A DNA stretch of 64,000 nucleotides from a virus. The notes under the pieces were generated by a model, which had not been told where the DNA came from, searched no databases, and saw nothing but the letters and a program-made list of their open reading frames with translations. Shown here one piece after another: positions 1-64,000 of the stretch. The position numbers and the translations under genes were made by a program. The stretch lies in UHGV virus genome UHGV-1370141. The stretch is one strand, 5' to 3'. Numbering within the stretch: position 1 is the first letter of the stretch; every line of letters starts with the position of its first letter.

Positions 1-2676
1 TATTTAGAAGACGCTTTGAAACCTTACGTCTCGTATACCGAAGGGGGTGAAGCACAATTACGTGGCTTGTCTTCCGAGGACGTGAAGAAACTCGCAGAAG
101 GGTTCGGTGTAAACTTAGAAGAACGTGGTGAGATGTTAGCATTTACTGCGTTTATGCTACAACGTTTCGCACCGATTTACCTCCGTTGGATTTCAGCACT
201 GAAGTCTATGGATAACGATATCGCTTTGGCAGATGTCGGTGATCCGAAGAAAGTGTCGAAAGCGGATATGATTACCCTCTACAACAAAATGAAGATGGGT
301 AAAGATTCTGTGGAATTCCGTTCGTTGACTGACCCGCGTAAAGTTAACCAGGGTTGGTTCTCTAAAGCGTGGGATTTCGTTACCTTTACACCGGCAGAGT
401 TCTTGTCAGGGGAAGAGGTTGTCGAAGCACAGGAACGTGTGTGGCGGTCAATCAACATGCGTACCGACGACAAACGGAAACAACGTTCGGGTATGCGTGA
501 TGCCGTCGAAGGCCACAAAGTTGCGTCCGTTGCTGAAACCAGTCAGGTACTGGCGAATGCGGATGCTGAACGTAACGAGAAAGTTGCGAAGGTTGAAGGT
601 TGGGAAGACGGAACTGAACAGGTTCAAATCCAAGTTGACTGGCATTCGTTACCGAAGAAAAGCGATTTGGAAGACCTGGAATCGGTCAGGTGGAAAACCT
701 ACGGTGCGGTTACTATCAACCAAACAACGCGTAATCTTTTCACGCTGTTAGAGAAGAACGTGTTGAAAGACATTGATGTGAAGAACTGTACCTATAAAGG
801 CAACTGGAAAGAAGCCATTGCGGTTATCTCGCCTGACCTGATAGGTGGTCCTAAAGAGGAGCGTTGTAAGAACTGGTTCTACAACCGTTTCTTACCGGCG
901 TATATGACCTACGTCGTTGGTCTGAAACGTTACATTCCGCAAGCAGACCCTACCGAATTGAAAGTATCCGGTGGGTTCATGTACGAATTAGCGTTGATGA
1001 TTCGTGGCGCTTACAACATGAAGGGCGGTATTCGTCAGTCCGTGTGGGAGATTCCATTCAACCCGCTGGGTGAGGAAGCAAACACTGACGCAGGTTCTGT
1101 TGCTACTGAACTTGCCAACCTGAAAGAACTGTCAAAAGAACCTGACCTGGCTGTTCGTAACACCCTGCGCTCTACACCCGCAGCAGGAAAACGTGCGAAG
1201 TGGCAGAAAGCCGATCGTGCGACGAGAATGTATCAAACCGACGAAGATACCAAAGATCGTTTCAAAGGTGTCGTTGATTGGGGTACAGCGTCTAACGATG
1301 GGTACTTGCCAAACGGTGGGTCGTCTTACGGTACACCGGGCGATCTGACTCAAGTTGTGGGTGAGATGGGCATCAGCAATTACGCGAAGTTCTCTACGGG
1401 CCAATCCGGGATTAAACTCGGGGACGTCAAAGAAGGTGATTACAAAACCTTGGCTGAGAAGTATCCAATCAGCAAACTGGGTGATGGTAAATCACCTAAC
1501 GTAGAAGGCGTTAAAGCGATGATTGCGGATGTCGCAAATACCTTAGGTGTTCCGCCTGCGGTCGCGATTGCGATGGCGAAAGCCGAATCTGATTTCAAAT
1601 ACGGTGTCAAGAACCCAGGTGCGTCAGCAGCAGGGTTGTTCCAGTTCATTGACAAAACGTGGTCTGGAATGATGAAAGGGTATTCTCGTCGGTACGGTAT
1701 ACCGCAAGTAAACCAGTATGACCCGTGGGCAAATACCATCCTCGGGGTACAGTTTATTCGTGACAATATCATGCAGGCGCAGAAAGACTTGGGTGGTGTA
1801 GAACCGCCTCCGGCTGTTGCGTATCTGTATCACTTCTTGGGTCCAGGCGGTGGTAAGAAGTTCCTTAATGCGTGGCGTCAGAATCCGAACATGCCAGCCG
1901 ACAAAGCAGAAGGCATTACTCCTCAAATCCTTAGAGGTAATAAGGGGGTCTTCTACGAAATGCGTGGCAAACAGATTGTTCGTATTCGTACTGTTGGCGA
2001 AGTTATTAATGAACTGAACCGCCGTATGGGTGCTGTGGCGACAAACGAAATTGCGGCTAACCCAGCTTCAACGAAAGACATGGTGAAAGGGCTAACGCCT
2101 GCGGTTGCCTCCTCTCCGGCGGTAGCAGCAGGGGCAGCTAACGATCCATCAATTTCTGGAGCGACGGATAACTTGCCTGCGTCCAATGCGGCGCGTCGTG
2201 ACGATGCGTTAGCAGAGAAAGGTGCAATGAGTGCAGACAACGTCAAAGCCGCAACCAGTGGTGGTCCGGCAGTACCGTCACCTGGCGGTAGTAGTGCAGG
2301 CGGCGACGCCTCTATGATTGGGGAGACCGTTGCAGCCGGAGCCAGAAACGAAGGGTTGCCTGAAGAAGATGTCGAGAAGGTGAAAGAAGGTGCTATGCAG
2401 CGCGTAGCAGCGACGAGTAAACCGGCACCTGCGGTTACTTCTGATGCACAAAACGGGCCTACACTCAGTAATGGTGATCCGATTAGTGTTCAGCAGTTGG
2501 CTGTTGCGAAAGAATCGGCGGGCTATCTCAAAGAGATTGTCACGATCCTTAAACAACGCCCGCAGCCGGTTCAAAACACTGTATCGTCTAAACCTACGGC
2601 ACCAGCAGGTTCAGCATCACGACAAATGTCCGTTGAACAGCCAGCACGACAGCTTAACGTTAGACGTGCAGGTTAA
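1..2676 (+). CDS. Large virion-associated protein with lytic transglycosylase (SLT) domain; 5' end lies outside the window
   Basis: Frame open to position 1 (listed ORF begins at a TTG at 16). SLT-type motif AESDFKYGVKNPGASAAGLFQFIDKTW (E-S...A-G-L-x-Q...TW). C-terminal about 200 aa is A/G/S/P-rich low complexity. Followed by a hairpin. Confidence 0.7.
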   Translation, partial: YLEDALKPYVSYTEGGEAQLRGLSSEDVKKLAEGFGVNLEERGEMLAFTAFMLQRFAPIYLRWISALKSMDNDIALADVGDPKKVSKADMITLYNKMKMGKDSVEFRSLTDPRKVNQGWFSKAWDFVTFTPAEFLSGEEVVEAQERVWRSINMRTDDKRKQRSGMRDAVEGHKVASVAETSQVLANADAERNEKVAKVEGWEDGTEQVQIQVDWHSLPKKSDLEDLESVRWKTYGAVTINQTTRNLFTLLEKNVLKDIDVKNCTYKGNWKEAIAVISPDLIGGPKEERCKNWFYNRFLPAYMTYVVGLKRYIPQADPTELKVSGGFMYELALMIRGAYNMKGGIRQSVWEIPFNPLGEEANTDAGSVATELANLKELSKEPDLAVRNTLRSTPAAGKRAKWQKADRATRMYQTDEDTKDRFKGVVDWGTASNDGYLPNGGSSYGTPGDLTQVVGEMGISNYAKFSTGQSGIKLGDVKEGDYKTLAEKYPISKLGDGKSPNVEGVKAMIADVANTLGVPPAVAIAMAKAESDFKYGVKNPGASAAGLFQFIDKTWSGMMKGYSRRYGIPQVNQYDPWANTILGVQFIRDNIMQAQKDLGGVEPPPAVAYLYHFLGPGGGKKFLNAWRQNPNMPADKAEGITPQILRGNKGVFYEMRGKQIVRIRTVGEVINELNRRMGAVATNEIAANPASTKDMVKGLTPAVASSPAVAAGAANDPSISGATDNLPASNAARRDDALAEKGAMSADNVKAATSGGPAVPSPGGSSAGGDASMIGETVAAGARNEGLPEEDVEKVKEGAMQRVAATSKPAPAVTSDAQNGPTLSNGDPISVQQLAVAKESAGYLKEIVTILKQRPQPVQNTVSSKPTAPAGSASRQMSVEQPARQLNVRRAG

Positions 2677-2683
2677 TACATAC

Positions 2684-2708
2684 GGGGGTGGGAAACCACC
2701 CCCATCTT
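2684..2708 (+). terminator. Hairpin (GGGGGTGGG-aaa-CCACCCCC) after the SLT protein gene; weak T-tract
   Basis: Perfect 8-9 bp GC-rich inverted repeat directly after the stop at 2676; approximate coordinates. Confidence 0.4.
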
Positions 2709-2721
2709 AAAGAGGTAGAAA

Positions 2722-4923
2722 GTGGACGCTAGAACAGTTAACGACTCAAGCTGGGTCAAAAACCTATTTAATGGCGCAGTCGATGGCCGAGATGAACGTT
2801 TCCTGGCCTTGCGCCGCTATTCCGGTGGTATGATGTCGTTTGAAGACACCACAGTTGGTGGTAGTAAAGCGATTAACACACCGCCCCAGTTTACACTTTT
2901 TGCAGACCCTTCCTCAACAGGCGCGTTTGCACAACCCGACGCGACTAAGAGCGGTACCGAGTCCCTTTATAATTCCTCAGCCGCAGGGTCTTATCGCTTA
3001 GGGACGTATTACTACGAAAGTATCAGCCAGAACTCATTTTACGTTCATTGCCGTTTCGGTAAACCGAAGTATCTGGGTATGGCTTCGTTCTTTGCGAACA
3101 TGTACGACTCTAACCTGGCGTATCTTGCACGTACAGGTGACTATCCAGGAATTATTCGAACAGCGGCATCGTATATCGGTGCGGCTGCTATTTGGGCGAC
3201 GGTGGGTACTGTGGCATTCGCGGTGATTCTGATTACACCGAGGATTCTTTCGGCAGCGCTGAATAAAGAAACGTCAAGATACTATTACGTTAAGCCCACA
3301 ATGCATCTGTACTTACGTGCAGTGCAAAACATCCTGAACACCCAGCTAATTTATCGTCGTTTAGTACCAACGGGTGTGTTAGGGACTTTTGCGTTGGGTT
3401 ACGATACCGAAAGTAAAGAAAATAGTTACCATAAAGATCGTAAAGAGTGGTATGAATCTTTGCCCGAAGTCTGGAAAGCGAACGGTGAGTTTGACATTTA
3501 CCGAATGATTAACCGTTACCAGACCTTGGCGAACTACCAGGCTAAAACTATCGACGCGATTCGTGTAGAATCCGGTGACGATGAAGAATTGTTTGCCAGT
3601 CGCTTACGTGCGTTTTACTATAATGCTACTTACAGCGATAACGTACGTCTAAAAGCAGAACAGTTCGAAGTCTCACTATACAACTTGGAAAAAGTTGCCA
3701 GAAGTGAAAAGGGGGGTTACGCTTCTCCGATACAGGATATTGACAGCCAGGAAGACGAACTCATCGGACAGATGAGTAATAGCCTGGTGGTGGGTGGTAC
3801 CGCTAATGAACTGCAAGAGCAAGCTGCACAAATCCAGTCAGAGCAGGAAAAAACCCGTCAGGCTATGGAGAAACGTGCGGCAGCTGCTAAGCAGTTGAAC
3901 TCTACGTTGGATGAAAAGAACCCGGAGGATCTTACTGAGGGCGATATTGTCGAAGTTCAAGATTGGATGAACAAAGGTAAAGATGAATCCAAAGTAGGAA
4001 CGTTCTTTAAAGAGTTTACCGATATGGTTGCGGATGTTGGCGATAACGTCCTGTCAGAGATTAAGAACGGTTCACAATGGGTTACTTGGCGTATTGACGG
4101 TAAAGACACCGTTTCGCGTTCGTTCTCTAACTCCACGAAAGAACCTGAGATTTCCGGGATGGTAAACTCCGCAACAGCAAAAGCGCGTTCGTTGGAGGTT
4201 AACCTGTCGGGTGGACAAACCGGTTTTAGTGCGGTCGATGCTTTAGTTTCCGGTATTAAGTCAGCGATGCGAGGCGTTGCAGACACCCTACATTTGACAG
4301 GGATAATGTCGTTGTACAACTCCTCGGTGATAGACTTCCCAGAAGTCTGGGATAGTTCTGACGCATCAGGAGACGACATTACTTTAACCATTCCTTTACG
4401 TTGTTGGTCGGGTAACGACCTGGATATTTTCCAGGATTTGTTAGTTCCGCTTTCGTTTTGGATTGCAGCAGTGTGTCCTCTGGCTACAGGTAAACAATCT
4501 TTTACTCACCCGTTCTATTTAGAGTGTTATTCACAAGGACGTTTTTCTTTCCGTAACGCGATGGTGACGTCGATGTCGTTACAGTTCGGTGTGGGTGGTT
4601 TAGGTTGGCGGCCAGGTGATTCCGTCCCACTGTCTTGCGACATCTCTGTTACTATTCGTGATTTGACTCGCGTTATGTACATGCCCATTGTTACTGACAC
4701 AGGTGTGTGGGATGATGATAACAAATTCAGTGAATTTATGGCGTGTTTAGGTGGTGCTACGTTGTACGAACGTACTAACGGTATTGCGCGTGCCAAGATT
4801 AATGCGAGCATCTGGGCACAAAACTGGGCATCTGCATGGTCACAGGGTAGTTTTATTAACTCGGCACTGGATGTTATCCCAGCACGCCAGATCGCGAACA
4901 TCTTCCTGCCGCAAGCACGTTAA
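2722..4923 (+). CDS. Hypothetical virion protein (733 aa) with an internal hydrophobic segment
   Basis: Long ORF, probable GTG start preceded by AGAGG; hydrophobic stretch AASYIGAAAIWATVGTVAFAVILI; same strand and tight spacing with the SLT gene. Confidence 0.5.
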   Translation: MDARTVNDSSWVKNLFNGAVDGRDERFLALRRYSGGMMSFEDTTVGGSKAINTPPQFTLFADPSSTGAFAQPDATKSGTESLYNSSAAGSYRLGTYYYESISQNSFYVHCRFGKPKYLGMASFFANMYDSNLAYLARTGDYPGIIRTAASYIGAAAIWATVGTVAFAVILITPRILSAALNKETSRYYYVKPTMHLYLRAVQNILNTQLIYRRLVPTGVLGTFALGYDTESKENSYHKDRKEWYESLPEVWKANGEFDIYRMINRYQTLANYQAKTIDAIRVESGDDEELFASRLRAFYYNATYSDNVRLKAEQFEVSLYNLEKVARSEKGGYASPIQDIDSQEDELIGQMSNSLVVGGTANELQEQAAQIQSEQEKTRQAMEKRAAAAKQLNSTLDEKNPEDLTEGDIVEVQDWMNKGKDESKVGTFFKEFTDMVADVGDNVLSEIKNGSQWVTWRIDGKDTVSRSFSNSTKEPEISGMVNSATAKARSLEVNLSGGQTGFSAVDALVSGIKSAMRGVADTLHLTGIMSLYNSSVIDFPEVWDSSDASGDDITLTIPLRCWSGNDLDIFQDLLVPLSFWIAAVCPLATGKQSFTHPFYLECYSQGRFSFRNAMVTSMSLQFGVGGLGWRPGDSVPLSCDISVTIRDLTRVMYMPIVTDTGVWDDDNKFSEFMACLGGATLYERTNGIARAKINASIWAQNWASAWSQGSFINSALDVIPARQIANIFLPQAR

Positions 4924-4939
4924 TGTTTGAGAGGAAATA

Positions 4940-5503
4940 ATGGCTAATACGCTATTAGGTAAATCAGGAAAACAACTGGTTTATGAGTTATTAGTAAAAA
5001 AGAATCCAGGTTTGGTAGAGAAAGGTATTACAATCGATAAATTGAATTTCGGCACGCCGTCACATATTCCTGCGGTAGAAACACCAGAAACTCAATTTAC
5101 GCGATTAAATACTCAACTTAGCGTCCAGGGTATCATCGAGCAGAAAACATTTGGTAAAATTGACGTTATTTATCGTCGGTTGGATTTAGAGCACCTGTTA
5201 GGTGACTTTGTAGTTTCTGTTGCGGGTGTTAATGCGGCTACGGTATCTGAGGTACTACAGCTTTTTCGCACTAAGTACAATTTGCAGATTACGGATGACG
5301 AAGTTGAGAACCCAACAGCTGCACCAGACAGCAGAGATAAAACCATCATTATCATGAACGGGAGATCTTTGGCTTGGACAGGTCAGTTGGAAGTGTACTT
5401 AACTGAACTGCCATCTGACGGTAAGGATATTTCGAAGCTGATTAAAGTTACCGAACTTGACGGTTTGACGTATATCTCTTCTGGAATTGTTCCTGGCGCT
5501 TAA
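4940..5503 (+). CDS. Hypothetical protein (187 aa)
   Basis: ORF starts 17 nt after the preceding stop; last gene before a bidirectional terminator. Confidence 0.5.
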   Translation: MANTLLGKSGKQLVYELLVKKNPGLVEKGITIDKLNFGTPSHIPAVETPETQFTRLNTQLSVQGIIEQKTFGKIDVIYRRLDLEHLLGDFVVSVAGVNAATVSEVLQLFRTKYNLQITDDEVENPTAAPDSRDKTIIIMNGRSLAWTGQLEVYLTELPSDGKDISKLIKVTELDGLTYISSGIVPGA

Positions 5504-5567
5504 AAAAAGAAAAAAAATAAGAAAGTTAACCTACCTCCTTTCGGAGGTAGGTACTTTTATTTATTTC
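5504..5567. terminator. Bidirectional rho-independent terminator (CCTACCTCC-tttc-GGAGGTAGG flanked by A-tract and T-tract)
   Basis: Perfect 9 bp stem with A-rich 5' flank and TACTTTTATTTATTT 3' flank, between convergent genes ending at 5503 (+) and 5561 (-). Confidence 0.6.
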
Positions 5568-6391
5568 GCCAAATCTGCTTCTTTTACAAAAATACCGTCA
5601 GCGTTCAGATAGCCTTTACGGTCTTTGATTTCGTGCCAGGCTAAAGAGAAGCAATGGCGAATGTCAAGACGATAGTAGAGAGCCAGTTTTGCAAGACGGT
5701 ACAAAGCCCAGTTAAGCTGATCGAAACCAGCATCGGAGCGAATAAATGCGGTAGCGAAGATTTCGGTAGCGTGGAGATACAGATGGTGCGGATACCCGTT
5801 GTCATCAAAATGTTCTTCAACGTCAGCGACATCATCCACCTGTAGCTGTAAACCGTGCTCGATGATCTCGGTGGTTGACATTTCTCCAGACAGTTTGTCT
5901 TTACCCAGTTCCAGGATGTTTACCAGAACCACTAACGCATCACCGATACCATCCATGATCAGTTCAGGTTTGTTTTTACTGATACCTGTTGCGATTTCAC
6001 CAAACTCTTCAAAGAATTTCGTGATTTGGGTTTCCAGTTTACCGTTATCGAGGATGCCGCGTTCTTTAGACCAGCCTTTAACATGTTCTGCACAGTTCGC
6101 AATAGAATAGACCGGAACCGATACGGTGTGCATTACTGTACCGTTATATTCGGCACCTGTAAGTTTAAGCGGCGCTTCAATCGTTTCGATGTCCAGTTCC
6201 TGATTACCGGTGTGGCGTTTACCTTCTACGCGAACACGGTTAGTACCAGGATTTACCCCGATGGTGTAGATAGCATCAAACTGAATCGCTTTCTCGTCCA
6301 TAGCGCGTAGTTGTGTGTTAACTTCGTCCAGGAAGTTACCTGGGTTAAGAACGATGTTGTAGATAGCGTTGATGTTAAAACGTTCGCCCAT
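5561..6391 (-). CDS. MazG-like (all-alpha NTP pyrophosphohydrolase) candidate
   Basis: Motif FFEEFGEIATG...PELIMDGIGDALVVLVNILEL resembles the MazG EExxE...ExxD signature; assignment from memory of the family only. Confidence 0.4.
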   Translation of the reverse strand: MGERFNINAIYNIVLNPGNFLDEVNTQLRAMDEKAIQFDAIYTIGVNPGTNRVRVEGKRHTGNQELDIETIEAPLKLTGAEYNGTVMHTVSVPVYSIANCAEHVKGWSKERGILDNGKLETQITKFFEEFGEIATGISKNKPELIMDGIGDALVVLVNILELGKDKLSGEMSTTEIIEHGLQLQVDDVADVEEHFDDNGYPHHLYLHATEIFATAFIRSDAGFDQLNWALYRLAKLALYYRLDIRHCFSLAWHEIKDRKGYLNADGIFVKEADLAK

Positions 6392-6602
6392 TTTAAAACT
6401 CCATTAGATTAAACAAAAAAAGAATAAAGATTAGGGGTGCTACATAAGCACCCCGTGAACTGTTAAATTTTGCAAGCCCCGCCTGAGCAGTTATCGTCTT
6501 CCGTAGTTGGGTCAGCACCCTTCTCTACGGTAGCTTCCGGGTCTAAGCCAGGGATTGCAAATTCGTCAGTTTCTTTAACGGTTTCTACTTTAACTTCTTC
6601 AG

Positions 6603-6827
6603 TCATTTTTTAGTTTCCAAATTTCTTACAAAGGGGTTAATAGTTTTGATTTTAAGGTTAGCGAACGGCGACAGAAGTTTCACCATCGGTGCTAGACCTG
6701 GCGGCGTCTCTTTATATCGCACGATGCGCACTTTCGATTTACCAGGACCCTTACGTACACGGTTGTAGCCAATAAAATATAGAGCACCTGTAAAGAATCT
6801 CAGGCTGTGAAATCGTGGTTTTTTCAT
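6603..6827 (-). CDS. Small basic hypothetical protein (74 aa)
   Basis: ORF in co-directional - strand block; very K/R-rich; no recognisable motif. Confidence 0.3.
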   Translation of the reverse strand: MKKPRFHSLRFFTGALYFIGYNRVRKGPGKSKVRIVRYKETPPGLAPMVKLLSPFANLKIKTINPFVRNLETKK

Positions 6828-6997
6828 CAGACATCCCCAAAAGCCAGAAAGCGTTTACGACCCTTGTGTGGTCCTTTACGCCAGCGACTAGCGATAGTTT
6901 TACGATTTACTTTGCAACGGATTCTCTTATTCAGATTGATATACTTTATAGTAACTTTAATGACATCATTCGTCATAAAGAATTCCCTCATCATTAA

Positions 6998-7444
6998 TTA
7001 ACCCATTAAATGGATTACAACGTCTTTAGTTACTGAGTTTGCAAGTAAGCGGAAGAACTTCATGTAACGGAACATGCTAAAGAAAACCCCAGCGTCATCT
7101 ACAATGACAAGGCTGTATTTTTCCTTTTCTGTACCCATTTGGTAACCGCTGATTTGTGTGATGTTTTCCGGTAAGTCTTCGAGACCCAAACGGAATAGCA
7201 CATCGTCCTCTAAGAACCCTTTTGGGCTAACGAACAACACTTTCCCTTTATGGTTCTTAGCTAACTCGACACCAAAGTCTGTAAGCCCCATCTGCCTACC
7301 TGTACCGTAGCGGATAGTACGAAATTCAGATAAGGCATTGGGACCATAACGATCGGTAAACGGATTATCTTTAGAATCCAGATCGGTTAAACCTTTTGAT
7401 AATTCTTCTACTACGATGTTATAGTTAACATGAGTTTTAGACAT
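6998..7444 (-). CDS. Hypothetical protein (148 aa)
   Basis: ORF in - strand block, 30 nt upstream of thyA. Confidence 0.4.
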   Translation of the reverse strand: MSKTHVNYNIVVEELSKGLTDLDSKDNPFTDRYGPNALSEFRTIRYGTGRQMGLTDFGVELAKNHKGKVLFVSPKGFLEDDVLFRLGLEDLPENITQISGYQMGTEKEKYSLVIVDDAGVFFSMFRYMKFFRLLANSVTKDVVIHLMG

Positions 7445-7474
7445 TTTATCATACCTTTTTAATTAGGTGGTAAT

Positions 7475-8515
7475 TTATACTGCGACGGGGGCCGCAATAT
7501 GTGGATGAGCTTGATAACCAACTAATTCGAAGTCTTCGTATTTGTAATCGAAGATAGAATCCGGTTTACGTTTGATAACCAGTTTAGGTAACGGGTAAGG
7601 CTCACGTGTAAGTTGAAGTTTTGCTTGTTCCAGATGGTTAGAATACAGATGAACGTCTACACCACTATAAACCAACTCGTCTGGAACCATGTTCAGTTGT
7701 TGAGCAACGATGTATGTTAACAACGCGTACGAAGCGATGTTGAACGGTAAACCTAAGAATACGTCGTTTGATCGCATCAGGAAGAAACACGAAAGCTTAC
7801 GACGCGGAATACCTTCACGATCTAAAGTTTCATGAAGTCGTTCTTCATCATCAATATCTTCGTGTTTAATAAGCGGTGCGCTCGCAAATTTTTCCGGTTC
7901 GTTTACTTCGTACCATTCCAGTCTCTCAAGCAGTGACATTTCCGTTGTGTAGAATTGGAAGTAGTTGTGACACGGGTTAAGTGCCATATCGTCCAAGTCA
8001 CTTACGTTCCAGGCACTAACAATAATACGGCGGGAGTCAGGGTCTTCGAGAAGTTGTTGGATAACTTTGCTGATCTGGTCGTGAGATTTGCGATAAATAA
8101 CGATACTTTCTTCAGGGTTGTCCTTTGCAATAGTACCAACGTAGCGATAGCCTCGTTCTCTCAATACGTCTTTACTACGCTCGTCCCAAAGATAAACCAG
8201 TTTGGTATCCATCCATTCCCGCCACTGGTGTCCGTAGACAGGTCCTAATTCCCCTTCCGCATTCGCCCACTCGTTCCAGATTCTTACCCCATTCTCTTGC
8301 AGGTACTTCACGTTAGTGTCACCGTTCAAGAACCATAACAGTTCATGAATGATACTTTTCAGGTGAACCTTTTTCGTAGTAACTAATGGGAAACCTTCTT
8401 TCAGGTCAAAACGTAGTTGGCGACCAAATACAGAAAGTGTCCCTACACCTGTACGGTCTTTCTTAACAACGCCGTTATCCAGAATGTCTTGCATTAACGC
8501 TAAATACTGTTTCAT
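7475..8515 (-). CDS. thyA: Thymidylate synthase (ThyA type) with two insertions
   Basis: Near-identical blocks to E. coli ThyA: [87 protein letters not shown]. 346 aa versus 264 aa. Confidence 0.93.
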
Positions 8516-8823
8516 TAGATTTTGTCCTTTTCGAGTTCAGTTAAAATTTCAAATAGGTCTGCGTTGGATTGCAGTACGACTTCACTGCCTTCTGCTACAA
8601 CGGTAATTGAAGGCTTCTTACCACGTAGCAAGAACTCCCAACGCATTGTTCTTACGTGGCTGTCGAGTAACTGCTTTAATTTGTGGTTAACTTCGACTTC
8701 CAATTTGCCCAGTAACTGTGGTGTAATAGCTTCGCCTGAGTTTTTGTTATAAAGCGTACGCACTAAAGAACGTAAAGAATAGCCAATGCATTGCGAAATT
8801 GCCCAACCCGAATAGTTTTCCAT
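8515..8823 (-). CDS. Hypothetical protein (102 aa)
   Basis: ORF whose stop overlaps the thyA start (TAATG-type junction). Confidence 0.4.
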
Positions 8824-8824
8824 G

Positions 8825-9370
8825 TTAATCCTTCAAAATGTCTTTAAGCTTTAGTTTTGTATAGAACGGAGAACCGCTTAGTTCTTCTGTCCAACTTATA
8901 CGTCCGTTCTGTAGAACCCGGTCGAAGATTAGGCCGTACATCTTTACAATTCTGGCCAATTGATAAAAGAGCGTCGTGAGGTGTAACCGACGCTCCATTT
9001 GTGCACGGGCGGTACAACTGCGCACCGCTTTGATAGCAAGTACCGCTTCTGGCATCAACGTAAGCGCGATTGACTCAGGATGTTCATTTTTCCATTTCTT
9101 AATGGCTAGTAGTCGGTGTAAAGATTTTTCAAGGGGACGTAAATCCCCGTTATTCATCACGTAAACCAAAGCAGCAATATCCCACAAGGCAATACCTACT
9201 GCTTTAGCAACAAACAACCCGTCCTGTGTTGTCGTGGACTCACAGACTTTGCCAATACTTCCGTAAACACGTGCAGTCCATGCGTCTGTCTGTTCGCCAG
9301 GTTTTATACCCGCGTTATCCAGAAAGTGTTTAAACGCATTAACATGATCAGTTAACTGTATTTGTTTCAT
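8825..9370 (-). CDS. Hypothetical protein (181 aa)
   Basis: ORF tightly packed with neighbours on - strand. Confidence 0.4.
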   Translation of the reverse strand: MKQIQLTDHVNAFKHFLDNAGIKPGEQTDAWTARVYGSIGKVCESTTTQDGLFVAKAVGIALWDIAALVYVMNNGDLRPLEKSLHRLLAIKKWKNEHPESIALTLMPEAVLAIKAVRSCTARAQMERRLHLTTLFYQLARIVKMYGLIFDRVLQNGRISWTEELSGSPFYTKLKLKDILKD

Positions 9371-9384
9371 TTCCGATACCCGAT

Positions 9385-9849
9385 TTAGTCACGAGACTTT
9401 ATTTTAAGGTACGCAACCGCAGCTCCCATGATTGCAATACCGGCACCCCAACCTATCCTTTCTATTACACTCATATCGTCCCATCTTTTCTCTTCGTTAC
9501 GTCGTTTGGCCTCGTCTGCCCGTTCTCTCCACATCGCTTCGCGTTCCAGACAGCTGGGATTTATTTCCTCTTCACAACGACGTTTCCGTTCTTCTTCCCC
9601 AATCAGTTCTTCTAAATAGAGTCTCGTTTCTTCCACAGCTTGCTCATAGACGTCTATGCGATCGGGAAGAATTCTCCTGTGAGAGGCTTTGTTGCGAACG
9701 GAAGCAATCATGTGGAGTTTCCGTTCGTATTTTGGTTCGAGAAGATAGGCTATGCTTTTGGTCTTCTCATGAAGTCCACGACCAGTACCGCCGAGTTTTT
9801 CCACAAGTTCTTCTACAGAAATTGCAAGATCGAGAATATATCCACGCAT
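9385..9849 (-). CDS. Hypothetical protein with R-x4-H (HEPN-like) motif, charged coiled-coil region and C-terminal TM anchor
   Basis: Start moved to internal Met (MRGYILDL) to avoid overlap with the upstream gene; motif ASVRNKASHR; C-terminal IGWGAGIAIMGAAVAYL hydrophobic helix. Confidence 0.35.
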   Translation of the reverse strand: MRGYILDLAISVEELVEKLGGTGRGLHEKTKSIAYLLEPKYERKLHMIASVRNKASHRRILPDRIDVYEQAVEETRLYLEELIGEEERKRRCEEEINPSCLEREAMWRERADEAKRRNEEKRWDDMSVIERIGWGAGIAIMGAAVAYLKIKSRD

Positions 9850-9909
9850 AATTGTTTCTCCGCTTAAACGCAGTCTTGGGAGACATAAGTTTGTTCCCAA
9901 CTGTAAAAA

Positions 9910-10278
9910 TCATTTCAACAAAACAAGATGAATTTGGTATTCGTCATCCGCAGGAGAAGAATAGTCGCCGGTTTCAGGAAACGATAAATCCCCTAGTAGA
10001 CTGTGGAAGGATAATCCGTGTACAGCTTCAACTTTTCGTACAAGCGGAAAACCTGTTCTTTTAATCCAATTGTAATCGACAAACAAAACACCACCAGGAC
10101 TTCCCGAACCTGACCACACGCGAATGTCCACAGTCTTTCCTGAGAAGTTGGCAAGTACAGTGCGCAGTCCTAATAGCACATAACGGGGGAAGGGTACTTC
10201 AATAACTTGTTTTGGTAAAACAAATTCAGGGAATTTAAAACCGAAACCGTTGGGGGTATTAAAAAATTGAGCTTGCAT
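9910..10278 (-). CDS. Hypothetical protein (122 aa)
   Basis: ORF in - block; first gene after an upstream terminator. Confidence 0.35.
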   Translation of the reverse strand: MQAQFFNTPNGFGFKFPEFVLPKQVIEVPFPRYVLLGLRTVLANFSGKTVDIRVWSGSGSPGGVLFVDYNWIKRTGFPLVRKVEAVHGLSFHSLLGDLSFPETGDYSSPADDEYQIHLVLLK

Positions 10279-10295
10279 GGTAATTCTCCTTTAGG

Positions 10296-10336
10296 GTAAA
10301 AAATAAAAATACCCTACTCCCAGACAGGAGTAGGGT
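10296..10336 (-). terminator. Rho-independent terminator (CCCTACTCC-cagaca-GGAGTAGGG plus T-tract on - strand)
   Basis: Inverted repeat followed, on the - strand, by a U-run (plus-strand AAAAATAAAAAT); immediately after the stop of 10342..11001. Confidence 0.5.
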
Positions 10337-10341
10337 AGGTG

Positions 10342-11001
10342 TTACATACGGGTAACTGAATCCCAGTAATCACGAAGATATTCTTGGTCTTCAGGATCTT
10401 TTGGCGTAGCCGGAATATGGCCGTCAAACTCAAACGGAATCACGGACAACACATCCGCAATCTCGTAACGCTCGACTTCCAGTTCAACTTTCACCCAGTC
10501 ACCAACGCTGGTGCTACTACGCATCTCGGTGATAAGATCGTTAAAGTCACCTGAAACTTCAATGGCAGGGTGTCCGGTGGTGATTGTGAAAATATCAATA
10601 TCCCAATGCTTAGCCCCTTTATCGGCTAATTCACCCGGCTCTAAGTGAATACGTTTCACCAGGTGTGCCAAATAACCGTCTTTGTAAAAAGAGAGTGCGG
10701 AACTAATCCCGATATCCGAATTCTCTTCAACCTTTCCGTCCAGGAATTTACGCTTAAGCGTTAGCTGTGCCGTTCCGTCTTCTTTAATACGGATACGACG
10801 ACGCCCACCTTCTATCGGCATGAGAATGTCCATGAACATCTTGGCTTCTTGTGCGTGGAGCCAATCCCATCCCGCTTGCGTCGGTTTTACCCAAACGCAG
10901 TATTCCTTTTCGACTTCGTGTTTAATGGACTCACCAGCAACACGAATGATTTCTTCTTCCTGCGCTTTATCCAGCCGCGCTAGGGTATCGAACAATCCCA
11001 T
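10342..11001 (-). CDS. CYTH-like (triphosphate tunnel) domain candidate
   Basis: N-terminal EVEKEY resembles the CYTH ExExK start; RRRIRIK and LTLKRK basic strands; VELEVERYEI acidic strand. Low confidence. Confidence 0.3.
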   Translation of the reverse strand: MGLFDTLARLDKAQEEEIIRVAGESIKHEVEKEYCVWVKPTQAGWDWLHAQEAKMFMDILMPIEGGRRRIRIKEDGTAQLTLKRKFLDGKVEENSDIGISSALSFYKDGYLAHLVKRIHLEPGELADKGAKHWDIDIFTITTGHPAIEVSGDFNDLITEMRSSTSVGDWVKVELEVERYEIADVLSVIPFEFDGHIPATPKDPEDQEYLRDYWDSVTRM

Positions 11002-11822
11002 TAGATTAATCCCATACGTTCACTGACGTCCGTAATATCGAACGTCGAGTCGTTATAGTCGATGTTTTCTACAATAGAAATCACCAGATTAGGAAGCCAT
11101 TCAGAATGTAGTGGTGTAATCACCCGACCGTTCATGACGTAATAATGCAAGAACGGAAGATTCATCGAATGGCAGTAAGACAGGGTATTACCTAAACAAG
11201 ACCCGTCGTATTGCAATAGGTGCAACTTACGCAGCAGTGCATTCTTAAATGCACCAGTCGCGTAGCTACTAAACTCACCGGGACGGTAATCCGTTTTCCC
11301 GTAAATTGCCGCTTTTAATCGACGACCTAACTGAATACATTCCGTACCCGTTAACGTACGTAAACGAAGAATATCAGGAAATTCAGTCTCCAGACGTCCC
11401 ATCGTTTTAATCGAGTAACCCATGTGTAACATGTAGTCAACGATACGCAAGTAGTGATAGTAACCTTCCAACGTCAGGAACTGACCGTGTATCGTGTCAA
11501 ATTTTGACCCGTCGGGTTTCGCGTAGAAGTTACTGATCATCTTACCCACGGTAGTACGACCGTTGGAGTAAAAGTTGATGTGGTTCACCCCATCGGTAAA
11601 CGGGAGTTGTTCAGGTAAAGCACAAACATAGCCTAACCGTCTCAGGTATAGGACATAAGCAAGGCGCTCATCAGGCGTGAGTACAATGCTTGACGCGTTC
11701 ACGTAGGATTTAGAACGTAAATCGCCCGGCGCATAACCGAGCGTTAAAGCCAATGATTGAATGTCTTCACTTTGACTTTTGATTTTCTTTAATACGGAGC
11801 GCAGTAATTGTGGTTCGGACAT
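11001..11822 (-). CDS. Hypothetical protein (about 273 aa)
   Basis: Start set at internal Met (MSEPQLL) to remove overlap with the upstream gene stop. Confidence 0.4.
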   Translation of the reverse strand: MSEPQLLRSVLKKIKSQSEDIQSLALTLGYAPGDLRSKSYVNASSIVLTPDERLAYVLYLRRLGYVCALPEQLPFTDGVNHINFYSNGRTTVGKMISNFYAKPDGSKFDTIHGQFLTLEGYYHYLRIVDYMLHMGYSIKTMGRLETEFPDILRLRTLTGTECIQLGRRLKAAIYGKTDYRPGEFSSYATGAFKNALLRKLHLLQYDGSCLGNTLSYCHSMNLPFLHYYVMNGRVITPLHSEWLPNLVISIVENIDYNDSTFDITDVSERMGLI

Positions 11823-11832
11823 ATCCGGCCTC

Positions 11833-13107
11833 TTAGATTGCAAAGTAGTCTTCCACGATTTCATCGGTAGACTGATAACTTACACTACCTGCCGCTAAAA
11901 CGTAGTTACGTTTTTCGGTGGTCATCAGCGCTTGTATCGCGTTAGCGCCTGCGTAAGTATAAAGTTTCAGTTCAGTGGTTTCGGGAGTAACGTTTTTCGT
12001 TTTATCCCATTTGGCATCCAGTGCTTTAAACAACGCTAACATTCGTGTCCCGTACGTACTAAAGCTCGTGCCGGTTTCCACACGCAAGTTAGCCATGATG
12101 TTTTGAATCACGGTTTCCGCAATCTGTTTGCCCTGACCTTCCTGAAGTTTGCCCAGGTAATACTCTGTTGAGTCCAAGTTGCCGGTAGCAGCAGCTTGAA
12201 TCATCAACTCCCCGTAAAGCGCCTCTTTTGCTTGATCGTCACTGATAGCCTGAATCATCGGGTCGATTTTTGCAGGCAATCCGTAACTGTTAAGTTTCGT
12301 AGACAGACCGTAGATCAACGCAGACGACGTGTTAATGTCTAACGCTGAAAAACTGTCACTGCCTTTGAAACTGTTAATCAAGTTGTCGATGGCTAAGAAA
12401 TCGTCAAGGTCTTTATAGCTGTCAAACGTGTGTTGTACGTCATCAATAACTGAGGTTATCTGGTAACGCATACTGTTGACTTCAGACATAAAGTTGTTGA
12501 CTTCATGACTGATTTCTGAAGGAAGCTTAGCCAGTTGACCTGCGATATTCAGCGTTCCTTCGAGACGCTTCTTCACGGAGGAGAAGTCAGTACCGATTCC
12601 TGACAGAAAAGAATCACTCAGCGACGAAAGGCTGTCCCAACCTTTGCCCAGTAAACTTCCTGAGTCACCGGGTGACAGATACCCTAGTGCTTTAAGCCCT
12701 TCCTCATTAACCTTTTTGAAAGGTTCTGAAACATCACGCTTCTGCGGATCGAGAACAGGTAGTGTCTCTTTAGTGTTAGAAGCAAACCCAGGAACTTTTT
12801 GTCCTGGGGAAACACCGGAGGTGGAGCTGCCTGCTGTTTTGGTACCCCCTACGCTGGCAATGTCACTACCACCGAACAGGTTACCGATTTTTGAGGTCAG
12901 TTCACTTCCACCGCTGATGAGTTTGTTAAAGGTTTCACCAGCACGATCGGAAAGCTGACTGACTTTATCTACGGTATTCTGAATGCCACGTTCGGCGTTC
13001 TCTACCGTAGATTGTACTCGGTTAACCGCATTCTTCGCGGTATTAACCGAGTTGTCGATAGCCGATTGACCTTTGTTAATCTGGCCGGTTATCTGATCGA
13101 GTTTCAT
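11833..13107 (-). CDS. Hypothetical protein (424 aa), N-terminal coiled coil, S/G-rich middle
   Basis: Long ORF; heptad-like N-terminus (QINKGQSAIDNSVNTAKNAVNRVQSTVENAERGIQNTV). Confidence 0.45.
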   Translation of the reverse strand: MKLDQITGQINKGQSAIDNSVNTAKNAVNRVQSTVENAERGIQNTVDKVSQLSDRAGETFNKLISGGSELTSKIGNLFGGSDIASVGGTKTAGSSTSGVSPGQKVPGFASNTKETLPVLDPQKRDVSEPFKKVNEEGLKALGYLSPGDSGSLLGKGWDSLSSLSDSFLSGIGTDFSSVKKRLEGTLNIAGQLAKLPSEISHEVNNFMSEVNSMRYQITSVIDDVQHTFDSYKDLDDFLAIDNLINSFKGSDSFSALDINTSSALIYGLSTKLNSYGLPAKIDPMIQAISDDQAKEALYGELMIQAAATGNLDSTEYYLGKLQEGQGKQIAETVIQNIMANLRVETGTSFSTYGTRMLALFKALDAKWDKTKNVTPETTELKLYTYAGANAIQALMTTEKRNYVLAAGSVSYQSTDEIVEDYFAI

Positions 13108-13919
13108 TCTGTACTCCGAAATTGATAAGCCTCGAGGTCAACCGTGTGAACGACTTCGTAAATCTTGTTGTCGTTTTTGCGTTTTAACGTCAACAGAATG
13201 TCGAATTTCTTCACATCAATCGCCTTGAGTATCCTCATAAACCATTTCCAAGACAGCTTCTTTTTCAGTCGCATGTTGTGCTGCATATTGTGCCGCATGT
13301 CGTTGCGTTTAGAAGCGATAGGAAGACAGTTCTCTGGATTATTAACATAGTTCGTTGAAAGTCGATGCCACCAATCCGAAGTCATTTTGATATTCGCAAA
13401 GATTGTCCACAGGAGTCTCGAAAGGGGGTGTTCCATCGTCTTTGCTGTCCCCGCACAATCTCGGAAGAAACGATTTAATTCCGTACTGGCACTGGCCGTC
13501 GGTTTCTCGTTACAGTCTTCAAAATCGTAGCGGATAAGATCGTCACGCACTCGTGTGGTGACTTCAGAAATGGTTTTTGTCTGGAAACGTCCACGGTAAG
13601 TCGTTATACAGATTCTTAACGATTCTACTCCGGTAATCACTAACCCTTCCGTGAAACCTCGCCACGTAAGGTCAACTGGTAAGTCACGGTTGTTACCTGA
13701 GGTAAGTTTCGTTGAGATGCGTTGTACTCGATCTTCGAGAACGGCCTTCGAACGTGTGCGGAAATCAGGGGACAGGATGTGTCTTGCAACTGCAAGCTTA
13801 TAATCTTTAGGTTCCCACCCAATCTGAGTTTTATATTCCCAGTAAAGTTTTTGCAACGGTTTACCCGCACGTTCTTCTTCGTCTCGTTGCAGTTTTGCTT
13901 TTGCTTCGTTATCCATCAC
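13104..13919 (-). CDS. Hypothetical protein (271 aa)
   Basis: ORF with 4-nt stop/start overlap with the downstream gene. Confidence 0.45.
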   Translation of the reverse strand: MMDNEAKAKLQRDEEERAGKPLQKLYWEYKTQIGWEPKDYKLAVARHILSPDFRTRSKAVLEDRVQRISTKLTSGNNRDLPVDLTWRGFTEGLVITGVESLRICITTYRGRFQTKTISEVTTRVRDDLIRYDFEDCNEKPTASASTELNRFFRDCAGTAKTMEHPLSRLLWTIFANIKMTSDWWHRLSTNYVNNPENCLPIASKRNDMRHNMQHNMRLKKKLSWKWFMRILKAIDVKKFDILLTLKRKNDNKIYEVVHTVDLEAYQFRSTE

Positions 13920-13949
13920 TTCACCTTGTTACAAGGGGTTAACTGATTA

Positions 13950-14498
13950 TTAAACAGGTCGGTTTAAAAGGTAGTGTTCGATGAGTACCTCCATTTCACG
14001 AAACAAATGTGCACAGTGATTTACCAATGCCCGATCTTCATCGGTCTTGGGCTTTAAGAAAATATCTTCGTAAGGTTCGATAAGCTCGAGTAACTGCGTT
14101 AGCTTATAATAGGCAACCGCCGGATTGGACGTCCCAAAATAAGTGTCTAACCAGCGGTTTTCTGATGAGTCTTTTTGTTTACTTAACGACTCTGGCAATG
14201 ATAACCACTCGATAGAGGTTCCATTAATCGTGCGTTGGTATTCGTTGATATAAAAAGCAAGACGTTGGTAAAGAATATCGAGATTAGCGATACGTAACTC
14301 GAGATTACCACGTAAGCTGGGGTGGTAGGGTTCGGTATCTACGTTTATAGGCAACGTAAGCAACCGTAAGCCGCTAAACGTTCTCACGTAGGGGTTATGG
14401 ATGTTCTTATGAAACTCCTGCCTTAGAGACTCTCTGAGAGCCTGTAAACGCTTTTGCTGTAGACGTTTCTTAAAACGTGTTATTAATCCTGTAAACAT
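13950..14498 (-). CDS. Hypothetical protein (182 aa)
   Basis: ORF in - block. Confidence 0.4.
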   Translation of the reverse strand: MFTGLITRFKKRLQQKRLQALRESLRQEFHKNIHNPYVRTFSGLRLLTLPINVDTEPYHPSLRGNLELRIANLDILYQRLAFYINEYQRTINGTSIEWLSLPESLSKQKDSSENRWLDTYFGTSNPAVAYYKLTQLLELIEPYEDIFLKPKTDEDRALVNHCAHLFREMEVLIEHYLLNRPV

Positions 14499-14570
14499 AA
14501 TTCACTCCGAAAGAATGTCTCACGTAAATAATATCTGTCTGACTTCTTTTTGAAAATGAGGTGGTTTTAA

Positions 14571-15035
14571 ATGGCTGAAGAAGAAGTGAAATACCAGGCG
14601 TTAGATGGTGAAGTAGACGACGAAGAATCGCTTCTCCGCCAAACGCAACAAGCCCGTGTCAGAATTGTCAATCTAATCTTAGACGATCCTAATGCTCACA
14701 AAGACTTAAAGACCGTGGATCGTATCGGGACGTTATTAAACGACCTAGATAAGCAGATCATTTCTAAACGTCGTGTTGCCGCTGCCCAGAAAAACAGTGA
14801 AGCGAACCAAGACTTGGCTAACGCACTGAATACAATTCTGATGCAACGCGGTAACGTGAAAATAAAACGTCACGATGAAGAACCTGATGAAAATAATGGT
14901 TACCAACCCACCCTTCCAGACATTCCTAACGTAGAAATCTCGGAAGGGGAGTTGGCTCCGGTTGGCGAACAAATTGACGTGAAGTCCATTATGACTGCGG
15001 CGTTTGCGCGTCCTTCTTCGGACGAGCCAGACTAA
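14571..15035 (+). CDS. Acidic hypothetical protein (154 aa)
   Basis: Isolated + strand ORF with strong SD (GAGGTGG) 7-8 nt upstream; strongly net-negative composition. Confidence 0.45.
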   Translation: MAEEEVKYQALDGEVDDEESLLRQTQQARVRIVNLILDDPNAHKDLKTVDRIGTLLNDLDKQIISKRRVAAAQKNSEANQDLANALNTILMQRGNVKIKRHDEEPDENNGYQPTLPDIPNVEISEGELAPVGEQIDVKSIMTAAFARPSSDEPD

Positions 15036-15711
15036 ATAGCGCAGAATCACGTGGGTCGACACCGACCCACTCTGCCATAAACCGGATGTGTTCCTTGAAC
15101 GGATTCACACCATCGCGTTTAAGCTGCTCTACCGTCTCTTTTGTAAGTTCCGGCGTTAGCAGGGCAGGGTGCGTAATGGTAAAGCTAGGGATAGGCTTTT
15201 TCAGATGTTTCGCATTGAGTTCAATCCAAGCGAACCAATCGTACATTATCCAACAATCCCAAGCTGTCGCTAAACGACCCGGCGTAAGTTCCGAATGCGG
15301 CCACGACACTAACTCAACCTGCACCATATCGTAATAGATACGGAACATCTGCAAGAACGTTTGCATTTCTTGGTCAGTAAGATCAGTATACGGCCAGGTG
15401 TTAATTGTCAGCGTCGGTTTTTCGATAGGCGAATGCATCTCGATTTCGAGTAACATACATTCGAACTCGTTCTTCATCGTCAACAACAGTTCGGTGGGTT
15501 CTGCATTCATCAACGCGCGTTTATCGCGTTTCTGATATTCCTCTTTCCAATTCTCAAACCCCAAGACAGTCGCCCATTCCTCCGTAAAACGACGACGATA
15601 AACGTCGTAATCCATAATTTCCAATCTTTCAGGTTTGATGGCTTTGACCCAACCGATTCGGGTGTCAAACAACGCATCGATATCAATCAAAAAACGTCGA
15701 GAAAATCTCAT
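14989..15711 (-). CDS. Hypothetical protein (240 aa)
   Basis: ORF; 3' end converges with 14571..15035. Confidence 0.45.
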   Translation of the reverse strand: MRFSRRFLIDIDALFDTRIGWVKAIKPERLEIMDYDVYRRRFTEEWATVLGFENWKEEYQKRDKRALMNAEPTELLLTMKNEFECMLLEIEMHSPIEKPTLTINTWPYTDLTDQEMQTFLQMFRIYYDMVQVELVSWPHSELTPGRLATAWDCWIMYDWFAWIELNAKHLKKPIPSFTITHPALLTPELTKETVEQLKRDGVNPFKEHIRFMAEWVGVDPRDSALFSLARPKKDAQTPQS

Positions 15712-16376
15712 GACGGATGGCCTATGTTGTTACCAATGTGCATCGCTTTCAGATACGCAGACCAGGTACGTGTTGCTTTCGAACTGGTACGTTCTGCTCC
15801 CGGCAGGTCAATACGTCCCTTACCGGTTTGACGTAACGATTGATAGAACGCACGTTGTAAAGCTTCGTTACCCCCACGCGCCCACAGAAACTCTTTCAGT
15901 GTCCAGTCGTGACCATCGGAGTACATGATGTACGCTTCTGGGAAAGATACACCAGATGCTTTAGAAGGACCAACAACTTGACCGGAGAGTTTATCACGAA
16001 CTTTGTCGTTCTTCGCTACTGCCATTTTCTTTTCTTGCATCTGCGTTTGACGACGCGCAGGCAAGCGCAATACCAGATGTGGGTAGCGGGTACGATGGAA
16101 AACACCCGTTTTCGGCTCAGTTAACCACAATCGCTGTTCCAGGTTCAAACCTAAAACACGACATAGCTTAACGTTTCGCATGTGGTCGATTTTAACTTTA
16201 CTGCCGACCGGGTTGTAAATCGGTAAGCCTTCACGAAGACGATTAAACTGTTCGTCCGTCATTCGAGCAAAGGCTTTCTTTGCTGCCTCTGCGTTAATCC
16301 CAGAGGGGTCAACCAGGCTTAAGATTTGTAAGGCGTAAGCTTCTGCTTTTTTACGCCGCGCTGGATCGAGTTTCAT
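15708..16376 (-). CDS. Hypothetical protein (222 aa)
   Basis: ORF with 4-nt overlap with the downstream gene. Confidence 0.45.
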   Translation of the reverse strand: MKLDPARRKKAEAYALQILSLVDPSGINAEAAKKAFARMTDEQFNRLREGLPIYNPVGSKVKIDHMRNVKLCRVLGLNLEQRLWLTEPKTGVFHRTRYPHLVLRLPARRQTQMQEKKMAVAKNDKVRDKLSGQVVGPSKASGVSFPEAYIMYSDGHDWTLKEFLWARGGNEALQRAFYQSLRQTGKGRIDLPGAERTSSKATRTWSAYLKAMHIGNNIGHPS

Positions 16377-16650
16377 TTTCTACCGCCTTACGCAAGTTGG
16401 AAAGTGTCCCTGCTTCGAGGGTTTCAATCCAATAACTGATGTCGTCGGTGTTTTCAGGTACGTCGAATTTCACCGGCGGGTAACCGTAGTGTTCGAGTAA
16501 CTTGGAATAATATTCACCGACCTTTAAACAAAAAGATTCACGATCGGGAAAGAAAGTAGCGAAAGTCTCACGAAATGCCGCTGCTGTTTCCAGACTGACG
16601 CTGGCTAAACCTTCGCTTAAGCGCTCCACAATCTCCGTTTGATAACGCAT
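16351..16650 (-). CDS. Hypothetical protein (99 aa)
   Basis: ORF in - block. Confidence 0.35.
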   Translation of the reverse strand: MRYQTEIVERLSEGLASVSLETAAAFRETFATFFPDRESFCLKVGEYYSKLLEHYGYPPVKFDVPENTDDISYWIETLEAGTLSNLRKAVENETRSSAA

Positions 16651-16695
16651 AACGACTCCTTAGCTAGGGTAGGGGATTACCCTACCCTAACGCTT

Positions 16696-18192
16696 TTATT
16701 TCTTTTTGGTGAGGAACTTCGGTTCCAGGCCGTCCACGGCCATACCCAGAATCGTACGGGCAGTTAACGTGCGTTTACCACCTTTCGTTTCTTGGTCTTT
16801 AAACATCCAGTATTCTACGGTGTTCTCCAGAATCTCATTCCAATCCCATTTCTCATCAATGAGTTTGTAGATTTCTTCCATCGTGAGGTGGTATTTAACC
16901 TCTAAACGATGGTAGTTGTTCTGCATGTACGCAATCGCGGCCGTGATTTCTAATGCCCGACGCAGTTTCGGGTTATCGTCGATCATGTCGCGAATCGTCG
17001 TACGCTGGAATTTAACACCAGGCAGAATCTGGAGTTCTTTAATGGAACCACCGCTACCGCTGGATGTAAATCCAAATTCGGATTTTTTCAGAGTGTCACT
17101 CAGGTAATGCCACAGGCTCAGGTGATACAGTAGACCCATCTCTTGCGAGAAGATCATCTGGAACTTCACGCCCGTGTGACCGCCTTTAGCACGGTACTGC
17201 GTAAAGGTGATAACTTTCAGGTCGTTAACCGACGCGTTCATGGCTTTTGAACGTGCGGTTGGGTAAAGTTCTTCGTTAACACCGGTCTGGGCGTTATAAC
17301 TCTGGTCTTTTTTCAGCTCGCCTGATTTTGTCGCAACAATAAACGAGTTAGTCAAGAAACTTAATTGACGACGAGGAATCCCTGCGAATTTGAGATCGTC
17401 GTTCGCATCGTCCAGCAGTTTCGCGTTTGCTTTCTGTCCTTGACGACCGCCCGCCATCGCCTTACCGGAGTCATCGGCCATCTGTGCAACAAAGCCCATG
17501 TAGAAACCACCACGGGCAAACGCAGACGGCCAACGGCTCATCATGTTCGATTTCTGTAAGGCGTCGTGGGCGTTGAGGATGTTCTGATCGGAATCACCGA
17601 TATCCGTTTTAGCGTGCTTGTCTTCCAGAGAAGACGAGTGCCACTCCGACAGGGAGTCGATAGAATACAGCCACGGGTCAAGGATTTCTTTTTGCTTACG
17701 ACGAACCGGGTCAAGGAACGGCGTTACACGCGTTTTACCAGACATATACTGCTTGAAGCGTTTTTCCACTTCATCACGAATATAGTCACTGTAATATTGT
17801 TCCCCTGGCATCACGTCAGAACCAACGAGGTTATAACGACCTTCGTGAATAAGTTCCAGTACCGAAGTTCCATCGTCAATACCGTTGGCGTGCATGGCAG
17901 AAATATAACCGGTCTCTAAGCGATCGAGGGCAGCAGACACTTCGGTATCGTATTTCGAACCCCACTCCGCTTTATAGCGTTGCAGGATTTGGAAGATACA
18001 GAAATCCAACAGTGTGGATTTGAAGGTGTTACCACGACCCGCGAAACCCATGATGTGGGCAAAACCACCGTTAAGGTAGTATAAACCATCTTCGCCTCTT
18101 TCGTAGTTGCCTAAGGCGTGGTCCATGATGGTATAAACGTTAAAACGAGGACGAATTACTTCACCGATAACTTGCTTAGTTGGGCCTGCCAT
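16696..18192 (-). CDS. RecA-superfamily recombinase candidate (UvsX-like non-canonical P-loop)
   Basis: GGFAHIMGFAGRGNTFKSTLLDF...QRYK resembles, from memory, T4 UvsX GG..G..ILAGPSKSFKS...RQYP; later IDSL. Protein is about 100 aa longer than UvsX. Confidence 0.35.
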   Translation of the reverse strand: MAGPTKQVIGEVIRPRFNVYTIMDHALGNYERGEDGLYYLNGGFAHIMGFAGRGNTFKSTLLDFCIFQILQRYKAEWGSKYDTEVSAALDRLETGYISAMHANGIDDGTSVLELIHEGRYNLVGSDVMPGEQYYSDYIRDEVEKRFKQYMSGKTRVTPFLDPVRRKQKEILDPWLYSIDSLSEWHSSSLEDKHAKTDIGDSDQNILNAHDALQKSNMMSRWPSAFARGGFYMGFVAQMADDSGKAMAGGRQGQKANAKLLDDANDDLKFAGIPRRQLSFLTNSFIVATKSGELKKDQSYNAQTGVNEELYPTARSKAMNASVNDLKVITFTQYRAKGGHTGVKFQMIFSQEMGLLYHLSLWHYLSDTLKKSEFGFTSSGSGGSIKELQILPGVKFQRTTIRDMIDDNPKLRRALEITAAIAYMQNNYHRLEVKYHLTMEEIYKLIDEKWDWNEILENTVEYWMFKDQETKGGKRTLTARTILGMAVDGLEPKFLTKKK

Positions 18193-18207
18193 TTAGCGCT
18201 CCAATAA

Positions 18208-18507
18208 TTAACGATTCTTGGTCGGAAGAAGAAGACGGCGTTTGTGCCAGAATTCAAAGTAGGTCTCTACCCACTCGGTGACTTCTTCCGATTTTTCAGG
18301 ATAGGGGTTCTCAATAGACTCGAAACGACGTTTGTTGCGCTCGTCGATTTCTAATTCCATCACGCGCTTACCGTTAGGTAAAGAGGTCACGCTAAGAATC
18401 TTACCTACTTGAATAGGCTTACCTTCTTTGTCTTTTTTCACCGGGGTAAGATAGATTTCCGGTTCCAGACGAGGCGTGGTGTTTCGAGTCAGTAATTTGA
18501 TTTTCAT
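18208..18507 (-). CDS. Hypothetical protein (99 aa)
   Basis: ORF immediately downstream of 16696..18192. Confidence 0.35.
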   Translation of the reverse strand: MKIKLLTRNTTPRLEPEIYLTPVKKDKEGKPIQVGKILSVTSLPNGKRVMELEIDERNKRRFESIENPYPEKSEEVTEWVETYFEFWHKRRLLLPTKNR

Positions 18508-18604
18508 CGAGCTTTACCTTTATGAGATAATCTCGGTCATAAGTTCAGGATGAACTGTAAAAAGACTTTACTATGTAACCCTGACTTATAATCCGAGGTT
18601 TTAA

Positions 18605-19360
18605 ATGAACGTAAATCCACTTGCAGCGTTAACTAGCTTTGCCGCTAAAGCGTCTGCAATCTTACCCAAAGGGTTCAGTGGCCCTCAACAAGAGATTGCA
18701 TTAACCACTTACGACGACATGTCAGACGTTTCCAAGTGGATGCAACAGGAAAAATTCTTACACTTTGCAGGCATGTTGGTTATTGTACCGCCAGGCTTCA
18801 ATACCTACGTAATGGATCACATTAACCGCTTAGAATCGGTGTGGAGTTCATTACAGAAGATCTACGACGGTGTCCTTTTACCTGTTGAGTTGCAACTTTC
18901 CGCCCTTACACATGATGTGGGCGTACTGTCATTACCTATCGGTTTCCGTTATAAAAACGTTAACATTCCGTTACGTAACGTGAATCCGAAAGACCTGGTT
19001 AACCAGTTGGCTAAGTCTTACACCAACAACGTTATTGACCAGCGTCCGATTGAGAAAACGTATCACAGTGCTACGGAGATCGATATTGCGTTTAACCGTG
19101 CAAAAGCACTGAACGTTGAAATCACGAAGAAACTTCGTACGAACATCGATAAATCCATCGAGTCCATCAAAGCCTCTGCAACGATTCTGTCTGAACAAAA
19201 CATTCATCCTAACGTGGCAAAAGAACTGACAGCGATGTTAGACTTTGCATCCGATTGGGTTGAACTGTTTGGTTTGTTCATGAAACAGGTGAACGAATTG
19301 ATTGAATGTCTGAACGTGACGGCTGAACGCCTGAAAGCGCTGAAGGCAAACAAAAAATAA
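18605..19360 (+). CDS. Hypothetical protein (251 aa)
   Basis: Isolated + strand ORF with GAGG SD, followed by a clear terminator. Confidence 0.45.
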   Translation: MNVNPLAALTSFAAKASAILPKGFSGPQQEIALTTYDDMSDVSKWMQQEKFLHFAGMLVIVPPGFNTYVMDHINRLESVWSSLQKIYDGVLLPVELQLSALTHDVGVLSLPIGFRYKNVNIPLRNVNPKDLVNQLAKSYTNNVIDQRPIEKTYHSATEIDIAFNRAKALNVEITKKLRTNIDKSIESIKASATILSEQNIHPNVAKELTAMLDFASDWVELFGLFMKQVNELIECLNVTAERLKALKANKK

Positions 19361-19373
19361 AAAGTAAAAGCTA

Positions 19374-19410
19374 CCCCTAGACCACAAGGTCTAGGGGTAA
19401 TCTTTATTTT
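19374..19410 (+). terminator. Rho-independent terminator (CCCCTAGACC-acaa-GGTCTAGGGG plus T-tract)
   Basis: Perfect 10 bp stem followed by TAATCTTTATTTT, 14 nt after the stop of 18605..19360. Confidence 0.55.
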
Positions 19411-19414
19411 CACG

Positions 19415-20299
19415 CTAAAAACCAGATATAAAGGTGGGCGCAATCCATCGCCACTCCTGCCAGCGTGGTCCTGTCATTGGCCCACACCAGACCCGTTTCC
19501 AATGTGCCCTGCGTATGTGCGCTGCGCGATGAGGCGTTAAACAGATTCTCCTGCCTTCCCTGCGTTGTTTTTCTAAGTCTTCGCGTTGTACTGGACTTAC
19601 GTCAACAACGACAGGTTCTCTCCGTGGGAGGATTTCTGTATCAGGTACGTAACGTGTCGTTCTACCACGGTATTCCCGTCTCTCGCGTTCCGATTTCTTC
19701 ACCCGCGAGGAAAGATATAAACCGATATGTACCTCATCCAGAAGTTCCTCGTCCTTTGACTCGTTAGCAAAGTAAGGCTCTAAACTAACAAAGTCATCTG
19801 CCTTTCTGTTGAACCGATAAATCTTGGTTGTCCAACAGTGCCGCTGATTTATCTCCACCCATCGTAAAACGAACAATACTTCTTCACCTTCGAATTTACG
19901 ACGACCGATAAAGAGCGTAGCAGGAAGTTCGTTAATCTTGACAGTCACGGAAAAGGTGAATGAAGGGATGGCTTCAATCCACGCGTACGGAATATCCGTT
20001 AAACGTTCTGTGTCTGCAAGTAATCCCATCAGCTCTTTATCAGAGATAATTTCAATACCTGCGTATTGCCAACCCAAACCTAACGACTGACGAATAGAAT
20101 ACGGCACCTGTTTGGTGGTGCCGAACTCACGGTACGTTGGGTCGTTAACGGGCAGAAAGGTTACGGGAAGTTGTCTCTTGTGTTCCCTGACAAACGTTAG
20201 AAAACGATCTTCTTTCAGACCAAACAAGTCTTTGTGTGCAGTCTCTATAGCTTCACTAATACGTCGAAGCGTGTCTCCATAAATTCTGCGTCTTAACAT
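19415..20299 (-). CDS. Paralogue A of a two-gene family with conserved basic C-terminal motif (AAHIRRAHWKRVW.GP)
   Basis: Start moved to internal Met (MLRRRIYGD) with AGGAGA SD, removing the 113-nt overlap with the upstream paralogue; shares GW.Y.G, IPa.T and the C-terminal motif with 20310..21242. Confidence 0.5.
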   Translation of the reverse strand: MLRRRIYGDTLRRISEAIETAHKDLFGLKEDRFLTFVREHKRQLPVTFLPVNDPTYREFGTTKQVPYSIRQSLGLGWQYAGIEIISDKELMGLLADTERLTDIPYAWIEAIPSFTFSVTVKINELPATLFIGRRKFEGEEVLFVLRWVEINQRHCWTTKIYRFNRKADDFVSLEPYFANESKDEELLDEVHIGLYLSSRVKKSERERREYRGRTTRYVPDTEILPRREPVVVDVSPVQREDLEKQRREGRRICLTPHRAAHIRRAHWKRVWCGPMTGPRWQEWRWIAPTFISGF

Positions 20300-20309
20300 T
20301 ATAATTCTC

Positions 20310-21242
20310 CTAGTCTTGCGTGTGGGGTACGTAGCCTCGGACAAATGTCGGTGGAATCCAGCAAAGTTTTCTTTTTCTTTCACCGTTTCTTGGGCCAACC
20401 CAGTATCTACGCCAGTGTGCACGACGTATATGTGCAGCTTTGGCGTGTTTGATACCCTGCATGGCTTTCAAGTCGGTGTTAAATCCTTTTAGATATTTTA
20501 CTTGTCCTGGTGTGATATCAACCTTAACATCACGTTCTCGCGGTTTAACGTCGTAACTAATACTACCGTTCTTTTTGATTTCCCTGAACTTAATATCATT
20601 AAAAGACTCCCTGTAATTAGGCGGGATTAGCGTGCACAGAAATATCATCGAAGTGGCGGCTTTGGCCAGAGATAACCATAACATCTTCTCTTCTTCGGTC
20701 TGTACGCCAGTTGTATAATCAATTTCAACAAGCCCGTTTCCTACACTACGAAGCTCTAACGAACAAGTGGCAATTGTGGTAACTCCTTCTGTTAACCCGT
20801 AATCAGTATTTGTAGCGATTATAATAAACCTTTTCTTCCCATTTTTTCGATAGCCGAGAAAGAAAGTCTCATCCTCTTTACCTACGTCGATTGCCACAGT
20901 CCATGCGGGTATAAAGTCCAACCATTCTTCAGGGAATTTACTGGGCATCTCAGTCTCGAAAACAAGTTCTCTAAGTGCTTGGTTGGATATTAAGGAAACC
21001 CCGCCATATAGCCACCCGATTGCCAACGTTTGTGCGTGAAGGGAACGTGGATCTTTGAGACCTAACTCAGTGTCGTAGGGTATAAAGGAATTGGTTAAAT
21101 GGTTACGATTCTTTTTTATCCATTTCGAGACAGGATTTTCTTTTGTTTGGTTTTCTTCCATGACATTTTCTAGATGCTGACTCCCCATTTGTCTAAGACA
21201 GTCTTTAATACCTTTTACTTTTTTACTTTTGTACAAATACAT
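20310..21242 (-). CDS. Paralogue B of the same family (C-terminal AAHIRRAHWRRYWVGP)
   Basis: 310-aa ORF in tandem with paralogue A; same C-terminal motif. Confidence 0.5.
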   Translation of the reverse strand: MYLYKSKKVKGIKDCLRQMGSQHLENVMEENQTKENPVSKWIKKNRNHLTNSFIPYDTELGLKDPRSLHAQTLAIGWLYGGVSLISNQALRELVFETEMPSKFPEEWLDFIPAWTVAIDVGKEDETFFLGYRKNGKKRFIIIATNTDYGLTEGVTTIATCSLELRSVGNGLVEIDYTTGVQTEEEKMLWLSLAKAATSMIFLCTLIPPNYRESFNDIKFREIKKNGSISYDVKPRERDVKVDITPGQVKYLKGFNTDLKAMQGIKHAKAAHIRRAHWRRYWVGPRNGERKRKLCWIPPTFVRGYVPHTQD

Positions 21243-21262
21243 GGTATATGCTCCTAAAATGG

Positions 21263-21294
21263 TTAAAATAAAGCAACCCTAGCCGAAGCTAGGG
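21263..21294 (-). terminator. Rho-independent terminator (CCCTAGC-cgaa-GCTAGGG; U-run on - strand)
   Basis: Inverted repeat with plus-strand A-run on its 5' side, immediately after the stop of 21301..21789. Confidence 0.45.
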
Positions 21295-21300
21295 TGTATG

Positions 21301-21789
21301 TTAGTCGATCTTGACGTAATTTGGGTAATTAGCTTTCAACCACTCCCACAGGTGTAATGCGAGCATACCTTGGTCGTAGCTAATAATATCCACAATACCG
21401 TGTGAGTGTGCTTCATTACCCCAAATTTGACTATAGAAACGACGCCACTCACCTTCTGCATATGGTGGTACAATTGCTGGGATAAAACCGTTATGGTATT
21501 CGTTAATTAGTGATTGTAAAGTTTCAATACGGATTCCGTATAACCGTCTATCGATGAACGATTTTGTGATCCCACCAAAGAAACCAACAAAGAAATCATC
21601 CAGACTCGTTATAAGTCGGGCTCTGTAATTATTTTCGATGTAGTCGGCGGCAACGCCAGCCATCCACGGAGTATCGACGACCATTGGCGCGAGTTTATTT
21701 CTGATCGTGGCATGTACACGGTCGGTATGGTTGAGGAATTCATGAATAATGTCGGAATTTTTCAAAGCGATAATTTGATTTAAATTCAT
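21301..21789 (-). CDS. Hypothetical protein (162 aa)
   Basis: ORF with AAGGAG SD. Confidence 0.4.
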   Translation of the reverse strand: MNLNQIIALKNSDIIHEFLNHTDRVHATIRNKLAPMVVDTPWMAGVAADYIENNYRARLITSLDDFFVGFFGGITKSFIDRRLYGIRIETLQSLINEYHNGFIPAIVPPYAEGEWRRFYSQIWGNEAHSHGIVDIISYDQGMLALHLWEWLKANYPNYVKID

Positions 21790-21806
21790 GTTTTAATCTC
21801 CTTAAG

Positions 21807-22355
21807 TTAAACGGTGCTTGTCTTAGCGGGTTGAAGTTTTGATGATAAATAAATAATCTCGGAACTACACACCCTTTTTACTAATGCCAAATTTTCAATA
21901 AAGATATCTCGAATGCGAGACGTGGTTTCATTAGTAAGAATATCGCTCCAGCATACAGTATCGACTATGTTGGTTTCAGCATTCTGTTGCTGTATAACAC
22001 CAACGTAAATCGTTTCGAAATCGTCTGGGGAATGGTTTTGTAAATAGTGTGCTGCGTCGACGAACGCCTTTTCCAGTATTGATTCTACCGTAGTGTCTGG
22101 GTCGGTTACACGAACCAGGTAGGGTCGCTCTATCACTGCGTGAATCCGCCTTTCTAACACGTCTACCAGAAAATCCACCATCGCTTTAGCATCTAAGATT
22201 ACCACGGTTTCCCCGTTGTTCTCTTTTGTTAGCTTTCTCTCGTACACCGCTATCGCGTCGTGCAGTTCTAACGTCACTTTATTTCGCATTTCGGTAAGTA
22301 TTTTATTTAGCCTGTCTCGTGACGAGCTCAGAGAGAAATCAATAAGTAATTTCAT
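21807..22355 (-). CDS. Hypothetical protein (182 aa)
   Basis: ORF in - block. Confidence 0.4.
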   Translation of the reverse strand: MKLLIDFSLSSSRDRLNKILTEMRNKVTLELHDAIAVYERKLTKENNGETVVILDAKAMVDFLVDVLERRIHAVIERPYLVRVTDPDTTVESILEKAFVDAAHYLQNHSPDDFETIYVGVIQQQNAETNIVDTVCWSDILTNETTSRIRDIFIENLALVKRVCSSEIIYLSSKLQPAKTSTV

Positions 22356-22356
22356 G

Positions 22357-23094
22357 TTAATAATCCTGATAAATGACGTCAGCCCGGTCTTTACGTAACT
22401 GGCAGTATGTCACATCCGCACCGTTAGGGATTCGCACACCGGTGTCTTCAAGATAGATAACACCAGTCTGATTACAGAAATAAAAAGACCACAAATACGG
22501 ATCGCCATGACACCCATTTTCGTAATGATTGAACGGCCAATAACCACGATGTAATTCATCAAAATCATCGCGCTCGATACCGTAAGCAATCATTTCTTTT
22601 TCCCACAACTTACATTCAGCGTCATAAGTCGAATACCAGAAACCAACGAGATTCTTTGTTCGTTTGACGTTCATTAAGTCGTTATAAATGGGAAAGAGCG
22701 CTTTATTGTAATTTTCTAACATGTTCGAGGAAAGTAGAAAATTCACGTAGTATTCTAGCCATTGATAAACGGCCTCCCAGACATCTTCAGAGGAGAAATG
22801 TTCGAATACGGCGTCATCACAATCGTAGTTATCGAAGATCGCTGAGAGATCTATTATGACGTCACGAAGGTCAAAGTTTCGGTTGGTGTTGACAGCGTCA
22901 ATAACCTCAGAGACGAGGTGGGTAAAGACATTTGTACAGGCTGATTGTGCGGTGTAAAAGAATTCTCCTTGGACAGTTGACCATTTTGGGTCTTTCAGGC
23001 GTTCATTGAAGTATTGTGGCCAAATTTTATAAAAGAGTCCCTCGAACAACGAGGGATTAATACGTTGTAATTGAGGGACATAAACTTTCAACAT
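22357..23094 (-). CDS. Hypothetical protein (245 aa)
   Basis: ORF in - block; W/Y/F-rich. Confidence 0.4.
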   Translation of the reverse strand: MLKVYVPQLQRINPSLFEGLFYKIWPQYFNERLKDPKWSTVQGEFFYTAQSACTNVFTHLVSEVIDAVNTNRNFDLRDVIIDLSAIFDNYDCDDAVFEHFSSEDVWEAVYQWLEYYVNFLLSSNMLENYNKALFPIYNDLMNVKRTKNLVGFWYSTYDAECKLWEKEMIAYGIERDDFDELHRGYWPFNHYENGCHGDPYLWSFYFCNQTGVIYLEDTGVRIPNGADVTYCQLRKDRADVIYQDY

Positions 23095-23131
23095 GGTGAC
23101 TAACTCCGAGGGTTCTACACCTGAATAATAT

Positions 23132-23803
23132 CTATCTAAGAAAGTTTTTAGCGAAATAGGGATCGATGTGAAACGCTTTCACGAGAGAATCATAGCCGGA
23201 GTGAATCTGATCGGAGTTGAGCAGGAAACGGTCTAGATCGTGAGGCAATATCCAGGCGTCACCTTGTTTGAAAATAGTGTGACCTACAGTTTCTGGAGAA
23301 AATCGAATTTCTTCCGGGAAGGGATACGTTTGCTTCAAATCGAGGTCGGTGGGTTTTAAGGTAACTAAACGAACGGGTCGTTTACTGGCCACCTCCTTAA
23401 CGAATTGGTTACGATCAAACCAGATAATCTTTTCAGGGTAGCTTTCCAGCTCACTCCAGACCTTGTTAATCACCAGATTAAAGTTCTGTTGCAGTTCCCC
23501 GGATTGGTTAGCGTAACCTAAGCACTCTTCTACCAAAGCTGGATTACCGTAAGTGTTAGTAATAACCTGTGCAATCACACGTTGTGGGAAACAATCTTTC
23601 GGTATATCACAACCTGCATTGTACAATGCAATGATTTCCCACAATGAGCGTAAGGCAAGTTCAAGTGACACTTCCCCGAGTGTATAGTGGTCGTCAGAAT
23701 AGGGGGCTTTAAAGCCCCACTGCTGACGCGCAATTGCTGAAAAGCGTATCTGGATATAACTCGGTGCCATCGATAACGCTTGACTAAAAACAATCAGCAT
23801 CAA
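23132..23803 (-). CDS. Hypothetical protein (223 aa)
   Basis: ORF with 4-nt overlap with the upstream gene. Confidence 0.4.
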   Translation of the reverse strand: MMLIVFSQALSMAPSYIQIRFSAIARQQWGFKAPYSDDHYTLGEVSLELALRSLWEIIALYNAGCDIPKDCFPQRVIAQVITNTYGNPALVEECLGYANQSGELQQNFNLVINKVWSELESYPEKIIWFDRNQFVKEVASKRPVRLVTLKPTDLDLKQTYPFPEEIRFSPETVGHTIFKQGDAWILPHDLDRFLLNSDQIHSGYDSLVKAFHIDPYFAKNFLR

Positions 23804-25311
23804 AGTTCCTTATCGGTCAATATTCGTTTGTTTGAATAATAACCACACCATAGACCATGATACTTCTCACCGATATACACTAACGCGTATTCAATATACT
23901 GACGTTCTGGACGACGTACGGCAATGTAGAATCGCCCGTTTGGTTCTTTGATACGGTTGATTTCCGTACGCGTCGGTATGTCGATAGCACGCGTAAGAAT
24001 AGTTTTAACGTCAACCTTCCCGTTAGGGATTTTAATGGAAACGTCAAACCCTTTATCCACGTTTCGGTAAAAGTCTTTGGTGGGTTTACCTTTTTCGTCA
24101 TAAAGCAAATCGGTAATATCATTTAAGACAACGTTCGATTTGCCTTCCAAACAGTCACGCAGCCACTCTGCCAGTTCATCACGAATGGTTACGCAGCGGT
24201 ATGACAATAACGCGGGACGCAGAATACGACTGATAGACAAGTCTTCGTACATCCACAGGTTTTTGTCTTCGCTAAAGTGCATTTTGTCAACCGGGATACC
24301 GTTAGCCGCAGCTTCCGCAAACTTCTTACGTTTTACGAACAGGTTGAACACAACAGCGATAGGGTCAAACTGACGCAAACGTGGTACGCCCTCCCAGGCT
24401 TTAGCAGCGTGGGCGTTAACCAAATCATAAACGTTCGTCCACGGCTCACGTGTAAACATCACACAAAACTGCGCATCAGGGATGTATTTTCCGACGAAGA
24501 CAATATCGTCCTTCTGTTTTGCGTGGTTACCCCCGAACATGTAATAGAGATTTTCACCGTTTACTTTAACTGTAGGGTGTTGCTCATTTACCATCGGGTA
24601 GCAGAACTTGGTTACGCAAATATCAGGAAACGCGGCAACGTTAACGCCTTCACTGACGATTTCTTCCTGCTGTTCTTCCGGGATTTCGTCTGCTGACCAG
24701 TACGCCTGATAATCTAAACCTTCTCCGTGCGCAGAGATGGATGATCCTTTTCGTGCCAGCCCGTCAGCTCGTTCGTTACCGTAGTGACCAGAGTGTCCTT
24801 TGATTTTAAGAACACGAATCCCTTTTCCTTCTTTCTTCAGACGTTTCTTAATTTCCCACATCCGTTGAACCAGCTCAAGGTTCGCGATAGGGGTTCCATC
24901 AGCCCGTCGCCAGTCCCGCTTAGCCCAACCGTCAATCCAATCGTTAAACGTATTCACAACGTAAGACGCGTCGATATAGATAACGTAGTTTTTTGCAACG
25001 AACGGTGCTTTTTCGAAAACGGTTAAAAAAGCAACAATCTCTGCAACATCGGAGTGGTGGTGTTTCGGTACCGGAATAACACAGTCTACGAACTCAACAG
25101 AGTCCGGTAGCGCAGGAAGTTTTTCCTCTTTGTTAATCTGGCGATAACCAGAGGTCGTAATCCCTTCGGGAATGGTAGGGTGGCGATAAACGCCACCGTC
25201 AACAATCTCTTCCTTGTTAAACAGGTAGCCGTGAATCCCACCGCCTGTTCCCATCGGTGAGGTTAAATGGCTACCGTCGGTATAAAGTACAGCAACATCA
25301 ACGTTCTTCAT
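23800..25311 (-). CDS. RNase HI-domain protein fused to a roughly 300-aa C-terminal domain of unknown function
   Basis: N-terminal RNase HI catalytic set: VAVLYTDGS, SDVAEIVAF, YIDASYV, KGHSGHYGNERADGLA (compare E. coli RNase HI EIFTDGS ... KGHAGHPENERCDELA). Remainder unassigned. Confidence 0.7.
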   Translation of the reverse strand: MKNVDVAVLYTDGSHLTSPMGTGGGIHGYLFNKEEIVDGGVYRHPTIPEGITTSGYRQINKEEKLPALPDSVEFVDCVIPVPKHHHSDVAEIVAFLTVFEKAPFVAKNYVIYIDASYVVNTFNDWIDGWAKRDWRRADGTPIANLELVQRMWEIKKRLKKEGKGIRVLKIKGHSGHYGNERADGLARKGSSISAHGEGLDYQAYWSADEIPEEQQEEIVSEGVNVAAFPDICVTKFCYPMVNEQHPTVKVNGENLYYMFGGNHAKQKDDIVFVGKYIPDAQFCVMFTREPWTNVYDLVNAHAAKAWEGVPRLRQFDPIAVVFNLFVKRKKFAEAAANGIPVDKMHFSEDKNLWMYEDLSISRILRPALLSYRCVTIRDELAEWLRDCLEGKSNVVLNDITDLLYDEKGKPTKDFYRNVDKGFDVSIKIPNGKVDVKTILTRAIDIPTRTEINRIKEPNGRFYIAVRRPERQYIEYALVYIGEKYHGLWCGYYSNKRILTDKEL

Positions 25312-25313
25312 TC

Positions 25314-26048
25314 TTAATCCCTGGTTAACTGATCACGAATCTGTGGTGGAATATACTCACCGGTTTTCAGTTCTTCGTGACAGGCTTTAGCACGTTCGTA
25401 CCCATACTCGCGAGTAATCAGTGCAAGGTGATAAATACGTGCGGTGGTATAAGCTTCTTTCGCGGCATCCCACAAAGCATGGTGTTCAAATGCCGGTTTA
25501 CCCCGCGTCCAGTAAACTTGCTCAACGGTCAAGTCAGGCTCAAAACCAAACGCCAGCGCTAAACGTTCTGCGGTGCGGTCACTGTCTAACGCGCTGAACT
25601 TACGGAATTTACCTGGAGGGACGTCACATTGTGCGAACGCGTTCATGAAAATCGGCGAATCGAAATCCGGACCACGCATGGTGATAACAAAATTGTGTTT
25701 ACCGGTGATTTCGTCTAACCACTTACGCATCGCCCACAGCGCTTCCGGCATAGGAGTTGTACCGCCCCATGCTTCCGTGTAGGCTTCACGAGACGGTGCG
25801 TATTCAGGTTCCCCTTTACCTTCCCACCATCCTACGGTCTGTGGGTCTTCGTGGAACACAGCTTTTGCTTTAGGGTCGTTAGGATCAATACGCATATACG
25901 ACGACCCCACCATTTTTAAAGTCGGTACGTCAAAGGCAACTAAGCCCGTGGTTAACAGATACGCATCAGGACGCAGTGATTTAGTTTCTGCGTCGGCACC
26001 GATTACCAACGTCGGTAAGGTGGGTTGAATCGTTTTCGGGTATGTCAT
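25314..26048 (-). CDS. DEDDh 3'-5' exonuclease (T4 DexA-like)
   Basis: LVIGADAETKS (Exo I D-x-E), GPDFDSPIF (Exo II), HHALWDAAKE (H-x4-D Exo III); overall order resembles T4 DexA from memory. Confidence 0.6.
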   Translation of the reverse strand: MTYPKTIQPTLPTLVIGADAETKSLRPDAYLLTTGLVAFDVPTLKMVGSSYMRIDPNDPKAKAVFHEDPQTVGWWEGKGEPEYAPSREAYTEAWGGTTPMPEALWAMRKWLDEITGKHNFVITMRGPDFDSPIFMNAFAQCDVPPGKFRKFSALDSDRTAERLALAFGFEPDLTVEQVYWTRGKPAFEHHALWDAAKEAYTTARIYHLALITREYGYERAKACHEELKTGEYIPPQIRDQLTRD

Positions 26049-26085
26049 GTTAAGCTCCTTTCTCTATACATTAGAAGGGGGTTAA

Positions 26086-26130
26086 ACGTTAAAAAGAAAA
26101 TACCTCCTGTACCCCGAAGGATACAGGAGG
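26086..26130 (-). terminator. Terminator-like hairpin (CCTCCTGTA...TACAGGAGG) with U-run on - strand
   Basis: 9 bp inverted repeat with plus-strand A-run on 5' side, immediately after the stop of 26136..26591. Confidence 0.4.
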
Positions 26131-26135
26131 CGTTG

Positions 26136-26591
26136 TCAGTTCAAACACATTGTCAGATACTGATCGTAGGCGTCTAATAAAGCTTGCCGGTCAGAGCGAT
26201 AATTCCACAACAACGAATTCAGTTTACGTGATAAATCCCGACTGATTTCTTGTGGCGTTAACGCTTTGTCGTCTAATAACATCTTTTCTGGAACGGAATG
26301 TAATTTAGGAATTTCAAATCGTTCGCAGATAGGTGCTAACATCGGTGGATTCCACCCGCGTTTGACTGCTTGTTGATTTAAGTTTCGTGTGTAAAGATAA
26401 ACGTAATAAGCGTATGTATTCACATCCGCAACATATTCCCGCATCGCGTCTTTATCAATTTTCCAATTTAGCATGATAGGCGGCGCTGGCGGAGGTTGTA
26501 ACGCAGTATAGGATGGCCGTTTACCGGGTTCTCCATAGCCATTACTCACCAAACCCACGCACAAAATCATGATGAATAACAGCGATTTCAT
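26136..26591 (-). CDS. Secreted (signal-peptide) hypothetical protein (151 aa)
   Basis: N-terminus MKSLLFIMILCVGLVSNGYG is signal-peptide-like. Confidence 0.45.
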   Translation of the reverse strand: MKSLLFIMILCVGLVSNGYGEPGKRPSYTALQPPPAPPIMLNWKIDKDAMREYVADVNTYAYYVYLYTRNLNQQAVKRGWNPPMLAPICERFEIPKLHSVPEKMLLDDKALTPQEISRDLSRKLNSLLWNYRSDRQALLDAYDQYLTMCLN

Positions 26592-26594
26592 CAG

Positions 26595-27098
26595 TTACTC
26601 CTTAGGTGAGGATAACGTCTTTATGATCTCCTGACGGAAACTGTTAGCGTTTTGACTACCAACAGGTCGCGCCGAAGCTTCTTTGCGTTGTTCTGGTGTT
26701 GAAGCTGGGCTAACAGGAGTTTCTGGTTTCTTAGGTGTTAAATCTTTGGTAGAGTTGTCTTCTTTTACCGTGCTGTACCCACTTTCATATGGCGGTTTCT
26801 GGCCGAGGCAAATAAAGAGCTTGTCGTATAATCTACCATTATCATCTTTCAGTTTGTCACGATCTTGCTTCATCTCTTGGTAAGATTGCGACATGTATTG
26901 ATCATGAGATTGTACGGTAACGAGCTTGTGAAACTGCACTACGTACGCATAGGAGACGAAAGCCGAGTAGGATAACAAGACCGTGATGATTAAAGTCATT
27001 ATCTTGTTTGCTCTTGATACGTTTTCTCCTTCTCCTGGTTTAAATGCTTCCATCAACATCTGAATGAAGAACGGAAGCACTTTAAGAAATGAACCCAT
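26595..27098 (-). CDS. Membrane protein (N-terminal TM helix, charged C-terminal tail; 167 aa)
   Basis: Hydrophobic segment KIMTLIITVLLSYSAFVSYAYVV followed by a K/D/E-rich region; 4 nt upstream of the secreted-protein gene. Confidence 0.45.
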   Translation of the reverse strand: MGSFLKVLPFFIQMLMEAFKPGEGENVSRANKIMTLIITVLLSYSAFVSYAYVVQFHKLVTVQSHDQYMSQSYQEMKQDRDKLKDDNGRLYDKLFICLGQKPPYESGYSTVKEDNSTKDLTPKKPETPVSPASTPEQRKEASARPVGSQNANSFRQEIIKTLSSPKE

Positions 27099-27123
27099 TG
27101 CTCACCTCGGAGTATTTTTAATT

Positions 27124-28497
27124 ATGTTAGACTTACAAGGTTTTATTCAGATACCGGCTCTGTTTGACAATCAGGACGGCGTCACCGCTCCGGTAGGTGA
27201 GCTGTCTGATCTGACCCTCTCGTACGCGAAGAGTAAACAGACGTTTACTAAATCCAATCTGCAAGTGCAGTTGGTGACATTTACGTCTAAACGAGAAAAA
27301 CAGACGGTTGTTGTTCCAGCCGAGTTTTCTGATCATATTCTAACCGTTTCTCAATGGATTTACCAGCAAGCCATCTTGGGGAATCTGAGAAATGACGAAC
27401 TTGAATTCCAGCGCCTATTATTAGGTCAATTCCAAACAACCATTTCCGGTGTCCAGTCCGGTGCGATGATCCAGACGAACAGTAATTGGTTCCCACGTTG
27501 GGTGAGCTGGAAATATGAAGCAACTGCAGATCAAGTACAAGATGACACTGATGTAGATAACCAAATCATAGTTTGGTTCTCGGATGAAGACTTCGACCAG
27601 GACTACACGGGTTTTGAAATCGAAGTACAGATGCCGATTGAGCCAATCGACACATTCTTGGCCACAAAGTCAGTCGTTGAAAAAGCGATGGAAGGGTTTA
27701 ACCTTACCGAACACCATAAGAAAATCAACGAGTTAATGGCAGGGTTCCCGTATACTGCCATCCAAACTAACTACTACACCTGGCATGACCAAGAAAACTA
27801 CGAGTCAACACTGGTTATTCCAATGTCGGTTATCATTTACGGACGTGCAGGAAAAAACCCAACGAAAATAAAGCAAGCGTTGCGTGAACATATTCTTGCA
27901 AACTCCAGCTTTACGGTTCCGATCGGGGTGAAGGTATTCCCTGAGATCTTTACCACTACGAAATTCACAATGGTTCCGGGGTGGAAAATCCGTGGTATAC
28001 CGAATGAGGAAGACGTGGCGGCTCTCTATTCCCCCATCCTTCCATATGATTTCTGGGTCAAAGCCATTACAAAGTTTGGGGAATGGTCTGATCAGTCTGT
28101 TGCGGAAAGAAATAGTAAAACGGTAAGCAAACCGACGACGGATGTTACCGATTTACCGACCGTGTACAAATCACTGAACATGGTGGTTATCAGTGGTCCT
28201 GAAAACGACACTCGTAAGAATACCTTACACGAAACGTTACCAGACTACGCACTGATTGCAACAACAAACCCAGACATTGCACGAATGTCGAAATCCACCA
28301 CAGAATGGTTAGCGTTGTTCTTCCAGGCGTTAATAGCAGCGGAAGAATACCATCCGTATCAGACCAGTCTGGATGTCGTGAAACTCGTTGATGAAGCCGA
28401 TCCAGATAACTATTTCTGGGTGTTCGAATACGATAACGTCGAATATCGCATACTGTCTCGTAAATCGAAATGGTACACTGAAATCGACGAGGAGTAA
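27124..28497 (+). CDS. Hypothetical protein (about 458 aa)
   Basis: Start placed at the internal Met (MLDLQGF) so it does not overlap the divergent gene start at 27098; start uncertain. Confidence 0.45.
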   Translation: MLDLQGFIQIPALFDNQDGVTAPVGELSDLTLSYAKSKQTFTKSNLQVQLVTFTSKREKQTVVVPAEFSDHILTVSQWIYQQAILGNLRNDELEFQRLLLGQFQTTISGVQSGAMIQTNSNWFPRWVSWKYEATADQVQDDTDVDNQIIVWFSDEDFDQDYTGFEIEVQMPIEPIDTFLATKSVVEKAMEGFNLTEHHKKINELMAGFPYTAIQTNYYTWHDQENYESTLVIPMSVIIYGRAGKNPTKIKQALREHILANSSFTVPIGVKVFPEIFTTTKFTMVPGWKIRGIPNEEDVAALYSPILPYDFWVKAITKFGEWSDQSVAERNSKTVSKPTTDVTDLPTVYKSLNMVVISGPENDTRKNTLHETLPDYALIATTNPDIARMSKSTTEWLALFFQALIAAEEYHPYQTSLDVVKLVDEADPDNYFWVFEYDNVEYRILSRKSKWYTEIDEE

Positions 28498-28500
28498 TGA

Positions 28501-29124
28501 ATGGCTACGCGTTTACCTCTTTTGGTTCCCGTTAACACAACGGGTTTATTTAAGGTAAAAACACCGTTTACGTTAGCCGAAACGGTTATCTTCACGGTGG
28601 AGGCATCACGTACCTTCCCAGATTTAGTACGTCAGAATATTGATGTTTACAACGAGTATTACAAGCCCGTTGGGTTGGAGCGAGAAGAATATCTTGCTGA
28701 TGCTACCGTTAACGCGTCTATTCTTACGTTTAAATCACGCGATGGTCAAGTCGTTTATATCCCCGACACTTACGTAGAATCGTGCCCCGGTTTATCGGGA
28801 ATCGCGTACCAGCGTAATGTGATGGTGGTGGACTTATCGTTTGTACCGGATTATGTAGATGTGTCGGTGATGACTAAAGACGTTTCGGATATTCTTACCC
28901 GTACGTTGGGTATCGACCCGAAAGTCGAAATCACGACCATGGAGTATGAAGGGAAAGTGACGGAGGAGCAACACCTGCAAATGGAAGCGGCTCGGAAAAG
29001 GAAAATTCGAGAGGCTATTCCGTTGTCAGAACAGGTTACTTCGTTGACAAACGAAAACAAAAAATTAAAAGAGTTAAACAACCAGATGTTAGAGATTCTT
29101 AAAGCTAACGGGTTAGTTAACTAA
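28501..29124 (+). CDS. Hypothetical protein with C-terminal coiled coil (207 aa)
   Basis: ORF starts 4 nt after the preceding stop; C-terminus QVTSLTNENKKLKELNNQMLEILKANG; followed by a terminator. Confidence 0.45.
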   Translation: MATRLPLLVPVNTTGLFKVKTPFTLAETVIFTVEASRTFPDLVRQNIDVYNEYYKPVGLEREEYLADATVNASILTFKSRDGQVVYIPDTYVESCPGLSGIAYQRNVMVVDLSFVPDYVDVSVMTKDVSDILTRTLGIDPKVEITTMEYEGKVTEEQHLQMEAARKRKIREAIPLSEQVTSLTNENKKLKELNNQMLEILKANGLVN

Positions 29125-29170
29125 AAGAAATTACCCTACTCCTTTTCGGGAGTAGGGTAGCTTTTATTTT
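29121..29170. terminator. Bidirectional rho-independent terminator (ACCCTACTCC-ttttcg-GGAGTAGGGT with T-tract)
   Basis: Perfect 10 bp stem followed by AGCTTTTATTTT; between convergent genes ending 29124 (+) and 29169 (-). Confidence 0.6.
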
Positions 29171-29717
29171 AAATGTCGACTTCTAGTTTACGGTAATCAA
29201 TGACGCCTTGAGCAATCATAGCAGCAACATCGTTCCAAGTACGAAAAATGAAGTAAACGGTATCCCCGTTTAAAAAGATATTGGATTCTTTATCCGGGAA
29301 ATCATTTTCGCTGAGGTAGTAGTAGGGTTTGTCGAATGGGAAGTCACGCTCATCAGAGGAACCAAGTACCGCATAACGATTGCCACAGTCGAACAGAATC
29401 TTCCAACCTGATACTTCACTATTAACATCAACACGATCGACGATTTCAACAGTAATCGGAGAATGGTCAAGAAAACTGATCGTGATTCCCTCGCAATACC
29501 GTTTGAATCGCCAAATATCTGTGGGTACAATTTCAGACGCTGCTATAAGGGAATAAAGTTGTGTTGTGGTGATCTTTTTGTAAACGCTATTGCCGTCTCC
29601 CAAACGGTCAAATAAGAAATTAGCCAGGAAATTTATATCCTTTAAACGTGTACGGAAAACAGAACCACGGCGAATACCATAAGCCAGGTGGGTTAAATAT
29701 TCAGATGATGGAAACAT
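29169..29717 (-). CDS. Hypothetical protein (182 aa), paralogue of 29780..30712
   Basis: Shared blocks with the neighbouring gene: N-terminal MFPSSEYL/MTFPSEVI and NIFLNGDTVYFIFRTW / NIGLNGGVVYFILSNW. Confidence 0.45.
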   Translation of the reverse strand: MFPSSEYLTHLAYGIRRGSVFRTRLKDINFLANFLFDRLGDGNSVYKKITTTQLYSLIAASEIVPTDIWRFKRYCEGITISFLDHSPITVEIVDRVDVNSEVSGWKILFDCGNRYAVLGSSDERDFPFDKPYYYLSENDFPDKESNIFLNGDTVYFIFRTWNDVAAMIAQGVIDYRKLEVDI

Positions 29718-29730
29718 TTTAATACTCCTA

Positions 29731-29770
29731 AGATGGAAAAAAGAATTAACCCTACTCCCGGAGGAGTAGG
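29731..29770 (-). terminator. Rho-independent terminator (CCCTACTCC-cgga-GGAGTAGGG; U-run on - strand)
   Basis: Same stem sequence as at 29134 and 10311; plus-strand A-run on 5' side. Confidence 0.5.
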
Positions 29771-29779
29771 GGACTTAAA

Positions 29780-30712
29780 TTACTTTTTGGCTTGACCCAG
29801 GTTTTCAAGAACCAGTTCACGAATGTACTTTTGAGTACGTTTCTTCGGCGGTAAAGCCATAAGGGTGTCAACAATTTCCTGACCGCCGATAACCTTGCTG
29901 ACGAGTTGTTGAACTTGGAAGAGTTCCGCTTCTTCGTCACTGATCTCATTAGCTTGGTCTTTCTGACACAGCGCTTCTACCAGGTCAGCTACGGATATTT
30001 CTTTTTCGTCACCAGGGAAATCCAGGTTTAACGATTCGAAAACATCACGTTTAACGAGCACAGATTTCAGATCATCGTAGTCTTCGCAAACGGCGACTTC
30101 TGTACCAGGGACGGTTTCTTCTTCGTCTTGATCTTCATTCTCAGCGGAGAGGTAATTTACTTCTGTTGCGTGGAACGTTGCGTCAGCTTTTCTCAGGACG
30201 TAGCTCACATGCGCCCAGTTGCTCAGGATGAAGTAGACGACGCCCCCATTTAATCCGATATTGCCTTGGCGAAGCTCGAGAGCAATTTCCAGGCGGCGCG
30301 AAATCTGCCCCAAGTCAAAGAAAGACTCGTCGCGTGCCGCAACAACTTCGTACTGATTCACCCCTTGTTCTACAACAACGAACCAGTTATCCGGGAGAGG
30401 ATATGGGTTGGGCATGAGAGAATGTTCGATCCCTACGCTTGGGTCAACAGTAACGGATGTATGCCGCATTCCCATGGAGAAGTTGAACATATCCCCATTT
30501 TGAACCGCAATTGCATTGTCGATTGGAAGAATTTTGGTGGTACGATCGATAGAGAAAATCACTTCTTGCGTAATTGAAGACTGATTACTGCCTAGGAAAT
30601 GGTTGCGCAGAAAGGCAGCGGTTGCACCTACGCTGGTTTGCAGCATATGGTAGTTATAACGACGACGTAGAGTGTTAGCCAGTTCGTAAATTACTTCAGA
30701 TGGAAAAGTCAT
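29780..30712 (-). CDS. Hypothetical protein (310 aa) with acidic C-terminal half, paralogue of 29169..29717
   Basis: See paralogue; acidic stretch ENEDQDEEETVPGTEVAVCEDYDDL. Confidence 0.45.
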   Translation of the reverse strand: MTFPSEVIYELANTLRRRYNYHMLQTSVGATAAFLRNHFLGSNQSSITQEVIFSIDRTTKILPIDNAIAVQNGDMFNFSMGMRHTSVTVDPSVGIEHSLMPNPYPLPDNWFVVVEQGVNQYEVVAARDESFFDLGQISRRLEIALELRQGNIGLNGGVVYFILSNWAHVSYVLRKADATFHATEVNYLSAENEDQDEEETVPGTEVAVCEDYDDLKSVLVKRDVFESLNLDFPGDEKEISVADLVEALCQKDQANEISDEEAELFQVQQLVSKVIGGQEIVDTLMALPPKKRTQKYIRELVLENLGQAKK

Positions 30713-30765
30713 TTTAATAGTCCTCTTTAGGTTTGTTCAAATCAACTAAGGGTTTTGTAAAAAAG

Positions 30766-31245
30766 TTAAAAGAGTGGGAGGTTACGCCATTGACCTACGG
30801 AATAGAAAGCCTTCGGATGTTTACGAATATAGTCCTTCGCTTCTTTCGGTAACCAGCGTTGACCTGCACGTTTCTGCTGGGCAACAATAACAGCCAGCAG
30901 CAAATAAGGATTCTTTGACCCAGGGAATTTTGCATTCGTTTCTAGCGCAATATCCAACATCGATTCCCATCCCAGTGTTTTAGACTGAGCGGGTAAACGG
31001 TCTTCGATATACATCAACCAGTTCATGATTTCTCTGGGTTTAAATGGACAGGTGTAGTTCGCCCAGCTTATCATGAAAAACTTAATAATCTTTGCAAATA
31101 CCCACAACGGTATAGCTACGAATACACAGAAAATCACCATTTGTTTCGTAGGGGCGTTTACGAACGTCACTAACAGTAGAACGGTGATTACCTCTAATAC
31201 CACGAACCAAAAGCGGGTTGGGTAACGCCAGATAAACTTCAACAT
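30766..31245 (-). CDS. Membrane protein with two N-terminal TM helices (159 aa)
   Basis: FWFVVLEVITVLLLVTFV and VIFCVFVAIPLWVFAKIIKFF hydrophobic helices, then a basic C-terminal region; two genes from the secreted SLT lysin candidate. Confidence 0.45.
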   Translation of the reverse strand: MLKFIWRYPTRFWFVVLEVITVLLLVTFVNAPTKQMVIFCVFVAIPLWVFAKIIKFFMISWANYTCPFKPREIMNWLMYIEDRLPAQSKTLGWESMLDIALETNAKFPGSKNPYLLLAVIVAQQKRAGQRWLPKEAKDYIRKHPKAFYSVGQWRNLPLF

Positions 31246-31264
31246 ACCTTTGCTCCTTTAGGGG

Positions 31265-31302
31265 AATAAATAAAAGTACCCCTAATCCGATTGGATTAGG
31301 GG
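31265..31302 (-). terminator. Rho-independent terminator (CCCCTAATCC-gatt-GGATTAGGGG; U-run on - strand)
   Basis: Perfect 10 bp stem with plus-strand A-run on 5' side, right after the stop of 31309..31818. Confidence 0.5.
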
Positions 31303-31308
31303 CAAGTA

Positions 31309-31818
31309 TTAGAAGAACGGTTGGTTTGGAATCACAGCAAATTCCAGAACGAAGATGTGTTCAGGGGCACCTGCCTGACGCCAGATTTTGTGCGTAGTCG
31401 CCAGTTTCTCCAGAATCGTCAGGAAGCTACGCTGGCAGTAGGTGTTCTCACCCAACAGCAAATTCTGTAACTCTACAGTGGCTTCCATATACGCTTCTTT
31501 AAAGACCTGATTCGGATTGTATTTACCGGTATGATGCCACAACAGAACTTTCCCTTGCTCTGTGTCTCTCACGGCCGGACGTAACCCGCAAATCCACAAC
31601 AAGGCAAGGTTGACGTTCCAGTCAAACTCTAAGCCTTCTTCTTCGTCATCACCGAAAGCCGTTTTAAGGGCATCGTAAAACTCATGTCGCGTTGCAAAGT
31701 CTTCGTCGGACTTTATCTGGTCTTCGTTACTGCTACGAACGATACTGTACACGTCCTGGGCAGTAATTTGGGTAGCCTTAGTGATACCTTTATACCAATC
31801 GGTTACAACGATGCTCAA
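31309..31818 (-). CDS. Hypothetical protein (169 aa)
   Basis: ORF with 4-nt overlap with the upstream lysin-candidate gene. Confidence 0.4.
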   Translation of the reverse strand: MSIVVTDWYKGITKATQITAQDVYSIVRSSNEDQIKSDEDFATRHEFYDALKTAFGDDEEEGLEFDWNVNLALLWICGLRPAVRDTEQGKVLLWHHTGKYNPNQVFKEAYMEATVELQNLLLGENTYCQRSFLTILEKLATTHKIWRQAGAPEHIFVLEFAVIPNQPFF

Positions 31819-32501
31819 AGGGTGACTCCTTGTTTAAATGGAAAACTGGTGTTTATCGTATCCCAAATTCGGTTAACTTCTGCCAACTGAATCTGGCGTT
31901 CTGGTTTCTTCGCAAACGCAAGCTGACGAGATGCTACAGGCTTGTTGATTTTCGCACTGTAGAACGTTGCATCTTTCATAAAGCTCGCCATTTCTCGTTG
32001 TGCTGCCCGAGACTTGCTTTTAATCCTGGCGTGTGCACCGCTTTCACCCCAGTGATAAGCCAATGCAATTTCTGCAATAGTGGGCTTGCGTTTGAGTCGT
32101 TTAGTCAACCCCTTTTCTAAATGTTTAACGTAGACGGAAGCCAATAGCACCGCATTACGAGGATTGTACAAATCCGCGTTACGACTAAGTCCGATTTCGT
32201 TGCCGTAGAGTTTTAGTAAATTACGCTTTGTGCTCGGTAGCATCTGAACCAGACTGTGCGCTTTAGACGTTCGATTATACGCCTTCGGATTAAACCGCGA
32301 TTCCCGATAGATTAGCGTGGTCATCAACTTAGGATCGACGCCCTGCTTTCGGGAGATTTCCACAATCAACGGTTTTACCCGTTCGAAACGGTCTTGAATC
32401 ATTTCGAATTCACGATGGTGTTTGGCACTGGGTGCGGATTTGGATGCGTATGCGTTAAACGCGAAAAGTGTTACCAGTAAAAGAAAGAAAATACGAAACA
32501 T
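31815..32501 (-). CDS. Secreted lytic transglycosylase (SLT family); endolysin candidate
   Basis: Start set at internal Met (MFRIFFLLLVTLFAFNAYA, signal-peptide-like) with GGAGA SD; SLT motif RESRFNPKAYNRTSKAHSLVQML and AYHWG. Confidence 0.6.
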   Translation of the reverse strand: MFRIFFLLLVTLFAFNAYASKSAPSAKHHREFEMIQDRFERVKPLIVEISRKQGVDPKLMTTLIYRESRFNPKAYNRTSKAHSLVQMLPSTKRNLLKLYGNEIGLSRNADLYNPRNAVLLASVYVKHLEKGLTKRLKRKPTIAEIALAYHWGESGAHARIKSKSRAAQREMASFMKDATFYSAKINKPVASRQLAFAKKPERQIQLAEVNRIWDTINTSFPFKQGVTL

Positions 32502-32601
32502 ACTAGTTCTCCAGTTGGATTTATACATTTCCGTGTTCCGTAGAACGAAATCACGGCGCGGACAGCTGGAACTCCTTTGTTGTGTGCCCTAATGATAATA
32601 T

Positions 32602-33126
32602 CTATTTAAAAAGGTTTGGAATTAAAGGTTTTGCTTCTTGGTAAAGCGTATCGGGTAAATAGAAACGGTAATGTTGTCTCCTCGGTACGAGTTTCTTTTC
32701 GATAAACAAAAAGATTTGTTGACGTTCAGCTTTTGTCAACCAACCGTTAGCCATCCCTAACGGCGGTAAAGCCACCCCACCCTCTAAGTTTTCTGCGGCA
32801 TCTGCCAACGCGGTGATACCCGCGATAACATAAGAAACCTGGGATTTCAGTTTCCAATGTGTTTTAGTTGGTAAGAGAATGCAGTTTTCCTCGGGATAAA
32901 CATACACATTCCCTATTCGTATTTCGTTAGCGAAGCAACGTTCTCGGTAGTCCTGATAAAGCCCAGGATAGCGTTCTCTGCACGCTAAAGCGATACCCCG
33001 ACCCATTGCCCCTACACAATTTATCGTAACGACCTTGAAGCGCTCAGGGGCGTTAAACAGGTCGTTGTCAATATCCGATTCTGGAAGTATCGTTAGCATA
33101 ACGGTCTTACCGAGTGAGGTAAGCAT
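32602..33126 (-). CDS. Macro-domain-like protein (ADP-ribose binding/hydrolase candidate)
   Basis: VVTINCVGAMGRGIALAC and GVALPPLGMANG resemble macro-domain blocks (VVNAAN...GGGGV...G and AFPAISTGVYG) as recalled for E. coli YmdB; start may be an internal Met. Confidence 0.4.
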   Translation of the reverse strand: MLTSLGKTVMLTILPESDIDNDLFNAPERFKVVTINCVGAMGRGIALACRERYPGLYQDYRERCFANEIRIGNVYVYPEENCILLPTKTHWKLKSQVSYVIAGITALADAAENLEGGVALPPLGMANGWLTKAERQQIFLFIEKKLVPRRQHYRFYLPDTLYQEAKPLIPNLFK

Positions 33127-33199
33127 AATTGATGCACAGGGATAAACCGCGTTCCACCAATCGCCAACTCAACCAAAATCGCTATATACGTTTTAGACA

Positions 33200-33574
33200 T
33201 TAACGATTCCTTTTCACCCATTGACTGATAACGGACTCCAGTCCTTCGTGTTCGAGACCGAGGCGTTTCATGGCAAGGTGTAATTCCAGCGTGTGAGTAA
33301 TCTGTTCTCGGGTTTGGGCGTCGTTCATCTTCTCCCAGACCTTCTCCAGATTAATGTTAAATTTTGACAGCATATACGCTTCGCGACACGCACCACGACG
33401 CCACAAACTCGGTTTAACGAACGGTAATTCGATTTCTGGAATCAGCCACAGCAGTTTATTAACCCGCGTAAGTTCACTACCACCGATTTCGTGACACTGA
33501 TAACAGATTTGTAAGATGTCGCTGTTATCCAGTGGTTCACTAAATAGATACGGGGTTTGGGTTCCTGGTAACAT
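33200..33574 (-). CDS. Hypothetical protein (124 aa)
   Basis: ORF in - block. Confidence 0.4.
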   Translation of the reverse strand: MLPGTQTPYLFSEPLDNSDILQICYQCHEIGGSELTRVNKLLWLIPEIELPFVKPSLWRRGACREAYMLSKFNINLEKVWEKMNDAQTREQITHTLELHLAMKRLGLEHEGLESVISQWVKRNR

Positions 33575-33776
33575 CTGGATTCTCCTTAGGCTCGAAAGGT
33601 GATTCAGGTGGCAGCGTTCCTAACGCACCTTGAATACAGGCTGTCAGTGCAGGTTTACCAAAACACACCTGACCGATCTTACCCATGTTGGGATGCTGGA
33701 GAAATGCTTTTGCGCGTTCGTATTCTTTCCAGCAAATGCTTGTATCCATTCCACCTACACCGAAACTGTTTAACAT
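33540..33776 (-). CDS. Small hypothetical protein (78 aa)
   Basis: ORF filling the gap between the GNAT gene and 33200..33574; short, uncertain. Confidence 0.3.
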   Translation of the reverse strand: MLNSFGVGGMDTSICWKEYERAKAFLQHPNMGKIGQVCFGKPALTACIQGALGTLPPESPFEPKENPDVTRNPNPVSI

Positions 33777-33842
33777 AAGTAGCTCTCCTGACGTAAAATT
33801 CTCACACTCATAGTGAGGAACGTCAAGAGAGCCTTTATTGTT

Positions 33843-34286
33843 TTAGAAAGTTTTGCTGAAATCCACCCATTCTTTATCGTGAGAATAGGTTGCTTTGTAG
33901 CCACGACGAATGAAATACTCTTTCGCTTCTTTGCACTTCGTGTACATCCCAATGGCAATTTCACCGAATGCTTCATCAGCGGCTATCGCTTTGAAGATTT
34001 CTTTCATTACCCCACGCTGACGGTAATCAGGCAGCACGTATAACGAACGAATTTTGAGTACCCCGTTGCGATTACGGTAACTGCAATAACCCACCGCAAC
34101 ATCGTCGATATAAATCAGAACAACACAGTTGCCTTCGATCAGTTGACGCACGTTTAATTTCGGTACAGCGGTTTTGATTTTCAGCATCGTTGCTTGGTGA
34201 TCTAAGTAACGGTAATGAAGTGCGAGTAAATCTTTCGCTTGTTCTTCACCGATTTTAGAAAGTGCGTTCAACAAATAAATTTCCAT
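33843..34286 (-). CDS. GNAT-family N-acetyltransferase
   Basis: Core LYVLPDYRQRGVMKEIFKAI (GNAT motif A R/Q-x-x-G-x-G/A region) preceded by beta-strand VVLIYIDDVAVGYCSY; size typical of GNAT. Confidence 0.55.
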   Translation of the reverse strand: MEIYLLNALSKIGEEQAKDLLALHYRYLDHQATMLKIKTAVPKLNVRQLIEGNCVVLIYIDDVAVGYCSYRNRNGVLKIRSLYVLPDYRQRGVMKEIFKAIAADEAFGEIAIGMYTKCKEAKEYFIRRGYKATYSHDKEWVDFSKTF

Positions 34287-34318
34287 TTATCAGACCTTAC
34301 AGACGCAAAAAGATGAAA

Positions 34319-34447
34319 TTAAAACCAACGTCCAATGATAAAAGCGGCAGCGGCGAGAAGCAGTACGGTAATAAAACCCGCACCCCATGTTAGTTCCGCG
34401 TTATATAAAGCGCCGATTGCAGCATTGGTAGTATTGACAACAGTCAT
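34319..34447 (-). CDS. Small hydrophobic protein (about 42 aa; not in ORF track)
   Basis: Manual translation MTVVNTTNAAIGALYNAELTWGAGFITVLLLAAAAFIIGRWF with GAGGGA SD upstream; coordinates approximate. Confidence 0.3.
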   Translation of the reverse strand: MTVVNTTNAAIGALYNAELTWGAGFITVLLLAAAAFIIGRWF

Positions 34448-34605
34448 AGTTCTTCCCTCGTAAAACACCCTCCCAGTTACCCAGGAGGGGGTTCTAACTT
34501 AACTGTGCGTAGAGCCTTTGAAAGCCCATCCGTACTTATTAATCAGCCAGTTGAGAGATTTCCCAATAATCCACAACGACCCAAGTGTTAACAGAATACC
34601 CTCAA

Positions 34606-34806
34606 TCATGACTTCCCTCCAACACACCGCCACTCACATTCGCGTTGGTGCCAAATTGAACCCCAGGTGAGCCTAATCGCGTACGCTAAGACCACCCATA
34701 AAATCGCCGTTATACAAAATAGCACGTACAGAATGGCAACCAGCACCATGACGCTAAACCCTAAAACGCTTAGTAACTGACGCCACCAATCAGTTTGCGT
34801 AGACAA
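34606..34806 (-). CDS. Small membrane protein (66 aa)
   Basis: Hydrophobic core LLSVLGFSVMVLVAILYVLFCITAILWVVLAYAI; TTG start whose codon overlaps the SbcC-like gene 3' end. Confidence 0.35.
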   Translation of the reverse strand: MSTQTDWWRQLLSVLGFSVMVLVAILYVLFCITAILWVVLAYAIRLTWGSIWHQRECEWRCVGGKS

Positions 34807-37312
34807 TTTTTACTCCTTCGTTGTAAACCGCAGGCAGTGTTACGCCTTCAGGTTCAATAACACAGTATGCGGCTTCGTTAAGTTTTGAATGAATTTCTGC
34901 TTCGTGAGATACCACCAGTAACTGAGAGAACTCACCGGAATTCGCCAGGGTTTTAATAAACCCAACGAGGTTATTTCGGTGTTCTTCATCCATCCCTTCT
35001 GACGGCTCATCCAACAGTAGCGGATACTGATGAAGTTTCAGGGCTTTGTAAGCGGTTAAACGAAACATCAAATTAAAGATGGCTCGCTGCGCTTTCGACC
35101 CTTTCCGCACGTCAGGTACCGGTTCAGGATGGGTTTTTAACTGCACTGGGAACGTGTAGTCTAAGTCACCGTCGGTTAAGTCACACGGCATGACCCGCAT
35201 AGGGTAGGTCCAGACTTGTTCGATATATCGCGTCATCAATTCCGTGATTCTCACGATAGCGTTGTAGAAGTATTTGCGTAGTACCCCTTTCTCGGGCGAG
35301 AACGCTTGAATCATCAGTTTGTTATTGAATTGCTGTGCCTGTAAATCCGATAACTCCTTTTCTAACGCAGTAAGTTGGTTGAGCTCGTTTTCCATCTGAC
35401 GGTACCGTTCCCGTGCTGTGGTGAACGCATCCAACTTGTTTTCTCGGGCGTTTAATAACGTTTCGACCACCGTGTTGGTTAATGTTACCTTAACATCGTT
35501 CTCTAAACGCTCAAAAACCGCATTAAAATTGTCTACAGTGGCTTTAAGTTCGTTTAGATAACAAAAGGTATCATTAGCAACTGCGTGCTCTCTACGGCGC
35601 TCTGAGAGCGTTTCTGTCGCCTTACCCAAACGCTCCTGCTGGAAGGCAATTTTCTGCTGTAGAGCACCATCAACGTTACCTACCGCTGCAACTGCGTTTG
35701 CCCACTCTTTTTCCGCTTTAGCAAAACGGTGTTTCGTTTCGTGGTATTCAATTGCGGAATAAAGTTCACGATCGAACTCTGCACACAAACTGCCAAACTG
35801 ACTGCGGTTATCCGTAAAGACATTCCGCTCCTGGAGACGTTTAAAGAACAAACTCAATACCGGGTCTTTCGAGTATGTTAAAACGATTTCCCGCACTTGG
35901 CGCATGTAATTAACGTCCGACTCTAATTCCGTACGGTCTCGCAACACGGAATCAAGCTGAGTCTGTAACGTATTACGTTGCTCCATTTGTCCACGAATGG
36001 CTTCTTCCAATTCAGGCAAAGAACGACGCACGCCCGGACGGAATTTAAATTGACACTGCGGACAATCAACCTCTGCGGTTTCCAAATAGTGATTCCGTTC
36101 GTGGTTGAGGTTCTGCAATACGTTTTCAACGCGTTGTAGTCGGTCACGCAACCCAGATGAGTTCTGGTCTAAGGTCAACAGTTTCTCTTCCAGTACGTTC
36201 AACCGTTCCGTTGATTTAATAGCATCCAGCGTTGTTCCTAAACGTTGTCCCCAGACACGCGCATCCGTCGCTGCTTTAAGCTGGTCAATGTTAACGGTCT
36301 CCGCAAACAGTTCAGGGAAAAGATGTTCGGTGTCCCACTGCTTTAATAACTCACGCAGTTTTGCAACCGTGTTCTTTAACCCTTCGTGATTCCGCATCAG
36401 GTAATCTTGGCGGGTAGACTCGTCCATCAACAGAGACAAATCTTTGTTTAGCATAGACAGCTCTGTTTCAGCAGAGACCACCGCTTCACGGGCAGTGGCT
36501 TCAACGCGTCGTGCTTCCTCTACCTGTTCTTCCGTAGGTAATCCACCACGGTGTTCCAAGATAGCATTAATCGGTGCTTCGATTTTAAGCAATAGCGATT
36601 GAATCGTTGCCACCGTAACGTCACGATTCAGGCCCGGCAGTTGTTCAATCTGTTTGTTGAGTTCACGTAAATCTGCTTCTAATGCTTTTAACCGTGTTGC
36701 TAACTGCTGACGTTCTTCCTCGTTATCAATCACGCGGGTACGCAACTCTGCAATCTTGCGGCTGGTGATTTCAATACCGCCGTTTAACATCGTCAGGTTT
36801 TTTCGTAAACGTTGATAAAAACCTAACGCGTAAGTTAAGTCTGACGTACTTAAACGGTAGAACCACTTACGACGCAGTTCCGTTCCTGCATCCGTTAAAA
36901 GCACTTCTCCGTTCAGTAACTCTTTAATCTCTTTTGTAATGCCCGTGATTTCTTCTACACGAGAGTTATACACTTTCGCATTACCTTGTTCGACGATTTT
37001 GGTACCCGTCGTCAGGTTCTCGATATCGCAAACCAGTGAGTTGCCTTTACGTGCAACCTTAAATTTGTAACGATGGTCGTTAACCAAACAGATGTTGGTG
37101 TAAGAACCCCCGTCACGGAATTCGGATTTCGAAGGTGCGATAGGTAGAAACACGGACAGTAAGCTGGTCTTACCGCAGCCGTTACCACCGAGGATAATAG
37201 TGGTTGGGGAATGGATAGTAAAATCGAAGGTTTCGATTTCGTGTAGTCCCATCCCGGTAAACCCTTTAAGTACAATACGTTCAACTTTTAACATGTCCAC
37301 CTCCATATTCAC
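34790..37312 (-). CDS. SbcC/Rad50-like SMC-family ATPase with zinc hook
   Basis: N-terminal Walker A IILGGNGCGKTSLL; long coiled-coil middle with CPQC zinc-hook; C-terminal Walker B LLLDEPSEGMD and H-loop VVSHEAE. Confidence 0.8.
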   Translation of the reverse strand: MNMEVDMLKVERIVLKGFTGMGLHEIETFDFTIHSPTTIILGGNGCGKTSLLSVFLPIAPSKSEFRDGGSYTNICLVNDHRYKFKVARKGNSLVCDIENLTTGTKIVEQGNAKVYNSRVEEITGITKEIKELLNGEVLLTDAGTELRRKWFYRLSTSDLTYALGFYQRLRKNLTMLNGGIEITSRKIAELRTRVIDNEEERQQLATRLKALEADLRELNKQIEQLPGLNRDVTVATIQSLLLKIEAPINAILEHRGGLPTEEQVEEARRVEATAREAVVSAETELSMLNKDLSLLMDESTRQDYLMRNHEGLKNTVAKLRELLKQWDTEHLFPELFAETVNIDQLKAATDARVWGQRLGTTLDAIKSTERLNVLEEKLLTLDQNSSGLRDRLQRVENVLQNLNHERNHYLETAEVDCPQCQFKFRPGVRRSLPELEEAIRGQMEQRNTLQTQLDSVLRDRTELESDVNYMRQVREIVLTYSKDPVLSLFFKRLQERNVFTDNRSQFGSLCAEFDRELYSAIEYHETKHRFAKAEKEWANAVAAVGNVDGALQQKIAFQQERLGKATETLSERRREHAVANDTFCYLNELKATVDNFNAVFERLENDVKVTLTNTVVETLLNARENKLDAFTTARERYRQMENELNQLTALEKELSDLQAQQFNNKLMIQAFSPEKGVLRKYFYNAIVRITELMTRYIEQVWTYPMRVMPCDLTDGDLDYTFPVQLKTHPEPVPDVRKGSKAQRAIFNLMFRLTAYKALKLHQYPLLLDEPSEGMDEEHRNNLVGFIKTLANSGEFSQLLVVSHEAEIHSKLNEAAYCVIEPEGVTLPAVYNEGVKIVYAN

Positions 37313-37324
37313 GGAGCGTGGTGT

Positions 37325-37372
37325 AAAAAGAAAAAAAATAAAAGAGAAGGGAGAGAACCCGAAGGTTCTCTC
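37325..37372 (-). terminator. Rho-independent terminator (GAGAGAACC-cgaa-GGTTCTCTC; long U-run on - strand)
   Basis: Perfect 9 bp stem with a roughly 20 nt plus-strand A-run on 5' side, right after the stop of 37379..37987. Confidence 0.55.
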
Positions 37373-37378
37373 GTGGTA

Positions 37379-37987
37379 TTACGGCTGGTAGAGTTTGTAA
37401 CCCATCTCCTGCCAGTTTTGGATATTTTTCGATTGCTCAACCCAAGCCTGGCCTGCGTCGGACGCAACAACTTCCATCGTCAGTAAACAAATCAGATTGG
37501 TAACGGGAACACATTTGCCTGGTGTAACGTCATCCAAATACACCGGATACAGATAAGGTGATTTGATGCTTTGATACGGATAGGAATAATGCGTTCCTAC
37601 AACCCAACCTTCTTCCACCGGGCAGAGGTTAAAGGTACGCGTTTCTGGGATTTCCCCTTCAGAGATCCAATTTACAACGTCGGCCTTAATACGGCCGTTG
37701 TCGATGTAGTAGAACACAACACGTTGCGGGATACCTGCACCCCCGGTAGGGTCTATTGCTTCCAGCGCTTTAAACGGTGTATTATTTAGCGTAGTACGGT
37801 TATCTAACGCGTACATCAGCTTTTCGTAAGCGGTTGGCGTTTTACGTTCGAAATACGCTTTCAAACGCGGGTACGCTAAGAACCCTTCGACTTCTTCCTC
37901 CATTAAATCGATGAATAACGGAGAATGTGGATTAGCTTCGTTTAGTCGCATCGCTTCGATAAAACGAACCAAAGTAATTTCGTTCAT
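37379..37987 (-). CDS. Hypothetical protein (202 aa)
   Basis: ORF directly upstream of the SbcC-like gene; no metallophosphoesterase motifs seen, so not an SbcD/Mre11 homologue by eye. Confidence 0.4.
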   Translation of the reverse strand: MNEITLVRFIEAMRLNEANPHSPLFIDLMEEEVEGFLAYPRLKAYFERKTPTAYEKLMYALDNRTTLNNTPFKALEAIDPTGGAGIPQRVVFYYIDNGRIKADVVNWISEGEIPETRTFNLCPVEEGWVVGTHYSYPYQSIKSPYLYPVYLDDVTPGKCVPVTNLICLLTMEVVASDAGQAWVEQSKNIQNWQEMGYKLYQP

Positions 37988-38004
37988 GTTTCAGTTTCCT
38001 TTGG

Positions 38005-38033
38005 CAAAAAAGAAGCCCCGTACACAGCGGGGC
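38005..38033 (-). terminator. Terminator-like hairpin (GCCCCG...CGGGGC; U-run on - strand)
   Basis: GC stem with plus-strand A-run on 5' side, after the stop of 38042..38518. Confidence 0.4.
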
Positions 38034-38041
38034 CGGGCTAA

Positions 38042-38518
38042 TCACAGCCCTAAGTGCGTGAGTGATAAGATAGGCTGTGAGACACCCTGGATAGTAGCGT
38101 GGGAACGATACATTTCGGCGTTGGTTGAGAATACCTCGTTAGCGATAATGCATTCACCCGTCTCTAAAGATAGGAGATAAATGTAATCGCTCCATACGCT
38201 TTGTACCAAGACCCACTCTAAGGATGGACCACAGTCTGATGTTGCTTGCAAATAGTGGAAATAAGGACGTATCGCATCCACCGCCGCATTAAAGCGACGA
38301 TGATAAATTCGAGTTAAGTCAAACGACCAAATTGTTTCCAGGTCAATAGGGCGTAAAGTACGCACGGTTTTGATAATAGTTTCCTGGTCGTTGTGTCGTG
38401 CAGCATCAGCAATCAATAGCAGTTTCCAAGCTACCGTTAAGTTGTGGCGAATATACTCAGGCTTAGCCGTCAGTTCGTGATGGAATTGGGCTGCTTGATA
38501 AACATTAGATAAACGCAT
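38042..38518 (-). CDS. Hypothetical protein (158 aa)
   Basis: ORF in - block. Confidence 0.4.
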   Translation of the reverse strand: MRLSNVYQAAQFHHELTAKPEYIRHNLTVAWKLLLIADAARHNDQETIIKTVRTLRPIDLETIWSFDLTRIYHRRFNAAVDAIRPYFHYLQATSDCGPSLEWVLVQSVWSDYIYLLSLETGECIIANEVFSTNAEMYRSHATIQGVSQPILSLTHLGL

Positions 38519-38596
38519 TTTAATTCTCCTTTAGGTAAAACAAGTCGTAAAAAGGACCCCGGACGAATCGGAACGTACCGGGGCCAAGACTACACA

Positions 38597-38986
38597 TCAG
38601 TAATCTAATTCGATAGCACCTAACATCTCACCGCGTTCTTCGATGACGATAAGATGGCGGTCACGTGATTTGCTTTTCGCAAGCGTTAGTACAACTGTGG
38701 GGTCACACGTTTTGGTCGTTACAGGAAGCACCTCTTTTGCTACAGAGTCGAGTACGAAATAATAACCCGCAGGGCAGGTTGTCCCACCATCTGCTTTTAC
38801 GAGTATATAGCGTCCATCTGCGCCAACTTCTTGGCACTCGCCTGCATCGCCTTCGCAGACTTCAAAACCCGGTGGGTTGTAGTGATAGTCTGTGTTCGTT
38901 GCCGGGGTAAGTAATAAATCGTCGATGTGTGTAGAAGCCATAACTCCGATTGAGAAAAACGCCAACAAAGCGCAGATAAGACGCAT
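38597..38986 (-). CDS. Small secreted protein 1 of 5 (129 aa)
   Basis: N-terminal signal-peptide-like MRLICALLAFFSIGVMAS; several Cys in mature part. Confidence 0.45.
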   Translation of the reverse strand: MRLICALLAFFSIGVMASTHIDDLLLTPATNTDYHYNPPGFEVCEGDAGECQEVGADGRYILVKADGGTTCPAGYYFVLDSVAKEVLPVTTKTCDPTVVLTLAKSKSRDRHLIVIEERGEMLGAIELDY

Positions 38987-38996
38987 GGTTTACTCC

Positions 38997-39407
38997 TTAG
39001 ATTTTAAGTTTGTCCTGTGCTACAACGATTGGTGCTCCAGAGGTGTCGATAACACCTACAGTCGGCACACCATTTTTGATTTTGAAGAACGGTTTGTTTT
39101 CGCCTGAACACAATTGGTTGTCTTTGTATTCGATTTTCTGTGCTTTCCAAGTTTCCAGGTTGAGTACCGACATAGGGCTGTCGTAGCACCAGGCACCACC
39201 TTGCTCAACAACGAAAACATATCTGTTACCTTTGTATTCAAACAAATTCTTTGTCTGGCAATACAGACCGTCAATTTCTGTGCAGTAGAATTCATCGGTA
39301 CTGTTGACGTATTTGATACCCGCCGGTAGCTTTATTGTTTTTGCTGCTACGTTAAGAGAGAACAGAACAGTTACAGCAACGAGTAAAGTTTTGATAAACG
39401 TTTTCAT
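38997..39407 (-). CDS. Small secreted protein 2 of 5 (136 aa)
   Basis: Signal-peptide-like MKTFIKTLLVAVTVLFSLNVAA. Confidence 0.45.
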   Translation of the reverse strand: MKTFIKTLLVAVTVLFSLNVAAKTIKLPAGIKYVNSTDEFYCTEIDGLYCQTKNLFEYKGNRYVFVVEQGGAWCYDSPMSVLNLETWKAQKIEYKDNQLCSGENKPFFKIKNGVPTVGVIDTSGAPIVVAQDKLKI

Positions 39408-39422
39408 GACAGACTCCTTAAA

Positions 39423-39905
39423 TTAATTAACCGTAGCTACGTATTTCTTAACCAGATAGGCGAATTCATTAACGCCGATATCGCCAAACCAAACCAGGTA
39501 ACCTGGGTCGACGTTGTAATAGTAACCTACCACGACATGGGTCTGCGGGTTATAAAGCGTCGTGATGTATTCCCAACCACAAGCATTGCTTTTGCAAGCG
39601 GTAGATTCAAGCCAGATTTTGCCGTTGATTTGCACGGGAATAACATCGCCGCCAGGACCATCCATCACGCCATCTTTACCGAATAACCCGTCTAGTCCGA
39701 CAGGTTTCAACGCTTTATCGATTGCGGCTTTATAAGTCGCATCGTCGGTATAGAGTGTGTTGATATCAGGACATGCACTGGGTTGTTCAGCCCAGGCTTC
39801 CGGGTTACAACTAAGTGCTTGTTTTACACTAGCCGCTTCTGCGTTAAAGGTAAAGCCCGTGAACAGAACCGCCACGAAGAACATCAGGGTATGTAAACGT
39901 TTCAT
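39423..39905 (-). CDS. Small secreted protein 3 of 5 (160 aa)
   Basis: Signal-peptide-like MKRLHTLMFFVAVLFTGFTFNAEA. Confidence 0.45.
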   Translation of the reverse strand: MKRLHTLMFFVAVLFTGFTFNAEAASVKQALSCNPEAWAEQPSACPDINTLYTDDATYKAAIDKALKPVGLDGLFGKDGVMDGPGGDVIPVQINGKIWLESTACKSNACGWEYITTLYNPQTHVVVGYYYNVDPGYLVWFGDIGVNEFAYLVKKYVATVN

Positions 39906-39923
39906 TGTAAATTCTCCATTAAA

Positions 39924-40316
39924 TTATTCAGCGCTACGATTTAAAGTAATACGACCGATCAGTTCTGCATTATGGAAGAAGTCCACAGCAGTATAGTTAC
40001 CGACCTCTAACGGATGAATACTGACTGACATGACTTTTGGTTGTTCGCAGGCGATATCCGTCAGACGTTGGTAGACTTGTGCACGAGTGTCAGCAATGAG
40101 TAATCCGGTACACGATTCACCACGCACTAAACGATAAACTTGCAGTTTACCGAAACTGCGCATTAACGTAGGCGACTCATCCGGGTTGATAATGGGTGAA
40201 TCAGGAGCCGGTTCGTAATGGCGGACGTCCGAATCGCCGAAAGCATAAGTGGCCGTAATACCGACTGCACAGAAAATAATGATGGTATAAAGTATAGTTC
40301 TGATATTCATTTTCAC
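39924..40316 (-). CDS. Small secreted protein 4 of 5 (130 aa)
   Basis: Signal-peptide-like MKMNIRTILYTIIIFCAVGITATYA. Confidence 0.45.
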   Translation of the reverse strand: MKMNIRTILYTIIIFCAVGITATYAFGDSDVRHYEPAPDSPIINPDESPTLMRSFGKLQVYRLVRGESCTGLLIADTRAQVYQRLTDIACEQPKVMSVSIHPLEVGNYTAVDFFHNAELIGRITLNRSAE

Positions 40317-40338
40317 GCACTCTAAAAAAGATTAATAC

Positions 40339-40800
40339 TTATTTGTTAGGACGGGTGTGTCCACAGTTCTGGAAGAAAGTTTCAGACAGACGTTCGCCTT
40401 CTACGGTAAAGTTAGCGGCTTCGTTTCCGTTGATATTCACACTGAAAGTTTTGGCATTGCCGATAGCATTAACGAAAGCCACCCAAGCGAGTTCTGCTTT
40501 GTCACTACCATCCACCGTAGGGATGTTGTAAGTTTTGCCATTTACGACAATATCCAGCGTGTTGTCTTCAGCGTTAGTTGCACCTACAGGTTCCCCGTAA
40601 TACCAAACCATGCGACCGTAAAATTTGCGATTCGCGGTTTCAGTGTCACAGTTGATAGACAGTCCGTTTCCGGTGGTGTCTTCGATTTCGTAAACAGCTT
40701 GACCTGGGTTCTGTAGTTGTTCCCAACTATTGATTGCAGCGTGTGCAGTATTGAATCCGATTGCGAAAAGGCCGATTAAAAAGGAAGTGAAGATTTTCAT
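40339..40800 (-). CDS. Small secreted protein 5 of 5 (153 aa)
   Basis: Signal-peptide-like MKIFTSFLIGLFAIGFNTAHA. Confidence 0.45.
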   Translation of the reverse strand: MKIFTSFLIGLFAIGFNTAHAAINSWEQLQNPGQAVYEIEDTTGNGLSINCDTETANRKFYGRMVWYYGEPVGATNAEDNTLDIVVNGKTYNIPTVDGSDKAELAWVAFVNAIGNAKTFSVNINGNEAANFTVEGERLSETFFQNCGHTRPNK

Positions 40801-40892
40801 TGTTTTGCTCCTCGTGGGGTTAACAAGTAAAAGAGTTAATCTTAACTCTCACCTAAGTAATATATATCTGAGATTATTTTTAATGTTAGATA

Positions 40893-40926
40893 ACAAAAAA
40901 TAAAAGGTGGGGTTTACACCCCACCG
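40893..40926 (-). terminator. Rho-independent terminator (GGTGGGGT-ttac-ACCCCACC; U-run on - strand)
   Basis: Perfect 8 bp stem with plus-strand A-run on 5' side, right after the stop of 40930..41508. Confidence 0.5.
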
Positions 40927-40929
40927 TTG

Positions 40930-41508
40930 TTAAACGTCGAATCGATACTGACGAGAATTGATTAAGAATTCTGTATTCAGTTCAATCCATTCGAGCAGGT
41001 CACCCAGTTGTAAACGACTTGGGTTTTCTAACTCGATAGTGGCAACCGGATAAGAGTTTACTAATTCCGTAATTGCCTCAATACCTTCTTGCGTTCCATC
41101 GTCTTCTAAGGTAATTATAAACGGCATATCGGTACGCTCTGCGTTCGGGTTATACAGACTGACTTTCGTTGCCTGTACAAACGCCGAGTAATCGTCACGC
41201 ATGATTCTAATGTCAGGCGCTAACGTTACCCAGAGGTGTTGTCCCGGTTGGAGTTTACGTTTTGCGTAGTTTAAGAACGGATTAGCCGGTAAGTTTTCCA
41301 AACCACTGCAAATGTTCCGTAAATGAATTCCTCGCGGGTCTTTATAGTCCACAGTGAAAATTCCTACCGGTTCACGGTCTGCCTGTTTTACCAGAAAGGC
41401 CAATACCGTGTCCGCTCTCTCTGGTAAGGAAAGCTCTATTCCCTCAAGCTCCCCGTCGACGAGGTTTTCCAACCAAACGTCTTTTCTCATTTCTATTAAT
41501 CGGTACAC
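40930..41508 (-). CDS. Hypothetical protein (192 aa)
   Basis: ORF in - block. Confidence 0.4.
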   Translation of the reverse strand: MYRLIEMRKDVWLENLVDGELEGIELSLPERADTVLAFLVKQADREPVGIFTVDYKDPRGIHLRNICSGLENLPANPFLNYAKRKLQPGQHLWVTLAPDIRIMRDDYSAFVQATKVSLYNPNAERTDMPFIITLEDDGTQEGIEAITELVNSYPVATIELENPSRLQLGDLLEWIELNTEFLINSRQYRFDV

Positions 41509-41520
41509 GGTACCACCTCT

Positions 41521-42294
41521 TTAGTTATTGAGATTTACATCTGCGATAAACAACAATTGTTTGCCGTGTTGCTGTACTTCTTTCCAACCTAATTTCATAG
41601 CAGTATCAACAACATCAACCATGCTGTAACGGGACATCAAAGATTCTGATTTTGTTCCTGACATTAAGTAAAGTGGCTCATTAGGGCTACGGTCACGTGC
41701 GTCAGGAAGTTCACGTACGACTGCCGAGCCTTCGGGTACGGTAACAAGATGAATCACGGTAAATGGCCTCTTGTGCGTTAAATAGATACGAAATCCAACG
41801 TGTTCAGATTCATGAAAGATTTTCCTCACAACCACATCTTTCAGTGTTGTTTGAACATCAGCCCCAGGCAATATCATGGATTCGCGTGAAACGAAACAAC
41901 GACTATTTTCAATTGTGGAGAAATAATTACGTAGCGGTAAACTGGCGTTATTATCGCGCAGTCTTTTGCTTAAACGGTCGTAATCCATTTCTTTAACTTC
42001 TTCTAACCATGCGTAGGCACGTTCAACGTAGTACAGACCAACAGCGCGATAAGTTAATACTTTGCCTGTGGCCACTTGCCAGAGCTTAACGGTTAGCGTA
42101 TCAGGTTTATATCGCCGATATTCTCCGCGTGTATAAGTGATACGTTGATAAAGACCCACGTCTTCTGTTGGCGCGGATTCGACCGATTGTAATTGCAGCG
42201 TTCGATGAAATCTATCGTCTAGCAACAATGAAGCCAGCGAACCTTTAACCATATACGGTTCAGATTTAAAGAGGTCGTCTAAATGAATTTTCAT
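41521..42294 (-). CDS. Member 1 of a four-gene paralogue family with conserved C-terminal module (GWKEV...GKQLLFIADV)
   Basis: 257-aa ORF; the C-terminal roughly 30 aa is shared with the three neighbouring genes. Confidence 0.5.
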   Translation of the reverse strand: MKIHLDDLFKSEPYMVKGSLASLLLDDRFHRTLQLQSVESAPTEDVGLYQRITYTRGEYRRYKPDTLTVKLWQVATGKVLTYRAVGLYYVERAYAWLEEVKEMDYDRLSKRLRDNNASLPLRNYFSTIENSRCFVSRESMILPGADVQTTLKDVVVRKIFHESEHVGFRIYLTHKRPFTVIHLVTVPEGSAVVRELPDARDRSPNEPLYLMSGTKSESLMSRYSMVDVVDTAMKLGWKEVQQHGKQLLFIADVNLNN

Positions 42295-42361
42295 TTCTAT
42301 TTCCTTCTTAACAAAAGCCGCGACTAAAGCGCGGCAGTTAGAGAAAGTGTATTTTCACTTA

Positions 42362-43513
42362 TTAAAGGTCAGCAACAAACAGCAGCTGATTGCCGTACGG
42401 TTCGACAGATTTCCAACCGTAATCTTTACCGATCGTCGTTAGATGACCGGTATTTAACTTTTTGTCAACCATTCGCAGACGCATCATTAGCGTATTGGAT
42501 TCTGCCGCATCGAGTAATAACGCAGGTTCTTTTTCAGTGCGGTCATCTGCTTTCGGGAAGAAACTGTAATATTGACTTTTGGGCAGATCGATTGACAACG
42601 TATAATTTTTCTTTGTAACGAATAACGCCATCCCTTCGAAATTGCAATCGAAGCGATATTCCCAACCCGCTTCTGCTAAAACGTCCTTTAGCATCTCCAT
42701 GACTTTAAGCTGGTTAACGCTAGGCAGTCGGTAGATTGCAAGACCACTTGGGAAAATGCGTATACCGTCGACGACACTATCGGTGGTTTCGTCAATAAGT
42801 TCAGGATAGCGTTGTGAGAAAATGTGATCGCTCTTGCTTTTCTCTTCGACGTCACGAATGAATTGGGCTAATTCGTCTTTTAAGGCAGACATTTGATTTT
42901 CTCCTTTGTCTTCAATAATCAGGTGGGGTTCGCCGCTAACTAAAATGTGGTAAACAATGTCGTCGGTAGAACGGTAAGTGAGCTTGATAGCTTTATCACT
43001 TAACATTTCGTAGCGGAAGAAGCTTTCGTACCAGCTTGAGCCGAAATCGTTTTGTGTGAGTTCCTGCTCAACTTTGATGGTTTTTGCTTCAAAGCCAATT
43101 AACCCGCTTAATAACGCGAGTTCTGGTTTAGTTAAAATAGCTGCGCCGTGAAAGGACACTTGTTCAAGCTGAAAACATAAATTACTGACTTTACCACTTG
43201 GGAAGACTTTAAACATAATCTTCCGGTTGCTACTCTTTTCTCTAACAACGAGTTTACGGTAATTTAGTCCAGAATTTGTGTAAGCCGTGAACTGGTAACC
43301 TTCAATTTCTTCGTCGTAAGTACAGACATCGACAGGCGCGATAATCTCATCGTATTCACTCAGTACACAGCAGCCCAAGTTATAACCAAACAACTCGCGT
43401 TGTAATGAAGACTCGATGGTTAAGCTTGGCAGTGGCCATGTCCGATTATAGCATCTGTCCATCAGTTCTTTTAGGATCTTGACATGCCCTGGTTTAGAAA
43501 TAATATTTCGCAT
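42362..43513 (-). CDS. Member 2 of the paralogue family (C-terminus GWKSVEPYGNQLLFVADL)
   Basis: 383-aa ORF; shared C-terminal module. Confidence 0.5.
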   Translation of the reverse strand: MRNIISKPGHVKILKELMDRCYNRTWPLPSLTIESSLQRELFGYNLGCCVLSEYDEIIAPVDVCTYDEEIEGYQFTAYTNSGLNYRKLVVREKSSNRKIMFKVFPSGKVSNLCFQLEQVSFHGAAILTKPELALLSGLIGFEAKTIKVEQELTQNDFGSSWYESFFRYEMLSDKAIKLTYRSTDDIVYHILVSGEPHLIIEDKGENQMSALKDELAQFIRDVEEKSKSDHIFSQRYPELIDETTDSVVDGIRIFPSGLAIYRLPSVNQLKVMEMLKDVLAEAGWEYRFDCNFEGMALFVTKKNYTLSIDLPKSQYYSFFPKADDRTEKEPALLLDAAESNTLMMRLRMVDKKLNTGHLTTIGKDYGWKSVEPYGNQLLFVADL

Positions 43514-43541
43514 TTTTACTCTCCTTTAGGGTTTTCGTTAC

Positions 43542-44081
43542 TTAAACATCAAAAGCTAAGAACAACAGTTGCTGACCGAGTTTGCGCACAGTATGCCAGC
43601 CGTGCGCTTTTGCTGTTTCTACTAACGTTTCCCAATCGTCAACGTTACAACCGTCTTTTTTCAGTTTTGTAAGTAGTGTCTCTGCTTCTTTATCTGTCAA
43701 CAATAATCCTGGGTTACTTAACGTAGACGTAAGTGGGTTAGGGAAATATGCGTAGCGTCTTGCGAAAGTAAAGTTCACGAGATAACGTGCTTTCCCCGTG
43801 TCTAGAAGCGTAACAACATCCACGCCGCCGTCGTAGGACGCGCTCGTCACTTTCCATCCTGTACCGGAAAACAGTTGACTGAATAATTTGGTAAAGATAT
43901 CCCCGGAACCGCGATGATAAAGCACAGCATCTTCGTTGATTTTTTCTATTTCAATACCAGTGATCGTTGTACCCGGTTGAATAACGTTAGACAATATACT
44001 GTACGGGCTTTCAAAACGATGTTTACCCACACCCAGGTTAACAAACTTAATAGCTTGTTGTTTCATTTCGATACTAACCAT
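43542..44081 (-). CDS. Member 3 of the paralogue family (C-terminus GWHTVRKLGQQLLFLAFDV)
   Basis: 179-aa ORF; shared C-terminal module. Confidence 0.5.
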   Translation of the reverse strand: MVSIEMKQQAIKFVNLGVGKHRFESPYSILSNVIQPGTTITGIEIEKINEDAVLYHRGSGDIFTKLFSQLFSGTGWKVTSASYDGGVDVVTLLDTGKARYLVNFTFARRYAYFPNPLTSTLSNPGLLLTDKEAETLLTKLKKDGCNVDDWETLVETAKAHGWHTVRKLGQQLLFLAFDV

Positions 44082-44108
44082 GATATTTTCTCCTTTAGGT
44101 TTTTTTAC

Positions 44109-44846
44109 TTACGCGGTTTTAATTAACAGCAGATAGTCCTTCGTAATCTCAGCACAACCCCACCCTCTCATCGCGGCGATTTTACGAAGATCAATTTTCT
44201 CGTGATATTTCAATAAGGGATCGTCCGGGTTAATTTCAACCAGGTGTGTGGCTTTAGAAATCGTTTCCACATCTGGTATTTGTTTTGCTAAGTCCGATGC
44301 AATTAGTTCAATAACGCGGTATCCGTTTAACACAGAAACATAAATGCGTAAACCATATAGCGTGCCCTCGTCTTCTAATGGACAAAGATCGATGCCGGGT
44401 CCAAGCAGTGATAACTCGACGTTATCGGGAAGGTTTTCTGCATTTCGGAGTAACCCTATCCCATTTCTAAACAGAGGGAAGTAAGAGAATAGTGGTGGTA
44501 AAGCCCAACCATTCCCAATAAGCACATCAGCGATACTCGTAGGTGTGTTCGCAAGAAGACGAATGTGGTCAGCCACAACTTCAAGTTCGGCATCACTGAT
44601 CAACTTATAGATTAACATGACACTGGTTTCGGTATTAATAACAAAGAAGACGCGGTTGGCGTAACTGCCTATCACGTATTCGTCAATCATACAGTCGATA
44701 ACGTCACTGTCTGGATAATCTTCAGGTTTAATTGTTCCAGCATCGATTAACTTAGCAGGTTGCGATTGTTTTAATAGTTCTTTAACCACCGTAGAAGAAA
44801 GTTCTAAACTGGTGTTGGTAAAGATATCGTCTAACAATTCTCTCAT
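44109..44846 (-). CDS. Member 4 (divergent) of the paralogue family (C-terminus GWGCAEITKDYLLLIKTA)
   Basis: Start set to internal Met (MRELLDD) preceded by AGGAGA SD; weaker match to the C-terminal module. Confidence 0.45.
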   Translation of the reverse strand: MRELLDDIFTNTSLELSSTVVKELLKQSQPAKLIDAGTIKPEDYPDSDVIDCMIDEYVIGSYANRVFFVINTETSVMLIYKLISDAELEVVADHIRLLANTPTSIADVLIGNGWALPPLFSYFPLFRNGIGLLRNAENLPDNVELSLLGPGIDLCPLEDEGTLYGLRIYVSVLNGYRVIELIASDLAKQIPDVETISKATHLVEINPDDPLLKYHEKIDLRKIAAMRGWGCAEITKDYLLLIKTA

Positions 44847-45231
44847 GGGGTTTATTCTCCTAAAAAGGGATAAGGAAGTCACTACGTTCCTCTGGGAAGA
44901 GTATGTCGGTATACTACGTATACCTCCGCTATTTATATCCGTATACATAATGCCCCCTACCCCCTACCGGTATCCCGAGTAGCAGAATAAAGGGACAATC
45001 TGTAAATTTTAAGTAATACTATGATTACCGTGGTAGATAAGGTGAATAGTGACGGAAGAGTCTCACTACCTCTTCGATACCGTCTTTCTGTTCAGCGAAC
45101 ATGGTAGCCTCCACTATTGTTAGTATCCGTTTCGAAAAGAAACGTGCCCATAGGGGTTGAAGTGCGAGTTCAACCCCTATTCACTTAAGTAAAATATATC
45201 TGAATCTATTTCCGATCTAAGGAACGACCTA

Positions 45232-46197
45232 ATGGAGAAATCCAGCGTTGATTTTTTCTCAATTGGTATCGTCGCGGAAGACAAACCCCGTGGTACAGAT
45301 CGGGTAAAAGTGATACCAATTGAAACCAACTTTGCGAACCCTACCGTTGTACAATCGGTTTCCTCAACCGCTGAAAAGGTACACGATACTGGGGGTGCTA
45401 CTGACAACCTAACGATTAAAACAGGTAACACGATTACCGCAAAGTGGTGGAAGTTTAATTCCAACCGAATTAATTCCCCAGACGTTAAGCGAGAAGATTA
45501 CGTTATCTTGCTACGTCTAGGGCAAACCGATATTTATTTTTGGATTGATCTGAATTTTGCTAACGTTAAGCGATTAGAAGATGCGGTTTACGCGTGGTCT
45601 GCTGACCCTGAAAACCAGATGGCGGATGACTTGTCGAATGCGTATGTGTTAAACGTCTCAACGATTGACAAACACGTTACCCTAAGAACAAGTATGGTGA
45701 ACGGGGAGAAAGCGGCGTGGTTATTCCAATTCGATAACGCTAACGGGTCGTGGCAGTGCGTTGACCATAAAGGGAATAAGTATTACATTAACTCGGTGGA
45801 AGACGATTTAGGTTTTGAGAACGCGATGCTTTCGAAAGTGAACATCAACAAAGAAGATGCATTCATTTACGCAAAACGTTCGATTAACCTGGAAACGAAA
45901 ACGATTAATGAGAAATGCGAAGTTCGGAATACCGAAGCGTCGAAATCGGTTACCTTTAAAACAGAAACCTGGCTAACTGAAGCTTCTGGTTCAACAACGT
46001 ATAAAACGCCGAACTTCAAGCAAGAAGGTAATGAAGCGATGTTCACCGGTAATTTGGAAGTTGCTAAGAACTTCAAATACGGTGGTACGGGCGAAGGCGT
46101 GGGTATCTTTACGGTTAAGGATGCGGTTATTTCCGGTATTACCTTCAGCGTACACATCCATGACGGCGTCCATGGCCCAACTTCAGGCCCACGCTGA
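45232..46197 (+). CDS. Hypothetical protein (321 aa), possibly structural
   Basis: First + strand gene after the divergent intergenic region; T/N/K-rich beta-like composition. Confidence 0.45.
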   Translation: MEKSSVDFFSIGIVAEDKPRGTDRVKVIPIETNFANPTVVQSVSSTAEKVHDTGGATDNLTIKTGNTITAKWWKFNSNRINSPDVKREDYVILLRLGQTDIYFWIDLNFANVKRLEDAVYAWSADPENQMADDLSNAYVLNVSTIDKHVTLRTSMVNGEKAAWLFQFDNANGSWQCVDHKGNKYYINSVEDDLGFENAMLSKVNINKEDAFIYAKRSINLETKTINEKCEVRNTEASKSVTFKTETWLTEASGSTTYKTPNFKQEGNEAMFTGNLEVAKNFKYGGTGEGVGIFTVKDAVISGITFSVHIHDGVHGPTSGPR

Positions 46198-46315
46198 TTT
46201 CCCCTTTTTCTTACGTTGGTATTATATATTGTGACCTGACGTTGGTAAGCTTCTTATCAACACTTTTCTTAAACCTCATCGTTTAGTTAAGCAGGCCACT
46301 TTTTTCGCGCACTCA

Positions 46316-46345
46316 CTCCTCCCTTCGGGGAGGAGCTATCTTATG
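46316..46345 (+). terminator. Terminator-like hairpin (CTCCTCCC-ttcg-GGGAGGAG)
   Basis: Perfect 8 bp GC stem with tetraloop followed by a moderately U-rich tail; downstream of 45232..46197. Confidence 0.4.
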
Positions 46346-46396
46346 CTTTGGTTGTAACACGATACAGTCCTTCCTTTCTTTAACTGGAGAGTAGCT

Positions 46397-46606
46397 ATGG
46401 CTATTAAAGAATTCTCTTCTGCTGAACACATTCCTGAAGAGTTCAAGAAAATTGGTAACGTAAGCGCTTTCGGTGATACCGTAGACGACGTTACTGCTAA
46501 GCTGGCTGTCGAAGCTGAAAAGATCGGCGGTGAAGCGTTTAAAGTTATCGGTATTTCCGGTAACAACAAACTGCACGGTAACGCGATTGTCTACAAAAAA
46601 GACTAA
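46397..46606 (+). CDS. DUF1471 (YdgH/BhsA/McbA)-like small protein without signal peptide
   Basis: FGDTVDDVTAKLAVEAEKIGGEAFKVIGISGNNKLHGNAIVYKK resembles, from memory, the E. coli BhsA/YcfR core (...GAKSFRITSVTGPNTLHGTAVIYK); GGAGAG SD; flanked by hairpins on both sides. Confidence 0.5.
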   Translation: MAIKEFSSAEHIPEEFKKIGNVSAFGDTVDDVTAKLAVEAEKIGGEAFKVIGISGNNKLHGNAIVYKKD

Positions 46607-46608
46607 GT

Positions 46609-46666
46609 GAAAAAAAAACGTGCTACTCCTACCCTCTAAGAGGGTAGGAGGTTACTTATTTTTTTC
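46609..46666. terminator. Bidirectional rho-independent terminator (CTCCTACCCT-ctaag-AGGGTAGGAG; A-run 5', T-run 3')
   Basis: Perfect 10 bp stem between convergent genes ending at 46606 (+) and 46656 (-). Confidence 0.6.
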
Positions 46667-47918
46667 TTGCACGGAAACGATGCATTTCCAAATAGACTTT
46701 TTCCCAGGGACCGAAAGGCCCTACGATTGCCTGTGCATCGTTAATTTTCTTCTGGTTATACCAACGGGCCTCACGGAACACGTAGTTTTGACTGTCGAAT
46801 TCCGTGGTGTTAAATACCCATTCCCCTTCTTCCCACGTCGGCCAGTAACCAACGGTTTTACCGAAGCGGTTTAACAGATAACCCAGTTGTTTTTCCCCAT
46901 CAGGGTCATTAGGATCTTTAAGGTATAAACGTCCCCAGATAGCGTTGTGAGAAACCCCCACAACTTCTTCTTCCAGATACGGATTATCCACCGTAAAGAT
47001 AAACGACGACTCGTGGGTTAAAAGCGCCTTTAACGTTTCTGGGTTGCGGATACGCTGTACGCTGGTCGGGGATGACAGATCGCCAACGCCGATGCTATCC
47101 CAGTCGTAATAACGTCGGGTTTCTAGCACAGTACGCGCAACGTCAAAGTTCGGTAACGAGACCATAATGGCTTTGTCGGAGAAGTACCCAGTAACCGGTA
47201 ACCAGTGTATCAGACCCCCGATAACAAACCCCACGGTTTTACCCGTAATAGATTCCGGTAAAGAAATCATTAACGTGGAATAATAGTCACGGGTGGTGTC
47301 GAGTTTGTTTAAGGTCAAGTTAGCAATGGGGTACGTTTTAACATTCCCCAACTTACTAAAGACCATGCACCCGATATCCGGTGTCCCTGCACGACGTACT
47401 ATCTTACCCGCACCCGGTAAACGTACACCAACAGTATCCGACTGATGTGGTACCCATTGACCGTTGATGTTGTACAACACCCCGTTACGGTATTTGTCTT
47501 TCCATTTATCTTCGCAAACAATCACAACGTCGTCAGCATCGTCTATACTGAAATTTTGACTGTAGTGATAACCGGGAGGACACAGATAAGTTTCTACTGG
47601 AACATCAGCATTAATCGATTGGTAGTGTGCCCAATCAAACTCTAACGTCGGTAAACCGTCTTTCAACGCAGAGATAACCACACCGGCTTTTTCATTCAGC
47701 CAGTCTTGTAACGTATCGGTACGGTTTTGTAAGTCAGCGAGGTGATATTGGCTAATTAACGTATAGTCTTTACCAAGCGCACTCAGACCGACTTCGAAAA
47801 TATGGTAATCAGAACACAAGGTTTCTAAGGGTTGCGTGACGTCGATGGCTCCCCAGGTACGGGTCTCTCGAGAGAAGCCAAAAGCGCTGTCAGGCCGTAC
47901 TTGATAAGCAGTAGTCAC
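46656..47918 (-). CDS. Hypothetical protein (about 420 aa); start uncertain
   Basis: Listed ORF (46656..48134) would overlap the 5' end of the divergent fibre gene by about 150 nt; an in-frame GTG preceded by GAGGA gives a start at 47918. Confidence 0.4.
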   Translation of the reverse strand: MTTAYQVRPDSAFGFSRETRTWGAIDVTQPLETLCSDYHIFEVGLSALGKDYTLISQYHLADLQNRTDTLQDWLNEKAGVVISALKDGLPTLEFDWAHYQSINADVPVETYLCPPGYHYSQNFSIDDADDVVIVCEDKWKDKYRNGVLYNINGQWVPHQSDTVGVRLPGAGKIVRRAGTPDIGCMVFSKLGNVKTYPIANLTLNKLDTTRDYYSTLMISLPESITGKTVGFVIGGLIHWLPVTGYFSDKAIMVSLPNFDVARTVLETRRYYDWDSIGVGDLSSPTSVQRIRNPETLKALLTHESSFIFTVDNPYLEEEVVGVSHNAIWGRLYLKDPNDPDGEKQLGYLLNRFGKTVGYWPTWEEGEWVFNTTEFDSQNYVFREARWYNQKKINDAQAIVGPFGPWEKVYLEMHRFRARKK

Positions 47919-47985
47919 AGCTCTTTTCCTCAATAGATTCAAGTCATAGTATGAACTCGACGCCCACGGACTATAGGAGTAGATA

Positions 47986-50900
47986 ATGGCTGTCGTCCTA
48001 GACCCACACTTCAAAGAACCGGGGAATAAAATAACCGGTGAAGCGGTCGCCGTCATTGGTACGAAGTACCGAATGTTGGTACCTGCCCACGCCCCTTTTT
48101 TCACCACATCCCTGGTGGTCAAGAGCGGCGGCAAAATACTGACCTTAGGCGACGATTACGTTATTACACACCCGTACGAGACCGGTATGTTGCGCACAGC
48201 CTATCTCGTGCACGGGATGATTTGGATTGTTAACGACAAATACAAATCGAATTTCACGGTAGATTACCACGCCGTAGGTTGCGGTGAGGCAACCCAAGAA
48301 CAGATTACCGCAGAACGCGAACTCAATAAAGATAAATACCCGTCTGCGTGTCAATGGGATACCGTTATCGGCGACGTTTACTTTCCACCGGTCGACATTC
48401 AGTTCGACTGGGAAAACTGGAAAGGTGAACTGGAATTAATGCAGACCATTGCAGGCTTAGGTGATTCGTTAGGTAACGTGGTGAATCGGGTAGACCCGAT
48501 TGCACGTAACACGTTAGATATCGAGCATCGCGCTAATGGTACGGTTAGCACGTCTGAACAGTACGCAACGTACGACAACAAAGGTGGGTATACTTACAAT
48601 ACCGCTAAACGTCGTTTCTCCGTTACGTACAAAACCACCACGTTAAATGAATATTCCCTGTCGATGAAATACCGTATTCCGGCTATTTTTCCGAATATGG
48701 GGAGTATTAATCCGAACGAACAAATCGATTGGATGTTGTGCTATGCGAATGGTGGCGCAAGTATCCTTCGTCTCCAATTAAAACAACGTAAAATCAGCCT
48801 ACGACTGACGGTCGCGTTAGGCAGTGGTTCGACCGATTATGATTATACGTTAATCAACGGTTTGACCGATGACGAATTAAAAGGCGAATTAACGTTTAGC
48901 GTTGTCCGTCAACCGGGTAACGGTGTATACGTTATCGAGGTGACGACTAACAAACAGTCCATGGACTATACGTTTAACGTCGACACACCGCCAGACGAAT
49001 TCTCAGCAGGTTACAGCAAAACGGATGTTGCGAAGTGGCTGAAATACAAAACCAACGTTAACTTAAACTGGTGGGCGGCTGAAAACGATTACGCTCAATT
49101 CCTTGCGTTACCTGGTGCGCCAGAAGCAGACGTAAGTAACGACGTTTATCAGTTAATCGTTAAGTACCATCAGTTAGTAGAGCAACTCTATCGCAACGCA
49201 CCTGCACACGAACACGTTACACGTAAGGACAACCCGCACAGCGACACGTGGGGACCGATTCGTGCGTTAGAATTAAACGGCATTGCGTCCGACGCAGCGT
49301 TAACCTACGGGAAAACCAAGCGACAGTTAACGGACTACGTTAACGCTAAATACCCAACACAGGCAACGCTAACCACCCAGAGAAAACTGCTTCGAGAATC
49401 GGCGAGCAAGAACGTTAACGGCACGATTACAGCGCTCCCTGGCTTTACGTCATTTACTACTGAAGTCGACCCAGTGTCGATGTCGAAATACGTTAGTCGG
49501 CAATTTAGCGAATATTACGTTTCGAACGGAATTGGATACCACGGAGCACTTCGCTACGCTGGAACTAAAAACGGGTTCTCATGTTATTTTAACGGTGTTC
49601 CCGCTGATTTACAAGACATCGACTTTATTGTAACGGGTACAAGAGTTGCAGGCGATAATTCAGCGATCGGCGTGGCTCAGATGCGATTCTACGAGAATCC
49701 GGGTACCGAGTCCGGTAAGTATGTTGAGCTGGAAGGTTCGCTCTCCGGAGATCGCCTTTCCATCCAAGTATCGCTTGGCGGATATGGTGTCGGTACAGAC
49801 CCACAAGTCCGTTATATCTCCAAAGCACCTGATCCGGTGGTGCCTGCTGGCGATTTCACATTACGTTTCCAGATGAAACGAACCGGTAATCTTTTTGACG
49901 TTATCGTTACGGTGAACGGGAAAACCTACAGTGCGCGTGTCAATTTCGTCAATATGGATGCCGAGTTAGAAGCGCTGGAAAACCGTTATCACTTCAAGAG
50001 CTTTATTAATAACGTTGCAGATAGGGTCAGTATCCAATCTGCTCACAACAGAAACTACGTTACCATCAAAAAGGCTCCTGACGTTGTTGACGAAAGACGT
50101 TTAGGCGCTCAATTCGTTGTTGATCCGAAGTCCATTAAGTTTATCGGTCAAGGTTCTACCGATGTTCATGCGGGTAACAACCCTGTTACGTTACAGGCAG
50201 GCGATAACCAGCTTGTGCTATACCCCGATGACCGTGGACTGTTGTGGCGTGGTAAGAAACTCTTAGACCCCACTACGGTAGCGCCGTATTTGCCGGGTAA
50301 TACCGCAGGCGGTACAGGTCTGTTCTACGGTGCATCTACAGCTACAGTGGAACTTACTGGTAGCGGGATTAAAGCATCGCCGTTTGTCGCAACGTTTATC
50401 CTTCCGGTTGCCGAAGACGTCACGACGTTAGCCTGCTGGCAGTTAACGGATGAATTCGGTACGGCTGAAAACCTTGCAGCTACACCCGCGTTAATTGAAA
50501 AACTGGACGCAGAGTTTACCGGTAAGTTAGTTGCTGCCAAGTCGTACATCAACGACATGCAGCTTACCAGTTCGATTACTATCGACAAAATTACCTTTGG
50601 TTTAGGTAACGTTGCGAATACCCCGGACCTCGATTTGCCGATTTCTGTTGCACAACAGACTGAGTTAGACAAATACTCACCGAAGGTTCACCAACACCCG
50701 TCTTCTGTGTTCGGTGTTGAAAACGCAGACACCACGAAACGGGGTCTGATTAAATTCGGTCTGGAAGTGGATGATACCACTTTAGCACTCGATGGTAGTG
50801 TGGTGATGGCGCAGACTTCCCAGATTGAAAATTTGGAGAATACCGTCGGCGGGGTTGACTCGGGTGCGCGCGTTGACATTATTCGCTTTGGTAAGTCCGG

Positions 50901-52311
50901 TAACGACTTAATTGACGTTACGGTTAAAGACAATATCCTGGTGTCACTTCCTGCTTCCACGTATTTCGTTGGCGGCGAAACGTACGACGTGCCGTTGATG
51001 ACGGTTAACGTTACCGAACGTTTCCCGAACCCGAAAACAGTAATTTACGCAGGGATTTTTGTTGATATCGTTGACAACAAAGCGAAGTACATTATCCACG
51101 ACAGCTATAACCAAGCTGAGACGGATACCATGACGCGTGTGGGAAGACTCGTTGTTAATGATCTTTCCGAAGTGGATGTAGTGGAGTTGCGTAACGTGAC
51201 ACGGTTAGGCGATTTCCGTGAGCTGAAAGACCACGTCGCCAATGACAACGCACACATTCACCGCTCCGCGTCACGTGCAGTGCTGGGGTTAAGCAATTTA
51301 ACAGTAGGTGCGCCCTGCTGGGCTTCTGGACTTCAAGCGGTTGTGCGTGGCGAGGCAGATTGGCGCTATGTGGTTGGTGGTGGATATAAAGCACTCGATG
51401 GTGTGAAATACGACCAGCTTGCGTCGAAGTGGGTGTTTGATGCGAAAGGGGTAAGTGATAATGTTCACGGGTTTATCCACAACCTGTTCCCAGTATTTAA
51501 CAATGCGGGGATGCGAGTCAGTTGGGAAACCGAAAGCAACGCAAAAACCGGTACGGTGCTAGAAACCATCCTGGGTTGCTGGAAAAACACCGATGGCGAG
51601 TTTATGCGGTTGTCGTTACTTATCACCCGTGGTTACCGGTTAACTGACAGTAACGGTGAATATTGTTACGCGGGGTTCGGTTTGAACTTCAGTAACGGGA
51701 AATCGGTAGTGTTAGGTTTCACGCCAACGAAACGTGTTACAGCTGCACCATGGAGCACATTACAACCTGACGTAACGTTTAGTCACACCCGTGGTGCAAA
51801 CAACGCAATAACGTTTAATGCAACACTGACCTTAGCTGGTACTGCGTATACCATTGTGGTGTATTTGTCTGCGACGGATAAATACGTAAGCTGTACAGCA
51901 GCAGGGGGAACTACGCAGAAAATCTCACTGAGTGACCGTTTAACCGGGTTCAACCTCGCACCTATCGTTAACGATCCGTATACCCCTATTTACTACGGAT
52001 TAGGGGGACTTTATGAGGACGAAGTGCGTGCTAATATCCGTTCTACGGCAGACAGCATAATCGGGAACAAACTCTACGGTACGCTGTTGGATTATATCAG
52101 CAACTACTCCTCGTTAAATCGTGTACGCGTCGTGGAATTGGCCGGGACAAGCTCAGACCCTGAAACGCTTAATGCGCTAGTGGCGACTGAGTTTAATAAC
52201 AACCTGGCGGATTACGCTGCGTTACCGATACCTCCTTATCTTAACAAGGAGCGCGTAATGTCGTTTATCGACACCAACAATTTAGTGCAGGCGGTAATCA
52301 TTCGCGATTAA
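47986..52311 (+). CDS. Tail fibre/tailspike-like receptor-binding protein 1 (1441 aa)
   Basis: AGGAG SD; N-terminal anchor motif PAHAPFFTTSLVV...LGDDYVIT shared with the next three genes; very large T/N/G/V-rich beta-type protein. Confidence 0.6.
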   Translation: MAVVLDPHFKEPGNKITGEAVAVIGTKYRMLVPAHAPFFTTSLVVKSGGKILTLGDDYVITHPYETGMLRTAYLVHGMIWIVNDKYKSNFTVDYHAVGCGEATQEQITAERELNKDKYPSACQWDTVIGDVYFPPVDIQFDWENWKGELELMQTIAGLGDSLGNVVNRVDPIARNTLDIEHRANGTVSTSEQYATYDNKGGYTYNTAKRRFSVTYKTTTLNEYSLSMKYRIPAIFPNMGSINPNEQIDWMLCYANGGASILRLQLKQRKISLRLTVALGSGSTDYDYTLINGLTDDELKGELTFSVVRQPGNGVYVIEVTTNKQSMDYTFNVDTPPDEFSAGYSKTDVAKWLKYKTNVNLNWWAAENDYAQFLALPGAPEADVSNDVYQLIVKYHQLVEQLYRNAPAHEHVTRKDNPHSDTWGPIRALELNGIASDAALTYGKTKRQLTDYVNAKYPTQATLTTQRKLLRESASKNVNGTITALPGFTSFTTEVDPVSMSKYVSRQFSEYYVSNGIGYHGALRYAGTKNGFSCYFNGVPADLQDIDFIVTGTRVAGDNSAIGVAQMRFYENPGTESGKYVELEGSLSGDRLSIQVSLGGYGVGTDPQVRYISKAPDPVVPAGDFTLRFQMKRTGNLFDVIVTVNGKTYSARVNFVNMDAELEALENRYHFKSFINNVADRVSIQSAHNRNYVTIKKAPDVVDERRLGAQFVVDPKSIKFIGQGSTDVHAGNNPVTLQAGDNQLVLYPDDRGLLWRGKKLLDPTTVAPYLPGNTAGGTGLFYGASTATVELTGSGIKASPFVATFILPVAEDVTTLACWQLTDEFGTAENLAATPALIEKLDAEFTGKLVAAKSYINDMQLTSSITIDKITFGLGNVANTPDLDLPISVAQQTELDKYSPKVHQHPSSVFGVENADTTKRGLIKFGLEVDDTTLALDGSVVMAQTSQIENLENTVGGVDSGARVDIIRFGKSGNDLIDVTVKDNILVSLPASTYFVGGETYDVPLMTVNVTERFPNPKTVIYAGIFVDIVDNKAKYIIHDSYNQAETDTMTRVGRLVVNDLSEVDVVELRNVTRLGDFRELKDHVANDNAHIHRSASRAVLGLSNLTVGAPCWASGLQAVVRGEADWRYVVGGGYKALDGVKYDQLASKWVFDAKGVSDNVHGFIHNLFPVFNNAGMRVSWETESNAKTGTVLETILGCWKNTDGEFMRLSLLITRGYRLTDSNGEYCYAGFGLNFSNGKSVVLGFTPTKRVTAAPWSTLQPDVTFSHTRGANNAITFNATLTLAGTAYTIVVYLSATDKYVSCTAAGGTTQKISLSDRLTGFNLAPIVNDPYTPIYYGLGGLYEDEVRANIRSTADSIIGNKLYGTLLDYISNYSSLNRVRVVELAGTSSDPETLNALVATEFNNNLADYAALPIPPYLNKERVMSFIDTNNLVQAVIIRD

Positions 52312-52321
52312 GGAGAATTTT

Positions 52322-55300
52322 TTGATGAAAGCGTATCCTTACGATCCTCGGGGGACGAAAACCGAGAATCACTTCTTAGAGGAGCGTATCATCGGGTCAG
52401 AAAACAACAACGACCGGGTGGTGATTTTAGACCATCGCCCGTTCTTTGAAGACTTAGTCGTCAGACAACCAGGTTCAACCACCCCACTGAGCCGTGGGGT
52501 GGACTACGAACTGCAATATCAGCTGACGGAACTGGATGACTCGGTAGCAGCCAACGTGTATTGTGGGGTACACCTTATCAACCCATCCATTAAAGGTATT
52601 GTAACCTTTGAAGGACAAATGCTCGGCGGTACGTTCTACGACCCGTTCGTTGACATGCTCGACGAGTTGGTGAAATATTTGAATAACCCAGTCAGTGCAG
52701 ACTGGCTGTTGTTAGACGGTAGACCGTCATTATACCCAGCTACGCCTGCGGCAACGTCCTGGGCGGATTTGCTGAACAAAAAATACTTAGCGTCAGCGAT
52801 TCACGATATTGAGTTGAAAACCGATGACGCTAACCAGCTAATTAAAGATAAATTAGCCGAAGTTAAAGCGCTAGTGACTGCGTTGGGGAAAGAAATTGAA
52901 GCGTTTAACTACCCAGCACATATCGCCGCGACGAACCCGCACGAAACCACGAGCGCACAAATTAACGCCCATCCCGTTAACCTGAAAACACCTGACACCT
53001 TTATGGCGTACGGGTTAAAGTTGAAAGCGTTAACGGATGAACTGAAAGCGTTTCGTTTACCACAGTCAGTTATTGACACGTATATCTCCCACTGGATTTC
53101 TTCGGAAGTACGGGGCGTGTTTAACTGTACGGTGTCTGGAAACCGCGCACAATTCCGTTCGAAAAACGGTGAGTCAGAAATCATTTTTGCGAATGATGGC
53201 TTTACGTTAAAATCCAACGGTTCTGTGGTATTAGCGGTAGGGCATCTGGAAGGCACAGGTGCGGGGCGTTACATTAACTGGCGTGCGGGTAAAAACACGT
53301 TACGCATCGAGTCAACCGGTGACGCTTTAGGGATGAACAAACTCACCCTGAACGGTAACCCGTTGTTGACCACCACAGCGCTGATGGAGTATCAGCAAGA
53401 CCCTGATGCTGGCGGGAGTGGCGGTAGCGATCCTGATGACTCCAAAGTGTATATCGAAGGCCGTAACGGGATTAGTTTTACCGGTAAAGGTTCTCGTGCC
53501 GATCCCATCGTGGGGACTATCGACCCGACGAAAGCGACCACCGCTGAAAAAGGTGTTGTTAAGCTTAAAACCGGTAAAGGCACAGAAACGGTTGGGGTTG
53601 CTGCAACACCTGCGTCATTAACGCCGTATTCAACCGACTTATCAGGGTACGTGACTAAAACGACCATGATTAACGGTAAGCCGATGAACGACGGTTCCAG
53701 GACAATCACGAAAGCTGACCTGGGATTAGGGCAAGCGGATAACACCGCAGACCTTGACAAACCGTTGTCTACTGCACTGAATGCTTCGGTTAGTGGTTTA
53801 GCAGATGTTGGCCACCATCACGACTGGTCAGAGTTAGGCATTTATAAAGCCTCGCAGACGGTTTACGGTATCGGTCGTTACGCAACTAACCAGAATGGCT
53901 TAGTTGAAAACCGTGCAGTGGTACCGAACATCCTAAAAGAGCTTTCAGCACGTTTAGATGTGGTTGCTGCCGCAATTGCGAATGCGAAAGAAGGTACGGT
54001 AACTGATTTTGCTGCTGTGAAAGGTGCAGACTGGCGTTTTAATAGCCAGGGTACGGCAATCTCCGTTCAGGATTTGAAATATTTCTATTTGCTAAATGGT
54101 GAAAAGGCCGACGGTGTCGTTACCGGCGCGATTGACCTGCAAACCACCCCGATGTTTAACTGGTTCTCACCGAACAACCAGCTTGAGCTGACTTGGCCTA
54201 CGGGGAAAGTTAGTAGGGGTACTGGGATTAGTTGGGATGGAATTGTTGATCCTCCAACAATGGGGTTTCAGTCAGTTCCGGTAGGTAAAACCGCTATACA
54301 GATGGGTGACCAGTCAGTTGTTACGGTGCTGGCAAAAACACGGGTCAAAGCTTATCAGAATAGGCTGTTTGTTTACGCCGCTGGCGGTGGAATGATAACC
54401 GTTTATGTAAATGGTGTTGTGGCTGCTACCGGTGAATCTCCGTTGTTAATGAACTACACAACGTCGTCAGATGTTGAAAATTACACAATCGCTGTTAAAG
54501 CAGAATGTAGCGATACGGCTAAGTCCGCAGCGGTACAGTTTGAAGTTTACGATGGCGATTACCCTGTTTACTTCAGTGGCCCTGAAACACACGTAGAGCT
54601 TCTCCAGGAGTTTGTTACCACGCACGTAGGGATTCGTCACTATTTGTACGTTAACATGCTCACAGGCTCTCTATATTCGCGTGCTGAACCGATTCAGAGC
54701 ATCGCAGTTGATCCTGAACGTGGTTATATCGGTTACGTTGATATTGTTGCTGGTGAGAATTACGCGAATAAAACGGTAGGGTTCGAAACCACGTTTGATT
54801 TCGGGAAAAGTGCCGAGGTTAGTGAACACATCGACACGCGTAAAGCGCACGGACTCAGTTCTGTGGACTGGGCGTTAACGGATAACCCACGTTTGCCGTT
54901 ATTAAACCGTGCTATTGCCGAACCGAGAGCGTGTATCTTTAGGAAAGCGTTAGCAACCGGTACAGGCGATGTTTTCCATCTTGTCAGTCGTGGTCTTTAT
55001 ACTTACGCACACAACCAAAACGTGAAGTCCAGTCTTCAGTACGTTGTGATTCCTGAAGGTGCTACACCGTATTGCTGGTTTACACCGTTTAACCCGAAAG
55101 AAAACAACGCACCGACTTTCGAAGGTTCGTTTGCGTTTGACGTTGACGACGTCGGTGGGACGCAAGCCCTTGCTGCTGCGCCGGATTTGGTTCTATGCTC
55201 GTCAACGCAAGGGAGTAGCGTTAAACGTCGCTATCTGCGCATTGACCTAACTGCCAAAGCGTGTAAGCTGGGGATTGGTTCCCGTTCAGATTCTGCCGTT

Positions 55301-56506
55301 ACTGACATTCCGTTGGTAATGGAGGAGTCTGGGGAAACAGCGGTGAATGCAACGTTTAAGGACGTTTTGTTCAACGGTGAAGAAACGAATGCTGCGATTC
55401 TCGATTTGATTGGCTGGGGTGCCGCCCGAGATAAAATCTCTGCAAACCATGCACCTCGTGGGATGATTCGTTACCGTTATAACGTAAGTACGCGTGTGTT
55501 ACGTTTAGCGTTGTCGTTCTCGCAGTTTGGGACGACGACAGTTAAACAACGTCAGTTGGAAATTCAATTCCCGTTCGACTTAGTGGATTATTTCACCGGT
55601 GACGGAATAGGATTATCGTTTAAAGAACTGAGCGCGAAATGCCGAGTAACGATTAGCCATGCGTTGATTGATCCGGTTACGAACAACATCGACATTGATA
55701 AGTATCATTACTTACGTTCGTTGTTTGAGTCGTATTTGGATTCATCCGTTGGGTATTTGGCTGATAACAAAGACGCTGATTATAGTCAGTCTGTGATTGA
55801 CCCTGCGACTTATGAGATTAGTCAAAAATACCGTGCCACGGAGAGCATTGCCTTGCCAACTGGTCAGGGAAGTGTTGCGGTTTCTCACGATGGGCAGTTA
55901 CCTGCGCAGTTCTTTGACCGTAAACTGTCTCGTGGTGCGTTGATGGCGAAGAACAACGAACTGCACACTTCCTGGAACAATGTGTGGAGTACGACTAAGG
56001 TTGCTGCAAGTCGTTATCGTCACAAACTCATTCTCCGTTTTGCACAAGGTGTTGATAAACAGCAATACCGAGTTGCAAAAGTGACGGGAACGATAAAAAG
56101 TAACTGGCCAGGTAAAGTGATTATCGGCGACGCTGGGAAAGACCCATTCTTAGCGTCTACCGATAGCGCAGAGTTTGCTCTGTCAACCAGTTCTGATGCT
56201 GGTAAAGCGATTAGTATCACTGCCACTGACTTACGCGTGGGTCAGGACATCTATATTGTCTTAGACCCGCCAGGTAATAATCCAGAAGGTTATGAACTTA
56301 ACTTTACCTGTTCGTTAGACGTGACTGATGAGCAAAGCACTCGTCAGGATCAGCTTAATGCGCAGAGCTTCGAACTGCGTAGCGGTGAAAAGCAGTTCTT
56401 AATGGAGAAACGCAATCCGTACCATATCACGAGTAAAGCGTGGAAATGGATACTTTCTGTACTGAAACGAGAACTTAACGGGAAGCAGTTAGGGGATCGT
56501 ACTTAG
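52322..56506 (+). CDS. Tail fibre/tailspike-like receptor-binding protein 2 (1394 aa)
   Basis: GGAG SD; N-terminal HRPFFEDLVV...RGVDYELQ; GGSGGS linker; TAEKGVVKLKTGKG...TETVGVAATPASL repeat flavour seen in fibre proteins. Confidence 0.6.
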   Translation: MMKAYPYDPRGTKTENHFLEERIIGSENNNDRVVILDHRPFFEDLVVRQPGSTTPLSRGVDYELQYQLTELDDSVAANVYCGVHLINPSIKGIVTFEGQMLGGTFYDPFVDMLDELVKYLNNPVSADWLLLDGRPSLYPATPAATSWADLLNKKYLASAIHDIELKTDDANQLIKDKLAEVKALVTALGKEIEAFNYPAHIAATNPHETTSAQINAHPVNLKTPDTFMAYGLKLKALTDELKAFRLPQSVIDTYISHWISSEVRGVFNCTVSGNRAQFRSKNGESEIIFANDGFTLKSNGSVVLAVGHLEGTGAGRYINWRAGKNTLRIESTGDALGMNKLTLNGNPLLTTTALMEYQQDPDAGGSGGSDPDDSKVYIEGRNGISFTGKGSRADPIVGTIDPTKATTAEKGVVKLKTGKGTETVGVAATPASLTPYSTDLSGYVTKTTMINGKPMNDGSRTITKADLGLGQADNTADLDKPLSTALNASVSGLADVGHHHDWSELGIYKASQTVYGIGRYATNQNGLVENRAVVPNILKELSARLDVVAAAIANAKEGTVTDFAAVKGADWRFNSQGTAISVQDLKYFYLLNGEKADGVVTGAIDLQTTPMFNWFSPNNQLELTWPTGKVSRGTGISWDGIVDPPTMGFQSVPVGKTAIQMGDQSVVTVLAKTRVKAYQNRLFVYAAGGGMITVYVNGVVAATGESPLLMNYTTSSDVENYTIAVKAECSDTAKSAAVQFEVYDGDYPVYFSGPETHVELLQEFVTTHVGIRHYLYVNMLTGSLYSRAEPIQSIAVDPERGYIGYVDIVAGENYANKTVGFETTFDFGKSAEVSEHIDTRKAHGLSSVDWALTDNPRLPLLNRAIAEPRACIFRKALATGTGDVFHLVSRGLYTYAHNQNVKSSLQYVVIPEGATPYCWFTPFNPKENNAPTFEGSFAFDVDDVGGTQALAAAPDLVLCSSTQGSSVKRRYLRIDLTAKACKLGIGSRSDSAVTDIPLVMEESGETAVNATFKDVLFNGEETNAAILDLIGWGAARDKISANHAPRGMIRYRYNVSTRVLRLALSFSQFGTTTVKQRQLEIQFPFDLVDYFTGDGIGLSFKELSAKCRVTISHALIDPVTNNIDIDKYHYLRSLFESYLDSSVGYLADNKDADYSQSVIDPATYEISQKYRATESIALPTGQGSVAVSHDGQLPAQFFDRKLSRGALMAKNNELHTSWNNVWSTTKVAASRYRHKLILRFAQGVDKQQYRVAKVTGTIKSNWPGKVIIGDAGKDPFLASTDSAEFALSTSSDAGKAISITATDLRVGQDIYIVLDPPGNNPEGYELNFTCSLDVTDEQSTRQDQLNAQSFELRSGEKQFLMEKRNPYHITSKAWKWILSVLKRELNGKQLGDRT

Positions 56507-56581
56507 GACAGGCTGCCTGCGGGCAGTTGTGTGTCCGTAGGTAACCCCTCCCTGTAATGGGGAGGGGTATCCATTTTATTT
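56507..56581 (+). terminator. Rho-independent terminator (two hairpins; ACCCCTCCC-tgtaat-GGGGAGGGGT plus T-tract)
   Basis: Hairpin then ATCCATTTTATTT directly after the stop at 56506. Confidence 0.55.
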
Positions 56582-56601
56582 AAAAAGTAGGAGTCTTTAC
56601 G

Positions 56602-59600
56602 ATGCCGAGAGAAGACGCGGCGCAGTTTAACGGTACGCTAAGCACAGCAACGTACCCTAACCGATTTAATGTGGTCATTCCACCTGAAGGACCTTTTTAT
56701 CGTATCGGATTAAAACTCACAGTAGCCGACGATACCGCGCCTAACGGACGTCGTACTCTGATTGAGGGGTTGGACTACTATTTAGGCTATTACTTTAAAG
56801 AACTCGCAGAAGCTGAACAAGATCAGATTTATGGCGGGTTTATGTTGCTTACTGCAACAGAAATCGAATATGAGATTTTAGGGGTAGCACGTCAATACCG
56901 TGTGCCGCAATCTGAAATCGGGAAGTTCTTAGTTCGTACTGACCTGAAAGACCCACGTAACGTGGACTGGTCTGAACTAATGGCGTATGCGCCGGTTATT
57001 CAGCCTATCGACCCGCCTGCTAACTTAGAAGAAGCGATTCTGAGGGATGAGGTTGTTAAGGCGTTAGAAGACATTCGCAAGAAAATCATTAAGCGTTCTA
57101 CGGAATTAGATGCTGCGTTCAGTGAAGTCACTAACCTGATTTACGAGAACGGGAAAAAGGTTTTCGACGAAGAATTATACCAGCATCACCGTAACCCTAA
57201 CGCGCATCATTACACCACCGATGACATTGCCGCTCTCCCCGTATTAGGACGTGCTGTTGACGCTACAAAAGCGTTTGGGTTGACGATTGACGAGTTGGCT
57301 ACGCTGATGGGTTCAGCGGGTATTGAGCAATCGGACGTTGACCAGTTAATGGGTGAAGCCCTCGGCACCGTTTACGGTCGATGGGGCACCACGAACGGTA
57401 ATGAATTAACGTTTAAAACGTCAGGTGGCCACATCATCAGTATTCGTGGTGATAAGTGGTTAATTACCTCGCCACAACCGTTGGTGATTAAAGCAGACCA
57501 GGACAACAACGAATCGGGTTTAGCGGTTGAATTCAGTGCGGGTCTGAATACGCTTTGGGTTCACTCGGGGTCAGAACAGGATGTATTAGCGCCAGTTTAT
57601 AACTCCGTGTATCTGGTTACGCCAGAAATGGTGAACATGTACCTGACGTCAGTAACGTTGCTCGAAGCAAACGCATATTTCAAAGCGTCAGACACTGTAA
57701 AACCGCACGGTACCGCAAAACAGACTAACCCGGTTACGTTAAACGCGAATATTCCTACAGCGACCGAATCAGTTTATGGGTTGTTCTCGATTACGAATAT
57801 CTCCACGTCTGCGGCGTTAGGTACTGCTATCTCCCAGAAAGCCGTAACCGAACTAAAAGACCGTTTGGACCTGTACGTTGACGATGACTATACCGTTAAC
57901 GGTAAAGGGTTTGTTAAAACAGGTGACAATATGGTGTTAACCTTAACGAAAACCGATTTCGGTATCGATAGGATGGATAACACCACGCCAAGTGCTAAGC
58001 CGGTGACGAAAGCGTTAGCGAACGTGTTGAAAAACAAGAGTTTGAAGACGCACACCCACACTACTGCTGATTTGGATAACGTTCCAATTGGTAGTGCAAC
58101 GGTTGACGGTATCTTACAGCTGTGGGATGCGATTGACACCACTAACGATAAAGCTGTCACGTCACGTCAAGGCTGGTTGTTCGCAAAAGAGATTAAGAAA
58201 GTCTCTGATAAACTCAATACCATCTTACCGGCATGGACGGTAGGTGGTGCGAAGTTCGGTAACAAGAACTTCTTACCTATTCCAGCGTTAGGCAACTACG
58301 CAGGCTACACCAAAAACCAGTCCTACCAGAAAGGGATCGTTGGGTATCAGCAGGGTAAGGTTTATTCACTCCGTAACGGTTCTAACGGCGTTCCAGGTAC
58401 GGAAGCTATCTATTACGGCTATGCTGACATTAACACGTCAAACGCGTTTGTAAATCCGCAGCAAACCTCAGTGAAATATCACCCTGCCGGGATGAGTAAA
58501 TATCCTGGCGTGACCCTAAAAGCGATATTGATTGGTGGGCAGGAAGCGATTATTTGTCTGGGTTCTGACAATAACCGATATTTGGTGCTGTTCAATGGTT
58601 CGATGGACCACACTAAGCACACGGTGGTATGTCGTGTTACGATGCCTATGTACCGTAACGACAACCCCGGCGGTACTACGGAACAGACCTGGAATCCCCG
58701 GCCAGAAGCTGACGATGTTGTGTTAGTTGACGATCACGTTTATCTTCTCCGTTCTTCGGTAAGTAACATTGCTTATGGCGTGGCAGCATGGCGTTTACGT
58801 AAAGCCGATTTGACTACTAATACTGAGTTAGAGTTTGAACGCGTAACCCTAACCGGTGAAATGGGGCAATTCGGAGATAACCTCTGGTTACGATTTGGTC
58901 AGAAGACCGAAGAGTCGCAAACGGGTCAATTCTTTACATTTCTCACGCCGGAGGGTCGTGCTAAATGGACGATCGGACGTAGCTTTGTTCACGGTCCAGA
59001 ATGTAACCACGCCTGTGCTGTACGCGAAAGCGTGATTCGTGTGAACCATATGCCTACTGTGTGGTTTGCAGCGGCCGACGGTACGACGATTAATTTCCGT
59101 CAATGGGCAACAAGTTTTACAATCGATACGTTAACGGGAAAAGTTACGTTAGAAGGAGGCGAACGCTTCCCCATCAAGGCTGATGCTACTACACTCTCGT
59201 TCGCGGATGGTTCAACTGTAGAAACCAGTCGTAAGTGGGGTGGTGGTCTGGCAAACAACCGTTGTTTCGCGACATATGCTAAACCCAACGGTACAGGAAT
59301 GATGCTTTCCTGTTGGCAGATTAACGATGCGGACCAAATGCCTAATGTTTCTATTAAAGGAACACAAGGCAAAGAGCTTTTCGATTATCTGCGTTATGAT
59401 AACCCAAACAACACCTCGGGCGAAGGAACGTTTACCTGGGATAAAGGTCGCGGTTCTATTTATACCATCGGTCTTTCCCATCCGGTCGGCATTGGCGGTT
59501 CGAATAAGGTGTGGTTGTCTAATCCACGTAACCGTTACACCATCGAAGTAGAAGTTGATCCGAACAAACCTTACGATGTTCCAGGTTATGGCGGATACGG

Positions 59601-61785
59601 TCCGAACAACAACCGTCGTGAAGTCGATGCGACGCTTTACGAGCAGCTTAGCTGTATGGCTGCGTGCATGACTCCTGAGGAGCGTCACGGACAGTTAAAC
59701 GGTTGGTATTTGACCAAAGCAGAAACGTTCCCGTATCGCAACATCTACGGTAACTTCGCGTTGTCTTCCGAACGCTTAACGCTAGAAGAAGCCGATCGCC
59801 AGAAAATGATTCGGATGATCGTTGACGGTGCGCCATCTGGTCAAGCAAATGGTTACGCGAACGAACGTATTAGTGCTGCCCATCAAACCGGTAATGCATT
59901 GTTTGCTCTTTGGATGTTGGGTATCAACACCGTGTGCGAATTTGACTTGTTGCAAGTTTCGTGCATGAAAACCTCAAGTAACGGACGTCGAATTCTTGAC
60001 ATCTATTACTTCATGGTGAGTCCATCTAAAGAGAACGGCTACTTACGGTTCAACTCAGCCACCTTTAAGTTGGTGGACTGGTTCTTAGACCTCGATTATG
60101 GTTTAAGTTATCAGTCTCTGAGGGAAGAAGCGGGTAATAAAACGCGACGTGTAGGCCAGCCAATTTTTGCTTCTGCCGACGGTGTAAACTTCGGTCTATG
60201 GCTACCTTATACGCTGACAATACGGAATATCGGGGACCTAAATGCTTTGGGTTACGCTGCGAAGTACACCTTCGACCCTGGGTCGGGTTGGACTCGCGTT
60301 CCTGGTAAGTCACAGTTGCGTCAGATGGCCCCTGCTCATAATCCCGAATCAGGTTGCTACATGGGTGCGGGTAATTGGGACAAGATGGCGTTGATTTTCT
60401 CTAAAGCTGACCGTGTTTTCTGTTCAGGTAACGCGTATACAGCCGCAGAGTTCGTTAACGACACGACGTTCTCAACGGGAGGTCAGGCTGTTATTATTGC
60501 TGGTGTGGAAACAGCGGAAGGTTGGATTCTGTATTTGACAGAAGAAGTCAAATTAGATTTCGGTAGCAGCAGTTACACACTCCCAACGTGGTCTGTGGAT
60601 TTAAGCAGCGAGTTCCCGTCCAATCACGCTAACCAGACGTTCTACGTACACGCTGAGGTGTCGGGTTCTACCGCACAATACCGCATCGGTTTGGAGCAGT
60701 TAGCCGATACTTCAACAAGACTGTTCGTCGGGACAGTAACCACCGATTCCAGCCGTATTACTGATATCAGTATCGACAAAGTAAAACGCTTGGGTCGTGT
60801 AAAAGAGCTGGAAGACCACGCAGCAATTATCGACCAACACGATGTTGCAGCAGCGTTTGACAGAAAGACGGGTCCTCTATTAACGCTGGTTAACAAGCCC
60901 GTTAAAGCACCTACGGCGTCTGCGTCGAAAGGCGAAGGGTATGTTGACGGTCAGAAATGGGGTTCACTGTCTGGCATCACGACGCGTCCTAAGTTACCAA
61001 TTCAGGAAACGTATTCGGGTTATAAGAGTGTGGCCAGAGTAGCGTATGAGAACTGCGCCGACCAATTCTGGCAGAAAGCGGTAGCTGCTAACATTACGAC
61101 AGCCACTGCTTCTGAGAACTCGCAGGCAGCGTCTGCGAACATGAAATGGATAGGTGCGTATACGAAACCGACTACCGGAACGTATGCTTACTTAGCATTG
61201 AGTTTGCGCGTTCAAGTGCCAGGTAATCCAGGAACGGCGAATCGTGCTCTGAAGCTGAGACTTGCTGCACCAACCGGTATTGTTGAAGCTCGGTATGCAA
61301 TAAACCAGGCCGGTGGTACGATGAAAGAGCAGGACGTCACGTTAACCGCCAACCAGTACCTGGAAAAAGAGCACAGTGGGTTTAAACCTGCCGAGGAGGT
61401 TCGTGTTCATGTCACGTTCGTTATTCCGAAGAACGAATATGAAAGTTATCGTACGAAGTTTGGGGCGGTACAGTTGATTGACGTCGAGTCTGGTACTACA
61501 ATCAAACAGGCAGATATTGATACGCCGTTCTTTGTCTTTACGGACACTGAACTGTCTGCACAATCCGGTTTGGTGTATAAAGCGGTCAAGGGTCAGTTTG
61601 ACAATCTCCCGAGTGAACCTACACTCATTGTGCGAGATGGTCAGACCGGAACTAACCCACCGGTGAAATCGTCTTACGCTGACGGTACGCTAACGGTTTA
61701 CGTAGCGACCGCGTACGATGGTGTGAATCCGGCAGAAACTCGCGATATCGACAAACTCCAGTTCAATCTTATGTTTACATCTTAA
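56602..61785 (+). CDS. Tail fibre/tailspike-like receptor-binding protein 3 (1727 aa)
   Basis: AGGAG SD; N-terminal PEGPFYRIGLKL...EGLDYYLG anchor motif; very large. Confidence 0.6.
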   Translation: MPREDAAQFNGTLSTATYPNRFNVVIPPEGPFYRIGLKLTVADDTAPNGRRTLIEGLDYYLGYYFKELAEAEQDQIYGGFMLLTATEIEYEILGVARQYRVPQSEIGKFLVRTDLKDPRNVDWSELMAYAPVIQPIDPPANLEEAILRDEVVKALEDIRKKIIKRSTELDAAFSEVTNLIYENGKKVFDEELYQHHRNPNAHHYTTDDIAALPVLGRAVDATKAFGLTIDELATLMGSAGIEQSDVDQLMGEALGTVYGRWGTTNGNELTFKTSGGHIISIRGDKWLITSPQPLVIKADQDNNESGLAVEFSAGLNTLWVHSGSEQDVLAPVYNSVYLVTPEMVNMYLTSVTLLEANAYFKASDTVKPHGTAKQTNPVTLNANIPTATESVYGLFSITNISTSAALGTAISQKAVTELKDRLDLYVDDDYTVNGKGFVKTGDNMVLTLTKTDFGIDRMDNTTPSAKPVTKALANVLKNKSLKTHTHTTADLDNVPIGSATVDGILQLWDAIDTTNDKAVTSRQGWLFAKEIKKVSDKLNTILPAWTVGGAKFGNKNFLPIPALGNYAGYTKNQSYQKGIVGYQQGKVYSLRNGSNGVPGTEAIYYGYADINTSNAFVNPQQTSVKYHPAGMSKYPGVTLKAILIGGQEAIICLGSDNNRYLVLFNGSMDHTKHTVVCRVTMPMYRNDNPGGTTEQTWNPRPEADDVVLVDDHVYLLRSSVSNIAYGVAAWRLRKADLTTNTELEFERVTLTGEMGQFGDNLWLRFGQKTEESQTGQFFTFLTPEGRAKWTIGRSFVHGPECNHACAVRESVIRVNHMPTVWFAAADGTTINFRQWATSFTIDTLTGKVTLEGGERFPIKADATTLSFADGSTVETSRKWGGGLANNRCFATYAKPNGTGMMLSCWQINDADQMPNVSIKGTQGKELFDYLRYDNPNNTSGEGTFTWDKGRGSIYTIGLSHPVGIGGSNKVWLSNPRNRYTIEVEVDPNKPYDVPGYGGYGPNNNRREVDATLYEQLSCMAACMTPEERHGQLNGWYLTKAETFPYRNIYGNFALSSERLTLEEADRQKMIRMIVDGAPSGQANGYANERISAAHQTGNALFALWMLGINTVCEFDLLQVSCMKTSSNGRRILDIYYFMVSPSKENGYLRFNSATFKLVDWFLDLDYGLSYQSLREEAGNKTRRVGQPIFASADGVNFGLWLPYTLTIRNIGDLNALGYAAKYTFDPGSGWTRVPGKSQLRQMAPAHNPESGCYMGAGNWDKMALIFSKADRVFCSGNAYTAAEFVNDTTFSTGGQAVIIAGVETAEGWILYLTEEVKLDFGSSSYTLPTWSVDLSSEFPSNHANQTFYVHAEVSGSTAQYRIGLEQLADTSTRLFVGTVTTDSSRITDISIDKVKRLGRVKELEDHAAIIDQHDVAAAFDRKTGPLLTLVNKPVKAPTASASKGEGYVDGQKWGSLSGITTRPKLPIQETYSGYKSVARVAYENCADQFWQKAVAANITTATASENSQAASANMKWIGAYTKPTTGTYAYLALSLRVQVPGNPGTANRALKLRLAAPTGIVEARYAINQAGGTMKEQDVTLTANQYLEKEHSGFKPAEEVRVHVTFVIPKNEYESYRTKFGAVQLIDVESGTTIKQADIDTPFFVFTDTELSAQSGLVYKAVKGQFDNLPSEPTLIVRDGQTGTNPPVKSSYADGTLTVYVATAYDGVNPAETRDIDKLQFNLMFTS

Positions 61786-61819
61786 TGACTCGGGACAAGG
61801 ATGTCTCGAATAAAGGAGA

Positions 61820-63025
61820 GTGGCCATGGCCTCCATTGTTTATCAATATCCTTTAGATTTAACGGGCTCGCTAACGTCTAACGCTGTGGAGCGTCAGATT
61901 ACGTTAGGTACAGGTAAAGTAAACCGTGCTTTTGCTTTTCCTGACGGCCCGTTCTTTGCGGACACGTTCCGTTTACGTGTTGCTAACCGACCGGATGCAA
62001 CCTACGAACGTGGTACCGATTATGAGTTGATTTTTGCACACCCGACTTATGAAAAGCTGACTAAAAACCGCGAGATTGTTATGGCGGTGGTGGTCACTAA
62101 CACAGCGATTCCAACAGATATTACGGTATCTGCGCAGGTCGTTGGTGGACCACAGTCTGCGAACATCGTGGCTATCGAACAGGCGATTGCTGAATTAAAC
62201 CTCGATAACCGTACGGTTGCGTTTAAAGACCTGCGTAACGTACCAGATACATTCCCTTCTGCACCGACGTATAAAGACGTAGGTGACATCTACGGTTTTG
62301 AATATATCATTACCGTATTGGCGGGTATTAAAGATGCGATCAGTTCCGGTGACGCAGTACAGTTAGAGAACATTAAAGCGATTTTAGAAAGCCTGAAAAA
62401 TGACTTCTTAGACGCTTTAAATGCACACATTAACGCAACCGGTAACGTTCACCATCTTGATATTCATCAGGTTAACGGGTTAACAGAAACTGAAATCCGT
62501 GCGCTTATTCGTGACGTCCAGTCTGCCATCGACGCAACGATTACGGAAATCAATGCACTGAAGAAAGCGGACGAAGCTTTAGGTAAACGTATTGACGCTG
62601 TTGTCAACTCTCTGGAAGCGTGGAACGACCAACTTAACGTGGTTGCTCAAAACTACCAGAAAATGGCCTTAGCGTTGGCGAACCTGAACTCGTTAGTGTT
62701 ACAGCTGCAAAAGAGCATTAACGATCTGAACACGAAACTGAATCAGGTTATTCAGCGTGTTGATGCGTTAGAGCAACAGGGTCAAGAAACCGATCAGAAA
62801 ATCGATCAGCTACAACAAAACCTGGATGCGCTTAAACAGCAGGTTAACAATAACACGAACGCAATCAGTCAAGCGAACCAGAACCTACAAAACCACATTG
62901 CGGCAGATGACCCGCACACCGGTTATCTCCACAAGAGATACGGTGGTGTGGTTCAGGCCCCAGTACACGTTAACGCTAACCTGACGTCTCGTGATGACGT
63001 ACAGGCGGAAGCGGGTACGAAATAA
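61820..63025 (+). CDS. Fibrous protein 4 (401 aa) with shared N-terminal anchor and long coiled coil
   Basis: N-terminal FPDGPFFADTFRLRV...RGTDYELIF; residues about 230-350 are heptad-rich (LEAWNDQLNVVAQNYQKMALALANLNSLVLQLQKSINDLNTKLNQVIQRVDALEQQ). Confidence 0.55.
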   Translation: MAMASIVYQYPLDLTGSLTSNAVERQITLGTGKVNRAFAFPDGPFFADTFRLRVANRPDATYERGTDYELIFAHPTYEKLTKNREIVMAVVVTNTAIPTDITVSAQVVGGPQSANIVAIEQAIAELNLDNRTVAFKDLRNVPDTFPSAPTYKDVGDIYGFEYIITVLAGIKDAISSGDAVQLENIKAILESLKNDFLDALNAHINATGNVHHLDIHQVNGLTETEIRALIRDVQSAIDATITEINALKKADEALGKRIDAVVNSLEAWNDQLNVVAQNYQKMALALANLNSLVLQLQKSINDLNTKLNQVIQRVDALEQQGQETDQKIDQLQQNLDALKQQVNNNTNAISQANQNLQNHIAADDPHTGYLHKRYGGVVQAPVHVNANLTSRDDVQAEAGTK

Positions 63026-63034
63026 TTTAATTAC

Positions 63035-63078
63035 AGGAGGAACTATGCTTATGGGCGTAGTCCTCCTCTTTTTTATTT
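63035..63078 (+). terminator. Rho-independent terminator (AGGAGGA...TCCTCCT plus CTTTTTTATTTT)
   Basis: Inverted repeat plus long T-run directly after the stop at 63025. Confidence 0.55.
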
Positions 63079-63090
63079 TAAGGATACGGA

Positions 63091-63483
63091 ATGGCGATTA
63101 GTGTTAAAAACGTACGCGACCGAATCACCAACGTAGAGAATCAGATGGCGACTGGGCCACGCATAGATCCTCAGGTTGCGTCAAAGGCGCACAATGCCGC
63201 AGACTCTTTTTCAGGTTGGACGCCAGGTCGTCTAGACTGTGGCGGTAGCTGTAGCTGGACGTGCTCGAACGGCTGCACACATGGTTGTACGAGTTGTTCA
63301 GGTACGTGTACATCTGTGTGTGTAGGAAGTTGTTCGTCTGCTTGCGGTAATCAGTGTACCGGATGTTCCGCTACATGCTCTGGTGGGTGCACTGGTTGTA
63401 GCGCTACATGCAGCGGTAGATGTTCCGGGCGTTGTAGCTCGGGTTGTAGTGGCGCGTGTGCGTCTTGTTCAGGGCCGACTTAA
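63091..63483 (+). CDS. Leader plus Cys-rich repeat peptide (130 aa); candidate RiPP precursor
   Basis: AAGGA SD; first about 45 aa Cys-free, then about 25 Cys at nearly regular C-x2-3-C spacing separated by S/G/T (CGGSCSWTCSNGCTHGCTSCSGTCTSVC...). Immediately upstream of a radical-SAM ORF. Confidence 0.55.
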   Translation: MAISVKNVRDRITNVENQMATGPRIDPQVASKAHNAADSFSGWTPGRLDCGGSCSWTCSNGCTHGCTSCSGTCTSVCVGSCSSACGNQCTGCSATCSGGCTGCSATCSGRCSGRCSSGCSGACASCSGPT

Positions 63484-63507
63484 TTTAACAGATAGGTATT
63501 ATCTCTG

Positions 63508-64000
63508 ATGATAGAATTAACCACACCGACAGTATCCGATCAATTGTATTCTGAAGCAAGAACGTTAAATGTTATTACTACATCCAAATGTAATCTGGAC
63601 TGTAGTTTCTGCGGCGGAGCCTATTACATGCATAGAGAGGATACAACCGCAGAAGTACAAAAGAAAAGTATTATCGAGGCGCTGGAAAATAACCCAACCA
63701 TTACAAACATTCAATGGTCAGGGGGTGAACCATTACTCGCTTCGCGTAAAATTGATACCCTTATAGAAGAGATAAGGGAGAAGTATCCTCGTTGCGATCA
63801 TTACCTCTATACCAACGGTTTAAAGATGCGTAAAACGCATCTCCCGTTGTTAAAGGGTTTCGATAGTATCTTTTTTAGCATGGACGGATTCAAAGAATCA
63901 GAGCGCCCATTCATGCGGATTATCGAAGAAAAACAATACGAGGTTTTGGAGACAATTTACGAGTTGAAAAATATTCGTACTTGGGCAGTCTTGACGCGAG
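63508..64000 (+). CDS. Radical SAM enzyme (N-terminal about 164 aa; 3' end beyond window)
   Basis: Manual translation from ATG near 63508: MIELTTPTVSDQLYSEARTLNVITTSKCNLDCSFCGG (CxxxCxxC cluster) ... NIQWSGGEPLL (SAM glycine-rich motif) ... YTNG ... FFSMDG. No stop before 64000. Not in the ORF track because it is open-ended. Confidence 0.7.
   Translation, partial: MIELTTPTVSDQLYSEARTLNVITTSKCNLDCSFCGGAYYMHREDTTAEVQKKSIIEALENNPTITNIQWSGGEPLLASRKIDTLIEEIREKYPRCDHYLYTNGLKMRKTHLPLLKGFDSIFFSMDGFKESERPFMRIIEEKQYEVLETIYELKNIRTWAVLTR

What the first reader, a model, noticed from the sequence alone, without database searches (positions are those of the whole stretch)
46397..46606. Leaderless DUF1471 (BhsA/YcfR/McbA-type) domain protein as a stand-alone transcription unit
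The 69-aa protein matches the core of the enterobacterial DUF1471 small periplasmic stress/biofilm proteins (my recollection of BhsA: ...GAKSFRITSVTGPNTLHGTAVIYK; here GGEAFKVIGISGNNKLHGNAIVYKK) but lacks their signal peptide. It sits between two strong hairpin terminators with its own SD. A cytoplasmic phage copy of a host periplasmic stress-protein domain could act as a mimic or decoy.
Basis: partly seen in the sequence, partly recalled or inferred. Interest (0 to 1): 0.45.

Follow-up and report, generated by a model that had tools for sequence, protein, structure and literature searches.

The report
Leaderless DUF1471 gene in jumbo phage
A giant phage of enterobacteria carries a copy of its hosts' small periplasmic stress-protein domain (DUF1471/BhsA type) without the export signal, on its own late transcription unit; it is the counterpart of Salmonella phage SPN3US gp172, so it is a known gene family whose function is still unknown.

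Summary
Window 46397-46606 (+) encodes a 69-aa protein that passes the Pfam DUF1471 threshold (PF07338, 40.3 bits against a cutoff of 27). Its AlphaFold model matches the solved DUF1471 structures. There is no signal peptide and no in-frame upstream start. The gene has a GGAG ribosome-binding site and lies between two strong hairpins.

The window comes from an uncultured SPN3US-like jumbo phage. The gene is the syntenic orthologue of SPN3US gp172 (phrog_8068), which RefSeq already calls "DUF1471 domain-containing protein". All 12 orthologues whose upstream frame I checked are leaderless. They are under purifying selection (dN/dS 0.07-0.21). Each has an invariant TATGC 50-57 nt upstream of the start codon, matching the phiKZ late-promoter core.

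gp172 was reported as the smallest SPN3US virion protein. Later data from the same laboratory do not reproduce this: it is absent from doubly purified virions and from tail preparations, is highest in a crude preparation, and is annotated "unusually high abundance in cell".

Best reading: a host-derived, moron-like cassette that makes an abundant, soluble, non-structural late protein. The decoy idea is untested. Rivals are a tail accessory or assembly chaperone, or an envelope effector that acts at lysis. This is a new member of a known kind, of modest interest.

The parts
46316..46335 (+). GC-rich hairpin (CTCCTCCC-TTCG-GGGAGGAG) downstream of the baseplate-assembly gene. Likely terminator that insulates the DUF1471 unit from upstream transcription.
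   Evidence: Terminator-like hit. Folds at -16.3 kcal/mol, z -4.2, with 0 of 200 shuffles as stable. An equivalent hairpin is present in most orthologous loci, usually followed by a T-run. The T-tract is weak in this window.
46342..46346 (+). TATGC motif. Inferred phiKZ-type late promoter core T(-3)ATG(+1), with an inferred transcription start at G46345 and a 51-nt 5' UTR.
   Evidence: Invariant in position, 50-57 nt before the ATG, in all 12 orthologous loci although the flanking sequence varies. The phiKZ late-promoter consensus TATG is required for nvRNAP transcription (PMC4666361; PMC7598289). A back-to-back CATA(g/a)TATG is invariant in 11 of 11 phages in the neighbouring divergent intergenic region. 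No transcription-start data exist, and TATGC alone is not enriched in the window's intergenic DNA.
46386..46389 (+). Shine-Dalgarno GGAG, 7 nt upstream of the ATG.
   Evidence: Read directly from the sequence. The inferred 5' UTR is no more structured than shuffled sequence (z +0.41).
46397..46606 (+). CDS for a 69-aa (7.4 kDa, pI 5.6, no Cys) leaderless DUF1471 (YdgH/BhsA/McbA-like) domain protein. Orthologue of SPN3US gp172.
   Evidence: Pfam 40.3 bits against a cutoff of 27. phrog_8068 at 1e-31. AF2 pLDDT 86 with beta-beta-alpha-beta-beta topology. Foldseek matches YdgH, STM1478, SrfN, STM0082, YahO and RcsF. dN/dS 0.07-0.21. Synteny in 27 fetched loci.
46610..46665 (.). Bidirectional terminator shared with the convergent gp171-like gene (stop codon at 46656-46658, minus strand). 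It consists of an A9 run (46610-46618), a hairpin (46626-46650) and a T7 run (46659-46665).
   Evidence: Folds at -21.6 kcal/mol on the + strand (z -4.45) and -20.2 kcal/mol on the - strand (z -4.9). The same A-run/hairpin/T-run layout is present wherever the next gene is convergent.

Best explanation
What it is: the orthologue of Salmonella phage SPN3US gp172, in an uncultured SPN3US-like (phiKZ-related) jumbo phage.

Origin: an ancestor of this phage clade captured a single-domain DUF1471 gene of the BhsA/YbiJ type from an enterobacterial host, and the copy has no signal-peptide-coding part.

Gene layout: the gene now sits as an autonomous promoter-gene-terminator ('moron-like') cassette at the junction between the baseplate-assembly gene and the convergent gp171-like tail gene.

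Shown here:
- family membership and fold;
- a leaderless state conserved in all 12 orthologues whose upstream frame was checked, from five named genera plus this window;
- purifying selection;
- flanking hairpins and a ribosome-binding site;
- a gene phylogeny that disagrees with that of the flanking genes (cassette exchange).

Shown by others for the orthologue: the protein is made, it is unusually abundant in infected cells, and it does not stay with doubly purified virions or tails.

Inferred:
- Transcription starts at a conserved TATG late promoter used by the phage's own non-virion RNA polymerase. This would give a monocistronic mRNA of about 320 nt.
- The product accumulates as a folded, soluble 7.4-kDa domain in the cytoplasm late in infection.
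- It works there as a non-structural accessory factor, most plausibly as a binding module that competes for or sequesters a partner of the host's DUF1471 proteins.

The partner is unknown.
For: Identity.

Leaderless state: no upstream in-frame start that could add a signal peptide in any of 12 orthologues, and no hydrophobic N-terminal region. Host-type homologues align from query residue about 11-18 onward, with a 16-20-residue offset that equals their signal peptides.

Clade restriction and host origin: in 50,697 phage records, both a phage-type and a host-type DUF1471 query find only SPN3US-like jumbo phages of Erwinia, Salmonella, Escherichia, Cronobacter and Proteus. The 15 IMG/VR loci are all on 107-248-kb contigs. 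DUF1471 is an Enterobacteriaceae family (PMC4092069).

Single acquisition: strict synteny and a monophyletic phage group in a neighbour-joining tree.

Real, constrained gene: dN/dS 0.07-0.21.

Autonomous unit: hairpins, conserved TATGC, and TATG use supported by the conserved divergent palindrome and the phiKZ literature.

Cassette behaviour: SPAsTU against SNUABM29 has flanking genes 82% and 89% identical but DUF1471 only 40%. SPAsTU against Asesino has flanks 68% and 79% but DUF1471 90%. Wellingtonvirus has extra small genes inserted on both sides at the same junction.

Non-structural and abundant (SPN3US gp172 spectral counts):
- 6 in CsCl-step-only wild-type virions;
- 0 in step-plus-buoyant-density tailed virions, where gp170, gp171 and gp173 give 150, 36 and 17;
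- 0 in the three doubly purified (CsCl step plus buoyant-density) prohead-plus-tail preparations; in two of them gp170, gp171 and gp173 give 262/232, 39/39 and 27/26;
- 13, the highest count, in a crude differential-centrifugation preparation;
- authors' note 'Unusually high abundance in cell' (PMC7411985 Table S2);
- not listed in the deep triplicate 2023 virion data, which do list 2-3-PSM contaminants (PMC10052503).
Against: gp172 was reported as a virion protein with 81% sequence coverage. Its mass-normalised spectral count (0.86) was close to that of the 12-copy portal (0.93), and the authors label it 'Tail' (PMC5694885; PMC7411985).

A 7-kDa protein can run off SDS gels. The authors themselves raise this, so its absence from later data sets is not conclusive.

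The gene lies inside the baseplate/tail-fibre module in every genome.

All protein-level data are for an orthologue only 43% identical to the window protein, and it belongs to the other allele type.

The promoter assignment rests on a 4-5-nt motif with no mapped transcription start.

No partner or activity is known for any DUF1471 protein, so the binding or competitor mode is conjecture.

The infected-cell proteome paper (Weintraub 2019, PMC6384053) could not be read.
Confidence: 0.45

Rival explanations
1. Tail/baseplate accessory protein or assembly chaperone. The small protein would bind its baseplate or fibre neighbours (gp168-171 and gp173 homologues) in the cytoplasm. It would either stay loosely attached to the tail or be released after assembly, in the way small, abundant fibre and baseplate chaperones behave in other myoviruses.
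For: The position between the baseplate-assembly gene (phrog_3216) and the essential tail gene gp171 homologue is invariant in all 27 fetched loci (gp171 is tail-associated and essential, PMC5105663). The promoter motif is of the late type. The protein was detected in CsCl-step virions, was not flagged as a head protein, and is labelled 'Tail' by the authors. High cellular abundance and sub-stoichiometric carry-over would also fit a chaperone.
Against: It is absent from purified tail-containing preparations that hold abundant gp170, gp171 and gp173, and from doubly purified tailed virions. It gives 2 PSM in a 'heads' fraction. Its phylogeny is uncoupled from the flanking tail genes; a dedicated partner or chaperone would be expected to co-evolve with its client. 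The other phiKZ-like phages have the gp171-like gene (150 records in all) without a DUF1471 gene, which is found in only 60 records. The convergent junction is also an insertion hot spot for unrelated small genes.
Confidence: 0.25
2. Envelope effector delivered without Sec. The folded mature-type domain would accumulate in the cytoplasm and reach the periplasm and outer membrane only when the inner membrane is breached at lysis, as canonical leaderless endolysins do, or it would act from outside after lysis. There it would compete with host DUF1471 proteins to weaken the outer membrane, blunt envelope stress responses or alter the surfaces of neighbouring cells.
For: It is co-linear with the mature form of the host proteins and keeps the family-conserved positions G20, G44, G55, N57, G61, A63 and Y66. 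It appears to be late and abundant. Host DUF1471 proteins act in the envelope: YdgH needs periplasmic localisation and affects detergent and beta-lactam susceptibility (PMC11705850), and SrfN binds sulfated polysaccharides (PMC4092069).
Against: There is no direct evidence. The gene is not next to any recognised lysis gene. The conserved residues are mostly glycines and core positions, so they may reflect the fold rather than a shared ligand. The window protein is acidic (pI 5.6), unlike the positively charged ligand-binding face reported for SrfN.
Confidence: 0.15
3. Functionless passenger: a captured host gene fragment that is expressed but contributes nothing to phage fitness.
For: No phenotype is known. 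The SPN3US amber-mutant screens described in the papers read here did not report it as essential (one search lists the essential genes, and gp172 is not among them).
Against: It is retained at one locus across at least five genera and 60 records plus 15 IMG/VR loci. dN/dS is 0.07-0.21 with saturated dS. Type-A alleles are more conserved than the flanking genes across genera, for example 83% against 62-63% for Asesino and Huxley. The promoter motif, ribosome-binding site and terminators are all conserved.
Confidence: 0.05

Closest known systems
Salmonella phage SPN3US gp172 (SPN3US_0172 / YP_009153466.1, 'DUF1471 domain-containing protein'; PHROG phrog_8068) and its orthologues in Seoulvirus, Erskinevirus, Machinavirus, Wellingtonvirus and Derbicusvirus
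   Same: Same locus between the baseplate-assembly gene and the convergent gp171-like gene. Same length (67-78 aa), leaderless, a PF07338 hit, the upstream TATGC motif and the downstream bidirectional terminator.
   Different: Only 43% identical to gp172 itself. The window carries the 'type A' allele (71-78% identical to SPAsTU, Asesino, Huxley and ChrisDB), whereas SPN3US and SNUABM29 carry a divergent 'type B' allele. The window phage has no cultured relative above about 77% nucleotide identity. Its upstream hairpin abuts the TATG and lacks the T-run/TTTAC spacer seen in most orthologues.
Enterobacterial single-domain DUF1471 proteins (BhsA/YcfR, YbiJ, YahO, McbA/YbiM, YhcN, SrfN)
   Same: Same Pfam family, and the best NCBIfam models are BhsA and YbiJ. 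Sequence hits to the solved YahO structures 2MA4 and 2NOC. Same beta-beta-alpha-beta-beta fold as YdgH, STM1478, SrfN and YahO, with query-normalised TM-score 0.72-0.78. Conserved ...IG.VS...G..F.V....GNN..HG.A..YK pattern.
   Different: No Sec signal peptide, whereas nearly all host homologues retrieved have one. Below every NCBIfam equivalog cutoff, so it is not BhsA proper. Encoded by a lytic jumbo phage and transcribed from a phage-type motif. Probably cytoplasmic rather than periplasmic.
Phage 'morons': autonomous promoter-gene-terminator cassettes inserted between genes of a phage late region (concept from lambdoid phages; recalled from general knowledge, not tested against a definition here)
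   Same: Host-derived accessory gene. It has its own putative promoter and is bracketed by terminators. It is inserted at a junction of structural transcription units that also accepts other small genes, and it has been exchanged between genomes independently of its flanks.
   Different: Classical morons are expressed from the prophage and benefit the lysogen. This phage group is lytic and the cassette appears to use the phage's own late promoter type. Its GC content (42.4%) is close to that of the genome (45.5%), so it is not a recent insertion.
RcsF (outer-membrane lipoprotein sensor of the Rcs envelope-stress phosphorelay)
   Same: Same fold: Foldseek query-normalised TM-score 0.84 to 2Y1B and 0.83 to 2L8Y. 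This matches the published observation that DUF1471 structures most resemble RcsF (PMC4092069).
   Different: About 11% sequence identity. No cysteines at all, whereas RcsF depends on disulfides. No lipobox or signal sequence. The similarity is at the fold level only.

Membership tests
Pfam PF07338 DUF1471 (YdgH/BhsA/McbA-like domain) | Scores above the Pfam gathering threshold over essentially the whole domain model | tested here: met
   40.3 bits against a cutoff of 27, E 3.4e-10, covering profile positions 2-55 of 55. All 14 phage-type homologues hit it, best E 7e-19.
Pfam PF07338 DUF1471 (YdgH/BhsA/McbA-like domain) | Mixed alpha+beta fold of the solved DUF1471 domains (short beta1, beta2, helix, beta3, beta4; RcsF-like) | tested here: met
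   AF2 model with pLDDT 86 and elements E4-6, E16-26, H29-43, E47-54, E59-68. Foldseek top hits are 4EVU (YdgH), 2M2J (STM1478), 2JNA, 2MA8 (SrfN), 2NOC (YahO) and 2Y1B (RcsF), with query-normalised TM-score 0.72-0.84. This is a prediction, not a solved structure.
Pfam PF07338 DUF1471 (YdgH/BhsA/McbA-like domain) | N-terminal Sec signal sequence and periplasmic or envelope location (true of most members; PMC4092069, PMC11705850) | tested here: not met
   No hydrophobic N-terminal region (maximum KD 0.40 against 2.0-3.1 in host homologues) and no upstream in-frame start. This is a typical rather than a strictly defining feature, so domain membership stands, but the protein is not a periplasmic family member.
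Pfam PF07338 DUF1471 (YdgH/BhsA/McbA-like domain) | Taxonomic restriction to Enterobacteriaceae/Enterobacterales | tested here: met
   All phages that carry it infect Erwinia, Salmonella, Escherichia, Cronobacter or Proteus. phiKZ-like phages of Pseudomonas, Vibrio, Ralstonia and others have the neighbouring gp171-like gene but no DUF1471 hit.
BhsA (NCBIfam NF047859 equivalog, 'multiple stress resistance protein BhsA') | Score at or above the curated equivalog cutoff (90 bits) | tested here: not met
   47.4 bits. It is the best of five DUF1471 subfamily models, but all are below cutoff. GenBank labels such as 'putative multiple stress resistance protein BhsA' on the orthologues are over-specific.
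SPN3US gp172 orthologue group (phrog_8068) | Full-length profile match plus conserved genomic position | tested here: met
   phrog_8068 at E 1.1e-31 over residues 1-69 against profile positions 1-70 of 70. The order baseplate gene, DUF1471 gene, convergent gp171-like gene, gp170-like gene holds in all 27 fetched loci, with one extra + strand gene before the gp171-like gene in Wellingtonvirus.
Phage virion (tail) structural proteins | Reproducible co-purification with highly purified virions or tails | tested here: inconclusive
   Literature only, and for the 43%-identical orthologue. It was detected in CsCl-step virions (6 spectra, 81% coverage). It was absent from step-plus-buoyant-density virions, from the three doubly purified prohead-plus-tail preparations and from the 2023 deep data sets, and it was highest in a crude preparation. 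Loss of a 7-kDa protein from gels is not excluded.
phiKZ-type late (nvRNAP) transcription units | T(-3)ATG(+1) motif at the transcription start | tested here: inconclusive
   TATGC is invariant at a conserved distance in 12 of 12 orthologous loci. TATG use in this clade is supported by the invariant CATA(g/a)TATG in the neighbouring divergent region. No 5'-end mapping is available, and the 5-mer is not enriched in the window's intergenic DNA.
Known anti-phage defence or candidate defence proteins (PADLOC-DB) | Match to any PADLOC model | tested here: not met
   No hit at E up to 1.

The most novel reading that the evidence does not exclude
The phage stockpiles a signal-less, ready-folded copy of an envelope stress-protein domain in the cytoplasm. 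It releases this copy into the periplasm only when the inner membrane is breached at lysis, or into the medium afterwards. There it would act as a dominant-negative competitor of the host's own DUF1471 proteins, to loosen the outer membrane or silence envelope-stress signalling in the dying cell or its neighbours. This would be a Sec-independent, timing-gated way for a phage to use a periplasmic host domain. It would also give the first molecular handle on what DUF1471 proteins bind.
Probability: 0.12. Interest if true: 0.65.

Novelty: new member of a known kind. Interest (0 to 1): 0.35.

Why it matters
DUF1471 proteins such as BhsA, McbA, YhcN, SrfN and YdgH are repeatedly linked to stress tolerance, biofilm formation, virulence and antibiotic susceptibility in Enterobacterales. 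Their biochemical function is still unknown.

A whole clade of jumbo phages has kept a leaderless copy under purifying selection. In the SPN3US system it is expressed at unusually high levels, and amber-mutant genetics and proteomics are already established there. That makes it a tractable entry point: whatever the phage protein binds is a candidate partner for the host family.

For phage biology, the case shows that one 'virion protein' call for a very small, very abundant protein is probably a purification artefact. It also shows that the GenBank label 'BhsA' on these phage genes over-states what is known.

In itself the finding is an orthologue of an already annotated gene, so the immediate novelty is modest.

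Tried and rejected
1. The word-indexed homologue search gave only 4 close hits. The exhaustive HMMER search was needed to see the host relatives.

2. I first favoured a virion-borne tail protein, because gp172 is in the 2017 virion list with a normalised count close to the portal's. I downgraded this after reading the 2020 and 2023 supplementary tables.

3. I tested whether TATGC is a general intergenic signal in the window. It is not: 5 of 47 occurrences are intergenic, against about 3 expected. The promoter inference therefore rests on positional conservation across genomes.

4. The conserved upstream motifs GCCACTTTTTTCGC and TATWWTGTGACRA do not recur elsewhere in the window, so they are not general promoter elements. 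RNAalifold found no consensus structure for that region. Rfam found nothing above chance.

5. I tried to define the ancestral empty site in phage Goslar. The gene convergent on its gp171-like gene is not detectably homologous to the window's baseplate protein, so I make no insertion-site claim.

6. The infected-cell proteome paper (Weintraub 2019, PMC6384053) is not held. The pSal-SNUABM-04 paper has no proteomics. No paper links SPN3US or jumbo phages with DUF1471 or BhsA, and no baseplate structure for this clade was found.

7. PADLOC gave no hit.

8. The antisense ORFs (87 and 77 aa) were dismissed. The + frame has the Pfam hit, purifying selection and MS-detected orthologues.

Full report
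**The observation**

The ORF at window 46397-46606 (+) exists and encodes 69 aa.
- It matches Pfam PF07338 (YdgH/BhsA/McbA-like, DUF1471) at 40.3 bits, above the gathering cutoff of 27, over almost the whole domain model.
- The nearest NCBIfam subfamily models are BhsA (47.4 bits) and YbiJ (36.1 bits). Both are far below their equivalog cutoffs, so this is a DUF1471 domain protein and not BhsA proper.
- A profile of the protein and its closest relatives hits the solved YahO structures 2MA4 and 2NOC by sequence.
- An AlphaFold2 model (pLDDT 86) has the beta-beta-alpha-beta-beta topology. It matches YdgH, STM1478, SrfN, STM0082, YahO and RcsF with query-normalised TM-score 0.72-0.84. This agrees with the published description of the fold (PMC4092069).

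**No export signal**

- Only 13 in-frame codons lie between the preceding stop and the ATG, and none is a start codon.
- The N-terminus is acidic and hydrophilic. The maximum 10-residue Kyte-Doolittle mean is 0.40. Host homologues retrieved from 1.84 billion representative proteins score 2.0-3.1 at residues 3-10 and have the usual MK...AxA signal peptides.
- Host proteins align to the phage protein from its residue 11-18 onward, with a 16-20-residue offset. The phage protein therefore corresponds to the mature, post-cleavage form.
- No dedicated signal-peptide predictor was available.

**Transcription-unit anatomy**

- A GGAG sits 7 nt before the ATG.
- Upstream, the hairpin at 46316-46335 folds at -16.3 kcal/mol (z -4.2).
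- Downstream, the hairpin at 46626-46650 folds at -21.6 kcal/mol (z -4.5). It is flanked by an A9 run and a T7 run and is shared with the convergent gene, whose stop codon is at 46656-46658.
- Six nucleotides after the upstream hairpin lies TATGC (46342-46346).
- In an alignment of the 12 orthologous intergenic regions, TATGC is the only invariant block in the last 60 nt. It always lies 50-57 nt before the ATG.
- In phiKZ, the late promoters used by the non-virion RNA polymerase are defined by T(-3)ATG(+1), and every position is required in vitro (PMC4666361; PMC7598289).
- The same rule probably holds in this clade. The 64-69-nt divergent intergenic region between the gp171-like and gp170-like genes contains an invariant back-to-back CATA(g/a)TATG in 11 of 11 phages.
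- I therefore infer a late, monocistronic mRNA of about 320 nt starting at G46345. This is inference only. TATGC is not enriched in the window's intergenic DNA and no 5' ends have been mapped.

**Where the window comes from, and how widespread the gene is**

- The window is an SPN3US-like, phiKZ-related jumbo phage with no cultured relative above about 77% nucleotide identity.
- It is essentially identical to IMG/VR contigs UViG_3300045988_095954 and UViG_3300014543_000002.
- tblastn finds the gene once per genome in 60 of 50,697 phage records. All are jumbo phages of Erwinia, Salmonella, Escherichia, Cronobacter or Proteus, from Seoulvirus, Erskinevirus, Machinavirus, Wellingtonvirus and Derbicusvirus.
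- A host-type DUF1471 query finds the same clade and nothing else, apart from two mis-filed Salmonella contigs.
- IMG/VR adds 15 loci, all on contigs of 107-248 kb.
- In every fetched locus the order is baseplate-assembly gene (phrog_3216), DUF1471 gene, convergent gp171-like gene (phrog_3337), then the giant gp170-like gene. In Wellingtonvirus one extra + strand gene lies between the DUF1471 gene and the gp171-like gene.
- The gp171-like gene occurs in 150 records across phiKZ-like phages of many hosts. The DUF1471 gene is therefore an addition specific to the enterobacterial subclade, in keeping with the host family's restriction to Enterobacteriaceae.
- The phage sequences form one group in a neighbour-joining tree.
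- All 12 orthologues checked are leaderless and under purifying selection, with dN/dS 0.07-0.21.
- RefSeq already annotates SPN3US gp172 as "DUF1471 domain-containing protein". Several GenBank records call the orthologue BhsA.

**Cassette behaviour**

The gene's phylogeny disagrees with that of its flanking genes.

| Pair | Baseplate gene identity | gp171-like identity | DUF1471 identity |
|---|---|---|---|
| SPAsTU vs SNUABM29 (both Seoulvirus) | 82% | 89% | 40% |
| SPAsTU vs Asesino (Erskinevirus) | 68% | 79% | 90% |
| Asesino vs Huxley | 63% | 62% | 83% |

- There are at least two allele types. Type A is found in the window, SPAsTU, Asesino, Huxley and ChrisDB. Type B is found in SPN3US and SNUABM29. 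The unit has been exchanged independently of the tail genes around it.
- In Wellingtonvirus, extra small genes are inserted on both sides at the same junction.
- GC content (42.4%) is close to that of the window (45.5%), so the capture is old.
- With its own promoter motif and flanking terminators, this looks like a moron-type accessory cassette parked at a convergent junction. It does not look like an integral tail gene.

**Protein-level evidence for the orthologue**

- Ali et al. 2017 listed gp172 as the smallest SPN3US virion protein: 7 kDa, 4 peptides, 6 spectra, 81% coverage, mass-normalised count 0.86 against 0.93 for the 12-copy portal. It was not flagged as a head protein. It was missing from 47(am1) particles. 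On that basis I first favoured a tail-borne protein.
- The same laboratory's later tables point the other way. Table S2 of Reilly et al. 2020 gives these gp172 spectral counts:

| Preparation | gp172 | gp170 / gp171 / gp173 |
|---|---|---|
| Wild type, CsCl step only | 6 | 135 / 35 / 8 |
| am59-supD, CsCl step only | 3 | 78 / 4 / 0 |
| Tailed virions, step plus buoyant-density gradients | 0 | 150 / 36 / 17 |
| Heads fraction (am59-supF) | 2 | 5 / 0 / 0 |
| Crude differential-centrifugation preparation | 13 | 26 / 6 / 0 |
| Three doubly purified prohead-plus-tail preparations | 0 | 46 / 23 / 3 in am59-sup0-a; 262, 232 / 39, 39 / 27, 26 in am59-sup0-b and am66-sup0 |

[quoted passage not shown] - The 2023 deep triplicate virion data list gp171, gp173 and even 2-3-PSM "non-virion" proteins, but not gp172.
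- This pattern fits an abundant soluble intracellular protein that contaminates less pure preparations. The caveat, raised by the authors themselves, is that a 7-kDa protein may be lost from gels.

**Interpretation**

My best reading, at about 0.45 confidence, is a host-derived, leaderless DUF1471 domain. It would be expressed late and at high level from an autonomous cassette, would accumulate in the cytoplasm and would act as a non-structural accessory factor. The most plausible mode is a binding module that competes for a partner of the host family.

"Mimic or decoy" remains untested.

Rivals:
- A tail accessory protein or assembly chaperone (0.25). This is supported by position and by the 2017 detection. 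It is weakened by the purification behaviour and the discordant phylogeny.
- An envelope effector that reaches the periplasm only at lysis or acts after lysis (0.15). This is the most novel reading that the evidence does not exclude.
- A functionless passenger (0.05). This is contradicted by conservation and selection.

**Novelty and interest**

This is a new orthologue, in an undescribed phage, of a gene family already annotated in public records and already seen at the protein level. No paper in the searchable library connects gp172 with DUF1471 or notes its leaderless state. Interest is modest (0.35). The value lies in offering a genetically tractable handle on an enigmatic enterobacterial protein family, and in correcting a probable false "virion protein" call and the over-specific "BhsA" labels.

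Noticed in passing
window 47945-47953 (in the 64-nt divergent intergenic region 47922-47985): The palindrome CATAgTATG consists of two back-to-back TATG motifs, one per strand. It is invariant, as gtCATA(g/a)TATGa, in 11 of 11 related phages between the gp171-like and gp170-like genes. It is probably a pair of divergent phiKZ-type late promoters giving 5' UTRs of about 25-35 nt.
   Followed up: partly
window 46225-46235 (TATATTGTGAC) and 46295-46308 (GCCACTTTTTTCGC); the latter is preceded by a CGCTTG-like block: These sequence blocks lie between the baseplate gene's stop and the upstream hairpin. They are conserved at the orthologous position in Seoulvirus, Erskinevirus, Machinavirus and Wellingtonvirus but occur nowhere else in the window. 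There was no Rfam hit, no RNAalifold consensus and no covariation. The role is unknown; it could be a 3'-UTR element, an extra terminator ending in U6, or a protein-binding site.
   Followed up: partly
window 46656-48134 (-): The mechanical 492-aa ORF is an over-extension that overlaps the start of the 1441-aa gene. Homology to all orthologues starts at the ATG at 47921, giving a 421-aa gp171-like protein (phrog_3337). In SPN3US this is an essential tail-associated protein.
   Followed up: yes
L002 (SPAsTU), L012 (SNUABM29), L001 (SPN3US), L003 (Asesino), L009 (Huxley): DUF1471 CDS against flanking genes: The DUF1471 alleles are phylogenetically discordant with the flanking genes. Within the genus Seoulvirus, identity is 40% although the flanks are 82-89% identical. 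Between genera, identity is 83-90% although the flanks are 62-79% identical. This implies exchange of the cassette among jumbo phages.
   Followed up: yes
L005 (Kwan) 2115-2273 and 2787-3347; L011 (SNUABM11) 2123-2281 and 2805-3371: Wellingtonvirus phages have an extra 52-aa ORF upstream and a 186-188-aa ORF downstream of the DUF1471 gene at the same junction. The site seems to tolerate or attract insertions.
   Followed up: no
window 19415-20422 (-) and 20310-21242 (-): Two adjacent genes encode paralogous proteins of about 310-335 aa that share a C-terminal motif (AAHIRRAHW.R.W.GP...W.I.PTF..G). The upstream ORF call overlaps its neighbour and is probably over-extended.
   Followed up: no
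window 10279-10341, 26049-26135, 29718-29779, 31246-31308, 37313-37378 (- strand genes): Many same-strand gene junctions carry a GC-rich hairpin plus a T-run, followed directly by an AGGAG ribosome-binding site. Terminator-like punctuation between co-oriented genes is therefore common in this genome and is not special to the DUF1471 unit.
   Followed up: no
whole window: No cultured phage matches above about 77% nucleotide identity, and then only over the most conserved genes. The closest sequences are uncultivated IMG/VR contigs of 107-225 kb (the nearest 100% identical in the DUF1471 protein, two others about 92-93%), so the window represents an undescribed species, perhaps a new genus, of the SPN3US-like group. 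No tRNA genes are present in the 64 kb.
   Followed up: partly

What the first reader, a model, noticed from the sequence alone, without database searches (positions are those of the whole stretch)
47986..63025. Four receptor-binding proteins sharing an N-terminal P-F-F ... G-x-D-Y anchor motif
The four consecutive + strand genes (1441, 1394, 1727, 401 aa) begin with the same short motif architecture (PAHAPFFTTSLVV..LGDDYVIT; HRPFFEDLVV..RGVDYELQ; PEGPFYRIGLKL..EGLDYYLG; PDGPFFADTFRLRV..RGTDYELIF) and then diverge completely. Established knowledge: phages carrying several different fibres or tailspikes often attach them through a conserved N-terminal adaptor domain while the distal parts determine host range. 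This predicts a multi-receptor particle; the distal domains (possibly depolymerases) are the host-range determinants.
Basis: partly seen in the sequence, partly recalled or inferred. Interest (0 to 1): 0.5.

Follow-up and report, generated by a model that had tools for sequence, protein, structure and literature searches.

The report
Jumbo-phage baseplate fibre paralogs (phiKZ gp131 family)
The four genes are the known set of related baseplate-fibre proteins of SPN3US/phiKZ-type giant phages; they share a baseplate-docking N-terminal domain, so this is a correct but already documented feature in a previously unsequenced relative.

Summary
The four + strand ORFs and the motif are real. P[FY][FY]-x10-35-GxDY occurs exactly four times in the six-frame window, each at residue ~37-48 of these ORFs.

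It is the core of a ~110-residue beta-sandwich plus helix/NPH module. This module is homologous to the N-terminus of phiKZ gp131/133/134/135: a family HMM gives 1e-30 to 1e-55 for phiKZ, 4e-22 for B, 7e-13 for A and 6e-3 for C, and B-C BLASTP is 2e-18.

The genes are orthologs of SPN3US gp170/169/168/167 and Asesino gp190-187, in the same order. A phiKZ gp130 / SPN3US gp171 homolog lies divergently upstream.

- **Virion evidence (literature):** the SPN3US orthologs are non-head virion proteins. In phiKZ, six such N-domains form a candidate hetero-hexameric fibre base under gp130.
- **"Diverge completely" is wrong:** B and C are collinear for ~500 aa, A/B/C share a shaft module with an invariant HxH, and A and C share a further module.
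- **D:** it is only the N-module plus a 140-residue coiled coil and is the most conserved member, so it is probably structural rather than receptor-binding.
- **C:** its distal part is predicted to contain a beta-propeller, not a beta-helix.
- **Missing signatures:** no depolymerase or chaperone signature was found.

Verdict: new member of a known kind; low interest.

The parts
46656..47918 (-). Homolog of phiKZ gp130 / SPN3US gp171 (420 aa, GTG start). In phiKZ this outer-baseplate protein lies above the fibre-attachment sites.
   Evidence: BLASTP 80% and 77% identity to Asesino gp191 and SPN3US gp171, and 6e-11 to phiKZ gp130. PHROG 3337 at 1e-144. Start codon read. gp171 is an essential tail protein in SPN3US (PMC5105663).
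47986..52311 (+). Paralog A (1441 aa), ortholog of SPN3US gp170 / Asesino gp190.
47998..48303 (+). A: gp131-like N-terminal beta-sandwich domain (aa 5-106), containing PFF...GDDY.
   Evidence: Family HMM 7e-13. hhalign to phiKZ gp131 residues 11-177, 90.5% probability. PHROG 2163 at 1.3e-16.
49165..49269 (+). A: helix plus NPH motif (aa 394-428). It is displaced about 200 aa downstream compared with B, C and D by an insertion after the beta-sandwich.
   Evidence: Second HMM stretch, hmm 184-217. The orthologs show the same displacement.
49510..50061 (+). A: lineage-specific insertion (aa ~509-692), absent from SPN3US gp170 and Asesino gp190.
   Evidence: Gapped blocks and split BLASTP alignments. 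No tblastn match in 50,697 phage records.
50158..50781 (+). A: shaft module shared with B and C (aa 725-932). It carries GLGNVxNT-D-x-KP-S and an invariant HxH.
   Evidence: hhalign A-B 95% and A-C 84%. Alignment A4.
50887..51288 (+). A: module shared with C (aa 968-1101).
   Evidence: BLASTP 2e-7. hhalign 91.9%.
52325..56506 (+). Paralog B (1393 aa from the ATG), ortholog of SPN3US gp169 / Asesino gp189.
52331..52972 (+). B: N-terminal docking module (beta-sandwich plus helix/NPH, aa 4-217).
   Evidence: Family HMM 3.6e-22. hhalign B-D 97.3% and B to phiKZ gp131 95.2%.
53282..53881 (+). B: shared shaft module (aa 321-520).
54001..56400 (+). B: variable distal region. The most divergent segments against the 94%-identical relative are 54001-54600 and 55801-56400.
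   Evidence: 80-86% nt identity there, against 98% proximally. Both pS and pN are raised.
56544..56568 (+). GC-rich hairpin (11-bp stem) in the B-C intergenic gap.
   Evidence: Terminator-like sites in the region are not more frequent than in shuffles, so function is unproven.
56602..61785 (+). Paralog C (1727 aa), ortholog of SPN3US gp168 / Asesino gp188.
   Evidence: gp168 is a tail protein designated 'expected essential' in SPN3US (PMC5105663).
56668..57231 (+). C: N-terminal docking module (aa 23-210). It is the most diverged copy and lacks the leading YPxD..G..N segment.
57526..58146 (+). C: shared shaft module (aa 309-515).
58336..59238 (+). C: predicted beta-propeller region (aa ~579-879).
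60469..60873 (+). C: module shared with A (aa 1290-1424).
61826..63025 (+). Paralog D (399 aa from the ATG), ortholog of SPN3US gp167 / Asesino gp187. Closest to phiKZ gp135.
   Evidence: 77% and 76% aa identity. BLASTP to phiKZ gp135 7e-13. hhalign 98%.
61826..62521 (+). D: N-terminal docking module. Beta-sandwich aa ~10-110, helices 160-204, NPH-type loop.
   Evidence: AF2 pLDDT above 90 for residues 11-110. 1268 cluster representatives match it, and in the 150 best hits listed it lies at the protein N-terminus.
62486..62902 (+). D: single ~140-residue helix (aa 223-361), a coiled-coil rod. No distal globular domain follows.
   Evidence: AF2. Coiled-coil Pfam and PDB matches only.

Best explanation
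The four genes encode the gp131-family baseplate-fibre paralogs of an SPN3US/Asesino-like (phiKZ-related) jumbo phage.

**Shown**
- Each protein starts with the same homologous module: a ~110-residue beta-sandwich carrying GPF[FY]...GxDY...VGG, then a helix and an NPH motif.
- This module is homologous to the N-termini of phiKZ gp131/133/134/135.
- The genes sit in the conserved order next to a divergently transcribed homolog of phiKZ gp130 / SPN3US gp171.

**Inferred from phiKZ cryo-EM and SPN3US proteomics**
- The N-modules dock the proteins under the gp130-like protein on the outer baseplate.
- They probably dock several at a time, as six N-domains plus a six-helix bundle per socket. Different paralogs would then co-assemble rather than act as interchangeable independent fibres.
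- A, B and C continue through a shared shaft module with an invariant HxH.
- They end in variable, recombining distal domains, including a predicted beta-propeller in C. These most likely bind host surface structures and set host range.
- D is only the docking module plus a ~20-nm coiled coil and is highly conserved. It most likely serves as a structural partner or strut of the fibre base, not as a receptor-binding protein.
For: - **Homology to phiKZ.** Family HMM gives gp135 2.8e-55, gp134 1.2e-49, gp131 1.2e-41 and gp133 1.9e-30, with window B 3.6e-22, A 7e-13 and C 5.6e-3. hhalign of each family to the gp131 N-terminus gives 87-95% probability.
- **Orthology and synteny.** The genes match SPN3US gp170-167 and Asesino gp190-187, with the gp171/gp130 homolog upstream.
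- **Copy number.** There are exactly four N-module copies in the window and in each relative locus examined.
- **Family size.** 1268 cluster representatives match the module. In the 150 best hits listed it lies at the N-terminus of proteins 166-1560 aa long.
- **Virion location of the orthologs.** SPN3US gp167, 169, 168, 170 and 171 have SC/M of 1.90, 1.41, 1.08, 1.00 and 0.74, and none is flagged as head. The 12-copy portal scores 0.93. gp168-170 were not found in a tailless mutant.
- **phiKZ structure.** Six gp131-like N-domains plus a six-helix bundle lie beneath gp130, giving 12 fibres. gp131-135 all lack Tn insertions.
- **Conservation gradient.** Proximal identity is 70-86% and distal identity 19-45% against SPN3US and Asesino. 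Against a 94%-identical relative, the first ~500 aa of B and C are 98-100% identical at protein level, while distal blocks fall to 84-90% with raised pS, indicating mosaic exchange.
Against: - No experimental data exist for this phage. Virion location and docking are transferred from orthologs at 43-77% identity and from phiKZ at about 25% identity.
- The phiKZ hetero-hexamer is itself called a 'candidate' model. It comes from rigid-body fitting of AlphaFold models into ~4.5 A density.
- The paralog sets differ. phiKZ has one long and three ~460-aa members, while this phage has three long and one short, so stoichiometry cannot be copied across.
- The N-domain has no significant solved-structure match here (Foldseek best E 0.028).
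- C's N-module match to the family HMM is weak on its own.
- The model of C's distal part has mean pLDDT of only 66. The distal folds of A and B were not modelled.
- Which protein binds the receptor is unknown even in SPN3US.
Confidence: 0.7

Rival explanations
1. Four independent homotrimeric fibres or tailspikes each plug the same N-terminal adaptor into equivalent baseplate sites. Each recognises a different receptor, giving a multi-receptor particle with depolymerase-type distal domains.
For: - The N-module is shared and the distal parts diverge.
- The invariant HxH in the shaft module fits a trimeric fibre shaft. This rests on my recollection of HxH metal sites in T4 fibre trimers.
- D's coiled coil resembles trimeric coiled-coil fibres such as reovirus sigma-1 and P22 gp26 at profile level. 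That match may be purely compositional.
- SPN3US spectral counts of the four proteins are similar.
Against: - D has no distal domain.
- The phiKZ sockets contain six N-domains assigned to different paralogs.
- All phiKZ paralogs lack Tn insertions, so they appear individually required.
- No beta-helix, pectate-lyase or S74 chaperone signature was found. No PDB profile hits were found for the distal parts.
- Only flagella are reported as a receptor for SPN3US.
Confidence: 0.2
2. The proteins are mainly architectural components of the enlarged outer baseplate and do not contact the host. Receptor binding would be done by other proteins encoded elsewhere, for example downstream genes with DUF4376, DUF7941 or DUF1353 domains.
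For: - phiKZ gp131 was first located at the baseplate periphery.
- The SPFM study reports HHpred predictions of baseplate wedge proteins for two Seoulvirus virion structural proteins. I did not check whether these are gp167-170 orthologs.
- Additional fibre-associated domain families lie just downstream in the close relative L005.
Against: - The proximal-conserved, distal-variable gradient and the mosaic distal segments are the signature of host-interaction modules.
- A tail-fibre-type motif (GLGNVxNT..KP.S) and weak PHROG tail-fibre hits are present.
- C is predicted to carry a propeller fold of the kind found in lectins and glycosidases.
- The phiKZ atlas places the gp131 C-terminus at the distal fibre end.
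Confidence: 0.08
3. The short motif is a chance resemblance among unrelated large proteins.
For: Several pairwise N-terminal BLASTP comparisons (A-B, A-C, A-D, C-D) are not significant on their own.
Against: - Profile searches are significant for all four.
- The motif occurs only in these four ORFs, at the same position in each.
- The arrangement is conserved in relatives.
Confidence: 0.01

Closest known systems
phiKZ gp131-gp135 paralogous fibre proteins (Sycheva et al. 2012; phiKZ structural atlas, PMC13250141)
   Same: - Homologous N-terminal domain with the same GPF[FY]...GxDY...VGG signature.
- Tandem same-strand paralogs next to a divergent gp130 homolog.
- Divergent C-termini.
- A propeller-type distal domain is solved in gp131 and predicted here in C.
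   Different: - phiKZ has one 771-aa and three ~460-aa members plus a 110-aa fragment (gp132). This phage has three very long members (1393-1727 aa) and one short coiled-coil member.
- There is no sequence similarity beyond the N-module.
- The gp131 propeller was not among the top structural hits for C.
- Hexamer stoichiometry cannot be transferred.
SPN3US 'paralog family C' gp168/169/170 plus gp167 (Thomas et al. 2016, 2017), and Erwinia phage Asesino gp187-190
   Same: - One-to-one orthologs in the same order and orientation, with the same flanking genes.
- The orthologs are virion, non-head proteins.
   Different: - Amino-acid identity is only 43-77%. Nucleotide similarity is detectable over just 6% of the region.
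- A carries a ~200-aa insertion absent from both orthologs.
- The 2017 paper lists only gp168-170 as family C. gp167/D clearly carries the same N-module.
Multi-tailspike or branched-fibre phages that share N-terminal anchor domains (e.g. CBA120 TSP1-4, G7C gp66/gp63.1, phiKp24/RaK2)
   Same: The general logic is the same: several host-recognition proteins with conserved proximal attachment parts and variable distal parts. This comparison is from my own knowledge. phiKp24 is cited.
   Different: - No sequence or profile link to those anchor domains was found.
- No beta-helix depolymerase domains were detected.
- Attachment here is to a phiKZ-type star-shaped outer baseplate, probably as mixed hexameric sockets.

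Membership tests
phiKZ gp131-like fibre paralog family (= SPN3US paralog family C) | N-terminal domain homologous to the phiKZ gp131 N-terminus | tested here: met
   - Family HMM: phiKZ gp131/133/134/135 at 1e-30 to 1e-55; window B 3.6e-22, A 7e-13, C 5.6e-3, D 1.7e-85.
- hhalign to the gp131 N-terminus: 87-95% for all four.
- BLASTP D-gp135: 7e-13.
phiKZ gp131-like fibre paralog family (= SPN3US paralog family C) | Several paralogs in tandem on one strand, adjacent to a divergent gp130/gp171 homolog | tested here: met
   Four tandem + strand genes, with the gp130 homolog at 46656-47918 on the - strand. The layout is the same in SPN3US, Asesino and phiKZ.
phiKZ gp131-like fibre paralog family (= SPN3US paralog family C) | Virion (tail/baseplate) location | not testable with these tools
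   Known only for orthologs. [quoted passage not shown]
phiKZ gp131-like fibre paralog family (= SPN3US paralog family C) | Six N-domains plus a six-helix bundle form a mixed-paralog fibre base under gp130 | not testable with these tools
   No multimer prediction is available. The phiKZ model itself is a candidate fit. The helix after the beta-sandwich is present in all four proteins.
phiKZ gp131-like fibre paralog family (= SPN3US paralog family C) | Divergent C-terminal part ending in a beta-propeller (as in the gp131 crystal structure) | tested here: inconclusive
- Its mean pLDDT is 66, and gp131 itself is not among the listed hits.
- A and B were not modelled. D has no distal domain.
Tailspike depolymerases (right-handed beta-helix, often with a C-terminal Peptidase_S74 intramolecular chaperone) | Beta-helix / pectate-lyase-type catalytic domain, or S74 chaperone domain | tested here: not met
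   - No Pfam family at E<=0.1 for A, B or C.
- PDB sequence and profile searches found nothing significant.
- The modelled part of C matches mainly propellers, with some beta-sandwich hits, and no beta-helix proteins among the top hits.
- The folds of A's and B's distal parts were not predicted.
T4-type tail fibres (gp12, gp34-37) | Sequence or profile similarity to T4 fibre families | tested here: not met
   No Pfam or PDB hits. Only a generic HxH and a GLGNVxNT..KP.S motif, plus weak PHROG 'tail fiber' hits (phrog_35419, 8e-6 to 7e-4).

The most novel reading that the evidence does not exclude
The three long paralogs may not form separate homotrimers. Instead they could co-assemble through their collinear proximal ~500 residues (N-module, helix, HxH shaft) into a heterotrimeric or otherwise mixed stalk. 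This stalk would share a six-domain socket with D. A single baseplate fibre would then branch into three different distal binding domains.

The ~200-aa insertion unique to A in this lineage could be a newly acquired binding module.

Rough support: the SPN3US spectral counts are compatible with about 12 copies each of gp168-170, since the 12-copy portal scores 0.93-1.29 against their 1.0-1.4. gp167 is somewhat more abundant.
Probability: 0.2. Interest if true: 0.55.

Novelty: new member of a known kind. Interest (0 to 1): 0.2.

Why it matters
For annotation, it lets 15 kb of 'hypothetical / virion structural' genes in SPN3US-like jumbo phages be labelled as gp131-family baseplate-fibre paralogs.

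- It defines the modules: docking, shaft and variable distal parts.
- It marks the gp167-type protein as a fourth family member, and probably a structural one.
- For host-range engineering, it identifies the distal blocks of B and C as the parts that vary between near-identical phages.

It does not reveal a new principle. The paralog family, its virion location and its N-terminal docking role are already published for SPN3US and phiKZ.

Tried and rejected
- **Internal duplication in A** (aa 170-400 against 495-705): Smith-Waterman score 29 against a shuffle mean of 32, z = -0.7. Rejected.
- **Origin of A's insertion:** tblastn against 50,697 phage records found nothing. The word-indexed protein search of A 110-720 returned only fragments and partial orthologs.
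- **PDB sequence searches** with each protein, and profile searches with the C family, the N-domain family, the shaft module and the B and A distal parts. Only coiled-coil matches to D's helix appeared.
- **Foldseek of the D model against PDB:** nothing significant. The best hits, at E 0.03-0.13, were small chains in podophage tail/fibre assemblies. These are a hint only, and the long helix probably degrades the search.
- **Pfam on whole proteins and on N-terminal segments:** no family for the N-module.
- **HMM built from D orthologs alone:** finds B (4e-13) but not A or C. A family-wide HMM was needed.
- **Sigma-70 promoter and terminator scan:** counts equal to shuffles.
- **tRNA scan:** none found.
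- **Similarity of distal parts to the phiKZ gp131 C-terminus, gp145 or gp146:** none by hhalign.
Full report
**1. Observation**

The region holds four consecutive + strand ORFs at the stated coordinates:
- A, 47986-52311, 1441 aa.
- B, 52322-56506.
- C, 56602-61785, 1727 aa.
- D, 61820-63025.

Their translations contain the quoted motifs. Gene calls in a 94%-identical relative indicate ATG starts for B at 52325 (1393 aa) and for D at 61826 (399 aa).

The pattern P[FY][FY]-x(10-35)-G-x-D-Y occurs exactly four times in all six-frame segments of the 64-kb window. Each occurrence is at residue 37-48 of one of these ORFs.

Pairwise BLASTP gives mixed results:
- B-C: 2e-18, over about 500 aa.
- B-D: 4e-7, over about 215 aa.
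- A-B, A-C, A-D and C-D N-termini: not significant.

Profiles are decisive:
- All four hit PHROG 2163 at their N-termini, E from 1e-16 to 1e-103.

So the N-terminal similarity is real homology. The statement that the proteins 'then diverge completely' is not correct:
- B and C are collinear to about residue 515.
- A, B and C share a ~200-aa shaft module (A 725-932, B 321-520, C 309-515). It carries GLGNVxNT-D-x-KP-S and an invariant HxH.
- A 968-1101 matches C 1290-1424.

**2. What it is**

The window comes from a jumbo phage related to Salmonella phage SPN3US (Seoulvirus) and Erwinia phage Asesino (Erskinevirus). Megablast finds only 77% identity over 6% of the region. At protein level, however, the four genes are one-to-one orthologs in the same order and orientation:

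| Window protein | SPN3US | Asesino |
|---|---|---|
| A | gp170 | gp190 |
| B | gp169 | gp189 |
| C | gp168 | gp188 |
| D | gp167 | gp187 |

The - strand ORF just upstream is listed from a spurious TTG that overlaps A. Its real GTG start is at 47918, giving 420 aa. It is 77-80% identical to SPN3US gp171 and Asesino gp191, and it is homologous to phiKZ gp130 (6e-11).

phiKZ has the same layout: gp130 on one strand, gp131-135 on the other. The phiKZ proteins match the family HMM at 1e-30 to 1e-55. Each of the four ortholog families aligns N-terminus to N-terminus with gp131 at 87-95% probability. The phiKZ gp131 N-terminus even shows the same letters: PFAAPFF...VEGVDY.

An exhaustive HMMER search found 1268 cluster representatives with this module. 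In the 150 best hits listed it lies at the N-terminus, in proteins of 166-1560 aa. This copy of Pfam has no model for it.

**3. Published knowledge about the relatives**

SPN3US:
- gp168/169/170 were named 'paralog family C'. They are described as baseplate or tail-fibre candidates similar to phiKZ gp131 and absent from a tailless mutant (PMC5694885).
- In that paper's supplementary table none of the five proteins is flagged as head:

| Protein | SC/M |
|---|---|
| gp167 | 1.90 |
| gp169 | 1.41 |
| gp168 | 1.08 |
| gp170 | 1.00 |
| gp171 | 0.74 |
| portal (12 copies) | 0.93 |

- gp171 is an essential tail protein. gp168 is a tail protein designated 'expected essential' (PMC5105663).
- SPN3US is reported to use flagella as its receptor (PMC11428620).

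phiKZ:
- The 2026 structural atlas shows 12 fibre-attachment sites beneath gp130.
[quoted passage not shown] This is interpreted as a candidate hetero-hexamer of gp131x3 plus gp133, gp134 and gp135 (PMC13250141).
- A transposon screen found no insertions in any of gp131-135 (PMC12676376).

**4. Anatomy and predicted structure**

AlphaFold2 of D, with a 105-sequence alignment, gives mean pLDDT 83.5. The model shows:
- a confident beta-sandwich at residues ~10-110;
- a less confident linker;
- helices at 160-204;
- the NPH loop;
- one uninterrupted helix at 223-361;
- a disordered tail.

D therefore has no distal globular domain. It is also the most conserved of the four: 77% aa identity to SPN3US, against 43-66% for A, 48-52% for B and 49-56% for C.

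In A-type proteins the helix/NPH element is pushed to residues 394-428 by an insertion after the beta-sandwich.

AlphaFold2 of C residues 540-1727 used only 15 sequences and gave mean pLDDT 66. It has a well-supported all-beta region at model residues 40-340. Structure searches of this model gave:
- Foldseek: agrees on the propellers, and also matches a CBM-like beta-sandwich.

No Pfam beta-helix, pectate-lyase or Peptidase_S74 signature is present. The PDB profile searches were negative.

**5. Variation**

Against SPN3US and Asesino, identity falls from 70-86% in the first 100 residues to 19-45% at the C-termini of A, B and C.

Against the close relative L005 (Logan run SRR29999939, 94% nt identity):
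- The first ~500 residues of B and C are 98-100% identical at protein level, with low pS.
- Distal blocks drop to 84-90% protein identity, with both pS (up to 0.58) and pN raised. These blocks include B aa 600-700 and 1200-1393 and C aa 700-900.
- pN/pS stays at or below 0.33.

This is the pattern of mosaic exchange of older alleles in the distal parts. It is typical of host-interaction modules.

**6. Mechanism proposed**

Shown:
- a shared homologous N-module;
- conserved synteny with the gp130 homolog;
- shared shaft modules;
- variable distal parts.

Inferred:
- The N-modules dock under the gp130-like protein on the outer baseplate, probably several paralogs per socket as in phiKZ.
- A, B and C present variable distal domains to the host surface.
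- D is a structural coiled-coil partner.

The phiKZ socket composition, the apparent requirement for every phiKZ paralog, and D's architecture all argue against that picture.

SPN3US spectral counts fit roughly 12-18 copies of each large paralog. They cannot discriminate between the models.

**7. Novelty and verdict**

The family, its paralogy, its virion location and the docking role of its N-terminus are all published. Three things are new here:
- the member itself, from an unsequenced lineage at 43-77% aa identity to known phages;
- the explicit inclusion of the gp167-type protein in the family, with a module map;
- a ~200-aa insertion in A with no match in the phage collection.

Interest is low (0.2). 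The most novel reading not excluded is a mixed, branched fibre built from A, B and C together with D. I give it a probability of about 0.2.

Noticed in passing
window 49510-50061 (A aa ~509-692): A carries a ~200-residue insertion absent from the SPN3US gp170 and Asesino gp190 orthologs. It has no tblastn match in 50,697 phage records and is not an internal duplication. It may be a lineage-specific added domain.
   Followed up: partly
window 46656-48134 (- strand): The mechanical ORF list starts this gene at a TTG that overlaps gene A by 149 nt. Orthologs show the real start is GTG at 47918 (420 aa), leaving a 67-bp divergent intergenic region before A. The gene is the phiKZ gp130 / SPN3US gp171 homolog.
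   Followed up: yes
window 56544-56568, 46626-46650, 46316-46335: These are GC-rich perfect hairpins (8-11-bp stems) in intergenic gaps, including the B-C gap. They may be terminators or processing sites. Terminator-like sites overall are no more frequent than in shuffles.
   Followed up: no
window 50158-50781, 53282-53881, 57526-58146: The shaft module shared by A, B and C has an invariant HxH in all nine sequences aligned. It may be a metal site on a trimer axis, as in other phage fibres. That comparison is from memory and was not tested.
   Followed up: partly
window 42362-44948 (- strand ORFs of 383, 179 and 279 aa): Three sizeable ORFs just upstream of the baseplate genes have no PHROG match at E<=1e-5.
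   Followed up: no
window 16-2676 and 34790-37312: The window opens inside a very large tail protein with a transglycosylase region (PHROG 3201/4067; cf. phiKZ gp181, annotated in the record as a tail-associated endolysin). It also encodes an SbcC-like nuclease subunit.
   Followed up: no
window 63303-64000; L005 11478-21200: The 94%-identical relative stops aligning with the window at 63302, just after gene D, so the two phages differ in what follows. In the relative, genes with DUF4376, three DUF7941, DUF1353 and a GH108 endolysin lie downstream. These may include further fibre or assembly genes beyond the window's end.
   Followed up: no
window 45232-46197 (+): This is a 321-aa 'baseplate assembly protein' (PHROG 3216, 1e-112). 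It lies in the same relative position as similarly annotated genes in Asesino and SPN3US, so the fibre cluster sits within a baseplate gene neighbourhood.
   Followed up: partly

What the first reader, a model, noticed from the sequence alone, without database searches (positions are those of the whole stretch)
63091..64000. Leader plus hyper-Cys-rich repeat peptide immediately followed by a radical-SAM enzyme: RiPP-like pair at the end of the receptor-binding module
Seen in sequence: a 130-aa ORF with a Cys-free N-terminal part of about 45 aa (leader-like) and an about 85-aa C-terminal region with about 25 Cys at near-periodic spacing (CSxxC-type repeats, S/G/T-rich). Twenty-four nt later, in the same frame, an ORF begins whose N-terminus carries CNLDCSFC (CxxxCxxC), WSGGEPLL, YTNG and SMDG. 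Established knowledge: this arrangement is how sactipeptide/ranthipeptide-type RiPPs are organised in bacteria (rSAM maturase making thioether or other crosslinks on a Cys-rich core). Inference: a phage-encoded post-translationally modified peptide. Its own SD and position just after the terminator of four receptor-binding genes would fit a role at the cell surface or as an effector, but that is speculation. Alternative readings: the rSAM could be an unrelated enzyme (for example an RNR-activase-like, QueE-like or viperin-like protein) and the Cys-rich protein a metal-binding or structural protein.
Basis: partly seen in the sequence, partly recalled or inferred. Interest (0 to 1): 0.85.

Follow-up and report, generated by a model that had tools for sequence, protein, structure and literature searches.

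The report
Radical-SAM maturation module for phage fibres
A giant phage encodes a small protein with a cysteine at every fourth position next to radical-SAM enzymes, and the same cysteine-repeat piece sits at the far end of tail-fibre proteins in unrelated phages, always beside the same enzymes, so these enzymes probably modify part of the host-recognition apparatus, not a free antibiotic-like peptide.

Summary
Window 63091-63483 encodes a 130-aa protein with 21 Cys (16 of 20 spacings are exactly 4). A radical-SAM (rSAM) ORF starts 24 nt later, in the same frame, at 63508.

The window's own contig shows the full operon: fibre | pepA | rSAM1a | pepB | pepC | p295 | rSAM1b | SPASM-type rSAM2 | p190 | p224. 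Seventeen further SPN3US-like loci keep this order. Only one of them (a 99% relative) also has rSAM1a, so the adjacent enzyme is a lineage-specific duplicate of the small partner rSAM, not the main maturase.

rSAM2's best family match is the CXXX-repeat-target maturase (TIGR04115), below its cut-off. Next come PapB and CteB, both thioether-forming.

The "leader" is homologous to the segment preceding a C-terminal Cys-repeat in 200-570-aa tail-fibre-like proteins. In myo-, sipho- and podophage contexts, those fibre genes are followed by rSAM1-like, p295-like and rSAM2-like genes. All 23 loci found by searching with rSAM2 show this, as do five found with the peptide.

Best reading: a conserved four-part system in which rSAM enzymes cross-link a Cys-repeat fibre module. 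The RiPP-like pairing is supported. A cleaved leader and a diffusible peptide are not. Chemistry and virion location are untested. I found no published description.

The parts
61820..63025 (+). Upstream 401-aa fibre gene, the orthologue of SPN3US gp167 (a virion protein). It is the last of the baseplate-fibre genes preceding the module.
   Evidence: ORF list. About 70% nt identity to SPN3US gp167, annotated 'virion structural protein 20'. gp167 was detected in SPN3US virions by mass spectrometry (PMC5694885 supplement).
63035..63079 (+). Terminator-like hairpin (63035-63067) plus U tract (63068-63079), between the fibre gene and pepA.
   Evidence: RNA fold gives -20.9 kcal/mol, z = -3.25, and 0 of 200 shuffles fold as well. 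The consensus scan partly picked it up.
63080..63084 (+). Shine-Dalgarno-like AAGGA, 6 nt before the pepA ATG.
   Evidence: Read directly from the sequence.
63091..63483 (+). pepA: a 130-aa Cys-repeat protein, a member of phrog_6085.
   Evidence: ORF. phrog_6085 at 4.9e-40 over the full length. Purifying selection in this frame. N-terminal part (aa 1-56) found in 60 phage records by tblastn; full-length orthologues in all 18 related loci.
63091..63237 (+). pepA N-terminal 49 aa. It has two predicted helices (aa 5-19 and 27-37) and the start of the junction motif N-A-x-x-[FL]-x-G-x7. It is homologous to the shaft segment that precedes the Cys-repeat in tail-fibre proteins of other phages.
   Evidence: AF2 secondary structure, low confidence. 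Alignments with an invariant Gly42. phrog_6085 matches start at model positions 7-35 inside larger fibre proteins.
63238..63468 (+). Cys-repeat region, aa 50-126. It begins with the family hallmark C-x3-C-S-W-x-C-x3-C and holds 21 Cys at spacings of 4 (16 times) or 3 (4 times). It is the presumed rSAM substrate.
   Evidence: Spacing count. Invariant C50, C54-S55-W56, C58 and C62 across jumbo-phage paralogues and distant fibre proteins. An exact 32-nt repeat with pepB lies at 63235-63266.
63508..64000 (+). rSAM1a: the first 164 aa of a 303-aa small radical-SAM enzyme. It continues to window-equivalent position 64419. It is a lineage-specific duplicate of rSAM1b.
   Evidence: Pfam Radical_SAM at 1.6e-13. 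Full-length sequence from L012/L029. 60% identical to rSAM1b. Invariant C28, C32, C35 plus C245, C248, C274. Present in L029 and L014 only.
63589..63612 (+). The CNLDCSFC (CxxxCxxC) radical-SAM [4Fe-4S] binding motif of rSAM1a, aa 28-35.
   Evidence: Sequence. Invariant in the alignment of 7 rSAM1 proteins.

Best explanation
pepA is a small stand-alone version of a tail-fibre C-terminal module: a short helical shaft segment, a conserved G-x7-C-x3-CSW-x-C junction, and about 20 CXXX repeats. It belongs to a conserved four-part phage system made of (i) a Cys-repeat fibre module, (ii) a small rSAM enzyme (rSAM1, with three extra invariant C-terminal Cys), (iii) a p295-family protein of unknown fold, and (iv) a SPASM-type rSAM (rSAM2) related to thioether-forming peptide maturases.

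The proposed mechanism is as follows. In the infected cytoplasm, the rSAM enzymes recognise the junction/shaft segment. They then convert the flexible Cys/Ser/Gly/Thr repeat into a covalently cross-linked, rigid, protease- and reduction-resistant structure. The most likely chemistry is Cys-S-to-carbon thioether bonds. The modified module becomes part of, or caps, the baseplate-fibre apparatus.

Shown: the gene content, the homology, the strict co-occurrence, and that the enzymes themselves are not virion proteins.

Inferred: that the Cys-repeat is the substrate, that the chemistry is thioether formation, and that the product sits on the virion.

In the window's phage, an extra diverged copy of rSAM1 (rSAM1a) has been inserted directly after pepA. 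It is possibly dedicated to pepA.
For: The full operon was recovered from the window's own contig.

The order fibre | pepA | pepB | pepC | p295 | rSAM1 | rSAM2 | p190 | p224 is identical in 18 loci of related phage genomes and viral contigs, with rSAM2 identity from 61 to 100%.

rSAM2's best hit among all NCBIfam families is TIGR04115 'CXXX-repeat target' maturase (1.8e-34, model positions 3-344 of 359). Next is PapB (1.5e-32). Its best PDB hit is CteB, 5WGG (3.6e-11). The SPASM Cys residues are invariant.

pepB and the SPN3US peptides touch the CXXX-repeat target model TIGR04114 at 17-19.6 bits against a cut-off of 20.

An exhaustive phmmer search of pepA against 1.84 billion proteins gave 41 hits. 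Most are 200-475-aa proteins with tail-fibre-like N-termini and the same junction plus Cys-repeat at the C-terminus.

Every informative neighbourhood of those proteins has rSAM1-like, p295-like and rSAM2-like genes directly downstream. These are L039, L040 (a lambda-like prophage), L045 (an SU10-like podovirus), L044, and the P0017 contig.

The reverse test used rSAM2 alone as bait in IMG/VR. All 23 loci carry an adjacent Cys-repeat gene with the CSW junction, or matching it by phmmer (L051), plus rSAM1-like and, except in L048, p295-like genes. This includes 5 contigs that are not SPN3US-like.

rSAM1 and rSAM2 are fused in one ORF in L044.

SPN3US virion mass spectrometry lists gp167-170 but not gp161-166. 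The enzymes are therefore non-structural, as expected for maturases (PMC5694885 supplement).
Against: There is no experimental evidence for any modification.

pepA, pepB and pepC are unannotated in SPN3US, so they were never searched for in virion proteomes. Their presence on the virion is unproven.

rSAM2 scores far below the TIGR04115 and PapB trusted cut-offs (120 vs 350 bits; 113 vs 340 bits).

The core contains no Asp, Glu or Asn-type acceptor motif like those of known ranthipeptides.

The AF2 model of pepA is uninformative (pLDDT 44).

A C-terminal module of a fibre protein could be a cleaved assembly domain and not a virion tip.

pepC keeps only 2-4 Cys, so not all paralogues need extensive modification.
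Confidence: 0.55

Rival explanations
1. Classical RiPP. pepA, pepB and pepC are precursors whose 49-aa leader is removed after rSAM cross-linking. This releases a diffusible sactipeptide- or ranthipeptide-like effector at lysis, for example an antibacterial, a signalling peptide or an anti-defence peptide.
For: The architecture is a leader-like helical N-terminus plus an unstructured Cys-rich core. The genes are adjacent to rSAM enzymes related to PapB, CteB and the CXXX-repeat maturases. Distant rSAM2 relatives in other viral contigs (L031, L032) sit next to short 68-80-aa Cys-repeat peptides. Lysis would remove the need for an exporter.
Against: The 'leader' plus core is found as the C-terminal end of bona fide tail-fibre-like proteins of 200-570 aa. 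No peptidase, exporter or RRE was found. The GG after the first Cys is not conserved (CNG, CSNG, CSG in homologues). The N-terminal part and the core are equally constrained (pN 0.22 vs 0.23 in most comparisons), unlike the usual pattern of a conserved leader and a variable core. The module is fixed inside fibre or tail gene blocks in every lineage seen.
Confidence: 0.15
2. The Cys-repeat is a metal-binding, Fe-S-binding or disulfide-rich structural domain that needs no rSAM chemistry. The neighbouring rSAM enzymes would act on something else, for example another fibre protein, a cofactor or a host molecule.
For: Cys at every fourth position with small residues resembles metal-thiolate proteins. 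pepA itself does not reach any curated rSAM-target model. The chemistry is entirely untested.
Against: Co-occurrence is seen in every informative neighbourhood, in both search directions and in unrelated phage types. rSAM2's closest families are all peptide or protein maturases, and the top one is defined by CXXX-repeat targets. The rSAM1-rSAM2 fusion and the tight operon structure point to one pathway.
Confidence: 0.12
3. The Cys-repeat proteins and C-terminal modules are assembly factors, acting as intramolecular or trans-acting chaperones or trimerisation clamps for fibres. They would be removed or left behind and be absent from mature virions.
For: C-terminal domains of many tail fibres are autocleaved chaperones (established knowledge of Peptidase_S74-type domains). 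The module lies next to a DUF4376 protein; tail-assembly-chaperone genes lie further downstream in the Erwinia relatives. pepC has almost no Cys-repeat yet is conserved.
Against: No protease domain or cleavage motif was found. A dedicated three-enzyme maturation pathway seems a large investment for a discarded chaperone. The Cys positions are strictly conserved over about 80 residues.
Confidence: 0.13

Closest known systems
CXXX-repeat peptide / radical-SAM-SPASM maturase system (NCBIfam TIGR04114 target and TIGR04115 maturase; Pfam PF27846 tSAM_targ_Cxxx_rpt). To my knowledge it is defined in silico only and not characterised biochemically.
   Same: The substrate has Cys at every fourth residue (16 of 20 spacings). 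A SPASM-type rSAM is encoded next to it. TIGR04115 is the best-scoring family for rSAM2 with a full-length alignment: 120 bits for the window phage, and 182-186 bits for the siphophage and other versions. PF27846 is recorded as a faint or weak hit on several fibre homologues.
   Different: Scores are well below the trusted cut-offs (350 and 20 bits). The target is not a short free peptide. It is a 130-aa protein, or the C-terminus of 200-570-aa tail-fibre proteins, with a specific CSW junction. There are two different rSAM enzymes plus a p295-family protein. The system is encoded by phages inside tail or fibre gene blocks.
Ranthipeptide maturases PapB (freyrasin) and CteB (SCIFF/thermocellin), which are thioether-forming SPASM enzymes.
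   Same: These are the second-best family (PapB, 113 bits) and the best solved-structure match (CteB 5WGG, 3.6e-11) for rSAM2. The substrates are Cys-rich repeats modified at many sites.
   Different: There is no N-terminal RRE: CxxxCxxC starts at about residue 21. There is no Cys-x3-Asp or other acceptor motif in the core. The substrate is much longer and related to fibres. No protease or exporter is present. Scores are below cut-off.
His-Xaa-Ser system (HxsA repeats with the paired rSAM enzymes HxsB and HxsC).
   Same: It pairs a long SPASM rSAM with a short rSAM next to a repeat-peptide gene. rSAM2 hits HxsB (77 bits). rSAM1 hits HxsC (43-49 bits), which is the top hit for the L040 rSAM1.
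   Different: The repeats are CXXX, not HXS. All scores are far below the cut-offs (370 and 268 bits). There is no HxsD equivalent.
QhpD/QhpC (quinohemoprotein amine dehydrogenase): an rSAM enzyme that cross-links Cys residues of a structural protein subunit.
   Same: It is a conceptual precedent for an rSAM/SPASM enzyme installing thioethers in a protein that stays part of a larger assembly and is not a secreted natural product. QhpD is among the rSAM2 hits at 58-97 bits.
   Different: The substrate and context are unrelated, and the scores are below the cut-off (453 bits).

Membership tests
CXXX-repeat target / rSAM maturase system (TIGR04114 + TIGR04115) | The target has Cys at every fourth residue in tandem. 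| tested here: met
   21 Cys; spacings of 4 (16 times) and 3 (4 times). Cys columns are invariant in orthologues.
CXXX-repeat target / rSAM maturase system (TIGR04114 + TIGR04115) | The target reaches the TIGR04114 trusted cut-off (20 bits). | tested here: not met
   Window pepA has no hit at E <= 0.1. pepB scores 17.6 bits. SPN3US pepA scores 19.6 bits.
CXXX-repeat target / rSAM maturase system (TIGR04114 + TIGR04115) | The maturase reaches the TIGR04115 trusted cut-off (350 bits). | tested here: not met
   rSAM2 of the window phage scores 119.8 bits. It is the best of all families and aligns to model positions 3-344 of 359. Non-jumbo versions score 182-186 bits.
CXXX-repeat target / rSAM maturase system (TIGR04114 + TIGR04115) | The target gene is adjacent to the rSAM/SPASM gene. 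| tested here: met
   They lie in the same operon in all 18 loci of the related jumbo-phage group and in every non-jumbo locus with enough flank.
Ranthipeptide / sactipeptide RiPPs (PapB, CteB type) | A SPASM rSAM with auxiliary-cluster cysteines, related to thioether synthases. | tested here: inconclusive
   The SPASM-type Cys residues (C272, C280, C290, C332, C335, C341, C344, C366 in alignment A5) are invariant. PapB scores 113 bits against a cut-off of 340. CteB gives 3.6e-11. Pfam SPASM was not detected.
Ranthipeptide / sactipeptide RiPPs (PapB, CteB type) | A RiPP recognition element (RRE), either on the maturase or as a PqqD-like partner. | tested here: not met
   CxxxCxxC begins at residue 21-28 in all three rSAM enzymes, so there is no N-terminal domain. 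No PqqD/RRE family hit was found in any operon protein. The p295 fold is unmatched.
Ranthipeptide / sactipeptide RiPPs (PapB, CteB type) | A cleavable N-terminal leader, with a peptidase and/or exporter in the cluster. | tested here: not met
   No peptidase or transporter family was found in the nine operon proteins. The 'leader' is an internal segment in homologous fibre proteins.
Ranthipeptide / sactipeptide RiPPs (PapB, CteB type) | Cys-S-to-carbon thioether cross-links in the product. | not testable with these tools
   This needs mass spectrometry or NMR of the co-expressed product.
Non-peptide rSAM families (NrdG, QueE, MoaA, viperin) | Full-length rSAM1a reaches the family cut-off and the partner genes are present. 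| tested here: not met
   NrdG2 34.8 vs 131 bits; QueE 37.8 vs 260; MoaA 46.6 vs 284; viperin 44.4 vs 180. No NrdD, queuosine or Moa genes lie nearby.
phrog_6085 (phage protein family of unknown function) | A full-length match to the family profile. | tested here: met
   pepA 4.9e-40 (positions 1-129 to 1-128 of 129), pepB 8.3e-39, pepC 1.5e-24. 10 of 10 larger fibre-like proteins match with their C-terminal ~100 aa.
Phage tail-fibre proteins (virion component) | Presence in the virion, or homology to fibre domains. | tested here: inconclusive
   Five of the ten homologues scanned carry tail-protein domains at the N-terminus: phrog_910 at 2.4e-20, phrog_972 at 2.7e-12, phrog_5073 (tail fibre) and phrog_4120 (minor tail protein). 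pepA itself is only the terminal module. It is absent from the SPN3US proteome database because it is unannotated.

The most novel reading that the evidence does not exclude
Phage tail fibres, in myo-, sipho- and podoviruses and including nucleus-forming jumbo phages, carry a distal Cys-repeat module that is covalently cross-linked by a dedicated pair of phage-encoded radical-SAM enzymes plus a protein of novel fold. This would be the first virion structural or receptor-binding protein matured by RiPP-type radical chemistry. It might form an intra-chain or inter-chain thioether 'staple' that makes the fibre tip resistant to proteases and reductants.
Probability: 0.45. Interest if true: 0.9.

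Novelty: new variant of a known kind. Interest (0 to 1): 0.78.

Why it matters
Radical-SAM/SPASM maturases are known for making small secreted natural products. Here the same kind of enzyme appears to be hard-wired into phage host-recognition modules.

If confirmed, this would add a new class of post-translational modification to virion biology. It would explain why radical-SAM genes sit inside structural gene clusters of giant phages, which one genome paper (PMC12390700) noted as 'highly unusual' and left unexplained. It would give RiPP enzymologists a large, repetitive, genetically tractable substrate. It would also matter for engineering receptor-binding proteins, because fibres carrying this module would need their maturases to be co-transferred.

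The work also corrects annotations. In the SPN3US records read in detail, pepA is unannotated, pepC is unannotated or has a non-ATG start, and pepB is called in the wrong frame.

Tried and rejected
- Megablast against phage genomes found nothing. Only the distant-mode search worked.
- Word-indexed protein searches with the rSAM fragment and with pepA returned very few hits.
- Extending the contig through Logan failed. All four contigs end at window 63600, probably because of the rSAM1a/rSAM1b repeat. A second IMG/VR pattern scan returned the same 5.4-kb block. The contig was finally reached with rSAM2 as a protein bait.
- The single-sequence AF2 model of pepA is uninformative (pLDDT 44).
- p190 and p224 have no counterparts in the non-jumbo modules, so I do not count them as core parts of the system.
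- Ten literature searches found no description of the system. The Haft and Basu 2011 paper was not in the held library under the id I tried from memory.
- NrdG, QueE, MoaA and viperin were rejected on scores.
- The alternative-frame ORFs over the repeat (63125-63313 on the minus strand, 63383-63508 on the plus strand) were rejected as artefacts of the repetitive codons.
Full report
**1. The observation**

Window 63091-63483 (+) is a 130-aa ORF. The first Cys is residue 50. The 20 Cys-Cys spacings are 4 (16 times) or 3 (4 times). The core is made almost only of C, S, G, T and A, and has no acidic residue after position 50.

The gene is real. Against five orthologues, non-synonymous divergence is 0.03-0.23 while synonymous sites are near saturation (0.55-0.88), in both the N-terminal 49 aa and the core. 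All Cys columns are invariant across 11 orthologues.

A terminator-like hairpin and U tract (63035-63079; -20.9 kcal/mol, z = -3.25) and an AAGGA site precede the ORF. Twenty-four nt after its stop, in the same frame, an ORF starts at 63508 with CNLDCSFC, GGEPLL, YTNG and SMDG. It hits Pfam Radical_SAM at 1.6e-13. Four independent metagenome contigs confirm the junction.

**2. Where it comes from and what lies beyond the window**

The region is about 70% identical at the nucleotide level to Salmonella phage SPN3US and related Erwinia, E. coli and Proteus jumbo phages.

An exact-pattern scan found the window's own contig, IMGVR_UViG_3300045988_078609 (224,831 bp). A protein-baited scan gave 17 kb around the site (L029). 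Window coordinate = L029 coordinate + 58,965.

The operon is:
- fibre (401 aa)
- pepA (130 aa)
- rSAM1a (303 aa; this is the truncated window ORF)
- pepB (132 aa, 20 Cys)
- pepC (69 aa, 4 Cys)
- p295
- rSAM1b (312 aa)
- rSAM2 (440 aa)
- p190
- p224 (DUF4376)

It ends at a bidirectional terminator-like hairpin.

In 18 loci of related phage genomes and viral contigs, the order fibre | pepA | pepB | pepC | p295 | rSAM1 | rSAM2 | p190 | p224 is invariant. Only L029 and its 99% relative L014 carry rSAM1a between pepA and pepB. rSAM1a is 60% identical to rSAM1b and keeps every invariant Cys: C28, C32 and C35, plus C245, C248 and C274.

**3. The enzymes**

Full-length rSAM1a does not belong to NrdG, QueE, MoaA or viperin. 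All of these score far below their cut-offs, and its best hit is PapB at 52 bits.

rSAM2 is a SPASM-type enzyme with invariant C-terminal Cys clusters. Its best family among 18,950 NCBIfam models is TIGR04115, 'radical SAM peptide maturase, CXXX-repeat target family' (119.8 bits, model positions 3-344 of 359, cut-off 350). Next are PapB (113 bits), the geopeptide maturase and HxsB. Its only PDB sequence match is CteB, the SCIFF thioether synthase (3.6e-11).

The peptides brush the CXXX-repeat target model TIGR04114 at 17-19.6 bits against a cut-off of 20.

The system therefore works like a Cys-repeat-peptide/rSAM maturase pair, but it fails the formal membership thresholds.

**4. The 'leader' is a fibre segment**

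pepA, pepB and pepC all belong to phrog_6085, a family of unknown function.

An exhaustive phmmer search of pepA against 1.84 billion representative proteins gave only 41 hits. Apart from jumbo-phage orthologues, most are 200-475-aa proteins. They end in ...N-A-x-x-L-[GN]-G-Q-x-P-x-Y-Y-[RD]-C-x-x-G-C-S-W-T-C-S-x-G-C... followed by CXXX repeats. In a joint alignment, Gly42, C50, C54-S55-W56, C58 and C62 of pepA are invariant.

All ten such proteins that I tested match phrog_6085 with their last ~100 residues, starting at model positions 7-35. That range lies inside what looked like a leader. In five of the ten, the N-terminal part hits tail-protein families: phrog_910 'tail collar fiber protein' at 2.4e-20, phrog_972, phrog_5073 and phrog_4120. 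One is also collagen-like.

A leader that is internal in homologues is not a disposable N-terminal leader, although it may still be the enzyme-recognition segment.

**5. Co-occurrence in both search directions**

Starting from the peptide:
- L039 has a 243-aa Cys-repeat fibre protein, then an rSAM1-like gene, a p295-like gene, an rSAM2-like gene (1.4e-56), a Collar-domain fibre and an endolysin.
- L040 is a lambda-like prophage tail block. It has a 475-aa coiled-coil fibre with the module, then an rSAM1-like gene, two p295-like genes, an rSAM2-like gene (1.5e-64) and lysis genes.
- L045 is an SU10-like podovirus with the same four genes.
- L044 has a collagen-like fibre, a p295-like gene and a single ORF that fuses rSAM1 and rSAM2.
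- The P0017 contig has a collagen fibre, a Cys-repeat protein and a Radical_SAM gene.

Starting from rSAM2 alone, 23 of 23 IMG/VR loci carry the Cys-repeat gene next to rSAM1-like and (except in L048) p295-like genes. These include five contigs that are not SPN3US-like, with fibres of 247-568 aa. GC content ranges from 0.32 to 0.58, so several host groups are involved.

p190 and p224 have no counterparts outside the jumbo phages. The core system is therefore four parts: the Cys-repeat fibre module, rSAM1, p295 and rSAM2.

**6. Virion evidence**

Published SPN3US virion mass spectrometry lists gp160 and gp167-170 but none of gp161-166 (PMC5694885 supplement). gp168-170 are baseplate or fibre candidates related to phiKZ gp131 (PMC5105663, PMC5694885).

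The rSAM enzymes and p295 are therefore not structural, as expected for maturases.

pepA and pepC are not annotated in SPN3US, and 'gp166/gp100' is the pepB region called in the wrong frame. The peptides were therefore never in the search database, and their location is unknown.

**7. Mechanism**

I commit to the following.
- The rSAM pair, possibly with p295 as adaptor or chaperone, modifies the CXXX repeat of a fibre-type protein in the cytoplasm.
- The most likely modification is multiple Cys-to-carbon thioether links, as made by the closest characterised relatives.
- The product is a rigid, covalently stapled element of the baseplate-fibre apparatus.

The co-occurrence and homology are shown. 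The substrate relationship is a strong inference. The chemistry and virion location are weaker inferences.

The three conserved paralogues might form a heterotrimer, as fibres are trimeric. That is speculation.

The rivals are a classical cleaved RiPP, a metal or disulfide domain with unrelated rSAM enzymes, and a discarded assembly chaperone. None is excluded, and each fits fewer observations.

**8. Novelty**

Ten full-text searches found no description of this system. One genome paper on an Aeromonas Chimalliviridae phage remarks that eight radical-SAM genes inside the structural cluster are 'highly unusual' and offers no explanation (PMC12390700).

The enzyme-substrate logic is a known kind. 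Its fusion to phage tail fibres, the two-enzyme-plus-p295 composition and the CSW junction appear to be new.

Noticed in passing
L001 7283-8312 (SPN3US NC_027402, reverse-complement locus); also L011 (JN641803): The SPN3US reference annotations miss pepA (7283-7675) and pepC (8106-8312). They call 'gp100/gp166' (7759-8094) in the wrong frame across pepB (7686-8090). tblastn shows 'none' annotated under the pepA N-terminal match in many of the 60 records that carry it.
   Followed up: yes
window 63508-64000 and L029 4543-5454 vs 7046-7984: rSAM1 is duplicated in the window phage and one 99% relative (L014) only. The copies are 73-78% identical at the nucleotide level, at a 2518-bp offset. All four Logan contigs carrying pepA end exactly at window 63600, inside this repeat. 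That is probably an assembly-graph break and not biology.
   Followed up: partly
window 63235-63266 (L029 4270-4301) and L029 5663-5694: An exact 32-nt repeat (GACTGTGGCGGTAGCTGTAGCTGGACGTGCTC, encoding DCGGSCSWTCS) is shared by pepA and pepB, although the genes are otherwise only about 45% identical at the protein level. This suggests gene conversion or very strong constraint on the junction.
   Followed up: no
L044 1773-3041: A single ORF has an rSAM1-like N-terminal half (CNMSCSWC) and an rSAM2-like second half (CNLRCTYC), cut by the contig end. This fusion argues that the two enzymes act together.
   Followed up: partly
L031 4075-5686; L032 7477-9083: Small viral contigs encode a distant rSAM2 relative (24% identity). 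It is directly preceded by two 68-80-aa peptides with Cys at every third residue (CXX repeats, 17-18 Cys) and no fibre-like part. This is a more classical RiPP-like variant.
   Followed up: no
L038 1299-3609 and 5988-7022: A 225-aa Cys-repeat protein (P0009) lacks the CSW junction and sits in a tail-fibre block. One gene further on is a protein with a SPASM-like C-terminus but no CxxxCxxC motif. A reverse transcriptase (RVT_1), possibly from a diversity-generating retroelement, lies nearby. The contig has low coverage, so frameshifts are possible.
   Followed up: no
[not shown]
   Followed up: partly
window 52322-61785: Two very large ORFs (1394 and 1727 aa) upstream are orthologues of SPN3US gp169 and gp168, the phiKZ gp131-like baseplate/fibre paralogue family. 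They carry repeated 'NPH/HxH'-type motifs typical of fibre proteins.
   Followed up: no
window 63125-63313 (-) and 63383-63508 (+): ORFs in other frames or on the other strand overlap pepA. The Cys-rich region is repetitive and stop-poor, and these ORFs are by-products of that. Several public records annotate exactly such frames instead of the real gene, for example Parshik gp178 and Proteus phage 7 QNN97585.
   Followed up: partly
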